Below are positions 1 to 64,000 of a stretch of 64,000 nt of DNA, in pieces. The position numbers and the translations under genes are program-made. Under the pieces are notes generated by a model. The model made no database searches. It had not been told where the DNA came from and worked only from the letters and a program-made list of their open reading frames with translations. Numbering within the stretch: the first letter of the stretch is position 1; each line of letters opens with the position of its first letter. This stretch comes from Dictyostelium discoideum (lineage: Eukaryota): contig CM000154.2 in assembly GCA_000004695.1 (NCBI GenBank), forward strand, positions 4,864,001-4,928,000, written 5' to 3'.

Positions 1-1155
1 AACAATTTTTACTACATGATGGATTATTTAATACAGGTTCTAAATTAAACTTTTGATTTTTTAACATTGTTGAACTAACTTCAACATTTGTATTATTCCA
101 ACTCCAAAAACTTTTAAATTTATCTAAATAAAAATAAAAATAAAAGGTATTAATTATTTATTTATTATTTATTTATTAATTAATTATATAATTAAAACAC
201 AACATACCTAAAAAACCAATTTTATTATTTTCAAATGTAATAATTTTAAAATAATTTGAATCAGTTAATTCTGATGATAAAGGTATTGTTTTAATGAATT
301 TATTACCAATATCCCATGCATTAGTAGACCCTTCTGAACTTATATAATTACCAGAAGACATTGATTTAATCGTTACAAGTTGATTACCATATTGAATTGA
401 TGAACAAAAATTACTATTATCTACATTATTATTATTACTATTATTAAAATCATCATTATTATTATTATTTGGATACAATATTTCCATATTAAAATTATTT
501 TTATTATCACAAACTTTATTAAAATTTGAAAATATAAAAAAAAATGGTGATTTCCTATATATAATAAATAAATAATAAATATTAGTTTTTATATATATAT
601 ATTATATAATATATTATATAATAATATGTTACTTTACCTATTTACAAAAATTAAAGAATTAAAAGTAACTTGTTTTGAAATTGAATTTAAATTTTCAACT
701 AAATAAGAATTATTTGTAGTTGGTTGTATTGAATATAAATCAGTTCTATTTAGATGAACTATATTGAACCTGTATGGATTTAGAAATGGGTCTGTTAGAG
801 TTGCAATGGTTTGTTTATTTGTACCCCATCTTAGAAAAAAGTATTCATATCCTATATCAGACGGTATTAATTGGTTAAAGATTAATGAAAACTCTTTTTT
901 ACCATCGACACTACCAGATGCTGTTGTTGATCCGATACTACTAACTATACCATAATTGGTTTTAATTGTTATATATTCATCTCTAATTTGTTCCATTTGA
1001 CAGTACGATACTGTTCCACTACCACTACCACCATCTTCTATATTCTTTATTATTATTACACCATTACTTTCATCACACCGTATTTGAATAATAAATTTTA
1101 AAAAAATTAAAATTAAAAATGATAATAAAAATTGAAATTGCTGTCTTTGTGACAT
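1..1155 (-). CDS. Partial gene (3' end runs off the window start) for a secreted protein of unknown function. Proposed exons 1155..638, 554..208, 123..<1.
   Basis: ATG at 1155 (rc of cat 1153-1155). N-terminal hydrophobic signal peptide (MSQRQQFQFLLSFLILIFLKFIIQIRC). GTAAAG donor after 638 (phase 2) and acceptor tatatag before 554 keep the frame into the 176..487 ORF. GTATGT donor after 208 (phase 1), acceptor tttatttag before 123, with the open frame continuing to position 1. Asn-rich low-complexity segment. Confidence 0.5.
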
Positions 1156-1935
1156 TTAATTTTAATTTTATTTTATTTTCAATTTTTTTAAATTTTATTT
1201 TATTATTTTTTTATTTTATTTTTATTTTATTTTTATTTTTATTTTTATTTTATTTTTATTTTTATTTTAATATTTATTAATTTATTTGAAAATTATTTTA
1301 TTTTATTTTATTATCTTAATATTTATTAATTTATTATTTTGATTGGAGAAGTGTGTGATGAAAAAAAATAAAAATAAAAATAAAAATGGTGAAAAAAAAA
1401 GTTGAGGAGAGAGGTGGTTAAAAATTTTATTATGAAAACGAACCAAATTAAAAAAAAAAAAAAAAAATTTTATTTGTTGGGTGGCCAATCTCGTGATTTT
1501 AAAAAGTGGTTGGACCTTGAGGGCCAAAAAAAAAAAAAAAAAAAATAAAAAAAATTAAAAAAATTTATTTTTGGTTTTGCAGAGATATTTTCGAAAAAAA
1601 AGGGCTGAAAAAAAAAAAAATTAAAAAAACGCTCTGACCAGCATCGCATAAAATTTTTAAGTTTTTTTTTTTTTTTTTTTTTTCATTATTATTAGTTTAA
1701 TTTTTTTTTTTTTTTTTTCTTATATCATCTATGTTCTATGAATAAAAAAAATTAAAATAATACTTTTTTTTTTTTTTATTATTTTTATTTTTTTTTTTTT
1801 TGTGTAGTTTTCCAACTTTTTTAAAAAATACCAAAAAAAAAAAAAAAAAAGTGATTAAAAAAAAAAATTGGAAAATTATTATTATAATTTAATTATTAAT
1901 AATTTATTTATTTATTTATTTAATTAATTAATTAA

Positions 1936-2638
1936 TTAATTATTACAAATTGTAATTGAATTTGAGAACCAACCACATTTTGATTCTAATGGGTAAGTGT
2001 GTGACATTGATGGAGTACCGTTACAACCTGGAGAATTAAAGATTTGTTGAGTTAAAGTAGTAGAGTTACAAACAACATTGAATGATAATTGATTATTTGG
2101 GTCTTTAGAATCAACACAAACGTCAACAGTATTGTAGAATACATTACTAATATCATTCTTCCAAGTGGTAGAGTTACATTGACCAGTGTAATCAAATCTA
2201 ACTAAAGCATTAGTTGGAATATCATAAGTGGCAACACATGAAGCAGTCATTGAAATATTATGTCTATCAGTTGCACAAGTATTGGCAGTGAAATTCCAAA
2301 CATTTTGAACTCTTCCTATAAAATCAAATTTAATAAAAATAAAAAATTAATACAAAATTTTAAAAAAATAAATATATTACTATTATATTTAAAATATTAA
2401 TAATAATGATTTTACCTTTGCAATCACCTCTATGATCATATTCAGTTACAAAGATGGTATTACCATCTGGTGAACATGAGAAGGTGGTATCAAAATCACA
2501 AAAGTTTTCTTCAATGAATTGACCATCAGTGACTACATTTGAACTACAATCACCATCGAATCTTTGTACATTAACAAATGAACAATAAGCAAAATTAACA
2601 ATTGTTAATAATAAAATAATTGATAATAATAATTTCAT
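1936..2638 (-). CDS. Small secreted cysteine-rich protein (~200 aa). Exons 2638..2416 and 2315..1936.
   Basis: ATG at 2638 and signal peptide MKLLLSIILLLTIVNFAYC. GTAAAA donor (phase 1) after 2416, acceptor ttttatag before 2315, frame preserved to TAA at 1936. About 14 Cys and several N-glycosylation sequons. Resembles ponticulin-like/Cys-rich surface proteins, but the family is not assigned. Confidence 0.55.
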
Positions 2639-3137
2639 TTTTCTTTTTTTATTTAAAATTAATAATAATAAATAATAATAATAAAAAAAAAAAACTTTTT
2701 TTATACCCTTTTTTTTTTTAAAATATTTAATTTTAATTTTATTTTAATTTTATTTTATTTTATTTTATTTTAGATTTTATTAAAATTTTGTTTAACAAAA
2801 TTTCAAAGATGTACAAAAAAAAAAAAATCTAAAAAAAAAAAAAAAAAGAAAAATTGTACAATTGGTATGAAAGTTTTGGAAATATGTACAATGTATTTAA
2901 GAGTACCAAAAAAAAAAACAATTAAAAAACTTGATCAAAAAAAAGATTAATTAAAAAAAAAAAAAAAAATAGTGAAATTAAAAATATCTGTCAAATTTTT
3001 GGCTTACACAAAATAAAATTTGGAAAATAAAAATAAAAAAAAAAAAAAAAATAAAAAAATATCTTCCATCCTTTACAATTGACAAACACAATTCCTTTTA
3101 TTTATATTATTTATATATTATATTATATTATATTATA

Positions 3138-3423
3138 TTATTTTTCTATGTTTTTTTTAACCTCATCGCTATTATTATTATTCTTATTATTATTATTATT
3201 ATTATCTTCATTAACACTATTAGTAGTGTTTTTATTATTTATTACTCTTGAAAATGTATCAATAATTGAAGTTGGTACAAAAATAAATGATTTTGAAGGA
3301 TCTTTTGAAATTGATTCGATAGATTCTAATTCACGTAATCTCATTGCAAATGGTGATTTTTCAAGTTCACTAGCTGCTTCTACTAACTAAAAAAAAAAAA
3401 AAAAAAAAAAGTTAATGGAATGC

Positions 3424-3463
<40 letters not shown>

Positions 3464-4142
3464 ATAAAAAATAATAATTTACTATTTTTGAAGAAATTAA
3501 TTCAGATTGAGCTAAAAGTAGTCTTGAATCTTTTATAAATTCAGCTTCAACTTTTTTTGACATTGCATTTGAAACATCTTGAGTGAAAATTATGTCACTT
3601 AGAGTGAAAGATTCCAAATTGATTCCCCAAGATTCAAAAGTTTCATTAACCGAATCGACCAATTCTTTATTGAAACCATCACGTTCATATAGTAATTGAG
3701 CCAATGTTTTCTTTGGCACCATTTCAATTAACTTGATTTGAACTAAATTTTCAATTGATTCATCATGATCTTTTAAATCTTGAACTAGTTTCAATGGATC
3801 AACTACTTTGTATTGTATAATTGAATCAATTGATAAAACAACACCATCTAATGTTACCAAAGTTTGTTTTGGTAAATGTTGAGTACTAGATCTTGTATCG
3901 AATAATTCAATATCATGAATTAATGGTACCATTAATCTTAAACCCGGTCCAAGTATTTTTTTACCAATTTTACCAAACGTATATCTAACACCTAATTCAT
4001 TTTGTTCAATTTTTGTAAAAAATTCCCTTTTTTGTTGATTTATTGTATACAAATTAATTTGTCTAAAAATATTTTCATTTCTTTTATTTATTAAATTTTT
4101 TCCCGAAATTGAAATTTTATTTATAAATCTATTTATAAACAT
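3138..4142 (-). CDS. SPFH/band-7 (stomatin/prohibitin-like) domain protein. Exons 4142..3483 and 3386..3138.
   Basis: ATG at 4142. Segment LRLMVPLIHDIELFDTRSS...VTLDGVVLSIDSIIQYKVVDP...AQLLYERD...MSKKVEAEF is typical of the SPFH fold. GTAAAT donor after 3483 (phase 0), acceptor [16 protein letters not shown] 3386. Second exon encodes a charged/coiled C-terminal tail (LVEAASELEKSPFAMRLRELESIESI...) ending at TAA 3138. Confidence 0.7.
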
Positions 4143-4281
4143 TTTTTTTATCTATCTATATATATTTTATTTATTATATTTTTTTTTTTTTGAAATTAAA
4201 TAAATGGAAAAAAAAAAAAAAAAATTGCACTCACCACACGAATAAATTTGGTTTCAAAAAAAATAAAAAATAAAAAATAAA

Positions 4282-4317
<36 letters not shown>

Positions 4318-4326
4318 ATAATTTCA

Positions 4327-4729
4327 ATGACACAAACAACAGAAGTAAAATTATCATTTAAAGAAATGCAAGAAATAAAAGATTTAACTTTACCACCATT
4401 CTTTCCAGCTGTAACTTCACAATGTAAAGAAAAAGCTGCAACTTTTTTCATTTGCATTGAAGAAAAGATGGTTAATATTAATGCTGAAGTAAGTTACTCC
4501 TCCCACCTTTAACACCACCCATAAAAAAAAAAAAAAAACAAGAAAAAAGTAAAAACTTTTAAAAAAAAAAAAAAAACAAATATATAGGTACTAATTAAAA
4601 ATATTAATCTTTATAAAGGATACTCAAGGTGCTAAAAGAGGTTTATCTCAATGTGAAAGTCAATTAAAAGAATACACAAAATGTATGATGGAGTCATTAC
4701 AAAAAGGTGACAGTATTGGATTTTTATAA
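4327..4729 (+). CDS. Twin Cx9C (CHCH-domain) small protein (~90 aa), probable mitochondrial intermembrane-space protein. Exons 4327..4488 and 4619..4729.
   Basis: ATG 4327. GTAAGT donor at 4489 (phase 0), acceptor aaag ending 4618. Two C-x9-C pairs (CKEKAATFFIC and CESQLKEYTKC) spaced as in CHCH proteins. Stop TAA 4727-4729. Confidence 0.6.
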
Positions 4730-5038
4730 ACATACTAAAATTAATAATATAATAATAATTTAAATCGAATAAATAAATATAATTTGTAAATATCGCTATA
4801 ATCTGTTTTATAAGATTTTTTTTTTTTTTTTTTTTTTATATGTTTTTAAAATTTTATATTATATTTGGGGTTTTGGTTTTTTTTTTTTTTTTTTTTTTTT
4901 ATATACAAATAAAATGAATTATATTTGTATTATTATTATTGTTGTTGTTATTATTATTTAGTTTGTTGTTTTTTTTTTTTTTTTTAGATATTATTATTAT
5001 TATTATTATTAATTAAAATTTTCTTTTTTTTTTTTTTT

Positions 5039-6820
5039 TTACAATTTAAGTTGTGATTGAACTGATTCGATAGTTGGAGCATCAGAGACATCACCAACAA
5101 CAACGAGGGTTGGTTTTTTGGAGGTCATTTTCTTGGCAACTCTTTTAATATCTTCAGAGGTAACTTTAGAGATTTCTTCAGCAAATTCAGCTGGAGTTAA
5201 AACTTTGTCGGTATAGATAGCTTGTTTACCAATGAATTCGAGGGCAGAGGTTCTGCTTTCAGCTTGTTCTAAAACGCTTGATTTAGTGACAGCTTTAGCA
5301 CGTTCTAATTCTTGACCAGCAGTCTTTGAGGCAGCAACGATTTCAGAGGTAATTAATGAAACAGTCTTACCAACGGTAGCACCTTCAACTTCAGCAACAA
5401 CACCGAATAAACCAGAATCACCATAAGTTAAATTGAATGCTTCAGAATTAACAATATTTGAATTACTTTTAATAAAAAAAAAATAAAAAAAATAAAAGTT
5501 AAAATTATATTTCTAAATCAATTTAATAATTAATAATAATAATAATACAAACTTTTTAGTTAAACTGAATAATCTTGAGGTTCTACCATGACCTGGTGCA
5601 GTCTTTGGACAACCATTACCTAAGATTGATTGTAAAACTGAAAAGGCAGCAACATCTTTAATGTTTGATTGAGCAGTACCTTCAAAAGCAAGAACAACTT
5701 TAGAGTTACCACTTGAATATTTAAGTGATTCACCACCAATATATTGAGCAGTTTCCTAAAATAAACAATATCATCATATTATTATTTTATTCTATTTTAT
5801 TATATATGATCATTATTATTATTATTATTATTAAAAAAAACTTACATTTGAAATTGAAGTTGATGATTCATCATTACCAAAAGTAACTTTTTCAGCTTCT
5901 TCAATTAATTCATTATGTGAAAGACCAACACCAACCAAGATCATATTTGATGGTTTGTAAGTTGAATTTACCCAATTGGTGACGGCATCTTTGGTGATGT
6001 TACCTAAATTGCAAATTGGTGCAACTAATGGACGACCAAGGGTTTTACCACGAAAAGCAGTTTGATGAACAGATTCAAAGATTGAAGAGTATGAATCGTG
6101 ATTGTAGGCTTCAGATTCTTTAACGATGATTTCGGTGACATCACGAACCTCGTGGTATGGAAGGGTTGGTTTGGTGATGTTTGCTAAATTATTCAACATT
6201 TGAAGTGAACGGTTTGGTAAGGTTTGAAGTGCAATCAATAAATTGTCACGTGATGCTTGAGCGAATGCAGTTGAACCAGAGACTTCAATGTCTCTTTGTA
6301 CTTCAATTCCTAATTTGTTGGTGTTTGATTCAAATGCTAATCCCTTAAGAACTTGATTTAAACCTGCAGTCTCTTGTGTTTCATTTCTGCTACCTGTCTT
6401 TATGTAAAGACCTAATGATACTGCTGGTCCTGTATATCCACCAACTAAACTAACTACTTTTAATCCATTTGAAAGTGTTGTTGATTCAACAATTCTTTTA
6501 CTTTCTTGAAATATTGATGTAGTGTACTATTTATATAAATAATATAAAATTAATATTAATATTAATATTTATTTATATAAATATATAAAGTGAAAAAAAA
6601 ATAAAATAAAATGAAAAAAAAAAAAAATCGTTGTGTGTTGTGTGTGTTTTTTTTTTTTTTTTTTTCATAGCGTTTTTTATTTTATTATTTTTTTTTATTT
6701 TTTTATTTTTTTTATTTTTTATTATTATTGTTCTTTTTCCAAAATTGATTTTTTTATTTTTTATTTTTTTATTTTAATTATGATAGATCATACATTTCTA
6801 GCAATGAATCTTCCGATCAT
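5039..6820 (-). CDS. M16 (pitrilysin) family protein lacking the HxxEH zinc motif: cytochrome bc1 core subunit / MPP-alpha-like (~445 aa). Exons (6820..6794 tentative), 6526..5846, 5755..5553, 5465..5039.
   Basis: Main exon starts immediately after an in-frame TAG with acceptor aaatag (no ATG in frame), so a first micro-exon is required. ATGATCGGAAGATTCATTGCTAGAAAT|GTATGA at 6820..6794 is phase-compatible (MIGRFIARN looks like a presequence). M16 features: TTLSNGLKVVS near the N-terminus, GLNQVLKGLAFES in place of HFLEHMAF (inactive), LIALQTLP. GTAAGT donor after 5846. Acceptor ttattttag before 5755. Donor AA|GTTTGT after 5553 (phase 2). Acceptor ttattaaaag before 5465. TAA at 5039-5041. Confidence 0.65.
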
Positions 6821-7783
6821 TTTGTATTATATTCTCTTAAATTGTTTATTATTGATAATGAATAATATAAAAAATTTGAAGTGAAAAAAAAAAATGTGAT
6901 GAAAAAAAAAAAAAAAAAATTAAAAAAATAAAAAAAAAATAAAATTGAAAAAAAAAAAAAAAAAAAAAATTTAAAAAAAAAAAAAAAAAACCAAAAAAAT
7001 TTTTATTCTTACAAAAAATTGAAGTTCTGATTGATTTAAATAATATTACCAATAAATAAAAAAAAAATTTTAAAACAAAAAATCAAAACAATTTTTCTAT
7101 TTTTAGAGTAACTTTTTTTTTTTTTTTTTTTTCTTTTTCTCAACTCTTTAGTATTATAAAATTAAAAAAATAAAATTGATTCAATAAAAAAAAAATAAAA
7201 AAAAAAATAAAAAAATAATATAAAATAATCAATTATTGACAAAAAACATTCAAATCTTACACAAAACAAAAAAAAATTATTGATATTATTTTATTTATTT
7301 TTAGTATAGATAAATAGAACACAAAAACACACAAAATGGTAAATAAAAAATAAAAAAAATATTAATATTTCTATTTTTTTTAATTTTTTTTTTTTTTTTT
7401 TTTTTATTTTTAAAATTTCGTTGTTTTTCATCCAAAAAAAAAAATAATTTAAATTTTAGTTTTAAAAAAAAAAAAAAAAAAACACAAAATATACCCCCTC
7501 CTATTTTTTTCTTGTGGATAAAATCATAACAAAATTACTCAAATGTATAGTCATTCTCAAATACCCACTACTAGAACTTTCTAAAAATCTCACTTCAAAC
7601 AATTCTTTAAGAAACAAAATTTTGAAACCAAAAGACACCAGAGGTGACCATTTTATATAAAGGTGGGCCACCTCCCCATTCAATATTCAAGTACCTCCTC
7701 TAAAAAATGCAAATGTCAACCAAATTGCAAAATTCAAACAAGATATGAATGACAACATATTGTTGTGGTATACCTATAAATCC

Positions 7784-7814
<31 letters not shown>

Positions 7815-7833
7815 AATTTATCATAAAGTACCT

Positions 7834-8074
7834 TGGAACTCTTGAAGGGAAATTTCTTTTTTCTTTTACTCTTGACGGATATGGTTTTCTCGACAGACAT
7901 AGCATTGGGCATATAAATAAATAAATAAATCACAAAAACAACCATTGTGAGCTATTTAATTGTATGTTATGTGGATTGGTTACTCCAATGCATGACTTAT
8001 GCCCAATGCTTAGATGTAGAGGAAACCTCTCCTTCAAGATTAAAAACAAAAAGAAATTTCCTTCAAGAATTCCA
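7834..8074. mobile_element. MITE-like element candidate: ~240 bp bounded by ~28-bp terminal inverted repeats, with a second nested inverted-repeat pair.
   Basis: Left end tggaactcttgaagggaaatttctttttt (7834..) and right end aaaaacaaaaagaaatttccttcaagaattcca (..8074) are reverse complements with 2 mismatches. Inner pair agcattgggcatataa (7901-7916) and ttatgcccaatgct (7997-8010). About 35-40% GC interior in a >85% AT intergenic region. No convincing ORF. Confidence 0.3.
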
Positions 8075-8337
8075 TTTTTGTTATTATTTATCATTTAATA
8101 TATTAAAAAAAAAAAAAAAATTAAAATAAAAAAAAAAAAAAAAAAAAAAAAATCTTATTTTAATATTTTCTCCTATTTTCAATATTTAATTATTTATCAT
8201 TCATTTTTGTAATTATTTTTTTTTTATTTTAAAGAACCAAGAGCGGGGAATATTTTACATTAAAAAAAAATAAAAAAATTGAAGTTCTGGTTAGTTTTTT
8301 TATTTTTTTAACACTACTATTATTTATTTGTATTTAT

Positions 8338-11094
8338 TTATTTGTATTTATTTGTATTTGAAACAATTTTTATAATATTTCTATCAACTTTATCTTGAAT
8401 AAAATCTTTATATCTATTAAATTGATTAATTTTGTTACAAAGTGTTGTATAATTTTTTTGAGATATTGTTAAATTGAATTTTGATTTAATATCTTGATCA
8501 ATTGTATCATTATTTTCAAAATCATCTAATAATAATTTTACAACCAATAGAGGATAGCTTCTTTCAATGATATTTTTTAAACTGAAAAAATAATTCTCCA
8601 TTGGTTTATAATCCATTTGAATATTTTGAGATTTTAATTTCAAATATAAAAAAACTGCAGTTTTATGATCTAAATCTTGGAATCTAACTGGTTGAATGAA
8701 TTCCAACTCATTTTTAAAATCAACATTATTTATCAAATAAAATGTTAAATAATTTGATTTCCATAAGTCAATATAGGAATAATTGTAAATAAATTTAGCT
8801 TTTAATTTTAATGAGAAATATTTAACCATATATTTTATAGTTGTAATATCTATACAATCTGATAATAAATCATCATTAATATCACCAATCCCATTATCAA
8901 AAAGGTATTGTAAAAATTGAATATCACCACTACCACTACCACTACCACCACCATTACCATTATCACCTTTATTATTATTATGATTATTATAACAAATATC
9001 TCTAACTACTGATTTACTAATATCATCTGAATCCCAAGTAAATAATGATTTATGATTTTCAAAATAATATTTAAATAATTTTTTATTATTTAATAAACAA
9101 TGTGCTGAAAATCTCCTTTGATTCGAGTTGATTATGTTGGCTAATCGATTAGCATGTTTTTTAATTTTAAATTGTGTATTTTTTGGATTTATAATATGGC
9201 TTATTAACATTGGATTTGTGAAATTTGTATTTGTAATTGCAATTTTCAAAAACTCTAATTGAGTTTTAATATCAACTCTATCATGATTAAATAAAGGTTG
9301 ACCATCGATTTTGATTTTATGATCTTTATTCATTTTCAATAATTCACAATCTCCATAGTAACATGCTACTCTTACTAAATTATCACCACCTGATGAACAA
9401 GATGGTGGATAAGTTTTTATTAAATCGTATTCCTTATACTCTGAAATGAATTGATAAATCAATGATTCTAAATCATAATTATAAAATCCTTTTTCACTCT
9501 TTGCAAACCAATCAAAATAAAATACTCTTTTAATTTCTCTAACTAATTCAAAATCTTCATAATCAATTTCAGTAAATTCCGTTTCGTCAAAATAAATATA
9601 CTCTTCATTTTCATCTTCTTCTTCATTTTCAACATTATTATTTTTAATAGTATTATTATTATTATTATTAAAAAATGAATAAATATATGATACTGCATCG
9701 TAAATTAAATAAACAATTTTATCATTAGCTGTTGGTGGTGGTGGTGGAGGTGGTGGAGGTGGTGGTGTTGTTGGTGTTGTTGGTGTTGGTTTTATAATAG
9801 CTAAATTATAAATTGAATTTACTTTTTTAGTTGTTTGATTTTCTTTTAAAATATCAGTTTTTTTTAAAATATGTTTGAATGGGGTTTGAATATTTCTATT
9901 TTCATTATATTCTATTAAATGTTCAACTTTTTTAAAAAGTAATGAAGAGATTTGTTTTTCTTTTTTACTAGTTCTATGTGACACTGATAAAACTAGTAAT
10001 GCTGTTAAAATATAATCAATTTGATATTTTTCAAGCACAGATTTTGTTTTGTGGCTTTTGTCAATACAACGACCGTAATTGAAATCTAAATAACTAGCGA
10101 TAGTGCTATAGTTAGCACAACCACTGCCATAATGGTCAAGATAGTTATCAAGTAAATTGTAACTTAGGAAAATATTATTTAAAACTGAAAATGAATTATA
10201 ACCATTGAATTGCAATAATGGAATGTTATAATCATTATATAAACGTTTAAATAATTGGTGATCTAATCTCATCAAATTTTCAAAATATATTTCAAAACTA
10301 CCAGTAAATGAAATTGGTGGTACGAATCCAATTTCATCCAATAGAAATCTAATTAATTCACATCTCTTATTTGAACATAACGCATTATAAAATGCTTTCA
10401 TTGGATCTTTTACCATAATTCCAAGTTCATAATAAATGAATTTAATAATTTTTAAATCACATTTACCTAATGATTTATCAAATAAATCATCATTATTAAT
10501 TCTAAGTTCTTCTATTGTTGTTGTTGTTGTTGTTGTTGTTGTTTTTGTTGTTGCTGAAGTTGAAGTTGAAGAGGAAGTTGAAGAAGAGGAAGTTGATGAT
10601 GGATTGACGGTACCATAATTTTCAAATATAAATTTTAATAAATCTAAATTAGAAGTATCTAATGAAGTTTTAATTAATTCTTGTGTAAGTTTATTTGTAC
10701 TTAATAAAATTGATTTATTTGTATTTAATAATTGATTTAAAATTATTGACGATTCTTCTTTATTTAATGATAGATTATAATGATTATAATAATTATTATT
10801 AAAAAAATAAATAAATGATGTAATAGATTTTGAATCAATTTGATCAAATTTTTCATTTCTTTTAATTTTATATAATAATAATTCTCTTGCATGCTTTAAA
10901 CACCATTCAAAACCTGCTTGATCATATTTTTTAATTTTAAAACAATCTTCTGAATATGATCTACCACCATAAGAAATTTGTTCATTAAATTTATAAACAT
11001 AATCATATATATAATTTGATAAATATTTATTATTAAATACTGATTTATATAAACTATAAATATCTTTATTTTTATTTTTATTTAAATTATTCAT
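8338..11094 (-). CDS. Hypothetical protein, 918 aa, single exon, with poly-Thr, poly-Pro, poly-Asn and GSGSGSG low-complexity tracts.
   Basis: ATG at 11094 (rc of cat 11092-11094). Uninterrupted 2757-nt ORF. N-terminal SLYKSVFNNKYLSNYIYDYVYKF resembles the conserved N-terminus of a Dictyostelium-expanded family, but no domain can be named from the sequence alone. Confidence 0.55.
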   Translation of the reverse strand: MNNLNKNKNKDIYSLYKSVFNNKYLSNYIYDYVYKFNEQISYGGRSYSEDCFKIKKYDQAGFEWCLKHARELLLYKIKRNEKFDQIDSKSITSFIYFFNNNYYNHYNLSLNKEESSIILNQLLNTNKSILLSTNKLTQELIKTSLDTSNLDLLKFIFENYGTVNPSSTSSSSTSSSTSTSATTKTTTTTTTTTIEELRINNDDLFDKSLGKCDLKIIKFIYYELGIMVKDPMKAFYNALCSNKRCELIRFLLDEIGFVPPISFTGSFEIYFENLMRLDHQLFKRLYNDYNIPLLQFNGYNSFSVLNNIFLSYNLLDNYLDHYGSGCANYSTIASYLDFNYGRCIDKSHKTKSVLEKYQIDYILTALLVLSVSHRTSKKEKQISSLLFKKVEHLIEYNENRNIQTPFKHILKKTDILKENQTTKKVNSIYNLAIIKPTPTTPTTPPPPPPPPPPPTANDKIVYLIYDAVSYIYSFFNNNNNNTIKNNNVENEEEDENEEYIYFDETEFTEIDYEDFELVREIKRVFYFDWFAKSEKGFYNYDLESLIYQFISEYKEYDLIKTYPPSCSSGGDNLVRVACYYGDCELLKMNKDHKIKIDGQPLFNHDRVDIKTQLEFLKIAITNTNFTNPMLISHIINPKNTQFKIKKHANRLANIINSNQRRFSAHCLLNNKKLFKYYFENHKSLFTWDSDDISKSVVRDICYNNHNNNKGDNGNGGGSGSGSGDIQFLQYLFDNGIGDINDDLLSDCIDITTIKYMVKYFSLKLKAKFIYNYSYIDLWKSNYLTFYLINNVDFKNELEFIQPVRFQDLDHKTAVFLYLKLKSQNIQMDYKPMENYFFSLKNIIERSYPLLVVKLLLDDFENNDTIDQDIKSKFNLTISQKNYTTLCNKINQFNRYKDFIQDKVDRNIIKIVSNTNKYK

Positions 11095-11337
11095 TTTATT
11101 TTAATTTTTGTTTTTGTTTATCACTGAATTTTTTTTTTTTTTTTTTTTCACACACTTTATCACCATCAAAAAAAAAAAAAAAAAAATAAAGAAAAAAAAA
11201 TAAAAAGATATTTTTTTTTTTTATTTTTTATCAGAAAACATTTGGTGACAAAAATCTAGATATCCAAAATTACCTGAAAAACCACCTTTAAATGTTTATG
11301 TGTTATAAATAAAAAATATAAAAAAAAAACAACAAAA

Positions 11338-11375
<38 letters not shown>

Positions 11376-11485
11376 CAATTATAAAACAACAATATTTTTA
11401 TTTTATTAATTCTGTTACATTCTTTTTTTTTTTAATGATAAATAATTTTTTTTAATTTTTGTTATTATTGTTGTTGTTTATTTTT

Positions 11486-11815
11486 TTATACTTTTACATT
11501 TGCACCAGTTGTAGTTTTAGCATTAATATTGGTAAGACCAGGTGCACTAAGAGTGGTATTGGTGTTTGCTTTAACACTTGTATTTGCGAGGACTGAAATT
11601 TCATTTGTACCAAATTCACCAACATTCAATGATGAATTGAAAATTTGGTTTGATCCTGATGATTTGATTGAACCGAATTTGGAGATTGAGTCTAAAAAAA
11701 GAAATAATTAAAAAAAAAGGAAAAAATAAAAATAATTAAAACTTGTTTTTTTTTTTTAAATATGAGTTAATTAATTTAAATAATAATAATAATAAAAATT
11801 ACTAATTAATGTCAT
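11486..11815 (-). CDS. HssA/2C/7E-family-like small Ser/Gly/Asn-rich protein (~72 aa). Exons 11815..11803 (13 nt) and 11691..11486.
   Basis: ATGACATTAATTA|GTAATT: a 13-nt first exon (MTLI + 1 nt) followed by a ~110-nt AT-rich intron. Acceptor ttttttag before 11691. Product MTLINSISKFGSIKSSGSNQIFNSSLNVGEFGTNEISVLANTSVKANTNTTLSAPGLTNINAKTTTGANVKV. Gene structure (MTL... start, early phase-1 intron) and composition match the Dictyostelium hssA-like genes as I remember them. Confidence 0.5.
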
Positions 11816-12259
11816 TTTATTAATTTTTTTTTTTTTAATTTTTTAATAATTATTGTTTTGATTGGATATTTAAAAAATAGAATTTATTTAAATCCTTTTA
11901 TACTTTTTTTTTTTTTTGGACTCAAAAAATTTTTTTTTAAAAATTTATATCTTTAATTATTTAAATTAATTAAAATTAAACACTGGGTTTAATTACTATA
12001 TTTATAAATTGTCAAGTGTGTGTTGGTGTGGGTTGTGTTAATAAAAAAAAAAAAGATAAATTACCAATTATAAGAAAAATCTCACACATTTTTTTTTTTA
12101 ATTTACCAAAGTAAATTAATATATCATTATTTTGAAATTATTATAAATAATATTTACAATAAAAAATAAGAAATATTTATCAAAGTTTCTAAACAGTTGA
12201 GTCACTTTGTTCTATTTTTGTTACTTTTTTTTTTTTTTACTACCAAATAATTTTAAATT

Positions 12260-12291
<32 letters not shown>

Positions 12292-12516
12292 AACCTAAAA
12301 CACTAAAACTACTCTAAAAAAAAACTTTATTTTTGAAACACTATATCCTTTATTCAAAAAAAGAAAAAGCTAGTATTTCTTTTCGAAATTGTTTAATAAG
12401 GAAAAAAAGTGTTTAAAATAATGTAAAACTGAAATTTAAATTATTATTTTTTTTTTTAGGAAATGAATTTCGAGTTTGGGTGTCTTTTTAAAAATTATTA
12501 ATAATTTTACCAGTTT

Positions 12517-12519
<3 letters not shown>

Positions 12520-12609
<90 letters not shown>

Positions 12610-12630
12610 TTAATATTAATATTATTATTT
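12520..12630. repeat. (AAT/ATA)n intergenic microsatellite
   Basis: Uninterrupted aataataat... run of ~100 bp, then (attaat)n. Confidence 0.9.
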
Positions 12631-12762
12631 TATTTATTTATTTATTTATTTTATATATATTTGTTTTTTTTTGATAAAATAATTTCTTTTATTTTTTTTA
12701 TTATTTTATTAATTTTTTATATTTGTTATGATAATTTTTATTTTTTATTTTATAAAAAATAA

Positions 12763-13758
12763 TTATAATAATTTTGTTAAGAGATTGACAGAGTCGGTAA
12801 ACTTATCACTAAAGGTAACTTTTGAAATTGAGTTTTTAACGGATGTACTGATTGAGCCTGATGGTCTATAATCTTTATAGGTCATTAAAATTGTACCTAA
12901 ACCACAAATACATCTCATTATTAAATCTGGATCAGATTCTGTTGAAATTACTAATGACATACATTCAACATACTTATTAACAATCTCTGTATTTATTTGA
13001 TTATATTGAGAATAAACTGAAATACTAATAAAATTTTGAAAATATATATATTTTTTAAAAAAAAAAAAAAAAAAAAAAAGTTAATATGCATGTAAAATTA
13101 ATTGAAAAAAAATGAAATATAAAATGGAAAAAAACTTACTTTAATAAAAATGTTGATAAAGCAGTTGAATAAGATTTGTTTGAATTTGGTGAAAGTTTTT
13201 GATAGATTGATTTAATTGATTCTAAAATTTGTGGATTTGAGAATAATCTTTGAGTTAATAAAGTACGAAGTGGTTCATGACGGAACATATTTGAAAAGAT
13301 TTTCAAAGCCAACATTTGATTATTCATAACGGTGGATTCTTGTACAATTTTAAAGAGAATAACCAATAGATTATATCTTGATGAAGCTCTATTCTCGATG
13401 ACCATAGATTCAAAGGTCTTTGAAGCACCAGGATGTAGAACCATAACACGAATAACATCAAGGATCGTATAAACTTTATCAGCTGGCCAAGTTAACATTT
13501 TGAAAATAACTTTATATTGATTATCACTAAACGATGAGGAATGATAACGTGATGTCTCTCTGAGTGTTGCTAAAATTCCCTTAAACAATGAAATCTCTTG
13601 TTCATCTTCATCCAATGAAATTGATTTTGTATTTGCATTTGATGAAAGTTGATCATTAAATTCTAATGCTTTAACTAATAATGATTCACTATTTGCTTGT
13701 TCAAATAATGTATAAGTTGCTTGTGGAATTAATGATGTTGGTTTAATATTAAAATCTC

Positions 13759-13816
<58 letters not shown>

Positions 13817-15195
13817 GTTATTGTTATTATTATTATTATTATTATTTGAACTATCTGGAATATATCTACTTGGAACTGTAAATGAATCACTTGGTGAACT
13901 ATAGTTATTATTATTATTATTGTTATTTGAACTACCTGGAATATATCTACTTGAACCAGTTAATGGGTCACCTTGATTTGGAGTTGCTTCAAAAGTCATT
14001 GTATCTTGACCAGAATTTTTAATTATGAATTGAGCGACTTGATCAAGGAATTCTTGACCTAAATCATTTTTTAAGATAAAATCTTGAGCGACAGTGTAAG
14101 GATTTTCAGTGAGATCGTAACCAATTTTGTACATTACACCATCACCAACATCAACATCGAAAATATAATCATACTCTCTACCATTGAGTACACCTTTTGA
14201 ACTATTTCTACTGGCAGCATTAGCATCTACAACCTCACCGATTTTAATCCATTTAGCTTCAGATGCACTCCATTGATGAGCTTCAGCGATTTTACCATTC
14301 TTTACAACCTTTAATTCACCATCTTTAGTGCCATCGGCAATCAATGCTTCATTGACGTCTTGTAATTCATTCATTTTAATATCACCAACATTATCAGACA
14401 TAATAGTTTGAGCTGCTAAATTATCTTGATATTGTTGTACCTCCTCTTGAGTTGCAAATCTTTTTTCATTTCTAGTCCAAACATAACCAACACCATCTGC
14501 ACAGCCAGTGATAATATCGCCATTGGGTGAGTATGATAAATCCCAAACTCCAGATGGATGAGTCAAGGTTTGAACATTCTCACCGTCTCTCCAAATACGT
14601 AAAGTTCTATCCTCACCAACTGAAGCAAACCCAAAGTTTGGAATATTGATAACGGCATAAACAAATGAACTATGACCTGACAACTCTTGAACCAATTCAC
14701 CATCGATTGTCCAAATGAAAACGGTACCATCATTACTACAACTTGCAAACCCTAAATCTGGAATAACTGCCAATCCTCTAACACAATCCTTATGTTTTTT
14801 CAATGTCTTTATCACTGAATAATTTCCTTTACCATTTTGTTCCCAAATCTTTATAGTTTTATCTGCACTTGCTGATACTATATTTCCATTTTGTAATCCA
14901 ATAACTGACCAAATTGATGCTTCATGTCCTGATAATGTTGTTAAACATTCACCATTTTCCCAAACTTTAATTGTTCTAAAATAAAAATAAATATATTAAT
15001 ATTAATATTTTATAAATATATAGAATTTAAAATAATAATAATAAAACTTACTTATCCCAACTACCAGAGATAATCAAACCATCATTTGTTACACCAAGTG
15101 TTGAAACTGAATCATTATGTCCTAATAACATTAATGATGGTGCACCACCTTCATTACCTTTTTTACTACTATTATTATTATTATTGTTATTATTG

Positions 15196-15239
<44 letters not shown>

Positions 15240-15551
15240 TGATGAATCTCTTGGAAAAGCTGATTTTTCCCAAACACAAATAACTTTATCATTACCACCA
15301 GATGCTAATGCACGTTCAGCTAATAATAATGATGGTGGTAATGATACAACTGTGCCAACGAAATGAGTGTGACCATGTAATTCTATACTTGAATAATTAT
15401 TTGATGGATCCCAAACTCTAATTGAATGATCTCTTGAACCTGTAACTATTCTACCATCTGAAAGTACACAAACACTTCTAACATCTTTTGAATGTCCATG
15501 TAATGATTTTGAAAGTTTATATGTTGTATTATTATTTGTTGTTGTTGTCAT
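12763..15551 (-). CDS. PLAA/Doa1(Ufd3)-like protein: N-terminal WD40 repeats, central PFU domain, C-terminal PUL (ARM-like) domain (~865 aa). Exons 15551..15052, 14975..13140, 13024..12763.
   Basis: ATG at 15551 (MTTTTNNNTTYKLSKSLHGHSKDVRSVCV). WD40 GH/WD dipeptides repeated (LHGHTHFV...IRVWD, LLGHNDSV...SGSWDK, LSGHEASIW, LKKHKDCVRG...IWT, LSGHSSFVY...RIWR, TLTHPSGVWD). GTAAGT donor after 15052 (phase 2), acceptor attttag before 14975. PFU-like segment AHQWSASEAKWIKIGEVVDA...REYDYIFDVDVGDGVMYKIGYDLTENPYTVAQDFILKNDL. GTAAGT donor after 13140 (phase 2), acceptor ttattag before 13024. PUL-like C-terminus to TAA 12763. Two (AAT)n-encoded poly-Asn tracts. Confidence 0.8.
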
Positions 15552-15943
15552 ATTTATAATGAAATTAAAAAAATAAAAAAATAAAAAAAATAAAAAAAAA
15601 CACACAAAAAAAAAGATTGTGTGTGTGGAAAATATTATAAAAAAAAGAAAATAAGAAAAAAAATTGAAAATTAATTTTTATATTAAATTCCAACTTCACA
15701 AAAAAAAAATAAAAATAAAAAAAAATAAAAAAAAAATAAAAAATAAAAAAAAAAAAATTCCCCTAATTAATTTTGTATAATTTTCTACAAAAATGGAAAT
15801 GATTTATAATTTATTTTTTTTATTTATTTATTTATTTCATAGCAATATTAAATAATAATTTTTTTTATTTTTTTATTTTTTTGTTTTTTTTATAAATTCA
15901 CTTTTTCACCAACAAAGAATTATTATATATATATATATGTTAA

Positions 15944-16753
15944 ATGAATAAAATATTAAACTTTAAAAAAAAATTACAAAATAATAATAATAATACAAAC
16001 AATAATAATAACAATAATAATCCAAAAGCATCAATATTAAAAAATAATAATAATGATAATACCAATGATAATTTAAAAAGTAAAATAGTAGTTAAATCAA
16101 CACCTGTAATACAAAAATCATCATCATTTGCTAATGTTCCAAATTCAATTAATGTCAATACAAGTAGTAGTGGAAATAAAAATGGTGATAAACCAATTTT
16201 ATTACAAAGTATGTTTAATAAAGGTAAAAGGTCAAATGAAATAACAAATAGAAAAATTCCACCTCCTTTCTCTGAAGACTCATTTTATAAATCAGGAGTT
16301 ACTTCAAAAGTTTCAACAACAACTACAACAACCTCTTCAACTTCAAAACCAATATTACCTCAAACAATAACAAAACCAAATAAAACAAATGAAACAATAG
16401 TACCAATACCACCAATTAAAAAACCAATATCTAATAATAATATTAATTATAACAATATAAATATTCAACAATCTTCTTCAACTTGTACAATTTCAAATAG
16501 AGTTAGAGATAATTTATTTTTATTAAAAGAAGAGAGTAAGAGTGAATATAATATTAGAGTAAATGAAATTGAAAAAAAAGTAATAAGTAATAACAATATT
16601 GATTATAATGATCCATACACTCAAACAATACAAAAGATTATAATGGTTGAAAAAGAAATGATTGACACTTTTTCTGCAATGATTGAATTTCAACCATTAC
16701 AAAATTTAGCACAAACCCAAATTCTTAAATCATCATCAAGATTATCATCAAAC

Positions 16754-16799
<46 letters not shown>

Positions 16800-16837
16800 G
16801 TAATTTATTATTTTTTTTTGACGATCAAAATAATTAA
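15944..16837 (+). CDS. Hypothetical Asn/Ser/Thr-rich low-complexity protein (297 aa), single exon.
   Basis: ATG 15944. Continuous ORF, divergently oriented from the PLAA-like gene. Composition dominated by N/S/T/K runs; no recognisable domain. Confidence 0.4.
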
Positions 16838-17193
16838 ATAATATTTTAATAAAAATATTATAGTAATATTATTATTATAAAAAAAAAAAAAAAAAAAATA
16901 TCCAACCCCCGTGGACATGGACATGTACCAAAAAAAAAAAAAAAAATAGTAAAAAAAAAAAAAAAAGTGTCTTATGTCAAAAAAGAAAAAATGTCAAAAA
17001 ATTTTAGATGATCTTATAGAATGTGCTTTGCTTGCAATTGATGTACCCAAAAAGAAATAAATACAATCCAAGTTACACAAAAATAAATAAAAAGTGAAAA
17101 GAAGTTTCTCTCCAAAAAAAAAAAAAAAAAAAAAAAAATAAAAATAAAATTAAAAACAATAAAAAATAGATATTTTCCAAAAATCCTGGTGGT

Positions 17194-17232
<39 letters not shown>

Positions 17233-17626
17233 TTAGTTGGTTATATGCTTAAAGTAAAAAAAAATAAAAAAAAAAAAAATAACAAAATAAAAAAAATAAA
17301 AAAATAAAATATTTTTATTTTATTTTAATGCATTCTTTTTTGATCATTCTATTTTTTTTTTTTATTCTTTATTTTTTTAATAAGTGACAACGATTGGAAA
17401 TAAATTTCCACACCCCCAATCATTTTTTATATTTTTAGTTGAAAAAAAAAAAATATCTTACAATTTTCGAAAAATCTTTTTTTTTTTTTTATTATTTTTT
17501 TTTTTCTTGAACCCATTTTTTTATTTTATTTTATTTTTTTTTTTTGCAGTATTTTTTTTTTTTTTTAGCCCCCTTTCAAACCATCACACACCTTTTTCCA
17601 CATCATAAAATAAAAATAAATGGACA

Positions 17627-18645
17627 ATGGAAACACTTGATAGTGTCATTAAAACAGCAACAGACCTAAAACCAAGTGGTTATTATGGTCAAGAAACTGA
17701 AAACAATAATAATACAAATAATAATGATAATCAAGACGAGGAAGAAACAATATCACAAATATTATCTTCAGTACCATCCATTTCAGCATCAAAATTTTTT
17801 TCACCTCCCCAACCACCTCAACCACCCCCACCACAACAACAACACCAACAACAACAAAAACCAATTGAATTAAAATGGAGGCAAACTAAAATACTATTGT
17901 CTTCAGACACAATACCCACTGGTATTAATAATAATATTAGTCCAGATTGTAATATAGAATCAAATACAACATTTAATACATCATCATCTTTACCAGTTCA
18001 ATTAACCAATAATAATGGTTATAATAATAATAATAATAATATAAATATAAACAATAATAATAATAATAACAATAATAATAATAATGAAAAGAATAATAAA
18101 AATAATGAAAAAAATAAAAATTTATCATATCATAGATATAGGAAAGGTAGTTATCAATCAATAATTGAAAAAGCGAAAGCATCAAAAGAAAAGAGAGCAA
18201 ATATTTTACGTGAAATTCAGACAACAGAACAAGCATATATTTCATTTTTAAAAGTTTTAGTTGATGTTTATTTAATGAAAATTAAAGATATTGGTATGTC
18301 TGATCAAGATATTGATGGAATTTTCTCAAATATTGAAGCTATTAAATTAGCCAACGAAGATATTCTATCGAAATTAAGAGAGAAAATTGAATTTCATTCA
18401 TCAAATTCATTTCCTGAAAATGTTGAAATCGCTGATGTTTTCTTAGAATTTGGACCATTCCTTAAAATTTATTCTATATTTGTAAATAATTATTATAATA
18501 GAGCAATTTCAATAATTAAATTAAATACAACAAAAAATAATAAATTTAAACTTTATTTAGCTGTAAGTTAATAATTAAATAATTAAATAAATAAAAAAAA
18601 TAAAAATAATACTAATATTATTTATTTATTTCTTTATTTATTTCT

Positions 18646-18732
<87 letters not shown>

Positions 18733-20580
18733 TTATAGGAATGTAAAAGTTTACCAGCATCAAAAAAATTAGATTTAAATGATTTAATGATTATGCCAAT
18801 TCAAAGATTAGTTAGATATGTATTATTATTAGAAGAATTAATACAACATACACCAGAATCAACAGAACCAAATGAACATAAAAAATTAATTGAAGCAAAG
18901 AATGTAATGAAAGATGTAGCATCATTTGTAAATCAATCAACAGTTGATAAACAAGGTCCATTAGAAACTTTAACAAGAGTTCAACAAACTTTAGGTCCAA
19001 AAACTGGTAATTTAATTCAACCACATAGAAGATTTATTAAATCTGGTGATTTAGTTAGAGTTGTACAAGTCCAAGATGATGAAAATGAAAATGATAATAA
19101 CAATAATCTAAATAATCCAAATGAAAATAAACCAAATAAGAATACTGATGATGGTGATGAAATTATTGAAAAAAGAATTATTAATATTTATTTATTTAAT
19201 GATTTAATAATTTATGCAATTAATAATAAATTTTGGAGAAAGATTTATTTAGTTGAAGTTTGGATTAGAAGTAAAGAGATTAAAGGATTACAAAATGTTT
19301 TTGAAATTTATAGTAAATCATTATCATGTATATTTCAAAATCAATTCTCTAGTGATAGTAGTAGTAGTTTTCAAGAGTGGTCATCTTTAATTCAATCTAC
19401 AATTAATAAATTATTAATTGATGATTCTGATGCAAAAGAAAAAAGATTTAATCTTTTAGAACAAGATGATCAAATTCAAAAAGATTTCACTTTTGAAGAG
19501 AGACAATTCTATTTCGAATCAATGAATAATCCTCAAAATCCTCAATTTAATGATATAAAATTATTTAAAGATTCATTAATTGAAGATGGTATTGTTGAAG
19601 ATAGGAAAAAGAAAATTGAAAGTTTAATTACATTTCGACCAAATATTCCTATTTTAGATCAACAACAAAGTAATAATAATAATAGTAATAATAATAATGT
19701 AGAAAATTGTAGAAGTAGTATTGGTAGTAGTAGTGGTGAAATTAATTTAAATAATAATATTGAACAGAATGGATTTTCTGATAGTTCAGATACAGGTGTT
19801 GCATTATCAGATAATTCAGATAATGAAGAAGCGAAAAAGAAAAGAAATACGTTAAAGAAAAGAATGGTATCTCAAAATAATTTAAATTATAATTCAAATA
19901 AAACCAGTGGTGTAACATTATTGACTCAACAATTAACTGGTAAAAATAAATCGTCGTCGTTGTTATCACATATTGCATTAACTAGACAGAATATAGTTAT
20001 GCAAGGTTATCTTACAAAAATTGGCGAAGTTGTAAAAAATTGGAAGAGAAGGTGGTTCATTTTTGAGAGTAATTATCTTTTCTATTTAAAGAATGAGCAA
20101 TCCTCAAAGGTGTTGGGTATAATACCACTAATTGGCTCAAAAATTGAAAATATCGATCAGACTTCATTCAACATTTCAACTACTTCAAGAACCTATTTAA
20201 TCATTGCTGATTCTCAAAATGAGCTTTCAAAATGGACAAAATCAATATTAGATTTTCATAATTCAAGAGATAATTTCATTAACAATATTAAACAACAATA
20301 TTCAAGTAGTAGTTCTTTAAAATTAATAAATAATCAACAACAACATCAAACTCAACAACAAACTCAACAACAAATTCAAAAAAGATTATCTTGGTTATCT
20401 GCTGCTTTACCAAATATTAATTCAAGTTTTAAAAAACCACCCCAAAATGATAGATCAAAAACAATTGCAAATTTTAGATTCACTCAAATCTTAAATGAAA
20501 ATAATAATATCCCACCAGATTCCTCTTTATCTAAAAGTGTTGATGCTTTAAGCTTAAGTAGTAATACTACCACCACTACA

Positions 20581-20618
<38 letters not shown>

Positions 20619-20694
20619 CGACTATGAAGATGATTGTGATAGTTTATCTTCAGAGGAAGAGTTTGATGATGAAGAAGAAGAATTTGATAGATAA
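17627..20694 (+). CDS. RhoGEF: Dbl-homology (DH) + PH domain protein (~963 aa), gxc-type. Exons 17627..18562 and 18739..20694.
   Basis: ATG 17627. DH motifs (ANILREIQTTEQAYISFLKVLVDVY, IFSNIEAI, LIMPIQRLVRYVLLLEEL). GTAAGT donor at 18563. Intron made of an (ATTT)n microsatellite. Acceptor tattatag ending 18738. PH-like IVMQGYLTKIGEVVKNWKRRWFIFESNYLFYLKN...SKWTKSI. Acidic C-terminus, TAA at 20692-20694. Confidence 0.8.
18620..18734. repeat. (ATTT)n microsatellite filling the RhoGEF intron
   Basis: tttatttatttatttattt... repeated ~25 times between the GTAAGT donor and the tattatag acceptor. Confidence 0.9.
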
Positions 20695-20943
20695 ATTTAT
20701 TGGTCAAAAAAAAAAAGAAAAAAAAAAAAAAGAAAAAAAAAAAAAGAAAAAAAAAAAAAAAAAAAAAAAATAGTAGTAACATTACAAATATCGATTAAAA
20801 TTTTAAATAAAATGATATTTTCTTTATTGGAAAAAAATAATAATAATAGTTTTTTTTTTTTTCTCTTTAATAAATAAGTTTATTTTTTTTTAAATTTTTT
20901 TTTTTTTTATTTTTTTTTTTTATTATTAAAATTACCTAATTAT

Positions 20944-21711
20944 TTATTTCCATTCATCATCATCTTCTTCTTCTTGTTGTTGTTGGTTATTTGATTCTAT
21001 TTGATCATATCTTTTCATTATATTACTTGCAAAAGAGTCACCAAGATTTGAATCACCAGAAAAGTTTGCAATATTATTACTGTCCATCTTTACAACACTA
21101 TCTACAAATATTGAATCACCAATAGTTTTAATTCTAACTTCATCACCAGATTTAAAAATTTTATGACTAAATTTATCAACATCTGCCCAAAATTCAAAAT
21201 AATTCTTTTTATTTGGATGTAAATTTTTAATTGCTTTTTTTGTTTATTTTAATATATAAAATTAATTAATAAATTAAAAATTAGAAAATTAAAAAAATAT
21301 ATATAAATATTTATTTAGTTAGTTACCATCATCATGAAAATTTGAAGGTAAAGAAGAATTTTTATTTCCATCTGAAATTGCAACTGATAGTTGATCAGCA
21401 TTAATTTTATCAACAAGAGTAGCTTGAACTCTATCAAATTTATTTAAGTAACCTTTTGTGATAGCAGTTGCTCTTGTCATTTTTGGTGGAATTTCAACAC
21501 CATCTTTCCAATTACGTTTTACTGCATTATCAAATTCAATTGTGATTGCAACATATCTAGTTGGTAATACTGTATCTTGTAGTGGTTGTTTTGCTTGTAA
21601 AAATACTGTATGAATATTATGTTTTTGTAAAATACCTTCAACTATAAATCCATCACCACCACAAAAACGTTCTTTAGTGAATGTTCCACTATAATTTGTA
21701 CTTGAACTCAT
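20944..21711 (-). CDS. Hypothetical conserved-looking protein (~224 aa) with acidic C-terminus. Exons 21711..21327 and 21233..20944.
   Basis: ATG 21711. ORF reads ...HDDGN* but contains GAT GAT G|GTAACT. Using this donor (phase 1) with acceptor aaaaaaag before 21233 joins in frame to a clean 288-nt open frame ([45 protein letters not shown]...[13 protein letters not shown]). The unspliced 130-aa model is the alternative. Confidence 0.4.
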
Positions 21712-21746
21712 TTTTATTTATCTATAAAATTAAAATTTTAAAAAAT

Positions 21747-21783
<37 letters not shown>

Positions 21784-22163
21784 CAACAAAAAAAAAAATC
21801 TAAAAAAAAAAAGGCATGCCTTTTTATTTTTCAAATAAATTAATTTTTTATTTTTTGGTTATTATTTTTCAATTACCAAATTAATTATTATTATTTTTTT
21901 TTTTTTTTTGTATTTTTGAGATATAATTTGTTATAAATATATCATATTTTTTTTTATATCTAGAAAAATTATAAATTCTTTAAAAAAAAAAATAAACTTG
22001 ATACGACTGACCCAGATGAAAATGTTTGGTGTGATTTATAATAATGATAACAAATCAAAAAAAAAAGAAAGAATAAATTTATTTAAATAAAAATGAATAA
22101 CCAAATAATAAATAATGGTTTCAAAAAAAAATTCTTTATTTATTTTTAAATTAATAGTATGAT

Positions 22164-22352
22164 TTACCAAAAATCTTTTCCTTTATTTTTTTTCATGATT
22201 TGGTCATGAATTAAATCCTCTTCACTATCACCTTCATCATTATACGATGCCTCTTCATAATCATCATCATCATAATAATCCTCATAATCACTGAGTGTAA
22301 TTGGTCTTTCTTTTGATTGTTGTTGTTGTTGATTTTTATCATTACCATCAGT

Positions 22353-22391
<39 letters not shown>

Positions 22392-25222
22392 TTGTTCACC
22401 ATTTGTATTTTCATCTTGATTATCATTATCATCATCATCATCATCATCACCACTATCATCATCACTAATTAAAGAATTTCTATAATTAATAAGATTTGTA
22501 ATAGTTTGATCGTTTTTTAAATCCTCTTGTAATTTTAATTGTTTTTCCATTGTATCTTTTAATTTTGAAAGATGAGTCGAAGTTTTATCTTTTTTTGGTT
22601 TTAAAGTTGTAAAAGTGATTTTACCAACTTGAACTTGTTGTTGTTCTTCTTTTTCAATTTGTAATCTAACTTGTTCAATTTCTTGTTCTGAAAGAATTGG
22701 AAATTGTGGTTCCAACCATTGTTCATGAATTGAAGATGTGATAAAGACTGGTTCATTATCGATGATTTCATTTGTTGATTTAATTTGACCACCATAAAGA
22801 TTATAGATTCTAATTTTCTTTGGATCATATTCAACCAAATCTGAATCAACAGGAATTAAAAGTTTATTCAATTGATTAACGATTGATTCTTTAAATTCAT
22901 TGAATTTACTATTAACAAATAATTTAAATAATTGTTTCTTTGAGCCATTTTTACAAACTGTAACAGATAATGAACGAACTGGTTGTGAATTTTTAGAATG
23001 ACCACCAGTACTATTTGACATTAATGGTTTTTGATGATGATGATAAAAACTTTGAGTTAATAATTTCTTTAATGTTTTTTGGCAAGATTCTAAAGCATCT
23101 GCTTTTTCTTTTACACCAATGGTATTTGAATTGTAAGCATGTAAAAAGAAGACAGCATTTTGTAAAAGATCGAAATGTCTTTTATTTGTGTATGTTCTTT
23201 CAGTGATGTTTGAAATTAATGATTGATAGATATGTTTAATGATTGGGTCATTACTATGGAATTTACCCTTGAGAAACTCCTCAATGAATGACGAATCTAC
23301 ACTTGAATTATTGCTTGAAATTGTGTCTAAAAAGATTCTAGATTTATTTTTTCTATTCTCATCAATCATTGAACCTGTACAAGTACCATGATCGGAATAA
23401 TCTTTACCACAACTATAACAAAATTGATAACGACATCTTGAACAAGTCATATGATTACAACCCCATGATTTTTCAACTGGGAATTTACATCTACCACAGA
23501 TGGTGGTATTTTCAACAATCCAACGATAACTAAATAGATCACTCTCGTTATGAACTGGTTTATTGCATGGTACTGGCCAATGATAAGAATTTTTCTTACA
23601 AAATAAACAAATTACATGACCGTTGCAACTAATGAATGGGGAATATTTTAAAGCCAATGTTTTTCTCTTTAAATCTGTAGCGACCAATCTAGTACATCCT
23701 TCATATTGACATGGATGAACCGTATTATTTGAATTATAAGAAATATCTTTAATTAAATTTGATGAAATTCCTCTTGATTTACATAATTCAATTGATAATG
23801 ATTCAATAGTAACTTCATCAATTGATTTATTTAAACAATCGGCAGTTAAACAACCAATTGAAATGGAACCACCACTACCATCATTAATTGATGTTGTAAA
23901 ATATTGACTCATACAACCAATACAATAAGAATGACCACAAATTAATTCAATCATTTCATTAACTTCATATTCACAATAACAAATTGAACATTCTTTTTCA
24001 AATTGACTTGATTGGTCAACCAATGTGATTTGTGGTGTTTTAAATTTATACAATTCAATATCCTTTGATTTATGTGGATAACTATTTGTTCTAACACTTT
24101 GACAATCTAATGATATCACTGGTTTAACATCCCAACCATTTTTAAATAATAATTTTTTTGCCACTGAATGTGGAATATTGAAATGATTTGAAACCATTTC
24201 ACAACGTTGATAAATTTCTTGATAAAACTTATTCGTAGTTTCAGATTTCAATAATTCATGTTCATTAAATAAATTTACACAAGTGTCTAAAATTGAACCA
24301 CCACTTCTACTTAACATACAATTATCATAATATTGTTGAATCAATGCAACAATTGCCACGATATCATTTTTATCTTTTTTAAATTGAGTATCAATAATTT
24401 CTTTTAATTCATTCTCTCTGTTTTTTAAACTTATCTTTTCATAATCATTATTCTCATTTAATTCTATAATAATTTCATATGAATAATCGAGTTGGACTGT
24501 TGTTGGTTTTTCAATTAAATAAAACCAAATTCTTGAATCTTTTTCATTATTTGAAATTAAAACTTTACAACGGTATGGATAAGATTCACCAATTAAAACT
24601 TTATTTTTCAAGGTTAATAATTGTTTAATTATACAATTATAAAACTTATTCTTATTCTCTGATACGTCATTGAATAATGAAAGATATTGATTTTCAGATT
24701 CGAGTTTATTTAATTTCTCTTGATATTCTTGTGATGTTGTTAATAGTTTTTTCTCTTCAACATCATCTGGATCAACATCAGAAATTGCACTAATTGATAC
24801 AATTAATATTTGATTATTATATGTATTATCTAAACTCTTAATTCTACGATTACCATTTTCATTAGTTGTTCTAACTCTAATATGTGATCTATCTGATGTT
24901 GTTAATTTAAATTTATTAATTAACAATCCTAAAAATCCTGAAAATGTAAGATTTGTTGGAATTACCAAAACAATACTTTCTTTTTCATTTTCATTCTTTT
25001 TAAAATAAATAAAAAAAAAAAAAAATAATAATAAAAAAAAAATAATAGTAATAAAAAAAAAAAATTGGAAGTTAGGAATTTGATTTCTTTTTTATTTTTT
25101 TTTTTTTTTTTAATTTTATTTTTTTATATGTTTACCTTTTCATAAAAAATTGTGAATCTTTTTCTAAGGTCAGGTGTATTAACTAAAACATATAATGATT
25201 CTTCATTATTTTTATTTGACAT
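22164..25222 (-). CDS. RBR (RING1-IBR-RING2) E3 ubiquitin-protein ligase (~972 aa). Exons 25222..25136 and 24995..22164.
   Basis: The long ORF has no in-frame ATG (track start is TTG). Upstream ATG exon ATGTCAAAT...GAAAAG|GTAAAC (MSNKNNEESLYVLVNTPDLRKRFTIFYEK) joins in phase 0 to acceptor ttttaaaaag before 24995. RING1 CSICYCEYEVNEMIELICGHSYCIGCMSQYF. IBR C...PCQYEGCTRLV...CNGHVICLFCKKNSYHWPVPC. RING2 ICGRCKFPVEKSWGCNHMTCSRCRYQFCYSCG. Long acidic poly-D/N tail. Confidence 0.8.
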
Positions 25223-25713
25223 TATTATTTTTTTTTTTTTTTTTGGTTCACAACTTTTTATTTGTATATTGTTATTGATAACAATTTGGTTTTTTTTTTT
25301 TTTTTGAAAAAAAAAAGTTTAAAAATAAAAAAAAAACAAAAAAAAAAAAATTAAAAAAATAAGATATTTTGGAAAGTTTCGAGAAAAAGAAGTTTAAAAA
25401 ATAATAATTTCAAAGATTTGGTTTACTGTAATATTAATAACTTTTATTTGGAAATTTTTAACTTTATAAATAGTTTTTATATCAGATATAGGGTAAATAT
25501 ATAATTTTAATTTTATTTTTTTTTTATTTTTTTATTTTTTTTTTTTTTTTAAGATTAATAATTAAAAGAAATATCATAATATAATCATTTCCTTTTTTTT
25601 TTTTTTTTTAATTTTTTTTTTGTACAATTAAATTTTTTAATTTTTATTTATTTTTTTTTTTTTTTTATTTTTTCCAACATGTAAATAATTATTGAAAAAA
25701 AAAAAAACGAACG

Positions 25714-25762
<49 letters not shown>

Positions 25763-25904
25763 CAATCTTTTTTTTTTTTTTTTTGATAAGATTGGATTAT
25801 TTATTTATATTATATTTTTTTTCCTTTGTATTATATATTTTAAATCAACTTTATAAAAATAAATAAATAAAAAATAAAAATAAATAAATAAAAATATAAA
25901 GAAA

Positions 25905-27053
25905 ATGTCAAAACCAAATAAAGCTAAATTACAACAACAAAAGAAAGGTAAAAAATCAACAACAACAGCAACAACCACAAAGAAAGAATTAACATCAGAA
26001 GAATATATACAACAAGGTGAAAAATATGCAAGTGAATATCATTTCGATAAAGCATTAAGTAGTTTTGAAAATGCATTGAAATTAGATCCAATCAATACAT
26101 TAGTGATGGATACAATCGGAGAGATATTAGTAGAGAATGGTGATATAGAGAACGCTAAAACTTATTTCTTAAAATCAATTAAAACCGATCCAGAAGATTC
26201 ACCATCCAAATACATGAATTTAGGGCAATTGGTCGGTGGTGATGATGCATTGAATTGTTATAGAAAAGGCATACAAATTATGGAACGTGAATTAAAACAA
26301 CTAATTAAAGAACAAGGTTCAAAATATAATGATTTACAACATATTCCAAGACCATTAAAATCATCATCACCAGTTGGTGAGGATGACGATGGCGAGGATA
26401 CAGTTTACGAATCAGATGAAGATGATCCAATAATTATATTAAAACAACAATTATGTTCAGCATTATGCTCAATTTCAGAATTATATTTAACTGATCAATG
26501 TTTTGATGACGATGCAGAGGATCAATGTGAGAGCAATTTAAAGAGGGCTATTGGATACTCACCAAACTCACCAGAACCTTATAGTTTAATGGCATCAATG
26601 AAGATTAGTCAAGTAAAGAATCAAGAGGCAATTGAATATTTGAATAAATCATACCAACTTTGGGAGCATTCTGATATTGATGATCGTCCAGAATTTGATT
26701 ATCGTTTCAACATTTCATTATTATTCATAGAATTAAAAGAGAATAGAACTGCTGTCGACATTTTGGAACAATTAGTAAATGAACAAGATAATATAGCTGA
26801 ATTATGGTACACTTTAGGTGTTGTCTATAATAATCTAAATGAACCATTATCAGCTCAAGAATGTTTAATCACCTCAAAAGAATTATTAAAAATCGCTGCT
26901 CCACAAGGTAGAGATGAAGAATTGGAACATTTAACAAATACTTTATTAAAAAAGGTTGAAATTGATGTTTCTAAATTATCTCCTGAAGAAATTGAAGCTT
27001 TGAATAATGATAATGATGAAGATGAAGCAGAACAAGAAGAAATGGATGAATAA
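25905..27053 (+). CDS. TPR-repeat protein with acidic C-terminal tail (382 aa), single exon. Possibly an Acl4/UPF0661-type ribosomal-protein chaperone (family assignment is weak).
   Basis: ATG 25905. Basic N-terminus, TPR-like helical repeats (YIQQGEKYASEYHFDKALSSFENALKLDP..., AKTYFLKSIKTDPED..., ELWYTLGVVYNNLNEPLSAQECL). D/E-rich tail ...NDNDEDEAEQEEMDE*. Confidence 0.6.
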   Translation: MSKPNKAKLQQQKKGKKSTTTATTTKKELTSEEYIQQGEKYASEYHFDKALSSFENALKLDPINTLVMDTIGEILVENGDIENAKTYFLKSIKTDPEDSPSKYMNLGQLVGGDDALNCYRKGIQIMERELKQLIKEQGSKYNDLQHIPRPLKSSSPVGEDDDGEDTVYESDEDDPIIILKQQLCSALCSISELYLTDQCFDDDAEDQCESNLKRAIGYSPNSPEPYSLMASMKISQVKNQEAIEYLNKSYQLWEHSDIDDRPEFDYRFNISLLFIELKENRTAVDILEQLVNEQDNIAELWYTLGVVYNNLNEPLSAQECLITSKELLKIAAPQGRDEELEHLTNTLLKKVEIDVSKLSPEEIEALNNDNDEDEAEQEEMDE

Positions 27054-27177
27054 AAAAAAAAAGTAAAAAAAATAAAAATAAAAATAAAAAATTTAAAAAT
27101 AATTTATTAATTTATTTATTTATTTCACACCCTCTTTCGTGTTTTTGGGTTTTTTTTAAAAAAAGTGTCAAAACTTA

Positions 27178-27667
27178 TTATTTTGTTGGTGGTGGTGGTT
27201 TTCTTAAAGTTCTTTCATATTTCTTTTTACTTTGAGATAGTTGTTTACTATAAAGATATAGTAAACTATTTAAATCGATTTTATCTGGTATTTGAATGAA
27301 TCTAATATTCCTACTTTGGATTAATATCTCTTGAACATGTTCATCTCTTTTATTCTTGTATCTTGTATTTGTTAATTTTGCATCAGAAAGTTCAATACTA
27401 GTATTAAGAGTGAATGAGTGAGTGAGTATATATTAGTATTGATTTTAATATTGGGTATAAATAAAAAACATACTTTAAATATGCATCGACATTAGTAATT
27501 GTACCATAGATTTCACAATTTGATCTTAATTGTATTGTAATTTGTGTTCCTCTTAATGCTGTGAATACACATAAAAGTGATTGAAATTCTTTAGCTATAA
27601 ATTTTTTTTTGCTATTATTGGTATTGTTTTTTAAATCTTTTTCATCTTTTTTATATGTTATTGACAT
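27178..27667 (-). CDS. Sm-fold protein, closest to U7-snRNP LSm10 or an SmD1 paralogue (~137 aa). Exons 27667..27474 and 27397..27178.
   Basis: ATG 27667. GTATGT donor after 27474 (phase 2), acceptor aatactag before 27397. Sm1-Sm2 core LLCVFTALRGTQITIQLRSNCEIYGTITNVDAYLNIELSDAKLTNTRYKNKRDEHVQEILIQSRNIRFIQIPDKIDL matches the SmD1/LSm10 pattern (G..V.VEL.....V.G.I..VD..MN..L......R.....L......GRNIRY..IPD). No RG-rich C-terminal tail (ends KPPPPTK). Long basic N-terminal extension. Confidence 0.6.
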
Positions 27668-29030
27668 TGATTTGACATAAACACATAATCATACGCATGA
27701 TGATTTTTTTTTTTTTTTTAATTTTTTGTTTTTTTTTTTATTGACTGTTTTTTTGACAATTTTTTATTTTTTTTTATTATTTTTAATTAAAAATTTTATT
27801 TTTAGAATTTAATTATTTTTTATATTCTTTTTTTTGTAATTTTTTATTTATTTAGAAGAAAAATGGGAAGGGAATAAATTTTCTATTAAAAAAAAAATAA
27901 AAAAAAAAATAAAAAAAACTGATTGGGTTGGAATAGTTATTACCTTTTTTTTATTTTTTATTTTTTATTTATAATTTTTTAATTTTTAAATCAAAAAAAT
28001 AAATGAATTAAATCTGGATTGAAAAAATAAAATCAATTTTTATTTCTTTTTTAATTTTTTTAAATATAAAATATAATCCCTTTCATTGTTTAAAATATAG
28101 AAAAAAAAAAAAAAAAACATCACATAATTCAGCCCCCGAATAATCTAGATTATTAATTCCAAAAATAGGTCTGTAAATTAACAAATAATTTTTTCCAAAT
28201 TTGAAAAAAAAAAACAAAAAATTAATAGATAATAATTATGAAAAATAAAAAAGGTTAAATGGGTTTAAATATTTTTTTTTTAATTTTATTTTTGATCTTA
28301 TAAAAAAAAAAAAAAAAATTGGGAATTTATTTGGTATAAATAGAGCCAATTTTTTTTTTTTTTTTTTCTTCATTTTTATTAACCAACAAACAAAGAAATT
28401 GTAGCTTTCTAAAAAAAATTGAGTAATTCTTAAGGTTGGCCGGATATAAAAAATTCATTATCTAAGTGGTGAAAAGTAATTATGATGCACTAATCGCCTT
28501 TATTTTTACATTTATTTTTTATTTTCTATTCAGCTCCACTTTAAAAAAATAATTTAGTTTATTTATCTGTTTTTTAATTATTTATATTTCCAATTGAAAA
28601 AAAAAAAAAAAACCAAAAAAAAATTAAAAAAAAACCTACTTAGACATGGAGGGGATAAAAGAAATAAAGGAGTTAATATATTGAAAAATATCTTTCTTTT
28701 GGAAGGGGTTTTATTAATTCCTTTATTTCATTTTCTTCTTCATGTCTATGTAGTTTTTTTATTATTTTTTCAAATGGAAAAATAAATAATTAAAAAATAT
28801 TGATTTACAAATCTCTGTTGAATCAGATTCTAAAGAAAAAAAAATAATAATCCAAAATATTAAAAAAATATCAAATATAAAATATATGAGATAACAATCA
28901 TTATAAACAGTTACACCCGAATATACCAGCATTTATAAATATAATAAAGTAAAAGAAAGATCAAAACATATAATTTCATTTGAAAAAGATAGAAATAAAA
29001 AATTAGACAAAAAAGAAACAATATAAACAC

Positions 29031-29211
29031 CAGATGATAATAATAATAAAAAAAAGGAAAAAGAGTAAATAGAGGAAAAAGAGTAAATAGAGCAATTAGA
29101 AAGATATAAAGAAACATTTGTTTATAATTTCTTTATTTCTTTCTTCTTCTATTTCCTCTTTTTCCTTACTTTCCTCTTTTTCCTTTTTTTATTATTATTA
29201 TCATCATCTGG
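29031..29211. repeat. Long imperfect palindrome (two ~85-bp inverted arms, centre ~29121) containing internal direct repeats.
   Basis: Left arm cagatgataataataataaaaaaaaggaaaaagagtaaatagaggaaaaagagtaaatagagcaattagaaagatataaagaaa. The reverse complement of the right arm (..ttatttctttcttcttctatttcctctttttccttactttcctctttttcctttttttattattattatcatcatctgg) matches it with about 85-90% identity. Confidence 0.6.
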
Positions 29212-29254
29212 TCCATAGATTCACATCATAAGTTTTTAATGTTTGTTTAATATT

Positions 29255-29259
29255 TTATT

Positions 29260-29334
<75 letters not shown>

Positions 29335-29400
29335 TTATTATTTATAATTATTGTTTTATTATTATTATTTTATTATTAATATTATTACTATTATTATCAT
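29255..29400. repeat. (TTA)n-rich microsatellite
   Basis: attattattatt... run with minor interruptions. Confidence 0.85.
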
Positions 29401-30060
29401 ATACAATGTCACCAAGTTTGATCTTGGATAATTTGCAAAATTGGACATAAAATTTAACAGGTGGATTTTTATTTAAATTTGTTGTTCCACTTGAGCTGCT
29501 GCCACTACTATTACTACTACTACCAATAATATCTCTAAAACCTAAACTATTACTACAATTTTCCTACCACACCAATACTATTTCCATCAACTGAATTTAA
29601 ACTTGTTGAGTTTGTTATTGATACTGATGTTGCAGTTGAGGTATTGGTAGTAATTGTTGTATTTGTTGACAATAAGGAAGAATGTGAAATGGAAATTTGA
29701 TAAAATTGAACAGAGAAATGAAAAGTTTTGCAAATTCTAGAGAAATGATAAACTTTATGAACTAATTTACTCTTTGTATTTATACCAATGTTTCTTTGAT
29801 ACTTTATAAATAAATTGGAGATTCAAGTTTCAAACCAATATTTAAAATGGTACCTTTGAATTGACCAGACCTCGCTAGATAGCTGTTAATGCCGTATTAG
29901 ATGCAAACAATATCAAAAATTGGAAACAATTTTACCACCACCCCAAGAGAATTCAATATTTGAAACTCGTTAAGAAAATGATTAAGGTGATGCATTCCAT
30001 GATAGATTGCCATGGTACTTTTCCCGAAAATATTTTCGGGTTGTATAGCAGTTAGAGTAA
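29401..30060. other. Non-AT-rich island (~35-40% GC) with frameshifted coding-like fragments on the minus strand and a perfect 18-bp palindrome. Possible pseudogene or relic of a mobile element.
   Basis: Minus-strand frames read ...ISISHSSLLSTNTTITTNTSTATSVSITNSTSLNSVDGNSIGVVGKL* and, in a +1-shifted frame, ENCSNSLGFRDIIGSSSNSSGSSSSGTTNLNKNPPVKFYVQFCKLSKIKLGDIVYDNNSNN..., with no clean splice solution between them. cccgaaaatattttcggg at 30023-30040. Flanked by (TTA)n on one side and (AAAAT)n on the other. Confidence 0.25.
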
Positions 30061-30199
30061 CTACTTATATCAATGTTTTAATTTTTTGAAATAAAATAAA
30101 ATAAAATAAAATAAAATAAAATAAAACAAAATAAAATAAAATCTACTTTATATATTTATTTATTTATTTATTTTTGTCTTTAAACTTTTTTTTATTATT

Positions 30200-31222
30200 T
30201 TATTTTGGAATTATAGAAATTATATAATCAGCTAAATTTGAATCATTTGATTCTTTCCAAGATTGATAATAAATTCCTATGGAATCAATAAATGATGGTT
30301 GTGTAGGATGATAACCTAATAATGTTTCTGCTTTTTTAAAAGATAAACGTTGATTAAATTGCATACCAGTTAAGAATAAATCAGATTCTGGTGCTTCAAC
30401 ATATTGAATTGAAATTGGTTTATTATTATTATTATTTAAATTTTTATTATCAAAGTCAATTCCAATTGATTTAAAATGATACTTATAAATTAACTTCAAT
30501 AAATCATCAACTCTTTCTGTATAAGAATTTGCAATGAAAATTTCACCTCTAATCTTTGAAGCATTTTTAATTAAAAGTAAATAAAATTTACATAAATCAA
30601 AAATATGAATAAAACCTTGATAAAATCCATTTGGATATTTTTTATTATTACCATAGGTTTTAATTATATGTTTTTCAGCAGCAGCACTATTATTATCATC
30701 ATTATTGAATGATTGATTTATACATTCAAAATAGTAACTACAATATGAACAATTTAAACCATAAATCATAGTTGGTATGATAATTATTGCGTTAATTCTT
30801 CTATAGGTGTCTTCAATTTCTTTAATTGCTTTCCAACCATCTGTATTTAATCTTGAATTTGATTTTTCATCTATTAAATTCTCATTATCACCAAATGAAA
30901 ATGAAGCATTTGTGAAAATGATTGTTAAATTATCACCTTTGATTTCTTTTAATTTAACCAAATAATTTAAAACTAATTTTGGTGTTTCTGGATTTCTTGA
31001 TGAAATCGATTCGATAACTATATCAATCTCTGTTTCAACTAAATTAAACCATTTACTTTCATCACTAACATCGCAAATAATTGGTATAATTTCATTTCTT
31101 TTCATTTTTAATCTATCATTTTCATCAATTGACATTCCATAAACTTTATAACCTTCTCTTCTTAATGCACAACCAACATTAAATCCAATGAACCCAACTC
31201 CTAATATTAAAACTGATACCAT
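30200..31222 (-). CDS. NAD(P)-binding Rossmann-fold protein, NAD-dependent epimerase/dehydratase family-like (340 aa), single exon.
   Basis: ATG 31222. N-terminal dinucleotide-binding motif VLILGVGFIGFNVGCAL. Length and hydrophobic pattern typical of extended SDR/epimerase proteins. Confidence 0.6.
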   Translation of the reverse strand: MVSVLILGVGFIGFNVGCALRREGYKVYGMSIDENDRLKMKRNEIIPIICDVSDESKWFNLVETEIDIVIESISSRNPETPKLVLNYLVKLKEIKGDNLTIIFTNASFSFGDNENLIDEKSNSRLNTDGWKAIKEIEDTYRRINAIIIIPTMIYGLNCSYCSYYFECINQSFNNDDNNSAAAEKHIIKTYGNNKKYPNGFYQGFIHIFDLCKFYLLLIKNASKIRGEIFIANSYTERVDDLLKLIYKYHFKSIGIDFDNKNLNNNNNKPISIQYVEAPESDLFLTGMQFNQRLSFKKAETLLGYHPTQPSFIDSIGIYYQSWKESNDSNLADYIISIIPK

Positions 31223-32036
31223 TATTTTTTTATTAATTTATTTAATTAATTATTTATTTATTTATTTATTTTATTTATTTATTTTATAAATTTATTTTAT
31301 TTATTTATTTTATCTTTTCATTTATTAAATGAAAATTTAAAAAAAAAAAAAAAAAAAATTAAAAAAAAAAAAAAAATTATTGTTGTGTGGTAAATTAATA
31401 CACACTGTTTTTTTTAATGAAAACATTTCTGAAAAGAAAATATGAAAATCTAAAAAAAATACATTTCCCAATGGAAATATTCATGCCACAGAGTTAACTT
31501 TATAAACATAATCATTAAAGATATTAATAAACAATGTAATTGTTGTGTAAATTTTTACACAGCAGTTGGTGTGATGCTGCAAAAAAAAAAAAAAGAAAGT
31601 TGATCATTTTTTTATGAAATCTTGGCATACCCTTGATATCAAATTTTGAAAAAGGTTTTTTTATTTTGTTTTTTTTATTTTTCTCACTTTTTAATTTTTT
31701 TTATTTATTTATTCAAATGAATTGGCTAACATCACTGAAAAACTTATTCCACTTCTTCGCCATATCAAAAACTAACAATTGAGGTACTGCCAAGGAAAAA
31801 GATAAGTTATGGATCATATGTCACATTAATCTACTACTTAAAAAGATCTTTAACTAAACAAATAACTTAAAATAAAAGATCACTTTTTAATAACCAAAAC
31901 AAAATACAGCTATAATAATAAATATATTAAAAACAATAATGGGGGTAGTTTTTAAATTTTTTTTTTCTATTTTTATATTATTTTTTTATTTATTTTAATT
32001 TTTTTTTTAAATTTTTTTTTTTTTTTTATTATATAT

Positions 32037-35000
32037 TTATAAATGTTTATTTTGAGTTGAAATTGTTTGAGCTATCCAATTTGGCCATTGATCTTGATCT
32101 AAAATATGTTCAACTACAGATTGTTCATATAATTCATAAGCATCAACATTACAAATATTACCCATCATTGCATTTTGAAGTTTTGCAGCAACAACTAAAC
32201 TAACGAAATATTTCTTTTTCAAAATCTCCATAGAGGCTGTAACATCTTCCATCTTTTTAACGATTTCATCACCGACTTGATGTTTCATAAAAGCTATATT
32301 TTGTTGATTTCTTTGTTGAAGATCTTTTTTAATTCTTTGAATGGTATCACTGTAAACCTTTTCTTGAGTTCTCATTTCAGTCTCCAAACGTTGAATTTGT
32401 GAATTCAAAAAGGCGTTATGAGATTGATGAGCGATTGAACTTTCTCTAAGGGTTTCCATTTGTTCTTCAGCAGAGATTTGTTTGGATCTTCTATTGAACT
32501 TACCACTGATGCTACCACTATCTGTATGATGCTGAGAGAACTCTCTAGAGAAGGCCATACCATTGGCATACTCTGCTCTAACCTCTTTGACATTATTTTC
32601 CAAGAGACTTAATTTGGAATCTTTAATCTTGATCTCTTCTTCCCAAAGTTTTAATTTATCAGAGAGGATAGTATTTTCACATTCACGATCTATCAATTGA
32701 TTCTCTGATTGAATGAGACGATCTTTCATTAGGGATAATTGTTTTTCAACGGTTGGTAATTGTTCATTGGATTTCTTTGAGTCTTCCAATTGTTTCTTTA
32801 AAACTGTGACTTGAGCACTTTGATCGGTGATAGTTTGACTTGCTCTTGTTAAGCCTTGTTCCATATCATGTAATAGCAATAACAAAGTCTTTTGATCGGA
32901 AGCAGAGGTTTCTTTTTGTTGTAGATGAGTTTGTTCCAATGAACGCATTTGTTGTCTAAGATTAGTAGTTAAAGAATTCAATTGAGTGGTTTGATCCTTT
33001 AATCTATCGGATTCATCTTTGTAAGCACTATTGATCGAAGTGATTTGTTCATCTTTACTATCACTAGCTTTTGTGGTTGAATCCAACTGTGATGAAATAT
33101 TTTGAATGGTTGCAGTCGATTGTTGTACTGTTTTCGAGAGGATATCAATTTGACCTTGTTTCATAGTTTGATCGGATTGAAGATTCTTTAAATTCAATGA
33201 AGTGATACCACTTGATTCCTCTTGTTGTGTTAACAATGCCTTTAATTGAGTGATCTCCAAATCTCTCTCACTCAATAAAGATTCAGCTGATTGAATACTT
33301 GAACGACATTCTTTTAATCTATTGGCTAAAAGTTGACTAGTTTCTCTTAGTTGAGTGGTTTCATCACGTAATGATTCGATCTCCATCTCTGCGACATTCT
33401 TGTATGATTTCGATTGTTCATTGATTAGCTCGATGATTTGATTTGTATTGTTCAAAGTTGAAGAGAGTGAACCAATGGTTAATTCTTTCTCTTGGGTGAC
33501 ATTTTCCAATTTATTAACTTGACCAGAGAGTTGGTTAATTTTTTGAGATTGTTGGCTCTTGTATTGCTCCAACTCTTCATCACGATTTTGAATTTCATCA
33601 CGAAGTCCATCAAATTGTTGAGTGTTGATTTCTTTCTCCAATTGAAGTTGAGAGATGGTGTTGGTAAGTTCTTCGATTTCCTTTTGTTTTGCCAATACAA
33701 TTTGTTGACCAGTTTGCAATTGTGATTTAATTTGGTCCAATTGTGAAGAGGATTTCTCGATTTGTTGTTTTGCAGTTCTCAACTCCTCATCCTTTAACTC
33801 GGTTACCTTTCTCAATGGATCTAAAGTTTGCACCCATTTATCTCTATCCTCAACTGAATTTGCTTGTAATAACCAAACTCTACGTAATTGAATGATTGCA
33901 AAACCAAATGGTACTTCATCTTGAGTGATTGCAACTGAACTATTGGTTAAATCGATTTTCTTTAATTTATGAGTATCTTTTTGATTATGTGAATAATAAA
34001 GGTATGGTTTCTTAAAAACAAACCATCTTGGTTTCCATTCCTCTTTAAATGCTGATTTCTTTTTCAAATAACCACTTGTTTCATCCTCCTTTAATAATGC
34101 ACTTGATGGTACTTCTTTAACTTTAACTTCAACAATTGTTGATGATCTTTTACGACCACCACCACCACCACCACCACTACTACTACTAGTGGTATTTGAT
34201 GATCTACCACTTTTTGGTGATGATTCACCATTTACTAAAGTTGGTGAAGTTGAAGATGGTGAGGAAAAGTTTTGTTGTTGTTGTTGATGTGTTGAATTCA
34301 TTAATAGCATTTTCTTTACAATCTCTTCAACGTCGATAGTTGAAGAATTTGAAGATTCAGCAACACCATTTGCAGCATTAACATCATCAGTGTTGGTTGA
34401 ATCGATAGTTTTCTCTTTTAAATTTGTTAATTTCTCACGTAGATCCAATTCTTGTCTTAACTTTTCCATTTTCATTGCATAACCAAGTTTTAAAATATTC
34501 TCTTGATGAGCATCAATCATTTCACCAATACGATTTTGATGTTCTTGTTGTCTAGATTTGGTTAAATTAATACTAAATACAGAACCTGCATGAATTGATG
34601 GTTCCGATAAAATTGATTCACCTTTGAAATGAGTTTTAAATTTATCTAAAAGATTACTCATCGATGATGATGATGTACCATCTGGCATGGTTGCACTTGG
34701 CATCGATTCAGATGATAATATTTTAATTGCAATATCTTTAGAGATTGAAACCACATCTGGGAAACCTTGAATTAAAAGATCAAATGTTAATTTAAATAGA
34801 ATTTTATCACCTTTTCTTGTTTTTTGATTGAAAATAAATGATGGATCATTAGTTTTCCATAATAATAAAACTGAATCATCAGTACATGATAATACAGGAA
34901 TTTCAAATATATTACCACCACTATTATTACTATTTGTAGTTTGATTATTTACTAATAATGATAATGATGAATTTGATGCAGAATTTGTAATTGAATTTGT

Positions 35001-38000
35001 AGTACTTGATGTTTCAGATGATTGTTGTGATTGTTGTTGTTGTTGTTGTTGTGATTGTTGTGATTGTTGTTGTTGTTGTTGATTATTTAATAATACATTT
35101 AATGAGGATGATGATGATGATGATGAAGTTTGTACATTTGCGGCTAATGATAAATCTTTTAATAAATTTGAATTTGGTGTTGGTGGTGCATTTGATATTA
35201 CATTTGGATTATTTGATTGTGGATTATATGGTGTACCTTGTTGTTGTGGTAATGGTGGTTGTGATGATGATGATTGTTGGTTGTTAGTTTGATTTGAATA
35301 TGGTGTCATTGGAGTACCTGGTGTATTTTGAATACCTGCTATTCTAGAATTATTTGGTGTATTTGGTGTATTTGGTGTAGCTGATGAAGATAATAATGGG
35401 TTATCTCTTTTACCAAATATTTTAATATCAGATATTCTTGCAGATTTACATTCTTTAATGATTGAATTTGATTCATTCTTTATAACTTTAAATAGAATTT
35501 GACGATTTGTTTTATCTTTTTTTAAACGGAATGTAACCGAAGGTAAATGAGTATTATAAACATCTGGATCCTCTAAAATATGAACTGGTTTATATTGATC
35601 ATCAGTACCTGTATTCTTTTCAGATTCTAAAATATTTAAAGTTGCTAAAAATTCGAAATTCTCTAACATTGGTTGATTCTTTGATGATGATGATGTTGTG
35701 GAGGCAGATGATGATGATGATGTTAATTTTGGTTGTTGTTTACTCTTTTTATGACCTCTAATTTCAAATGAAACATATTGAGTTTGTAATAGATTAATTA
35801 ATGATTCGGTTAATGAAGTGATAACAATTCTCTTTTGATCGATAAAAGCAGAGATTGGTTGTGGTTCTGTTAAAAATGTATCTACTATTGTACCATTTTG
35901 ATTTGGGAAATTGAATTTAATGAAAACATCACTAAATTTATTTTCATCTATAAACTCTGAGAAACCTTCAAAACCAATGGTAATTTCTAAATTCTTGCCA
36001 AGTAATAATGATTTATTATTTGATGGATTCTCTAAATATAAACCACGTTCAGACTCTGTAATATCGGTAGATGATGATGAAACCAATAGATTTAAATAAC
36101 CTTTTTGATTACCATTCTCATCTAAAATGGGTACTGGTCTATTACTTTCTACCAAATATAATGTATTCTTTAGATAAACATGTGACACACCAATTAATGA
36201 ATCCTTTGTAAATGTGAATTGGAAAGGATCCTCTGGAAGCTCAGTATCCAATCTACCATCATTTTGATAAAGTTCCCTCATTAAATAAATTCTATCTACG
36301 AAATCTTGATCGGTGACTAATGTGCTCTCACCAGTCGACGAATCGGTTGCTTTAATAAGGATTTGAGTTTTTCTCCAATCGATTTCCGGCTCGATATTAT
36401 CAGAGATTTGATCAGGCTCTGGGAATACTGAATATAACTTTAAGGATAAATTGATCTTTTTATTCAAAGTGGAGGAGATGGCATTCGCTTCGTTCAATGA
36501 TAAAATGATGAAAGAGATCTTATTCAAAAGTTTAGATCTATGAACTTTTGATCTCCAACGTCTAAATGCGAGCAATGCCAATTTCTCACGTTGTTCCTTT
36601 ACTTCTGGGTCGCAATCATTCTCGAGTTGTAATCTAATTTGGTCATATAATGCTCTCATTTGTTTCTTATATTCTTGTTTATCATTGATATGTTTTGACA
36701 TTGCCAATGTACCTTGAATTGAAGCCAATTCATTCAAAGCGAAATCATAATCCATAATTTGATCGACTGGACTCTTTGTACTACTAACTATACCACCAGT
36801 AGTTTGATTTCTTTCTCTTGCAATTTTAATTGCTTCCTCTGGATTATTAAATCTAAAAATATGATTATTACCTAAAATTACTCTATTACCTGTTGTTAAA
36901 ATGGTTGGTTTATTAATTTCAACACCATTTACATAGATATATGATCTATCTAATTTCTTTTCACCATCATCATCATCATTATTATTTTCTTTTTCTTTTT
37001 CTGATTTTGGTTTTGATGGTGACTTTGATGATGTTGGTGTTGTTGATGATGAATTTTCTTTATTATTATTATTATTCATAAAATTATTTGATGGAGAAAT
37101 TATAACTTTTCCATTAATATTTTCAAAAATACAATGTTCTTTATGAATATTTAAACCATTTAAAATGATATCTTGAGGAATTTCAGAATCTGAACGACCA
37201 ATTCTAGTTTTACCTTCTTTAACATAATAGATTAAAGATTCAGACATTAGAGGATCCTCATTTAAATTAATAAGATGAGGAATTGAAGAGACCACTTTAA
37301 TTGCAACACCCATATCTTTTAGTGCAGCCATTCTATCCTCACGAATTGCTTCAGCCTCTGATAATTTCTCTTCCCATGATTTATTTAATTCAGCCATGAG
37401 TTTTTCATATTGTTCTATCTTTTCATTCAATGTAGAAACGGTTTCATCGTAATCGGAATTCATAAGTTTTGAATCGTTTGCATGATATTGACCACCTTGG
37501 TCCATCATTGCTCTTAATCTCTCCACTTCACCTTGCAACTCTCTAATAAGCTTGGACTGAGCATCTTCATTGACCACAGCGACAGTTTTGATCTTTTTAG
37601 CGGAATCTGCATAACGTAGTGTCGAGAGTGACTCTTCATAGTTTATATCTGCTGGCGATATTGCAGCAATCATAATTGTTTTAGAATTACCACCCAACGT
37701 TTCCTTGAGGAGATAAGTTAACACTGAATCACGATAAGGTACGAATACAGCCTTCTTTGATGTTGAATTCTCTGCCAATGCAGAGATAACCTTACCCAAT
37801 GTGGAGAGGGATTTATTGATATTTGCACCCTCCTTCAAACGTACACCAGTTGCACCAGTGCTATTGGCCCTCTCTGAACCTGCCAAATCCACCAAACTAA
37901 TCTTACTAACTCTATCAATTGCCGTACCTCTTGTCTTATCGATTTTACTCTGTGTGAATACAATTGTAAACACTGCATGACTACGACTTGATGTTGCATT

Positions 38001-38125
38001 CATATTTGTTGATGCTACAGTTCTTGCTTTACTACCTTCATCCATAAGCATATCAATTTCTGAAAAACTTTTAACTGCTAATCTAAAAAAAACAATTTAT
38101 TTAATATTCATCATCATCATCATCA

Positions 38126-38159
<34 letters not shown>

Positions 38160-38451
38160 AGTCATCATCATCATTATCATAGAGAAAAACTAAACTTACT
38201 TTGATAAATCTTCAACATATGGACCAGTTGAAGGATTATTTCTAACTTTTAAACCACCTGTTTTATTATTATTTGGATTTAATAAATCTTTAACTTTTTC
38301 ATTATAAATTTCCATATAACTAACTGTTGTTTTATAAATTGTTTGTTCATTTGAATTTGATGGTGTTGATTGAATTCTTTGAAATAATTCTTCACAAATT
38401 AATGGAATAATACCTTTTTCTTCACCATAACCCATCATAGAATAACTATAT

Positions 38452-38523
<72 letters not shown>

Positions 38524-38924
38524 TAAAAAAAATAAAAAAAATGATTAGATTTTAATTTTTTTATTATTATTTTTTTTTTTTTTTTTTTTTTAACAAACCT
38601 TTTACCAGAACCAGTTTGACCATATGCAAAGATTGAACAATTGAAACCATCCCATGCATTTTTTAAAACTTCTTTACCTAAATCATTATATACTGTTGAT
38701 TGCGATGCAAAATGTGGATCATTTGAATCATATGACCAATAACTATAATCGAATGAAAATGATTTCTCATCATCTGCTGTTGGTGCAGCCAAAGGATTGG
38801 CACGAAGTGCAGATGGTCTGGTCAAAATTGTAGATTTATTATTCATTTGAACAATTAATTCTGCATTTCTTTCCTTTTCACGTGAATTAAAGGGACGTAC
38901 CCTAACTGCTACTTGTACATTCAT
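32037..38924 (-). CDS. kif1: Kinesin-3 (Unc104/KIF1A-type) heavy chain: motor, FHA, long coiled coil, C-terminal PH domain; 2205 aa. Exons 38924..38599, 38445..38200, 38082..32037.
   Basis: ATG 38924 ([18 protein letters not shown]). P-loop GQTGSGKS is split by intron 1: donor AG|GTTTGT after 38599 (phase 2), acceptor aaatatag before 38445, giving ...[23 protein letters not shown]. Donor GTAAGT after 38200 (phase 2). Intron 2 contains a (CAT/CGT)n microsatellite. Acceptor [16 protein letters not shown] 38082 gives ...[20 protein letters not shown]...SSRSHAV...VDLAGSE. FHA segment [34 protein letters not shown]...[21 protein letters not shown] domain [28 protein letters not shown]...DRDKWVQTL. 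Spliced CDS = 6618 nt = 2205 aa, the published size of DdUnc104. Confidence 0.9.
38108..38180. repeat. (CAT)n/(CGTCAT)n microsatellite inside kif1 intron 2
   Basis: catcatcatcatcatcatcgtcatcgtcatcgtcatcgtcatcgtcatagtcatcatcatcattatcat. Confidence 0.9.
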
Positions 38925-39912
38925 CTCTCTCTTCTCTCTCTATATATATATTATTTCTTTTTTTATTCTTTTTTATTTCCTTTTTACCTTGCTCTTCTTT
39001 TTTTTTTTTATTTTCTTTTCTTCTTGTTTTACTTTATATTATATTCTTTTTTTTTTATTTTTTTATTTTATATATATATATGTGTTTGATATATTAATAA
39101 ATAATTTATTTTCCTCTTTTAAATTTATTATTTATTTATTTATTTTTTTAAAATAAAAAAAATAAAAAATAAAAAAAGATTGATGAATAATAAATAAATT
39201 ATTATCAAATGTTCGAACAATGAGGATTGAATAACTTAAAAAAAATATAAAAAAAAAATTTCAAAAAAAAATCTTTTTTTTTTTTTTTTTTTTTTTTTTT
39301 ATTTTTTTTTTTTTAATTTTTTATTTTTTTTTTTTACTTTTCTATAAAGTAATTCAAATAATGATACAGACACACGAAAAAAAAATAGAATAAAACAAAA
39401 TAAAAAAAAAAAAAAAAATTAAAAAAATGAATAAAAAAAAAAAAAAAATTAAACAAAAGGGGGAAACTATATATATATTATTTTAATAATAATTCTTTAC
39501 TTTTTATTTTTTTTATTTTTTTTTTTTGAGATATTTTTTATGTGATGTGTGTGGGACCAGGTCAAATTAAAAAAAAAAAAATAAAAATAAAAAAAATAAA
39601 AAAAAAAATAAAAAAAAAAAAAAAAAAAATAAAAATGGTAAGATAAAAAAAAAAAAAGATAAAATCTAAAAATGAATTTAAAATCTAAAAATAAATTTAA
39701 AACAATTCTTGATTTAAAAATATAATGAACCAAGTTTTATTTTTATTTTTTTTTTTATTTTTATTTTTTTTTGTGTCTATTTTTATTTATATAAATAACC
39801 ATATTTTTTAAAATTGTTTTTTAATATCTTTTTATTTATTTATTTTTTTTTTAAAAAATTTAAATGTACACCAAAATTATTATTTATTTTTTATTTTTTA
39901 ATTTTTTTTTTT

Positions 39913-41457
39913 TTAATTTTCATCAAGTGTTAATATATATTCTAATAAAGAGATAATACCATCAATTTGCATATCTCTAAGGAAAGATTTGAAACGATCA
40001 CCATCAGTTTGGAATAAAGTTGTCATTCTTTGAATGATTACAGACTTTTGAGATGAACCTAAACTTTCATCAGTGAGTAAACTAATGAATTCATCATAGA
40101 GTGCTGTATCATTTATAACATTTGATTGATTATTTTCATCACCACTACCACCATTAACATTACTTGTATCAACATTATTATTATTATCACCATTGTTAAT
40201 TGAATGATGATGTTCATGTGAAGAATCAATTAATTCTTGTTCATGTTGATGTTGTTCATCAAATAATTCATCATCAGGTGATTGAATTATTAAATTCTCT
40301 AAAATTTCATCATCATTTGAACCTTGAACGGGTGATAATGCAGAATCTTTAAAGATTTTCAAACGATTTTCAATGAGTAGTGTTATGAAATTACAATGGG
40401 ATTGAATGTTTGTCATGTGAACTTGAAATTGTGGATTTGAAGGATTGGTATTAACTGAACGTAAGATATTTGGTGCAAAACAAACACCCAATCCAATGGG
40501 ATTCATTTTATTGATTGAAGATTTCAAAGAAACCTGCTCCAAATATTCAATGAGGTAGGATAGAACACGAACATTCTCAGTTGGTAACTTCTCTTCAACA
40601 AATACTCTAGCTTCATCGATTGTAGCGGGCACAGCTGGACTTGTGAATAGTTCCAATGGGACGAGAGGGAATTTTGACTCTCTAAGATACAATTTCAATA
40701 GACCAGCTAAATCATGAGCTGATGAATTCCCATCAACTGGTATTGCCTCTTGAACATTATTTAACATTAACCAAAGTGAACGTACAGATTCAGCATTACC
40801 ATTCACTCTAAATAATCCTTCAGTCTCTATAGCATTGGTTTTCTTTAATGCTGTAATGATCTTAAATATATTTATAAATGATAATGTTGCCGATGAAAAT
40901 GGTGCTGACAATATATGTTTCTCATAAAGTGAATCCCTACTTGGTCGTGATTTAAAGAATCTCTTTAATTTACCTGATATAATTGTTGATTTTGTAGTTT
41001 TCTTTGGTGATGGATGATGTAATATTTTATTTGGTAATGGTAATACATTGTTATTATTATTAGTTGAAGAGGATGATGATGGTGGTGATGATGATTGCGT
41101 TATTGTATTACCTGTATTTGTAGATTGTAAACTTGCACCCATTGTTGCATTTCCACTACTATAATGATTTATATTTAAATTACTATTTGATGTTGATTTA
41201 GTTAATGATCCAATACTATTTAATGATGAAGAACCTGATGAAGATCCTGATGATGATGGTGTGGTTTGATTCGCTATACCTGCTATATTACTTGCTGATG
41301 TTGATTTTGCTAAATTATTTTGTGCTGTAGTATGTTGTAATGGTGGTGATCTAGGTGGTGATTGTAATGCTGGTGGTTTATTTACATGTAAATTTGATCC
41401 ACCAACATGTTGAAATGTATTTGGTGGACTAATTGAAAGTTTACTTGGATTTGACAT
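39913..41457 (-). CDS. RhoGAP domain protein (514 aa), single exon. Ser/Thr/Pro-rich N-terminus, acidic His-rich C-terminal region.
   Basis: ATG 41457. RhoGAP core with arginine finger [21 protein letters not shown], ...[25 protein letters not shown]..., ...[19 protein letters not shown]. Confidence 0.75.
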
Positions 41458-41639
41458 TCTTTTTTTTTTTTTTTTTTTTTTTAATTTTTTATTATTATAA
41501 TTATTATTGTTATTATTACAACAAATTTATTTTTAAAATAAATAAATAAATAAATAAATAAATAAAAAATAAATAAATAAATAAAAAAATAAACAGATAA
41601 ATAAATAAAACAAGAATAAATTAATTAAAACAGTATAAG

Positions 41640-41681
<42 letters not shown>

Positions 41682-42010
41682 AATAGTTTTCAATTTTTTA
41701 TTTTTTATTTTTTATTTTTTTTAATTTTTTTAATTTTTTTATTTTTTTTTTAATTTGTTTCAAATAAACCCATCCGAAAGAGAGGTTATAGAGACTAATT
41801 TTTTTTTTTTTTAATTTTATTTTATTTTATTTTATTTTTTTTTTTTTTTATTTTTTTTAAAATAAAAAACCTTTTAAAGTTATAACTTTTAATAAAATCC
41901 TAAATTGGGAATACGCAATAAAAACTTTTTTTTTTTTTTTTTTTTTTTTTTATTATAATTATTTTTTTTTTTTTATTTCTAAAAATAAATACTCTTAAGA
42001 ATCCAAAATA

Positions 42011-42185
42011 TTATTTCCAAATTTTGTTGTTGTTTTTAATAGCCTTTGTTTCTTGAAGTGGTTCATGAACTTCTACAGTTCTTAATTCAATGCCCCATTC
42101 CAAAATTTCATCTTTACCCAACTCGATATCGGATTTAAGAGTATCCCCAACCAATTCCCTATCCAAAGAAGTAAAAACTTTTTTG

Positions 42186-42228
<43 letters not shown>

Positions 42229-43772
42229 GTGAAAGTATTAATAACCTGAAGCCAAAAAAAAAAGCCATAAAAAAGCCATAAAAAAAATTAAAGAAATTAC
42301 TTACGTCTTTCTCCTTCATATTTTATCATTTTTCTATTTTCGTTTAATAATTTAATTGAATATTCTAATTTCAATTGATTTCCTAAATCAATTGGTGAAA
42401 TATAAAAATGTAATGATGGACCATCTTCGTAATCTGCCATTTCATCTATTGAAAATAAAAATTTAAATGGACCAATTTCAAAAGGTTCTGAAGTATAATT
42501 AATATTTTGAACCTTTTTATTTTTCAAATTGAGTAAACCAGCTTTTGCAATTGGATAACATTTAAAACTTGGAATTCGCCATTTATTTTTATATTCAAAA
42601 ACAGGTTGTAATTGTAGTTGTAATGGTTGATGTTGATGTTGATTTTGTTTTTGTTTTTCATCTTCTTCTTCTTTTTGTTGTTTTTTAAGTTGAATTTGGA
42701 ATATTGAATTTTCATTTGATATTGAATTTAATTTTGATAATAATAAATTGTTTTTTAAGTTAATTTCGAATAGTTGAGAGTCGTATTGCTTGCTAATGAA
42801 TTCAATGTGGTTAATGGATTTTAAATGATGGGGAAGGTGAAGACGTTTAAAACGTTGATTGCAACCACCTGCTTTGAAAGTGCATGAAATGACTCTTTGT
42901 TTGCATTGAGTGTATTCATGTTGTGGCCAATGGGATCTCTCAAATTGGTCATCACAATGCAAACAATTGATTACTTTCTTGGGACATGATAATAGGTGTG
43001 ATTGATAGTATCTCTTTTGAATATCGTCTCTTTTGCAATCATTACATTTCATTAAATTGAATTTACAACCATTCAATTCATTATTAATATCATAATGAAT
43101 CTCTTCCAAATCATTCTTTCTTTTAATTTCAATACATCCTTCATTCTTACATTTTTGAAATCTAAATTGACAAATTTCCAAATGGGACTTTAGTTCACCA
43201 ACTGTTGTAGATATTGGACAACCTCTTTCAACATCTTTTATTCTTTCTTCAATTGTTTCATCATCATAATCATCATCATCATCACCATCACCATCACCAT
43301 CACCATCTTCTCCATTTTCATCTTCATCTTGATCCTCTTCATCATCTTCTTCATTTTCATCATTTAAATTATATTGATCCTCAATAGCTATAGTTTGTAG
43401 TGCCTTTGCCTCTTGAGGATACAACTTGTCAAAATCAATTATTTTTTCATCAATTTCCTCCTCCTCCTTCTCTTTATTGAAAATGTTTTTATTTTTTTTA
43501 TTTTTATTTTTATTATTATCTTTTTTATTATTGTTATTATTATTTTGAATAATATTATTTATTGGATTTAAATGATCACCATTGTATGAATTTGGACAAC
43601 ATGCTTGGAGTTGTGAAAATTCTTTTTCAATGAAAATATTTCTTGAAAGGTCTTCAATTGATTCTATAATATTGTCACATTCAAAGCATCTGCTTTCAAA
43701 TGTATTTAACCTTTCTTGCCAGCATGACTGGCATCTCCAATGACTTTATATAGAAAATGGGAATAAAATAAA

Positions 43773-43804
<32 letters not shown>

Positions 43805-43826
43805 GTATTAATATTTTTAGTTTGGG

Positions 43827-43861
<35 letters not shown>

Positions 43862-44009
43862 ATAATAATAAAAAATTTTACCCTAATTTACACTGATAAG
43901 TTGGTGAAAAGAATATAAATTCCATACATTTTTGGCATTTAAATTTGTTTAGTGACGGGTTATCACTATTTATTAATATTTGTCCAATTAAACATTTAAC
44001 ACTTATCAT
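42011..44009 (-). CDS. TRAF-family-like protein: N-terminal RING finger, TRAF-type zinc fingers, acidic linker, C-terminal MATH/TRAF-C domain (~577 aa). Exons 44009..43882, 43743..42305, 42177..42011.
   Basis: The long ORF lacks an in-frame ATG (track M is TTG) and begins right after a TAA with acceptor atataaag. Upstream exon ATGATAAGTGTTAAATGT...TGTAAATTAGG|GTAAAA (phase 2) joins to give MISVKCLIGQILINSDNPSLNKFKCQKCMEFIFFSPTYQCKLGHWRCQSCWQERLNTFESRCFEC = C3HC4 RING. TRAF-type zinc fingers (CPISTTVGELKSHLEICQFRFQKCKNEGC..., CKFNLMKCNDCKRDDIQKRYYQSHLLSCP..., INCLHCDDQFERSHWPQHEYTQC...). Donor C|GTAAGT after 42305 (phase 1). Poly(A)-containing intron. Acceptor aaaaaag before 42177. MATH-like C-terminus ...ILEWGIELRTVEVHEPLQE...*. 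Confidence 0.7.
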
Positions 44010-44499
44010 ATTGAGTTTATTATTTATTATTTATAAATTTAATATGAATGTGTGAGGAATTTTTAAAAAATTATAATAATATTGAGAATAATGATTGGAA
44101 AAAAAAAAAAAAAAATAACTTTAAATAGCTTTTTTTTTCATCCAGATCTCTTTAATTTTTTTTTTTTCCATTTTTAATGAAAATTATTGAGGGGATTTTA
44201 AAATTTTTTTTTTAATAAAATTAAATTAAATAAAACAAATAAATTAAATAATAATAAAAATATTTGAATTTTATGTTAAAATAAAAAAAAAAAAAAAAAA
44301 AATAAATGTGGTTTCATAAAAACCATAAAAACAAAATTATTTATATTTTAATTATATGGGTTTAAAAGATAGATAATTTTTTTCAATTTGATTGTGTAAC
44401 ATAATTTGGTAGAGATTTTTTTTTAATCTTTCAAAAAAAAAAAAAAAAAAAAAATAAAATTTCATCTTCCAAAAAATAAAAATAAAAAAAAAAAAAAAA

Positions 44500-44544
<45 letters not shown>

Positions 44545-44745
44545 ATTTTCATTTTTAAAAATTTTGGGATATATCAACATCATCAATATCATCCTCAATA
44601 CCCCAAAAACCATTTCCAAAACCAAAACCACCCCAATTCAAAATTAAAACCAAAAACAACACCACCACCACCACCACCACCAACACCACCACCAACAACA
44701 ACAACAACAACAACAACACCACCACCATTACCAATTGATAAAAAA

Positions 44746-44967
44746 ATGGTAAATAAAAATAATTATAAAAACTTTGAAAAGCTTCCATTGAAAACCCACC
44801 CATTCCTTTCATTAATAAACTCGAGTAAACCAAATAATAATTTTATTGAAATCAATGGAAAGATTAAAAAACTTTTATATGATCCAGTTAATTCATATAT
44901 AAAGGGTTCCATAACTTTACCAATGTTATTTTCCTTATTAAAATATAATAATATTATAATTGGAAGG

Positions 44968-45002
<35 letters not shown>

Positions 45003-48000
45003 CCTTACTAAACTTAAGTATTTATATATATATATTTAGTCATTAAAAGATTTTGAATCAGTTATATCAGATATATTTTGGTTAATTAGTATAGAGGTTG
45101 AAGGAGTTGTATCGAAATCATCACAAAAAACAAATTTAATCTCATTGATTAAAGAAAGTATCTCTCAAAGTTTAGTTGCATCTGTCATTCTAAAAGAGAA
45201 ATTAGATATTGATTTACTTGAAGAATCTGGTTTAATTAAAAGTTCAAAGAAATTTACAAATAAAATTATTAGAATAAATACAAAAGAAGTGTATGTTATT
45301 ATATAATATATAATATATAAAAATCACACACACACATTCACCTACCAACCACTAATTTTATATATTTTTATATTTTTATATTATTATATTTTTATATTTT
45401 TATATTTTTATATTTTTTTTTTTTTTTAGATATACTCAAGTTAAATTTAATTTATTTAAAGAAGAATCAGAAGGTTTTTCAAAAGTTTTATCAGAATTAA
45501 ATAAAGGATCAGAATTAAATTTGAATTCAGTCGATTCAACTATTCAAAATATTAAATCATTGATTGGTTATTTCAATTTAGATCCAAATCGTGTTTTAGA
45601 TTTAGTATTGGATTCATATGAACAAAATTATCAAAATTCTGAATGTTTTCAAAAGATTATTAAATGTTTTAAAATATCTGCAATACCCCAATTATTGGGG
45701 TTTAAATATCAATATTATCAACAACAACAACATTTACAAATTCAACATATTAAACAACAATTAGAACAACAACAACAAGCTGCTGCTGCTGCTCCAACTA
45801 CTACATCTACAACTGATTCTACAACTACTACTGCAGCAACAACGACACCAACAACAACACCAGCATCAGCATCAGCATCAGCAACATCAACAACAACAGC
45901 AGCCTCATCAACATCAACAACAACAACAATTAATCCAATTGATATTATTACACCAAAATCATTATATATGGTGACAGCAAATTTATTAAAAGAAAAATTA
46001 TTTACATTGGAATCGATTTATCCACATTTAGCACCAAATGATGAAGAGATAAAGAGTCAATTTTTAGCAAGAAAAGAAGAGCTTATTTCATCATCAAAGG
46101 GTGGTACCTTGCCAACCACAGCAGATGATGATTCATCGACTAATAAGAAACCAATGTCAACTAGTGGTACTACAACAATAAGTATTGGTAGTACATCATC
46201 GGTATCATTATCATCGAATAATATTGATTTATTAGTTCAAGAGAATCAGAAATTTAATTTATTAGTATCATTATTAGATGTGAATGATACTGATTGTACA
46301 AATCAATTATTATATCATTTGACATCAAACGGTATTGATGTTGCATCAAATTCACATGTATCCACTGCATTAATCTCAAGATTGAATCAAATTATTGAAC
46401 CGATTTATAGACCAATATCATTTGCAACTTTGAAATCATCATCCTCTGGTAATTGTGGTATTGATTTACCAACTTTTATGGCATCTTCAGAGATGATCTT
46501 CTTTTTACTCTCACATCTCGGTGTTTATTTATCACATGATATTAAATTATTTACAAAATTATGTAGAATTTTAGAAAAAGTTGTACCAAAAGTAATTTCT
46601 TTAGCAAATACCTCAACTATACAAGCACAAGCCGCTGCTCAAGCCCAAGCTCAAGCACAGGCTTCACAAACACAATCTGATTCAATGGTAGTAGATACAC
46701 CACCACCACCAACAACTACCACTATGATTCAACCAAATCAATATTCAACATTTAAATTAGAAATTGAAAATTTAATATCAAATGTATTATTACCAACTTT
46801 ATCAATGATACCAAGTAATCCATGTGCATCTAATGAAATTTGGGAAGTTATTAAGCATTTCCCATATCAAAAGAGATATCAACTTTATTATGAATGGAAA
46901 GAACAATATGGAAAGATATTATCATTGATAGTATTAAAACAAGAGGTAACTGGTGATACTAAAAAGATTCTTAGACGTTTATCAAAGGATAACTATAAAC
47001 AGTATGGTAGAGCCATTGGTAAATTAAGTTATGGTCACCCAACCATTGTTTTACAAGTGATTCTATCACAAGTAGAACAATACGATTCATTGGTAATACC
47101 ATTGGTTGAATCATTGAAATTCATTTCCAATTTGTCTGGTGATGTTTTATCATTTGGTTTATTGGAGAGGTTAACCATTAAACGTGATAAACTTAAACCT
47201 GATGGTACAAATATTTCATCATGGTTTCAAGCGTTGTCATTATTCATTGGCTCATTCTATAAGAAATATCCATCCACCGAATTGGAAGGGTTACTTCAGT
47301 ATACTGTAAATCAATTAAAAGAGAATAATTCATTGGATCTAATCATTTTGAAAGAATTGTTATTAAAAATGGGTCAAACTGAAATCGTTGAAGAACCACC
47401 TGAAGCTCAAATGGAGGCACAAGCTGGTGGTGAAGTATTAAAACAAGAAACTAATACAATCGTTATTACAACTGGTGGTGGTGGTGGTGGTAGTGGTACT
47501 CCTGGTGGTGCTCCTGGTAGTGGTGGTGGTGGTGGTGGTGCATTAAGTAATAGTAGTAGTATTGCAAATGCTCCTAGAAATACAAAGAAATCAATTAATA
47601 GATTAAAAGATACTTTAATCAATAGTAAATTAGCATTCTCATTCTTTGTTTTAATTGCAAAACAACGTTATGATATCATTCATAATACAAGTGAACAATC
47701 ACAACATATTAAATTAATTAGTGATCTCTATGATAAATGTCAAGAAACTTTAATTCAGTATACTGAATTCCTTACAAATCATGCAACATCTGAAAAGTAT
47801 TCAGAATTCTTTAAAGAGGATTTCAATACATTAATCACAACCTATTGCCTAGAGCCAGAAGCTGCTTTTCATATTTATAGACCAATATTTTCAAATGGTG
47901 CTGCCAATAATAGACAATTAATTGTAAATAACTGTAAACAAATTTATCCTGATGAAGTTTGGAAATCAATGAATCCTGAACTATATTCTGTATTTTGGTC

Positions 48001-50885
48001 ATATTCATTATATGACATTTATGTACCAAAAGCATTATATGAAAGTGAAATTGCAAAATTAAAGAATCAAATTACAACAATTGATTATGGTTTAGTTGGT
48101 ACTACTACTACTACCACTGCTACTGCTAGTGGTAGTGGTGGAGGTAATTCTAAAGATATTAATAAAAAGAAAAAAGATAAAGAAAGAATTCAATCAACAA
48201 TTGAAAAACTTCAAAAAGAATTGGCAATTCAAACTTTAAATCATCAAAAAGTTTTAGAACATATTCAATCATTAAAAGATAAATTCTTTGAATTTTCATT
48301 AAATTCACCTGTAAATCAAACAATTAATTCAACAACAACAACAACAACAACTTCAACAACAACTTCAACAACAACAACAACAACAACCCCTACAACAAAA
48401 GATATGTTACAAAATGGTAAAAAAGAAGGTATTATTAAATTTTTACAATATTGTATATTTCCAAGAGCAACATTTACACCAGCAGATGCAATTTATTCAG
48501 CTAAATTTGTTCAAATTTTACATAGTATTAGTACACCAAATTTCTCAACATTAAATTATTTATTAGATCTTTGTCAATCGATTACTTTTATGATTTATTC
48601 AAGTACAGAGAATGAAGCAAATAGATTTGGTAGATTTTTAAATGAATCATTAAGTATCCTAACCAAATGGAAATCATCAGAATCACTATACGATAAGGAA
48701 TGTGCAAAACTTTTAAAAACTTTAGCATTAAGTTATGATAATTTCGTTAGATTCTTTCATCGTTGTCATAAAACAATCTCTGAATCATTTTCAAATTGTT
48801 TAGAGAATGATGAATATATGGTCATTAGAAATGCGCTATTGGCATTAACTAAATTGGTTCATGTTTTCCCAGCTCATAAATCTTCTTATGAAAATATTGA
48901 AAATTTAGTATTAAAGTTAAAGAAAAGAGATGAATTGAAAACATTGGCAATTCGTTATCATTCATTATTAGAAAAAGAAAAACCAAGAATGATTGATGAT
49001 ATCATTAAACCAACAAAACCAAAAGCTAATCTAAAAGATTCAAAATCGCCAACTACAACTTCTTCAACTCAAACTACAACAACAACTTCTTCAAAAGATA
49101 GTGGCACTACTACTACAACTTCTTCATCAACTCCAACTACAACTTCTTCATCAAATAGAGATTCAATTAAAGATGCTGATATGATTGATATTAATGATGA
49201 AAATAATAATAATAATAACAAATCAAAAGAAAAAGAAAAGGAAAGAGAACGTGAAAAAGAAAGAGAAAAAGAAAAGGAAAGAGAAAAGGAAAGAGAAAGA
49301 GAACGTGAAAAAGAAAGAGAAAAAGAAAAAGAAAAGGAAAGAGAACGTGAAAGAGAGAGAGAACGTGAGAGAGAAAAAGAAAGAGATAGAGAACGTGAAA
49401 AAGAACGTGAACGTGAAAGAGAACGTGAACGTGAGAGAGAACGTGAACGTGAAAGAGAAAAAGAAAAAGAAAAAGAAAAGGAAAGAGAACGTGAACGTGA
49501 GAGAGAAAGAGAACGTGAGCGTGAACGTGAAAGAGAGCGTGAACGTGAACGTGAAAAAGAAAAAGAAAGAGATAGAGAACAACGTGAAAAAGAAAGAGAA
49601 AGAGAACAACGTGAAAAAGAAAGAGATAGAAGTGATCGTAATTCCGATAAAAATAATAATAATGATGGTGGTGGTAGTGGTAGTTCAAGAAGTGATAAAT
49701 CCTCTTCAAAAGATAGTGGTAGTAAAAAAGATCAACAAACTCCACGTAAAGAAATTGAAAAATCAGAATCAAGAGAGAATATTCGTGATTCACGTTCAAA
49801 TGATAACAATCAATCATTATCATCCTCTCGTGAAATTAGAGAAAGAGATAAAGAATTAAAAGAAAAAGAGCAACGTGAAAAGGAACAACGTGATAAAGAT
49901 CGTGAAAATAGGGAAAGAGATAATAGAGATGTTAGAGATTCACGTAATGATCAAAGAGGTAATCAAGAAAGAGATGGTGGTGAACCTCAACAACGTAGAC
50001 AACAACAACAACAGCAACAAGAAAGAGATAGAAACGATATTAGGAATCAAGATAATAACAATAATGACTCTCAACAACAACAACAACAACAACAACGTAG
50101 ACAACAAGACAATGATAGAAGAGATAGAGGTAATCAAGATAATATAAATAATAGAGATAATAATAGCAACAATAGAAATGATAATAGAGAAAGACAACCT
50201 AATCAAGATAATAGAGATAACAACAATAATAATAGTAATAGAAATGAAAGAAATGATAGAAATGATAGTAGTAGAGAAAGACAGGATAATAGAAATGAAA
50301 GAAATGATAGTAGAGAAAGACAAGACACTAGAGATAATCGTAAAGATCAACAAAGAGATAATGATAAATCAAATCAAGTGCAAAGGAATCGTGATTCTCA
50401 ACCATCGTCACGTAATTCTTCACCACCCCATAACCAACCACAACAACATCAATCACAGCAACAACAACCACAACAACTTTCTCCACCAATTCCACAAACC
50501 GATGAAGAGAAATTTAAAAATGCAAAGAAAAAGAGAGAAGAGAAATTTGAAAGTAAACAAAAAAATAATAATGAAATCGATCAAGAATCACCTCCAAATA
50601 ATAATAATAATAGTAATCAATCATCAAATTCAAATCCATCTTCAAATCAAAGTAGTAGATCAAATAGTAAGGATAGAAGTGGTGGTCAACAAACTCCTCG
50701 TGATAATCAAGAAAGACAAAGTGGTGAAAATAATAATAATAACAACAATAATAATAATAACACTAGAGATGACCATGATAATAAAGATAAATTAAAAGAA
50801 ATGAGAGATAATATTCGTAAAAAACAAGAAAGTAATAATAATCAAAATAATAATCAAAATAATAATAATAATAATAATAATAATC

Positions 50886-50942
<57 letters not shown>

Positions 50943-51295
50943 CACCACAAGAAAATAGAGAGGATAAAAAGAGAGATAGAGAAAAAGAAGAAGAAAAGGA
51001 AGATCAAAAGAAAAGAAAAACTCAAATTAATCGTAATAGAGTTGGACCATCACCACCTCCACAAAATCTTCACCCTTACCAACCTCCTCAACATCTTCAA
51101 CATCCTCAACATCCTCAACATCCTCATCATCCTATGTCACACCACCATAATCAACACCACAACCAACAACAACAGCAACAACAACAACATCATGGAGGAT
51201 TTAGAGGTGGTAGAAATGACAGAAATGATAGAGATGTTAGAGATGTTAGAGATGAAAGAGATAACAGGAATGATAGATATAATAGAAGAAATTAA
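44746..51295 (+). CDS. thoc2: THO complex subunit 2 (THOC2/Tho2) orthologue with a very long Arg/Glu/Asp/Lys/Asn-rich C-terminal tail. Exons 44746..~44970 (3' boundary unresolved), 45040..45290, 45430..51295.
   Basis: ATG 44746. N-terminal exons align from memory to metazoan THOC2: YDPVNSYIKGSI ~ YELSYHVIKGNL; ISDIFWLISIE ~ ILADVFCILDIE; LLEESGLIKSSKKF ~ LESLGLIKQSQQF; YTQVKFNLFKEESEGFSKVL ~ [44 protein letters not shown] ~ [25 protein letters not shown]. Donor GTATGT at 45291 (phase 2), acceptor tttttttag ending 45429. C-terminal third encoded by nucleotide-level tandem repeats (GAAAGAGAACGTGAAAAA...) giving (KE/RE/RD)n. Confidence 0.8.
49227..49625 (+). repeat. Coding tandem repeat array in thoc2 (units of GAAAGAGAACGTGAAAAA / GAAAAAGAAAAG) encoding (RE/KE/RD)n
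   Basis: Near-perfect nucleotide-level repeats of gaaagagaacgtgaa / aaagaaaaagaaaag over ~400 bp, followed by a degenerate R/D/N/Q-rich low-complexity coding region to ~51290. Confidence 0.85.
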
Positions 51296-51457
51296 ATTAA
51301 AACCACAAACAAATTAAAATTAATAAAATTTTCTATTTTTTAGATTTATTCGAAATTAATTCCAACTTTTTTCCTATTTTTTTTTTTTTTTTTTTCTTTC
51401 TTTTTTTTTTTCCTTTCTTTTTTTTTTTTTTTTTTTTCAAAAAATTATTTTATTAAA

Positions 51458-53902
51458 ATGAAACAAACAAAAAAAGTGGTGGTTGAACCAAAACCATATA
51501 TTAAGGGTGAATTTAAAAATAGATGTTTTGCAAAAGATTTAACTATTACATTTTCAATGGGTGCATTACAAAAGATTAGAAAAATGGATTCAATTGAAAG
51601 GTATGAAACAGTTATGAAGAGTAAAGATTATCAACAATTCAATTCATTTGAATACTTTCAAATGAAAGTTAGTACTTTAATTGCAATTCCATCAAACTAT
51701 TCATTCATTTACCCAATTGGTGAGTTTAATTTCAATGAAAATAAAAATCAATATGAATTTAAACCAATTGAATTCCTAAAAGCAATTGAATTGGTTAAAA
51801 GGGATAGAAGTGGTTTAATCTCTTTTACTTTTTTAAAATCAGTGATTAATAATGGTCCTGAATTTGAATATATAAAAACAAAACCACCATCTAAAAATTA
51901 TTATCAACATGGGCCTTACTATTTAAATAAATCAAACTTGAATGAATGGGAAACAACTTGTGCAAAGTTTGATCAAGAAAATGGTTTAATCTATAAAATG
52001 ATCACAAATAAAAGGTCATCACCATTTTATTCAACTTTAAAAATATTAGTTCATAGAGAAATTAAATTTGGTTTATCAAGTAGTTCGCATACATCACACA
52101 CCTATCCCATTGATAATAATCAACCATATTACCATATTTTAGAAAAAGAAACTGGTTTAAAAACTTTATCAGATGAAAATAATCAAAATAATCAAAATAA
52201 TCAAAATGATGAAAATAATCAAAATGATCAAAATAATGAAAATGATCAAAATGATCAAAATGATGATAATAATAAAGGTTGGGTAGTTAAAAATGAATTT
52301 CCATTTGGATTTTTTTTATTACCAAATCTTAAAGAAATTTGTTTTTCAGTTTTAAAAGAAATGTTTTTAATTAGTAATAAATCAGTTATTGATAAATTAT
52401 TTTCATCAATTAAATCGATAGTACCAATTAGTTTATTACAAGAATTTGTAGTTGATTGTTTTAATGATGAGAAACCAGTTGGTAATGAAATTATTTTTAA
52501 AATTTATTCAAAATCTTTATGTGAAAATTATGATTCAATTCTTTCAAATATTAATTTCCCATTAAATGATTTATTATCAAGTTGTATTAAAAGAGATTCT
52601 TGGTTTAGATATAACTATGATATGTGTATTGCACAAGATTTATTTTATCCACCTTATAAAGAAAATTTTGCAATTAATGTTTATGAAAATTTAAATTTAT
52701 TTAAATTTAAATCGATTCCGATTGAAAATAGAAAAAATATTTTATTTGAAAAAACTGGTGGTTTGGATGATTTTAACTCTTTGATTACTGGTGATCAGTC
52801 GATTGTTGACAAGTCAATGTTTATTTCAAATTTTAATAGACTTACAAATAATAGATTTAATAAAACTTTTGATGATGGTGAGAGTGGTTTTGAAAAATTA
52901 AAGAAATTAGATTGTATTTTCATTGGTGGTATTATTACAAATTGTTTAATTCAAAATGAAAATAATGATGATGGTAAGGATGTATGTGAAGGATTCGAGA
53001 AATCAGATATTGATATTTGTTTTTTCAATACATCCAACGATTTTTACGCTCAAGTTGCTCGTTTTATTGATCAGTTCTTTAAAGGTGTTGATAGGTATGA
53101 TAGTGAGGCATCAAATAATTGTAGTATTGTTTTTCAGGGAAATCATGTTACCATTTGTCAACATTATCCAAATCGTCATATTCAATTAAATCTTTATTCA
53201 CATTTATCAATTGAGGATGTTTTAATTGGTGTCGATATTGATGCAACTTGTTTTGCATTTGATGGTATTGATATATGGTGTTTAGAAAGAGCGTTGCATT
53301 CAATCAATTATCGTATTAATATCGCATCAGAGCATTCATTTTTAATTAGAGGAGATGTTAATTATCAATATAGACTACTCAAATATTTAAAACGTGGATT
53401 TGATATTTATTATTTATCAACTCCACAAATTGATAAAATTATTAATCAAGCAAACTTTGGCAATCAATCTAAATCAAATTCACCACCAACTAAAGATTTC
53501 ACCCCATCATTAAGACATGTTGGATTTTCATTATTATTATCATTAAGAATGGATTCAACACTTTACACTCCATTTTTTAAAACCAAAGAAAGATCTGAAA
53601 CTATTTTACCCTATGGTCCAAATTTTGATGATAAATATTTTAAAAGATGGGTAGGTCATAATTTCAATAAACACTACGATGGCTATAATAGTAATGATAT
53701 TCTTCAACTACTAGAAACTCCTATTTCAGATATGGATATGGGCCATAGAGATTCAATATCTTATAATCATGAATGGATCAACTCATTAAATGATAGATCA
53801 TCTAATTACATATACAATGAAGATTATTATTATAATTTTGAAGTAGATGATGAAGAAGAAGACGGTGGTGAACCTAATTACCCCGAATATAATGATTCAT
53901 AA
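51458..53902 (+). CDS. Orphan protein (814 aa), single exon. The C-terminal region has a Pol-beta-superfamily nucleotidyltransferase-like motif set (OAS/cGAS/Mab-21-like); N-terminal two-thirds are unassigned.
   Basis: ATG 51458-51460. Continuous 2445-nt ORF with typical Dictyostelium codon bias and a (CAAAAT/GAT)n Asn/Gln/Asp tract. Motifs: IGGIITNCLIQNENNDDGKDVCEGFEKSDIDICFFNTS (hGG...[S]DhDh, with an N/D-rich insert) and LIGVDIDATCFAFDGI (third acidic residue in an h[DE]h.PAF-like context, compare OAS1 GVEFDVLPAFDAL). Confidence 0.65.
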   Translation: MKQTKKVVVEPKPYIKGEFKNRCFAKDLTITFSMGALQKIRKMDSIERYETVMKSKDYQQFNSFEYFQMKVSTLIAIPSNYSFIYPIGEFNFNENKNQYEFKPIEFLKAIELVKRDRSGLISFTFLKSVINNGPEFEYIKTKPPSKNYYQHGPYYLNKSNLNEWETTCAKFDQENGLIYKMITNKRSSPFYSTLKILVHREIKFGLSSSSHTSHTYPIDNNQPYYHILEKETGLKTLSDENNQNNQNNQNDENNQNDQNNENDQNDQNDDNNKGWVVKNEFPFGFFLLPNLKEICFSVLKEMFLISNKSVIDKLFSSIKSIVPISLLQEFVVDCFNDEKPVGNEIIFKIYSKSLCENYDSILSNINFPLNDLLSSCIKRDSWFRYNYDMCIAQDLFYPPYKENFAINVYENLNLFKFKSIPIENRKNILFEKTGGLDDFNSLITGDQSIVDKSMFISNFNRLTNNRFNKTFDDGESGFEKLKKLDCIFIGGIITNCLIQNENNDDGKDVCEGFEKSDIDICFFNTSNDFYAQVARFIDQFFKGVDRYDSEASNNCSIVFQGNHVTICQHYPNRHIQLNLYSHLSIEDVLIGVDIDATCFAFDGIDIWCLERALHSINYRINIASEHSFLIRGDVNYQYRLLKYLKRGFDIYYLSTPQIDKIINQANFGNQSKSNSPPTKDFTPSLRHVGFSLLLSLRMDSTLYTPFFKTKERSETILPYGPNFDDKYFKRWVGHNFNKHYDGYNSNDILQLLETPISDMDMGHRDSISYNHEWINSLNDRSSNYIYNEDYYYNFEVDDEEEDGGEPNYPEYNDS

Positions 53903-54029
53903 GTAAGAAATCAATAGTAATCTTTATATGTATGTGAAGTAAAAATATAAATAAAGGCATTAGGTTTTTTAATTTACTTTGTAGTTTTTTTATTTTTATT
54001 TTTATTTATATTTATATTTATTTATTGTT

Positions 54030-57000
54030 TTAATTTAATTGTTTTAATTTGCTTTGTATTTGTTCTTTAAACTTTTTGGAATTTTTATTTTTGATAAAAA
54101 TGTATACAACCGAGATAACAATAATTGCCACAAAACACACTGAACCAATTACAATTCCTGCGATTTTACTGGCTGATAATCCATTTGATTTCGAACAAAT
54201 TGAATTCTCTCCTGATGCTGATTCGCTATCTAATAAAACAAAGAAATCTGGATCAATAATTACTTTATTTTTAAAATGTGGAATTTTAATTCCAATAAAA
54301 GTTTGAGTAGAGTGAGATGTTGATTCAGCAATTGTATTTTGGAATTCATCTAACAATGTATTTTCAATACCAACAATATTACCATCTACTACAGCCCTTT
54401 TAATGAATCTACCATACATTGAATGATCTTGAACTTGAAGTTTAATGTAGTTAGAGTTGTCACCATTTGTAGTATCACCAAATTGTTTTAATGAACAAAA
54501 ATCATCACTTTCATCTGTTGATAATATCGAAGCAAACATTACCAATTCGAGATTATTTAAAGCTGAAGAGAATACATAATTTTCAATTTCAATGGTAAAT
54601 TTGACTGATGATGGATTCATTTGGAGCTCTTGACCTGCAAATGTTATATTTTTGCTTGAATTAAACCATTGAATAATTGTTGTTATATTTGTGGTTTTAA
54701 TATCGTTACCATTTTGAGAAACTATTGATGTATTGTATCTACCAGTTGTTAAATCTATATCTTCAAATACCCATTTATCAAAAGGGAATGTTTTAATAAC
54801 TTCACCTTTAAAATCTAATTCTCTAATAGAAACTAAAGTTACTAATGATTTAAATAAAAATTCTGTTGAGTTTGTTTCTTGTCCACCACCACCGCCTGTA
54901 ATAGGAATTTCAACTGTTGGTTGTGAAGTATTTGTTTGTGGTGTTGGGATAATAATAATTTTTGAAGTACAATCAACTCCGTACCAAGGAGAGTAACAAA
55001 TGCATCCAAACCCACTTTGACAATAACCTTTGTTTTTTCCTCCACATTCTGGATTTCCTAAACATTTTTGAGGTGGATTTGTTGGTAATGGTGATATAGT
55101 TGGTTGTAAAGTTGGTTGTAAAGTTGGTTCTGGTGTATATGTTGGACCAGAATAATTAAAATTATAAACTATTGGATTAATTAAAAATTCATTTGATTTA
55201 ATGTTAATTTGATTGGAATCAAGTAATAATAATTTAAAAGGAATATCGATTAATGGTACCTCTGTTAATTTAATGAAACTTGAATAGGTTTTAGTTATTG
55301 TTTTTAAATTTATGTCACTACCATTCGAAATATAAATAATCGCTGTATCAACTGTACGAAAGTTTTTACCAAAAATAAATAGAGTTGAATCTTTGTTTGT
55401 AAATTCTGAAACTGATGTTATTATTGGTATATTAAATGAAAAATCTGTAGAAACAAACCAATCTTGTTGTAATGGATTTAAATCCTTAATGTCTTTTGAA
55501 GAGAATCCACTATAGGTTCCTCTATTATTAATAAAGCCATAAACAGATACTAAGAAACCATCAGGATATCCAAAACCTACTGGTACTTCTATTGTACACG
55601 AAAAGGTTATTGTAGTTGAATTAGTAATTGTTGGTGTTGCTCGGCATTGTTCCATTGCAAGTCGTTGTGGAACTAAATAAACTATTGGATTCTGTCCTTG
55701 TTTAAAACCGCTTTCTAAATCTTGTGCTTGAAAAGTGAATGTTATTGATCTATCTAAAGAGCCTACATCCATTGAAGATCTCGAGGTTTTAAAGGAAATT
55801 AAATTTGGAGGAGAACTATCCAATTCACCAGTACAATAATAATTAATACTAAAGGGTGATGAATCATTAATGAAATGAATAAATGGATTACGAGTTGACT
55901 CAAACGATTGAGTGTTTTCATAATACTCTAAAGTGAAATATTTAACATATGTATTATTGTTACCATATGTATCGAATAAACTTGCTTGAGTTATTAAATA
56001 ATCTTGAGTGATACAATTACTACTCCCAATACCAAACTCCAATGGTATTATAATTTTGTAATCACCAATAATTTTATCACCACTTCCTTCTATTAAATTT
56101 GACATGTTTATTGTAATGTTGTAGAATGAAGAATCTAAAAGTCCTTTAACAATTAAAAAGCCATCTCTGAAACCGTTTATTTCATCTTGAATTGTAAATA
56201 ACCATCCATTATGTTGTTTTATGATTTTGGTTACAATTGGTCCATAAATATCAACCTTAATTGAAGTTGCTCTTAATTGATATTCATTGGATAAATAATT
56301 ACTATCAATTAAGTTTGTATTATCAAGTACCAATGCATAACTTATATTTCCTGGTAGTGTATTTGCAGGTACTTTAAAGTTTACTCTAAATCTATTGGTT
56401 GTTTGGTCCCATACTGCAAATTTATAATTTGGATTTAAAATAGTAAATATACTATTTTCAAATCTAATATCGTTTAAAGATTTTTCATCAGTTAAATAAA
56501 AACCAATTGACAAGTCTTTATAGTCTTCAATATTATTAAATGTAAAAAACATTATATTATCAACTGATTGGTCAGTTATATCAATGTCATTATATAAAAA
56601 TGATACCTGAACTAAATCATTTAAATAATTATAATCTATTAAAATAATATTAAAAAAATTATTAGTAATGAATTATAGTAGTTTTAAAAGTGTATTATTA
56701 ATACAATTTTCTTACTTTTTAAATTAATACTTGGATATGTAAGTTTTGAAATGTTATTACCAATCTGGTAGAGATAATCACCAAATCCATATGTAACTGG
56801 GTAATCTAGGTTGCCTTCTATTTTTATTGAATTTTCGGTGATAGCATTGCTTATTTCAACAAGCTCAAATTTTATTTCTGTAAGATACTCCCAAATACCA
56901 TCAGAAGCGGTACCAGAAACAAGCATACCATTATCATGAACAGTATTCTTTGAGTTCATAATTTTTAAATACGAAACTGAAGATAAATTTGGTGAGCCGA

Positions 57001-57873
57001 TACTTTTAATTTCAATTCTGTTTAAAAACTTTAGATTTCCGATATAACTAGATGTAAAAGATTGGATTTCAAATCTTCCAACATCGGAATTAGGTAATGT
57101 AATAAATGGTTCGAAATCTCCCCTCATTTTAGTAATACATCTAGGCATACATATAGTAAGAATATTCAAAGGTGAAATGGATATTAAATTAATTGGTAAA
57201 GAGAATCCAAATTTGACCATTTCATTATTTCCTCCAATAAAGCCAAATGGAAAATCGGTAATAGTAAATGTTTGTTTATATTCTAATTGAAATGGATTAA
57301 AATCAAATTTAAATTCTGTTCCATTATACTCAGATGTAACCATTGCCATACCAACAGTTGAATTATCTTTGATAGAAGTTAACTTTGAGTTTGGTGTTTG
57401 TAATCTTGGGCTTTCTATTTTTTTAATTTGAAATATTTATATATATATATCAATTTTAATATTAATATATTTCAATTTTTTTTTTAAATATTTTAAGATT
57501 AAAAAATTAAATCAAATTTACCTGTTATATTAACAAAAAAATTGGAATATTCTTTAAATGATGGTTGTGTTTCATTTTGTCCATACAATGAAAAGTTCAT
57601 ACCATTAGCCATAATTGGTAAACAAGTTGCAATAAATGTTAAATTATTTGGTTTACCTAAAATTGGTCTTGGTGTTGAATAATATCCTAAAGTACCCAAT
57701 CTATACACCGGATTTAGAAGATTTGATTTGATTCTAAATGATAAAAGTGAACCAAATACATTTGAATATAAAACAAAATTTCCTGAAGGTGGATAAAGTT
57801 TTAAATCATAAATTTCATTCGTTACAATATTTCCTCCTTTTAAATTAAAATTAAAAATTATTATTATTATTAT

Positions 57874-57909
<36 letters not shown>

Positions 57910-58694
57910 ACTATTTTTAAAAGGTACACTAATTATTAAGTTGTTTGAAATTGGAAATGTAAAATCAATTGACCAAATATCAAGATTTTGTGACAAATAG
58001 AAATTTTCATTATAAACTATTCTGAATAAATTTCCACCCATTTTATATACCTTTACAATTTGTGAATCATATGTAAATTCAACATTTTCTGGCAAGTTAT
58101 TAATTCTGACAACCGAAAAATATTTAAAAGTAGTACTCCATATAACATCTTGAATAATATCTACTGATAGAGTTGAAATATTTAACTCTTTTTTTTATTT
58201 ATTATTAATAGAGAAAAAAATGATTAAAAAAAAAAATGATTAAAAAAAAAAAAATGATAAAAAAAAAAAAAAAAAATTGGTAATATGTTATTAATAAAAT
58301 ATTAAATATTAAAAATAATAATAAAAAAATTATTACCTTTACAATCTAAATTTAAATCAAAATATCCTATTGATGGATCAATAACAGTACCACTATTTGC
58401 AACAAATTGGTAAAAATTGTTACCTAATTGAGATTGAATATCAACTCTAAAAAGAGTAAAAGAAGAATTTGTCCATTGTATAAAACCTGCTATTAAAAAA
58501 TCTGTATCTGCCATAGTGTTAACCGTTTGACCTTGTAAACCCTCTACTAAAAAAAATTTTATTGTATAGCAACTATTTCCATTTAAAAAAGAAGAATTTT
58601 TTGAAGGTGTGAGATCTGTAAATTTAAATTGTTGAGCATTTACATTTAATTTTATTATTATAAAAATTAATAAAAAGAATAAATTCCTTATCAT
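54030..58694 (-). CDS. Large secreted type-I membrane glycoprotein, tandem copy A (~1417 aa): signal peptide, repeated beta-rich ectodomain modules, one EGF-like module, C-terminal TM and short basic tail. Exons 58694..58337, 58187..57912, 57836..57522, 57414..56716, 56635..54030.
   Basis: ATG 58694 (MIRNLFFLLIFIIIKLNVNAQQ, signal peptide). All four introns are phase 1 with GT donors (GTAATA, GTAAGT, GTAAAT, GTAAGA) and AG acceptors. Total CDS 4254 nt, in frame. EGF-like module CLGNPECGGKNKGYCQSGFGCICYSPWYGVDC. Pro/Thr linker. TM IAGIVIGSVCFVAIIVISVVYIF followed by KNKNSKKFKEQIQSKLKQLN*. Many NxS/T sequons. Possibly an IPT/TIG-type (tgr-like) family, but that is not verifiable from the sequence alone. 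Confidence 0.7.
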
Positions 58695-59511
58695 TTTTAT
58701 TTTTTTTTTTTAAGTAATGTTTTTCCAGACTAATTAAAAAAAAAAAAAAAAAAATGAAAATAAAAATAAAAATAAAACAAATAAAAAATAATAAAAATAA
58801 AAAAAAATAACAAAAAAAAAAAAAAAAAAAAAATCTTTTAAATGCCAACACCACAAAAAAAATTAGTCACATCAATACGAACACCCCAAAAAAAAAAAAA
58901 AACAATCAATTTAATCAAAAAAAAAAAGATTTTTTCAAAAAAAAATATCAAGTGAAAAGATAATTTTTTCATTTATTTTTGAACGGTTTTTTTTTTTTTT
59001 TTTTCGAAAAAGCCGATTAAAATAAATTGCAATGGAAGGGTGATGACATCATTAGCATTCGAAATACCAAACAATGAATTATTATTTTCATTTTATTTTA
59101 TTTTTTTTTTTTTTGTAAATTAGATCATTATTTGAAAATTATTATACTTTTTTTTTTTTTTTTTATTTTTGTTTTAGAAAAAAAAATTTAATAAAAAAAA
59201 AAAATGTTGTGAAAAATTAAAAAACGAATAAGATTTTTTTTTTTTTTTTTTTTTTTAAATGTAGTGTTTTAAAAAATATCTTTTAAACAGTGCATTTATA
59301 AAAATTTCGAAGCAAATTGGATTTTTTTTTTGGATGGTTATTTTTAGAATAATTCATAAATAAAAAATCATTAATAAAGATACATATTTATTTATAAGTA
59401 AGAAGTCAATATTAATCTTTATATATGTATGTAAAAATAAATAAAGACATTAGGTTTTATTTACTTTGTAGATTTTTATTTTTATTTTTATTTATATATT
59501 TATTTTTTGTT

Positions 59512-62500
59512 TTAATTTAATTGTTTTAATTTGCTTTGTATTTGTTGTTTAAACTTTTTGGATTTTTCATTTTTGATAAAAACATAAACAATAGAAATAA
59601 TAACAACTGCCACAAAACACACTGAACCAATTACAATTCCTGCAATTTTACTGGCTGATAATTCATTTGATTTTGAACAAATTGAATTCTCTCCTGATGC
59701 TGATTCGCTATCTAATAAAACAAAGAAATCTGGATCAATAATCACTTTATTTTTAAAATGTGGAATTTTAATTCCAATAAAAGTTTGAGTAGAGTGAGAT
59801 GTTGATTCAGCAATTGTATTTTGGAATTCATCTAACAATGTATTTTCAATACCAACAATATTGTCATCGACTACAGCCCTTTTAATGAATCTACCATACA
59901 TTGAATGATCTTGAACTTGAAGTTTAATGTAGTTAGAGTTGTCACCATTTGTAGTATCACCAAATTGTTTTAATGAACAAAAATCATCACTTTCATCTGT
60001 TGATAATATCGAAGCAAACATTACCAATTCTAGATTATTTAAAGCAGAGGAGAATACATAATTTTCAATTTCAATGGTAAATTTGACTGATGATGGATTC
60101 ATTTGGAGCTCTTGACCTGCAAATGTTATATTTTTGCTTGAATTAAACCATTGAATAATTGTTGTTATATTTGTGGTTTTAATGTCGTTACCATTTTGAG
60201 AAACTATTGATGTATTGTATCTACCAGTTGTTAAATCAATTTCATCAAATACCCATTTATCAAAAGGGAATGTTTTAATAACTTCACCTTTAAAACCTAA
60301 TTCTCTTATTGAAACTAAAGTTACCAATGATTTAAATAAAAATTCTGTTGAGTTTGTTTCTTGTCCACCACCACCACCTGGTATTGGAATTTCAACTGTT
60401 GGTCCTGAAGTATTTGTTTGTGGTGTTGGGATAATAATAATTTTTGAAGTACAATCAATTCCATACCAAGGAGAGTAACAAATGCATCCAAACCCACTTT
60501 GACAATAACCTTTGTTTTTTCCTCCACATTCTGGATTTCCTAAACATTTTTGAGGTGGATTTGTTGGTAATGGTGATATAGTTGGTTGTAAAGTTGGTTG
60601 TAAAGTTGGTTCTGGTGTATATGTTGGACCAGAATAATTAAAATTATAAACTATTGGATTAATTAAAAATTCATTTGATTTAATGTTAATTTGATTGGAA
60701 TCAAGTAATAATAATTTAAAAGGAATATCGATTAATGGTACCTCTGTTAATTTAATGAAACTTGAATAGGTTTTAGTTATTGTTTTTAAATTTATGTCAC
60801 TACCATTCGAAATATAAATAATCGCTGTATCAACTGTACGAAAGTTTTTACCAAAAATAAATAGAGTTGAATCTTTGTTTGTAAATTCTGAAACTGATGT
60901 TATTATTGGTATATTAAATGAAAAATCTGTAGAAACAAACCAATCTTGTTGTAATGGATTTAAATCCTTAATGTCTTTTGAAGAGAATCCACTATAGGTT
61001 CCTCTATTATTAATAAAGCCATAAACAGATATTAAGAAACCTTCAGGATATCCAAAACCTACTGGTACTTCTATTGTGCATGAAAAGGTTATAGTGGTCG
61101 TATTGGTAATTGTTGGTGTTGCTTGACATTGTTCCATTGCAAGTCGTTGTGGAACTAAATAAACTATTGGATTCTGTCCTTGTTTAAAACCGCTTTCTAA
61201 ATCTTGTGCTTGAAAAGTGAATGTTATTGATCTATCTAAAGAGCCTACATCCATTGAAGATCTCGAAGTTTTAAAGAATATTAAATTTGGAGGAGAACTA
61301 TCCAATTCGCCATTACAATAATAATTAAATATTAAGGGTGATGAATCATTAATGAAATGAATAAATGGATTACTAGTTGAATCAAAGAATTGAGAGTCCT
61401 CATAAAATTCTTGAACGAAATGTTTAACATATGTATTATTGTTACCATATGTATCGAATAAACTTGCTTGAGTTATTAAATAATCTTGAGTGATACAATT
61501 ACTAATTCCAATACCAAACTCCAATGGTATTATAATTTTGTAATCACCAATAATTTTATCACCACTTCCTTCTATTAAATTTGACATGCTTATTGTAATG
61601 TTGTAGAATGAAGAATCTAAAAGTCCTTTAACAATTAAAAAGCCATCTCTGAAACCGTTCACTTCATCTTGGATTGTATATACCCAACCATTCTGTTGTT
61701 TTATGATTTTGGTTACAATTGGTCCATAAATATCAACCTTAATTGAAGTTGCTCTTAATTGATATTCATTGGATAAATAATTACTATCAATTAAGTTTGT
61801 ATTATCAAGTACCAATGCATAACTTATATTTCCTGGTAGTGTATTTGCAGGTACTTTAAAGTTTACTCTAAATCTATTGGTTGTTTGGTCCCATACTGCA
61901 AATTTATAATTTGGATTTAAAATAGTAAATATACTATTTTCAAATCTAATATCTTTTAAAGATTTTTCATCAGTTAAATAAAAACCAATTGACAAATCTT
62001 TATAGTCTTCAATATTATTAAATGTAAAAAACATTATATTATCAACTGATTGGTCAGTGATATCAATGTCATTATATAAAAATGATACCTGAACTAAATC
62101 ATTTAAATAATTATAATCTATTAAAATAATATTAAAAAAATTATTAGAAATGAATTACAGTGGTTTTTTATGTGTAAAATTAATAGAACTTTCTTACTTT
62201 TTAAATTAATACTTGGATATGTAAGTTTTGAAAATTCATTACCAATTTGATAGACCGTGTCACCAAATTCATATGTACTTCGAGTATCTTTGGTGCCTAC
62301 AATTTTTATTGTATTTTTTATGCTAGCACTACTTAATTCAACAAAATCAAATTTTATTTCTGTAACAAACTCCCAAAAACCTTCAGAAGCGGTACCAGAA
62401 ACAAGCATACCATTATCCAAAACAATATACTTTGTTTCTTTAATTTCTAAAAATGAAACTGAAGATAAATTTGGTGAAACTGTACTTTTAATTCCAATTC

Positions 62501-63362
62501 GGTTTAAAAACTTTAGATTCCCGATATAAATTGATGTAAAATATTGGATTTCAAGTTTTCCAACATCGGTGTCGGGTAATATAATAAATGGTTCGAAATC
62601 CCCTCTCATTTTATGAGTACATCTTGGCATACATAAGTTTAAGATATTCAAAGGTGAAATTGACATTAAATCAGCTGGTAAAGAGAATCCAAATTTGACC
62701 ATTTCATTATTTCCTCCAATAAAGCCAAATGGAAAATCGGTAATAGTAAATGTTTGTTTATATTCTAATTGAAATGGATTAAAATCAAATTTAAATTCTG
62801 TTCCATTATACTCAGATGTAACCATTGCCATACCAACAGTTGAATTATCTTTGATAGAAGTTAACTTTGAGTTTGGTGTTTGTAATCTTGGGCTTTCTAT
62901 TTTTTTAATTTGAAATATTTACATATATATATATCAATTTTAATATTAATATATTTCGATTTTTTTTTTAAATATTTTAAGATTAAAAAAATTAAATCAA
63001 ATTTACCTGTTATATTAACAAAAAAATTGAAAAATTCTTTAAATGATGGTTGTGTTTCATTTTGTCCATATAATGAAAAGTCCATACCATTAGCCTTAAT
63101 TGGTAAACAGGTTGCAATAAATGTTAAATTATTTGGTTTACCTAAAATTGGTCTTGGTGTTGAATAATATCCTAAAGTACCCAACCTAAATACTGGATTT
63201 TGAAGATTTGATTTGATTCTAAACGATAAAAGTGAACTAAGTATATTTGAATATAAAACAAATTGTCCTAAAGGTGGATAAAGTTTTAAATCATAAATTT
63301 CATTCGTTACAATATTTCCTCCTTTTAAATTAAAATTAAAAATTTGTTAATAAATTATTAAT

Positions 63363-63398
<36 letters not shown>

Positions 63399-64000
63399 AC
63401 TATTTTTAAAAGGAACACTAATTTTTAAACTATTTGAAACTGAAAATGTAAAATCAATTGACCAAGTATTAAGATTTTGAAACAAATAGAAATTTTCATT
63501 ATAAACTATTCTGAATAAATTTCCACCCATTTTATATACCTTTACAATTTGTGAATCATATGTAAATTCAACATTTTCTGGCAAGTTTTTAATTTTTACA
63601 ACTGAAAAATATTTAAAAGTAGTACTCCATATAACATCTTGAATAATATCTACTGATAGAGTTGAAATATTTAACTCTTATTTTTTTTTTATTATAAAAA
63701 TATATATAAATAATAAAAAAAAAATTAGTAACATGATATTAAAAAATAAAAAATAAAAAAAATCATTACCTTTACAATCTAAATTTAAATCAAAATATCC
63801 TATTGATGGATCAATAACAGTACCACTATTTGCAACAAATTGGAAAAAACTGTTACCTCTTGGAGATTGAATATCAAATTCAAAAAGACTAAAAGAAGAA
63901 TTTGTCCATTGTATTAAACCTCCTATTAAAAAATCTACATCTCCCATAGTGTTAACCGTTTGACCTTGTAAACCCTCTACTAAAAAAAATTTAGTTGTTT
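59512..64000 (-). CDS. Tandem copy B of the same membrane glycoprotein gene; 5' end (signal-peptide exon) runs past the window end. Exons >64000..63769, 63676..63401, 63321..63007, 62896..62198, 62117..59512.
   Basis: Exon/intron structure and splice signals are identical to copy A at an offset of 5482-5489 bp. The 840-aa terminal exon is ~95% identical in protein to copy A; upstream exons are clearly more diverged. Confidence 0.65.

Follow-up and report, generated by a model that had tools for sequence, protein, structure and literature searches.

The first intron of THO2 in Dictyostelium discoideum, which cannot be spliced canonically as it stands in the 64,000-nt stretch of DNA analysed here (GCA_000004695.1 CM000154.2:4864001-4928000; hereafter the window), is very probably a base-calling artefact of the reference sequence, and the organism itself would possess an ordinary U2-type intron at this position. 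We assign this reading a probability of roughly 0.93. The window is presumably part of chromosome 5 in the Sanger-era AX4 reference, which apparently contains 56 wrong bases at this locus, causing 15 wrong residues at the N-terminus of THO2 and erasing a splice donor. The value of the finding therefore lies in curation, and what is odd about the junction belongs to the window's text, not to the organism.

As the window reads, a 97-codon ORF begins with the ATG at 44746, and in it the apparent first exon continues through ...NIIIGRN ('GGAAGGAAT') to 44970. The T33 run follows, with 32 of its Ts lying after the AAT codon and ccttactaaacttaagtatttatatatatatatttag directly 3' of it. Such a run is not unusual in this window, which is 24% GC and contains 40 A or T runs of at least 20 nt. 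The 69-nt block at 44971-45039 closes with an in-frame TAG (45037-45039), immediately before exon 2 (SLKDFESVISDIFW...) begins at 45040, in a frame shared with the exon-1 ORF. A sequence-only reading of the window had reported this T32-containing block with its terminal in-frame TAG, and it is present as described. That reading was also correct in assigning exons 1 and 2 to one THO2 gene in the same frame, and in recognising in the block the 3' portion of an intron whose acceptor is good but whose donor is missing. Its statement that no GT lies upstream of this acceptor holds within the block, where the sole GT, at 45018, would give a 22-nt 'intron', but it overlooked in-frame GTs in exon 1, which combine with the acceptor at 45039 to give canonical GT-AG introns at ATG/GTAAAT (44749; 291 nt) and CCA/GTTAAT (44887; 153 nt). 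The window's 97-aa read-through ORF had no record elsewhere in an exact protein look-up, which is uninformative.

Table 1. Features of the THO2 locus, in window coordinates. L001 and L002 are the corresponding loci in assemblies GCA_054883475.1 and GCA_054859355.1; a slash marks an exon-intron boundary, and entries marked 'true' follow the preferred reading.
Feature	Position	Strand	Remarks
A35 homopolymer	44507..44541	.	Left edge of patch; first L001 mismatch at 44557; run shorter in L001
Probable misread patch	44557..44969	.	413 nt; differs from two independent assemblies by 56 substitutions
True THO2 exon 1	44746..44961	+	72 codons, ATG to ...KYNNIII; ATG is also the start of the gene call in L002
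5' splice site	44962..44969	+	Window GGAAGGAA, true GTATGTAT; L001 ATAATT/GTATGTATTTT, L002 ATAATT/GTATGTTTATTT
Intron 1, phase 0	44962..45039	+	78 nt in window, 70 nt in L001, 106 nt in L002
T33 homopolymer	44970..45002	.	Inside intron 1; right edge of patch; 26 T in L001
TACTAAAC, branch-point-like motif	45006..45013	+	24 nt upstream of acceptor AG; ATACTAAAC kept in L002
3' splice site, TTTAG	45035..45039	+	Acceptor common to L001 and L002
THO2 exon 2 (SLKDFESV...NTKEV)	45040..45290	+	Identical in L001; 250/251 nt between L001 and L002
Intron 2, GTATGT...TAG, phase 2	45291..45429	+	139 nt; canonical in window sequence
THO2 exon 3 to stop codon	45430..51295	+	Rest of THOC2_N, then Thoc2 and Tho2 domains

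The comparison depends on independent assemblies of the same region. A protein search with the conceptual N-terminus found no Dictyostelium THO2, and therefore the locus was approached via the neighbouring single-exon gene (51458-53902), whose product has the same sequence as D. discoideum AX4 XP_635460.1 (DDB_G0291025) and KAM9948458.1. The contig encoding this gene in GCA_054883475.1 yielded a locus near-identical to the window, THO2 included (L001), with a second locus from the same assembly (L003) extending coverage to window 29898-51523. A neighbour protein of 91% identity, in D. discoideum assembly GCA_054859355.1, led to the equivalent locus in a strain diverged by ~4% (L002). Homologues of the neighbouring gene gave just this second D. 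discoideum strain and Cavenderia, with none from D. purpureum or D. firmibasis, and a look-up of a 635-aa ORF (18787-20694), aimed at widening the comparison, returned no record. Judging by our mapping of the accessions, both assemblies probably originate from the one project in which AX2-214 and wild isolates were sequenced using Nanopore plus Illumina (Holland et al. 2025, PMC12745789).

The substitutions distinguishing the window from the near-identical assembly are concentrated in one place. Across the ~34 kb of window 29898-63917 compared with L001 and L003, 55-56 fall within 44557-44976, and two elsewhere. This patch lies exactly between the A35 and T33 homopolymers. At each of the 52 gapless mismatches the window's base is that of an adjacent position in L001, and the four mismatches at the donor obey the same rule (56/56), whereas a null that preserved the substitution spectrum gave 23 +/- 3.5 neighbour copies across 5000 trials, with a maximum of 37. 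The reverse derivation, of the L001 base from a neighbour in the window, works at 33 of 52 sites only. Natural variation provides a control: 43% of the 934 substitutions between L001 and L002 are neighbour copies, evenly split between the previous and next base, and relative to this rate the probability of 56 copies from 56 sites is ~3e-21. The direction of copying also changes along the patch: to the left of 44746, 33 of the 34 sites copy the next base; to its right, 16 of the 18 copy the previous one. The diverged strain sides with the near-identical one: of the 18 exon-1 sites that differ from the window, L002 agrees with L001 at 17. The discrepancy thus starts at a long homopolymer, is surrounded by agreement, and consists of calls equal to the base ahead in the reading direction, as would be produced by a slippage artefact. 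The suggestion that a reference error tied to the T run had hidden the real donor was therefore right in spirit, but the error comprises 56 substitutions, and is not one of homopolymer length.

Two further features of this comparison can be recorded. The two isolated substitutions outside the patch, at 31361 and 63369, may be either true strain differences or single errors. Within the upstream half of the patch (44557-44745), corresponding to the THO2 5' leader, the (AAC)n of the other assemblies reads as CCA/ACC repeats in the window.

We infer the mechanism from the pattern of substitutions. The reads or PCR product from which the 413-nt stretch between A35 and T33 was called would have slipped by a single base in crossing the homopolymers. 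Beyond a long homopolymer the trace would then represent the true phase mixed with a phase one base ahead, and wherever the shifted peak was the stronger, the caller would write the neighbouring base. Plus-strand reads emerging from A35 would have the next base written, and minus-strand reads emerging from T33 the previous base, in plus-strand coordinates. We propose that the neighbour copies have a strand-dependent direction because phase-slipped reads left each homopolymer in this way, and that such miscalls turned the donor GTATGTAT into GGAAGGAA. This is similar to the post-homopolymer slippage of Sanger reads and PCR products, in which errors begin right after an A or T run of at least 30, the wrong call is that of the neighbouring base, the shift follows the reading direction, and the outcome is substitutions rather than consensus frameshifts. 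It differs in that the stretch affected here is long (~410 nt), because homopolymers hem it in on both sides, and in that the mechanism is read here from the pattern itself.

Both independent assemblies contain a canonical intron where the window has none. In L001 the junction is ...AATATTATAATT / GTATGTA-T26-CCTTACTAAAC...TTTAG / TCATTAAAAG, and in L002 it is ...ATAATT / GTATGTTTATTTTTATAC...CATACTAAAC...TTTTTAG / TCATTAAAAG, each a phase-0 GT-AG intron. The GTATGT donors start at 3513 in L001 and 3516 in L002, where the window reads GGAAGG (44962-44967), the difference across the whole splice site (44962-44969) being four substitutions, each of which replaces a T with the preceding base. The organism's own junction would be AAT ATT ATA ATT / GTATGTA-T(n)-CCTTACTAAAC...TTTAG / TCA TTA AAA, in phase 0 and ~70-78 nt long. 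From the intron boundaries in L001 and L002, exon 1 therefore ends ...KYNNIII at 44961, and the end previously placed at NIIIGRN is 9 nt too late, with 'GRN' representing misread intron. Likewise, the 'in-frame TAG' is nothing other than the acceptor of intron 1. The length of the T run, whether 26 or 33, has no effect on splicing, because the run sits inside the intron.

Removal of intron 1 joins the exons in frame, giving an ORF open to the stop codon in both assemblies (2110 aa in L001 and 2108 aa in L002), with models that are colinear with THO2 of Cavenderia fasciculata and an intron position that is conserved. Other elements of the intron are consistent with conventional splicing. The TACTAAAC motif may act as the branch point, given its resemblance to the UACUAAC consensus, and its ATACTAAAC has been retained in L002 although the intron is heavily diverged. 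No U12-type donor, (A/G)TATCCTT, was found at the start of the intron, which reads ATAATTGGAAGGAAT in the window, GTATGTAT in L001 and GTATGTTT in L002. Considering genomic sequence, annotation lengths and conservation together, we take intron 1 to be an ordinary, anciently conserved U2-type GT-AG intron.

Within exon 1, 18 miscalled nucleotides result in 15 wrong residues among the first 72 (true to window: D3N, D5N, E8K, S10F, E12K, Q14P, S15L, N18H, Q19P, Q29P, S33F, Q47P, N53K, Q59P and T63S). Identity between L001 and L002 reaches 99.1% for exon 1 and 99.6% for exon 2, compared with 64% and 59% for the introns, and 86.5% for the 200 nt upstream. Matches to Pfam domains occur in the order THOC2_N (PF16134; 101-170 bits), Thoc2 (PF11732; 86 bits) and Tho2 (PF11262; 272 bits), which identifies the product as THO complex subunit 2 (THOC2/Tho2). 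Models that include intron 1 match the recorded product lengths, of 2108 aa for L002, and of 2144 aa for L001 once a 4-nt upstream exon is added; the match is one of length alone, with the reconstructed 2144-aa (L001) and 2108-aa (L002) products being absent from the protein collection by exact look-up.

The additional exon in L001 arises from a gene call in GCA_054883475.1 that begins 379 nt upstream of the ATG (L001 2918-3198, approximately window 44356-44640), and whose 2144 aa can be recovered only by starting with a 4-nt exon (ATGG) and reading the (AAC)n tract as a poly-Thr extension. Such an upstream start looks like an artefact of the predictor, because the call in L002 starts at the ATG equivalent to 44746. 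At the other end of the gene, the C-terminal third of THO2 (exon 3, 49100-51300) is of extremely low complexity, with long (ER)/(EK) repeats and poly-N/Q tracts; the lengths of these repeats vary between L001 and L002, such that proteins of 2110 and 2108 aa differ by many internal indels.

The closest orthologue reached was the C. fasciculata THO2 (P0014), which is colinear with that of D. discoideum through exon 1. Its gene (GL883008.1, L005 3491-3569) contains a phase-0 GTAAGA...TTTTTTAG intron of 79 nt, positioned between ...SLFANDSI and KIMELNNILADIFW, equivalent to ...KYNNIII / SLKDFESVISDIFW in D. discoideum. In both species 10 codons separate the intron from the conserved DIFW motif downstream. 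The two introns are alike in phase (0), short length (79 nt, relative to 70-106 nt), AT-richness, their GTAWG donor and a stretch rich in T ahead of the AG, and there is no functional difference between them after correction of the window, the GT being missing from the window's text alone. Alignment to this orthologue slightly favoured the corrected versions of exon 1, which scored 107 and 113, against 97 for that of the window. More distant comparisons did not separate the versions of exon 1: alignments of this exon alone to metazoan or oomycete THOC2 had E values of ~0.1-1, and the Pfam THOC2_N scores were equal across all models.

The best-surviving alternative, which we nevertheless regard as very unlikely, is that the window is correct for AX4, and that this clone truly carries a patch of 56 substitutions, produced by localised hypermutation, in which the donor was lost. 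THO2 would then be expressed either via a non-canonical donor, or via the exon-1 donors at 44749 (ATG/GTAAAT) or 44887 (GTTAAT) spliced to 45039, generating a protein without 72 or 25 N-terminal residues, respectively. Both of these GT-AG introns keep the frame, and leaving out exon 1 does not change the THOC2_N score, so a truncated THO2 would not be obviously non-functional. Several observations oppose such a mutation cluster. Firstly, it needs 56 substitutions in 413 nt, against two across the remaining ~34 kb, among laboratory lineages with otherwise identical sequence. Secondly, each change copies a neighbouring base in a strand-dependent direction, and we know of no mutational process that does so. 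Thirdly, the limits of the patch are exactly the two homopolymers. Fourthly, exon 1 is strongly constrained between diverged strains. More generally, the in-frame GT-AG alternatives in the window (44749 to 45039, 44887 to 45039, 44906 to 45049, 44825 to 45049 and others) were rejected as real splices, because they delete strain-conserved sequence that is colinear with the Cavenderia orthologue.

Somewhat less plausible again is that the window is right, and that a systematic error of base calling or polishing, common to both long-read assemblies, affects the patch. The assemblies probably share a pipeline, and L001 exhibits errors typical of its platform: relative to the window, length differences with L001 and L003 occur at 13 sites in 41460-63366 (including 42186, 41640, 44534 and 57876), at every one of which the A or T run is shorter in L001, amounting to 81 gap columns with none reversed, and to 18 bases at the A41 run at 42186 alone. 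Hence these long-read assemblies are not error-free. However, 19 of the 52 L001 bases in the patch are not derivable from the window by neighbour copying, such as the Gs in GTAGAT and AAAGAT, and the window and L001 do not differ in other CCA/ACC-rich parts of the gene. A shared error would also have to create a perfect in-phase GTATGT in both assemblies, and hold exon 1 at 99% identity across a strain divergence of ~4%.

Least credible of all is that the window's text is spliced as written through a non-canonical site, as a TT-AG, AA-AG or GA-AG intron or one of U12 type. This proposal draws on the window's own sequence, which has an acceptor and a branch-like motif with no GT in the block, but the donor was canonical in each of the other sequences compared for this locus, and neither ATATCC nor GTATCC, as a U12-type donor, occurs at the end of exon 1; Dictyostelium has been reported to be without a minor spliceosome. 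The sequence-only reading had listed a non-canonical 5' splice site among its explanations, alongside an expressed poly-Phe or stop variant. Neither is supported, given the GTATGT found at the right phase in both L001 and L002 and the GT-AG intron at the same position in C. fasciculata.

An error in the reference sequence has precedent in this organism. Errors in the D. discoideum reference sequence, with gene models bent to fit them, were described by Singh et al. (2017, BMC Genomics; PMC5282741), including single-base indels and substitutions that had been patched with artificial introns of less than 5 bp. The cases are alike in affecting the same organism and reference, in generating impossible introns or altered models, and in being exposed by independent sequence; the difference is that at THO2 the substitutions fill an entire patch and a splice donor has been lost to them. 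The THO2 locus is a further, larger instance of documented reference errors, and not a new biological feature. The literature searched contained no mention of the THO2 locus, and nothing relevant on non-canonical splicing in Dictyostelium.

Gene models built on the window's sequence must be wrong at their 5' end, and analyses of the THO2 promoter or 5'-UTR using it would be misled by the CCA/ACC that stands in for (AAC)n. The signature of neighbour copies, with a strand-dependent direction and homopolymers at the boundaries, constitutes a simple test that could flag similar patches in the reference.

Elsewhere in the window, downstream of the neighbouring gene, 53889-58273 and 59384-63762 are two tandem copies, ~94% identical, of a large minus-strand gene, encoding proteins of 1408-1420 aa with DUF7035, DUF7034 and ComC_SSD domains, according to secondary BLAST matches and gene tables. 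On the other side of THO2, a 1601-nt Logan contig (SRR24091722_12428; L004) matches, at 100% identity, the RhoGAP gene region at 39885-41482 on the minus strand, and therefore contigs from D. discoideum sequencing runs do exist in that collection.

Follow-up and report, generated by a model that had tools for sequence, protein, structure and literature searches.

A tandem pair of ComC-family membrane glycoprotein genes in Dictyostelium discoideum with recurrent interlocus gene conversion and copy-specific outer-domain islands

DDB_G0291027 (gene A) and DDB_G0291045 (gene B) on chromosome 5 of Dictyostelium discoideum AX4 are head-to-tail paralogs, 90.7% identical, that encode ComC-family type-I membrane glycoproteins and between which interlocus gene conversion has been recurrent. 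The pair very probably represents an old ComC-family tandem duplication with recurrent conversion and copy-specific islands in the outer domains. Coordinates refer to the whole stretch of DNA analysed, 64,000 nt in length (the window).

Blastn self-comparison aligned 53889-58273 with 59384-63762 (94.07% over 4400 columns) and a second segment, 58306-58559, with 63736-63992 (92.6%). Overall, the duplication spans 53889-58559 and 59384-63992 at ~94% identity, which bears out the head-to-tail duplication proposed in an initial annotation of this DNA; tblastn found no further copy within the 64-kb window. Both genes lie on the minus strand, so that the 'terminal exon' of that annotation falls in the low-coordinate part of each unit, and its strand layout is corrected accordingly. 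The homology of unit A begins at the stop codon of a convergent 814-aa gene. Gene A is complete within the window (1417 aa); the first 48 codons of gene B lie beyond its end and were taken from an AX2-like assembly, whose locus (L007, 99.89% identical to the window) was used to read the rest of the gene. Clear similarity of the A-B spacer to the region upstream of B is limited to ~60 bp beside the ATG. The remaining spacer shows ~62% colinear similarity to its ancestral counterpart, in DNA that is rich in AT, and the upstream duplication breakpoint is therefore only approximate.

53889..59383, minus strand: duplication unit A, comprising the 3' flank, DDB_G0291027 and a 689-bp upstream spacer (blastn self-comparison)
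59384..64000, minus strand: duplication unit B, comprising the 3' flank and DDB_G0291045 from codon 49 of P0002, cut at the window end (blastn, P0002 mapping)
58695..59383, unstranded: A-B spacer, tentatively the promoter region of A, in AT-rich DNA

Each copy is a five-exon gene for a protein of ~1400 aa, as had been claimed, and the translation of gene A matches P0001 exactly. The terminal exon (2603 nt plus the stop codon) aligns between the copies without gaps, 56635-54033 with 62117-59515, at the constant 5482-bp offset noted initially. Reading frames are open throughout, with A-type GT-AG splice sites in both genes. Both copies had been called intact; this holds for A, and for B within the window it covers residues 49 to the end, because B leaves the window at codon 49 of P0002. 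In exon 4 of gene B, the public model P0002 places the donor 42 nt downstream of the A-type donor. Three public gene models are corrected by the analysis.

58337..58694, minus strand: gene A exon 1, codons 1-119 plus 1 nt, with the signal peptide at 58694-58635 (exact P0001 mapping; GT donor at 58336)
57912..58187, minus strand: gene A exon 2 (P0001 mapping)
57522..57836, minus strand: gene A exon 3 (P0001 mapping)
56716..57414, minus strand: gene A exon 4, which has diverged furthest of all exons (88.1% identity with B; mapping and A/B alignment)
54030..56635, minus strand: gene A exon 5 and stop codon (P0001 mapping)
63770..64000, minus strand: gene B exon 1, partial at the window end (mapping and A/B alignment)
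63401..63676, minus strand: gene B exon 2 (mapping and A/B alignment)
63007..63321, minus strand: gene B exon 3 (mapping and A/B alignment)
62198..62896, minus strand: gene B exon 4, with the A-type donor used (mapping and A/B alignment)
59512..62117, minus strand: gene B exon 5 and stop codon, at a constant +5482 offset from A (mapping and A/B alignment)

The type-I glycoprotein layout read from the sequence was confirmed: the gene A protein combines a signal peptide with all-beta modules, a Cys module of the EGF-like type, a transmembrane (TM) helix and 25 N-glycosylation sequons. The hydrophobic N-terminus of the protein is MIRNLFFLLIFIIIKLNVNA. A Pfam scan placed four domains, all scoring far above the Pfam cut-offs; ComC_SSD, for example, reached 90.4 bits in P0001 and 86.0 bits in P0002 against a gathering cut-off of 24.

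56252-55830, minus strand: DUF7035, aa 678-818 (Pfam scan)
55808-55440, minus strand: DUF7034, aa 826-948 (Pfam scan)
55064-54957, minus strand: EGF-like DUF7949, aa 1074-1109 (Pfam scan)
54881-54234, minus strand: ComC_SSD (PF22933), aa 1135-1350 (Pfam scan)
~54170-54096, minus strand: TM helix (AF2 model)

The AF2 models are all-beta (pLDDT 77-81) with a C-terminal TM helix, which lies at 794-839 of the exon-5 product. Foldseek matches were tandem Ig/FnIII/MG/IPT-like ectodomains, a generic Ig-like similarity in which a plexin IPT appeared at rank 42. Against the PDB, Foldseek returned nothing beyond generic tandem beta-sandwich folds at low TM-scores, which therefore point to no specific functional analogy; a sequence profile search of the PDB gave no match. 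Each protein is predicted to consist of a signal peptide, a tandem beta-sandwich ectodomain of ~1350 residues, one EGF-like module and the ComC 'supersandwich' domain, with a single TM helix and ~20 aa of tail at the C-terminal end.

The same domain set is precomputed for more than 70 homologues. All 74 homologue clusters are dictyostelid, and all matches are from Dictyostelium except two weak ones. In the literature, the ComC family, comC included, is restricted to group 4 (PMC4931340, PMC2873529); comC itself is listed as 'S+T, 4' (Table 3 of PMC4931340), and its mutant shows aberrant aggregation (Table 1 of PMC2873529). A and B share with this family the domain architecture, a length of ~1400 aa, the topology of a signal peptide and single TM helix, and confinement essentially to group-4 Dictyostelium. 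Family members often stand in tandem arrays, as A and B do (ACTFIV_005019-22, ACTA71_010252-58 and Q54IE0/Q54ID9 of AX4), but A and B are 90.7% identical compared with 57-60% for other tandem neighbours, and they are the pair that shows visible concerted evolution. This comparison is made at the level of the family as a whole. Literature searched by gene ID contained no mention of DDB_G0291027 or DDB_G0291045, and a search for comC together with lagC found nothing. By analogy with ComC, we infer that A and B may act as developmental cell-surface adhesion or signalling receptors.

Identity between the two genes forms a mosaic. Exon 5, initially described as almost identical, is 96.7% identical with 85 mismatches, and divergence is not uniform along the unit (88.1% in exon 4). 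The mismatch rate is 3.3% in exon 5 versus 8.7% in exons 1-4 (Fisher p=1.8e-13), which upholds the proposed difference between the 3' and 5' parts. The split is not a clean one, however: the copies agree at 99.1% in intron 3, the 5' half contains an identical run of 246 bp (57439-57194), and exon 5 holds a diverged patch at ~56075-55776 (89-92%). Indels had been reported for exons 1-4 and the introns; they occur in exon 1 and introns 1-3, but exons 2-4 have none. Along the gene, dS (Nei-Gojobori) follows the same mosaic, with 0 in some tracts and 0.2-0.4 elsewhere. The perfectly identical runs measure 568, 260 and 246 bp, and the longest (55549-54982, codons 912-1101), which reaches from the last part of DUF7034 across the greater part of the EGF-like module, is the perfect block recognized earlier near the EGF region. 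Tract boundaries are bracketed only by flanking mismatches.

54982..55549, minus strand: conversion tract 1 (AX4 lineage), 568 bp identical, B 60464-61031, codons 912-1101 (A/B alignment)
56212..56471, minus strand: conversion tract 2, 260 bp identical, B 61694-61953, with 13 concordant polymorphic sites (alignment, run test)
57194..57439, minus strand: conversion tract 3, 246 identical bp that run from the last part of intron 3 into the start of exon 4 (A/B alignment)

We compared the pair with loci from six other genomes. In tract 1, 30 consecutive polymorphic sites are concordant, against a permutation 99.9th percentile of 17 (p<=0.0002). A Sawyer-type run test gave p<=0.0002 for AX4, p<=0.0002 for ACTFIR at a different tract of 54 sites, and p=0.009 for ACTFIW, whereas control pairs of orthologs were not clearly significant (p=0.05-0.27). 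In tract 3, B is A-like, indicating the direction A to B; at codons 301-390, B of AX2 is nearer to the A copies of ACTFIW and ACTFIR (0.026) than to their B copies (0.044-0.048). Segment distances and bootstrapped neighbor-joining trees are incongruent between segments. Codons 901-1417 cluster by strain (AX4 A and B, 98% bootstrap; the four ACTFIW and ACTFIR copies, 100%), and codons 1-120 plus 391-560 cluster by paralog (A clade 99%, B clade 100%). Polymorphic sites shared between the paralogs number 56 in codons 901-1417, with 1 fixed difference, and 22 in codons 1-560, with 45 fixed differences; after codon 908, there are zero fixed A/B differences. Gene conversion of the 3' part, as suggested initially, is thus borne out by the strain-wise clustering, the run tests and the lack of fixed differences past codon 908.

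A history without conversion would consist of a single duplication followed by uneven purifying selection, the 3' half being simply slow, and exon 5 does have the lowest omega (0.28) and encodes the most conserved domains of the family. Slow protein evolution is contradicted, however, by synonymous divergence that falls to 0 in tracts against 0.2-0.4 elsewhere, by intron sequence within one identical tract, by the 30 sites in the 568-bp block that vary among strains, by tracts that are not the same between strains, and by the strain-wise clustering of A and B at codons 901-1417 with 98-100% bootstrap. Existing data already contradict this history, and we regard it as hardly credible. Repeated non-reciprocal interlocus conversion, in tracts of ~250-800 bp at positions differing among strains, has removed the distinction between the paralogs over most of exon 5 and over some stretches of the 5' half. 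The regions affected encode the membrane-proximal EGF module, ComC_SSD, the TM helix and the tail.

The duplication is old. Two copies are present in ACTFIW, ACTFIR and ACTFIT; D. firmibasis, D. citrinum and ACTFIZ have one copy each; in the cryptic-species isolate ACTFIY, B is reduced to a remnant. The duplication is therefore common to four D. discoideum genomes, with a B remnant in a cryptic sister lineage, and copy B was lost in one lineage. Since four independent assemblies agree, an assembly artefact is an unlikely source of the second copy. In the unconverted island dS is ~0.3, about four times the divergence between strains. As to the order of the duplication and the ACTFIZ split, the island tree favors an earlier duplication (ACTFIZ with B, 90%), but codons 1-120 oppose it (99%).

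Fixed A/B differences, 45 nonsynonymous and 11 synonymous, are located in four islands and are chiefly derived in copy B.

56750..57193, minus strand: main island, codons 391-538, 21 nonsynonymous and 9 synonymous fixed differences, dS 0.27-0.39 (polymorphism map, trees)
58425..58586, minus strand: island in the first beta-sandwich domain, codons 37-90, 11 nonsynonymous and 0 synonymous fixed differences (polymorphism map)
57703..57954, minus strand: small island spanning intron 2, codons 198-256, 4 nonsynonymous and 0 synonymous fixed differences (polymorphism map)
55845..56024, minus strand: island within DUF7035, codons 754-813, 8 nonsynonymous and 2 synonymous fixed differences, mostly B-derived (polymorphism map)

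An MK-type test, in which strains and cryptic species were mixed and conversion was ignored, gave a nonsynonymous-to-synonymous ratio of 45:11 for fixed versus 286:213 for polymorphic differences (Fisher p=0.001). This partly agrees with the diversifying selection envisaged for the N-terminal ectodomain, but omega at codons 1-120 (1.2-3.5; 1.4-3.5 between alleles) rests on only 1-2 synonymous changes, so that relaxed constraint may account for the pattern as well. Omega of the main island is 0.4-1.0, at most 1. All dN/dS values come from Nei-Gojobori counting over few synonymous sites in a genome of 22% GC. Only the N-terminal islands are fast-evolving, with omega about 0.4-3.5 at few sites. 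The islands may persist since conversion there is selected against, the binding of the outer domains of A and B having diverged, or since divergence itself blocks conversion.

Alternatively, the exon 4 island might be foreign, having come in from another ComC paralog or another species through ectopic conversion or introgression. Its sharp boundary with an identical tract (identity ends at base 57194, and the first island codon follows at 57193), a dS approaching the discoideum-citrinum level and the grouping of ACTFIZ with B in the island (90% bootstrap) would fit such an import. Yet the rest of the family reaches at most 34% identity to either island, D. citrinum is more distant from both the A-type and the B-type island than they are from one another and from ACTFIZ, and each type is conserved in three or four strains at the same positions. 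An ectopic paralog donor is ruled out by the identities of at most 34%, and import as a whole is very improbable compared with old A/B divergence.

The initial annotation had likened the pair to a tgr-like kin or allorecognition locus and pointed to IPT/TIG domains and hypervariability among isolates as the features to look for. No Pfam match to IPT/TIG (PF01833) at E<=1 was found in P0001 or P0002, whose architecture is DUF7035, DUF7034, DUF7949 and ComC_SSD; membership of the Tgr/TIG group is ruled out at that threshold. Between isolates, dS is 0.08-0.11 at A and B versus 0.06-0.08 in flanking genes. Whole-gene omega is 0.28-0.35 (~0.3) versus 0.37 in the neighboring 814-aa gene, values that we treat as equal. 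Amino-acid identity between strains is 92.6-93.5%, compared with 91.5-96.6% for other ComC paralogs, and only the aa 391-560 island drops to 83-85%. Whole-gene hypervariability among isolates is thus ruled out by the flanking and ComC-family controls. As isolate differences match those of flanking genes and other ComC paralogs, the tgr-like reading is unsupported.

A polymorphic recognition locus of the tgr type would have N-terminal diversifying or balancing selection among isolates, with A and B as recognition partners. Several features are consistent with it: type-I surface glycoproteins of Ig-like beta-sandwich domains, specific to dictyostelids as TgrB1 and TgrC1 are; the low identity of the aa 391-560 island; omega between alleles above 1 at codons 1-120; and the presence of B in some discoideum-clade lineages and its absence in others, Tgr genes also evolving by duplication, recombination and loss (PMC12745789). 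The confinement of the family to group 4 and its inclusion of comC, with its aberrant-aggregation mutant, point the same way (PMC4931340, PMC2873529). Against it stand the absence of a TIG/IPT match, the background-level dS and omega, a main-island omega of at most 1 and the ~93% identity between strains, where TgrC1 and TgrB1 in the discoideum clade show 65-70% and 80-90% (PMC12745789); A/B polymorphism exceeds that of flanks and ComC paralogs only in small islands. Moreover, TgrB1 and TgrC1 form an adjacent, divergently transcribed and non-paralogous ligand-receptor pair, unlike the head-to-tail, 90.7% identical paralogs A and B on AX4 chromosome 5. We consider a tgr-type locus quite unlikely, and a new allorecognition locus is not supported on present evidence. 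The 2025 tgr genome paper makes no mention of the ComC family.

Conceivably, though we think it unlikely, A and B could form a second, ComC-type surface recognition module of the D. discoideum complex, in which the islands are positively selected specificity determinants amid conversion and lineage-specific copy loss helps to make cryptic species incompatible in development or mating. The candidate specificity islands are the first beta-sandwich domain and aa 391-560, where fixed differences are biased toward nonsynonymous changes. The copy losses concerned are the B remnant in ACTFIY and ACTFIZ, which possibly keeps only a B-like copy.

Tandem paralogs that evolve in concert while their specificity regions stay protected are known from human RHD/RHCE, the red and green opsins, the gamma-globins and MHC class I/II paralogs. 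As in these cases, short-tract interlocus conversion homogenizes part of the A and B genes, islands of candidate functional difference that are enriched for nonsynonymous fixed differences resist homogenization, and trees are incongruent along the gene, with copy loss in some lineages. The pair differs in its host, a haploid social amoeba whose genome is extremely rich in AT, and in that homogenization affects the membrane-proximal stalk, the TM helix and the tail. A and B are a clear but fairly ordinary instance of concerted evolution, not a new kind of system.

As a case of concerted evolution in a social amoeba, the pair is clean and largely dated, and it combines short-tract conversion, resistant islands rich in nonsynonymous differences, asymmetric divergence and copy loss in a sister lineage. 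Judged from sequence, the islands flag patches of ~60-170 residues of a ComC-family receptor that likely carry copy-specific function, and these patches would be targets for domain swaps in a family whose founding member affects aggregation.

A blastn self-comparison of the window (G+C ~22%) aligned 53889-58273 with 59384-63762 (94.07% identity over 4400 columns, 27 gap openings) and 58306-58559 with 63736-63992 (92.6%), with no third copy of the gene in the window. Proteins encoded here are exact matches to those of Dictyostelium discoideum AX4. The tandem duplication of glycoprotein genes described in the initial annotation is thus real, but the description needs correcting: both genes lie on the minus strand, where long ORFs of 840 aa each occupy 54030-56552 (gene A) and 59512-62034 (gene B), and B is truncated at the window end. 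Public proteins were mapped onto the window to obtain exon coordinates.

Gene A (DDB_G0291027, protein P0001, 1417 aa, minus strand, five exons, GT-AG introns; exons from P0001 mapping) and its identity to gene B
58694-58337, minus, exon 1: 92.6%
intron 1, 149 nt: 84.8%, plus many gap columns
58187-57912, minus, exon 2: 94.6%
intron 2, 75 nt: 89.3%
57836-57522, minus, exon 3: 94.3%
intron 3, 107 nt: 99.1%
57414-56716, minus, exon 4: 88.1%
56636-56715, minus, intron 4, 80 nt (62118-62197 in gene B): 87.5%
56635-54033, then stop codon, minus, exon 5: 96.7%, 85 mismatches, 0 gaps, constant 5482-bp offset
3' flank: 90.1%
57439-57194, end of intron 3 and start of exon 4: identical run, 246 bp
56471-56212: identical run, 260 bp
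55549-54982: identical run, 568 bp
57175-56676: diverged patch, 80-85%
56075-55776: diverged patch, 89-92%

Gene B (DDB_G0291045, protein P0002) has the same exon structure but is cut by the window end at codon 49, leaving its start codon outside; the missing part was taken from the AX2-like locus (L007), which is 99.89% identical to the window. The public B model (1435 aa) extends 42 nt into intron 4, adding 'SKKVLLILHIKNHY'; these 14 extra residues reflect an alternative donor picked in annotation, whose GT arose by an A-to-G change. Because the A-type GTAAG donor is kept intact in B, a product of ~1421 aa is more likely.

Convergent with A is an 814-aa single-exon gene (51458-53902, plus strand) that ends 127 bp from the A stop codon; on this side the duplication ends at 53889, which coincides with the neighbour's own stop codon and is the downstream boundary. 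Its orthologs carry a precomputed Pfam assignment to 'Gad2' (PF26128), and a local Pfam scan gave only a weak WTF match. A 1924-aa ORF at 45521-51295 (plus strand; orthologs annotated as 2098-2238 aa) contains long in-frame low-complexity repeats with 9-18-nt periods, K/E/R-rich and Q/T/S-rich, especially at 49156-49640 and 50085-51020. These repeats are 75-80% identical between strains, far below the remainder of the gene.

Exon 5 was more similar between A and B than exons 1-4 (Fisher p=1.8e-13), which agrees with the proposed split into a homogenised 3' end and diverged 5' exons, but the pattern is better described as a mosaic, with the 246-bp identical run in the 5' half and the 89-92% patch within exon 5. 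The synonymous divergence (dS) mirrored this mosaic along the gene: it was 0 at codons about 301-390, 571-690, and 901-1080, and 0.2-0.4 at codons 361-560 and 781-840. Such a mosaic cannot come from uneven protein constraint.

We retrieved the orthologous locus from seven assemblies belonging to the PMC12745789 genome set (AX2-214, CR116C, OT3A, M4B and S6B, the last two possibly cryptic species, among others). Segment-wise distances and bootstrapped NJ trees disagreed between gene segments. Over codons 1-120 plus 391-560, the A copies of AX4, ACTFIW, ACTFIR, and ACTFIY formed one clade (99%) and the B copies another (100%). Over codons 901-1417, the two AX4 copies grouped together (98%), and the four ACTFIW/ACTFIR copies formed their own clade (100%) with within-strain A+B pairs (88% and 64%). 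Across 516 polymorphic columns, a Sawyer-type permutation test of the longest concordant run per pair gave A-B runs of 30 sites in AX4 (55536-55008, p<=0.0002), 54 sites in ACTFIR (equivalent to 55097-54312, p<=0.0002), and 13 sites in ACTFIW (p=0.009); ortholog pairs gave p=0.05-0.27. The identical blocks therefore include many positions at which strains differ, and the tracts, whose places differ between AX4 and ACTFIR, originated independently across lineages. At codons 301-390, distances from the AX2 B copy were 0.026 to the A copies of ACTFIW/ACTFIR but 0.044-0.048 to the B copies of those strains, which indicates that A converted B in the AX4 lineage. Over codons 561-900, the A and B copies were all nearer to each other than to ACTFIY (100%), pointing to an older conversion followed by renewed divergence. 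The incongruent trees and run tests strongly support interlocus gene conversion at A/B, with recurrent, lineage-specific events that go beyond the conversion of the 3' half first suggested.

Comparison of four A alleles with three B alleles gave 56 fixed differences between the copies.

Fixed A/B differences (nonsynonymous, synonymous)
codons 37-90: 11, 0
codons 198-256: 4, 0
codons 391-538 (main island, exon 4): 21, 9
codons 754-813: 8, 2
codon 908: 1, 0
codons 909-1417: none, with shared polymorphisms accumulating instead

The nonsynonymous:synonymous ratio was 45:11 for fixed versus 286:213 for polymorphic sites (Fisher p=0.001), a nonsynonymous excess that is no more than suggestive given so few samples and their recombination. 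Polarised with D. citrinum, the fixed changes were mostly derived in B. The A-B dS of the main island (0.27-0.39), against 0.06-0.08 in the flank between AX4 and ACTFIW/ACTFIR, and 0.13-0.17 between AX4 and ACTFIZ, shows that the duplication is several-fold older than the strain splits. Donation of either the A-type or the B-type island by another family member was rejected, all others being too distant at <=34% identity.

A single copy, flanked by the ATP-sulfurylase/APS-kinase gene on one side and the convergent 814-aa gene on the other, was present in D. firmibasis (L001), D. citrinum (L002), and D. cf. discoideum ACTFIZ (L005), and both copies in D. discoideum ACTFIW (L003), ACTFIR (L006), and ACTFIT (L007). 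ACTFIZ grouped with B in the main island (90%) and outside both clades in codons 1-120 (99%); it may have lost a copy. In D. cf. discoideum ACTFIY (L004), B survives only as a pseudogene remnant: its 5' end (9883-10152) is joined to two B exon 5 fragments (10157-10353), and a normal B-A spacer then leads to a full A-type gene. The annotated protein ACTFIY_000949 (P0003, 1443 aa; L004 9883-11364, GCA_054859205.1), with a ComC_SSD fragment at its N-terminus, is a chimera wrongly fusing the remnant to the intact A-type gene. A 5.2-kb insertion between the ATP-sulfurylase gene and the remnant (L004 4708-9883), lacking in all other loci, contains four short gene calls, of which one has a deoxynucleoside-kinase domain (PF01712). 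In ACTFIR (L006 3295-9115), the B model continues into the APS-kinase segment of the sulfurylase gene lying upstream (1581 aa, 'partial'). Since the B frame is intact with A-type splicing, this fusion is probably an error of annotation. A TIG-domain gene (2449-2469 aa), too large for a typical Tgr protein, lies outside the window ~8-10 kb upstream of the ComC-like locus in the D. citrinum, ACTFIZ, and AX2-like genomes (L002 1-1463, L005 1-2043, L007 1-1908), with DNase II and Sod_Cu genes in between.

Pfam assigned both P0001 and P0002 to the ComC family.

Pfam domains
residues 678-818: DUF7035
residues 826-948: DUF7034
residues 1074-1109: EGF-like DUF7949
residues 1135-1350: ComC_SSD

AlphaFold2 models from 37-sequence alignments were all-beta for residues 21-680 (pLDDT 80.8, pTM 0.79), with the main island inside the confidently predicted fold (pLDDT mostly 81-95), and for the exon-5 product (pLDDT 77.4), which ends in a long C-terminal TM helix. 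Foldseek against the PDB matched only tandem Ig/FnIII/macroglobulin/IPT-like sandwich chains at low TM-scores, including A2ML1, LILRB3, contactins, and plexin, and a sequence-profile search of the PDB gave no match. Kibler et al. (2003) reportedly placed comC itself in a cell-communication pathway linked to lagC. A literature search by gene ID found no mention of DDB_G0291027 or DDB_G0291045. All 74 homologue clusters were dictyostelid, nearly all group-4 Dictyostelium, consistent with the comC entry 'EGF domains, signal+TM, group 4 only' (PMC4931340, Table 3); the phenotype on record for comC is aberrant aggregation (PMC2873529, Table 1). Tandem arrays are common in the family (consecutive locus tags ACTFIV_005019-005022, ACTA71_010252-010258, ACTFIU_002522-002525; in AX4, Q54IE0/Q54ID9 and Q54GM9/Q54GM8). 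A and B (90.7% identical, versus 57-60% for two other, older AX4 pairs) are the most similar pair among the AX4 tandem ComC neighbours compared.

Allorecognition was assessed between AX4 and ACTFIW/ACTFIR.

Between-strain divergence (dS; dN; omega)
A alleles: 0.084-0.098; about 0.03; about 0.3
B alleles: 0.102-0.109; about 0.03; about 0.3
814-aa neighbour: 0.074-0.079; about 0.03; about 0.37
ATP-sulfurylase gene: 0.060; 0.002; 0.04

Amino-acid identity was 93.0-93.5% for A and 92.6-92.9% for B, within the range of four other ComC paralogs (91.5-96.6%), whereas TgrB1 and TgrC1 are 80-90% and 65-70% identical in the discoideum clade (PMC12745789). Therefore, the whole genes are not hypervariable in these comparisons, and the suggested isolate-to-isolate variability did not materialise. 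Nor did the tgr-like identity hold: besides the 92.6-93.5% identity, neither protein had a TIG/IPT match in Pfam (threshold E<=1). Only N-terminal regions stood out, namely codons 1-120 (omega 1.4-3.5 between alleles and 1.2-3.0 between paralogs, with very few synonymous changes) and codons 391-560 (omega 0.4-1.0, between-strain identity 83-85%). The proposed selection on the outer ectodomain is thus plausible but unproven, and limited to small islands, for which these data are compatible with both positive selection and relaxed constraint. The A/B locus, an uncharacterised ComC-family pair, represents a new, well-resolved case of a known evolutionary process.
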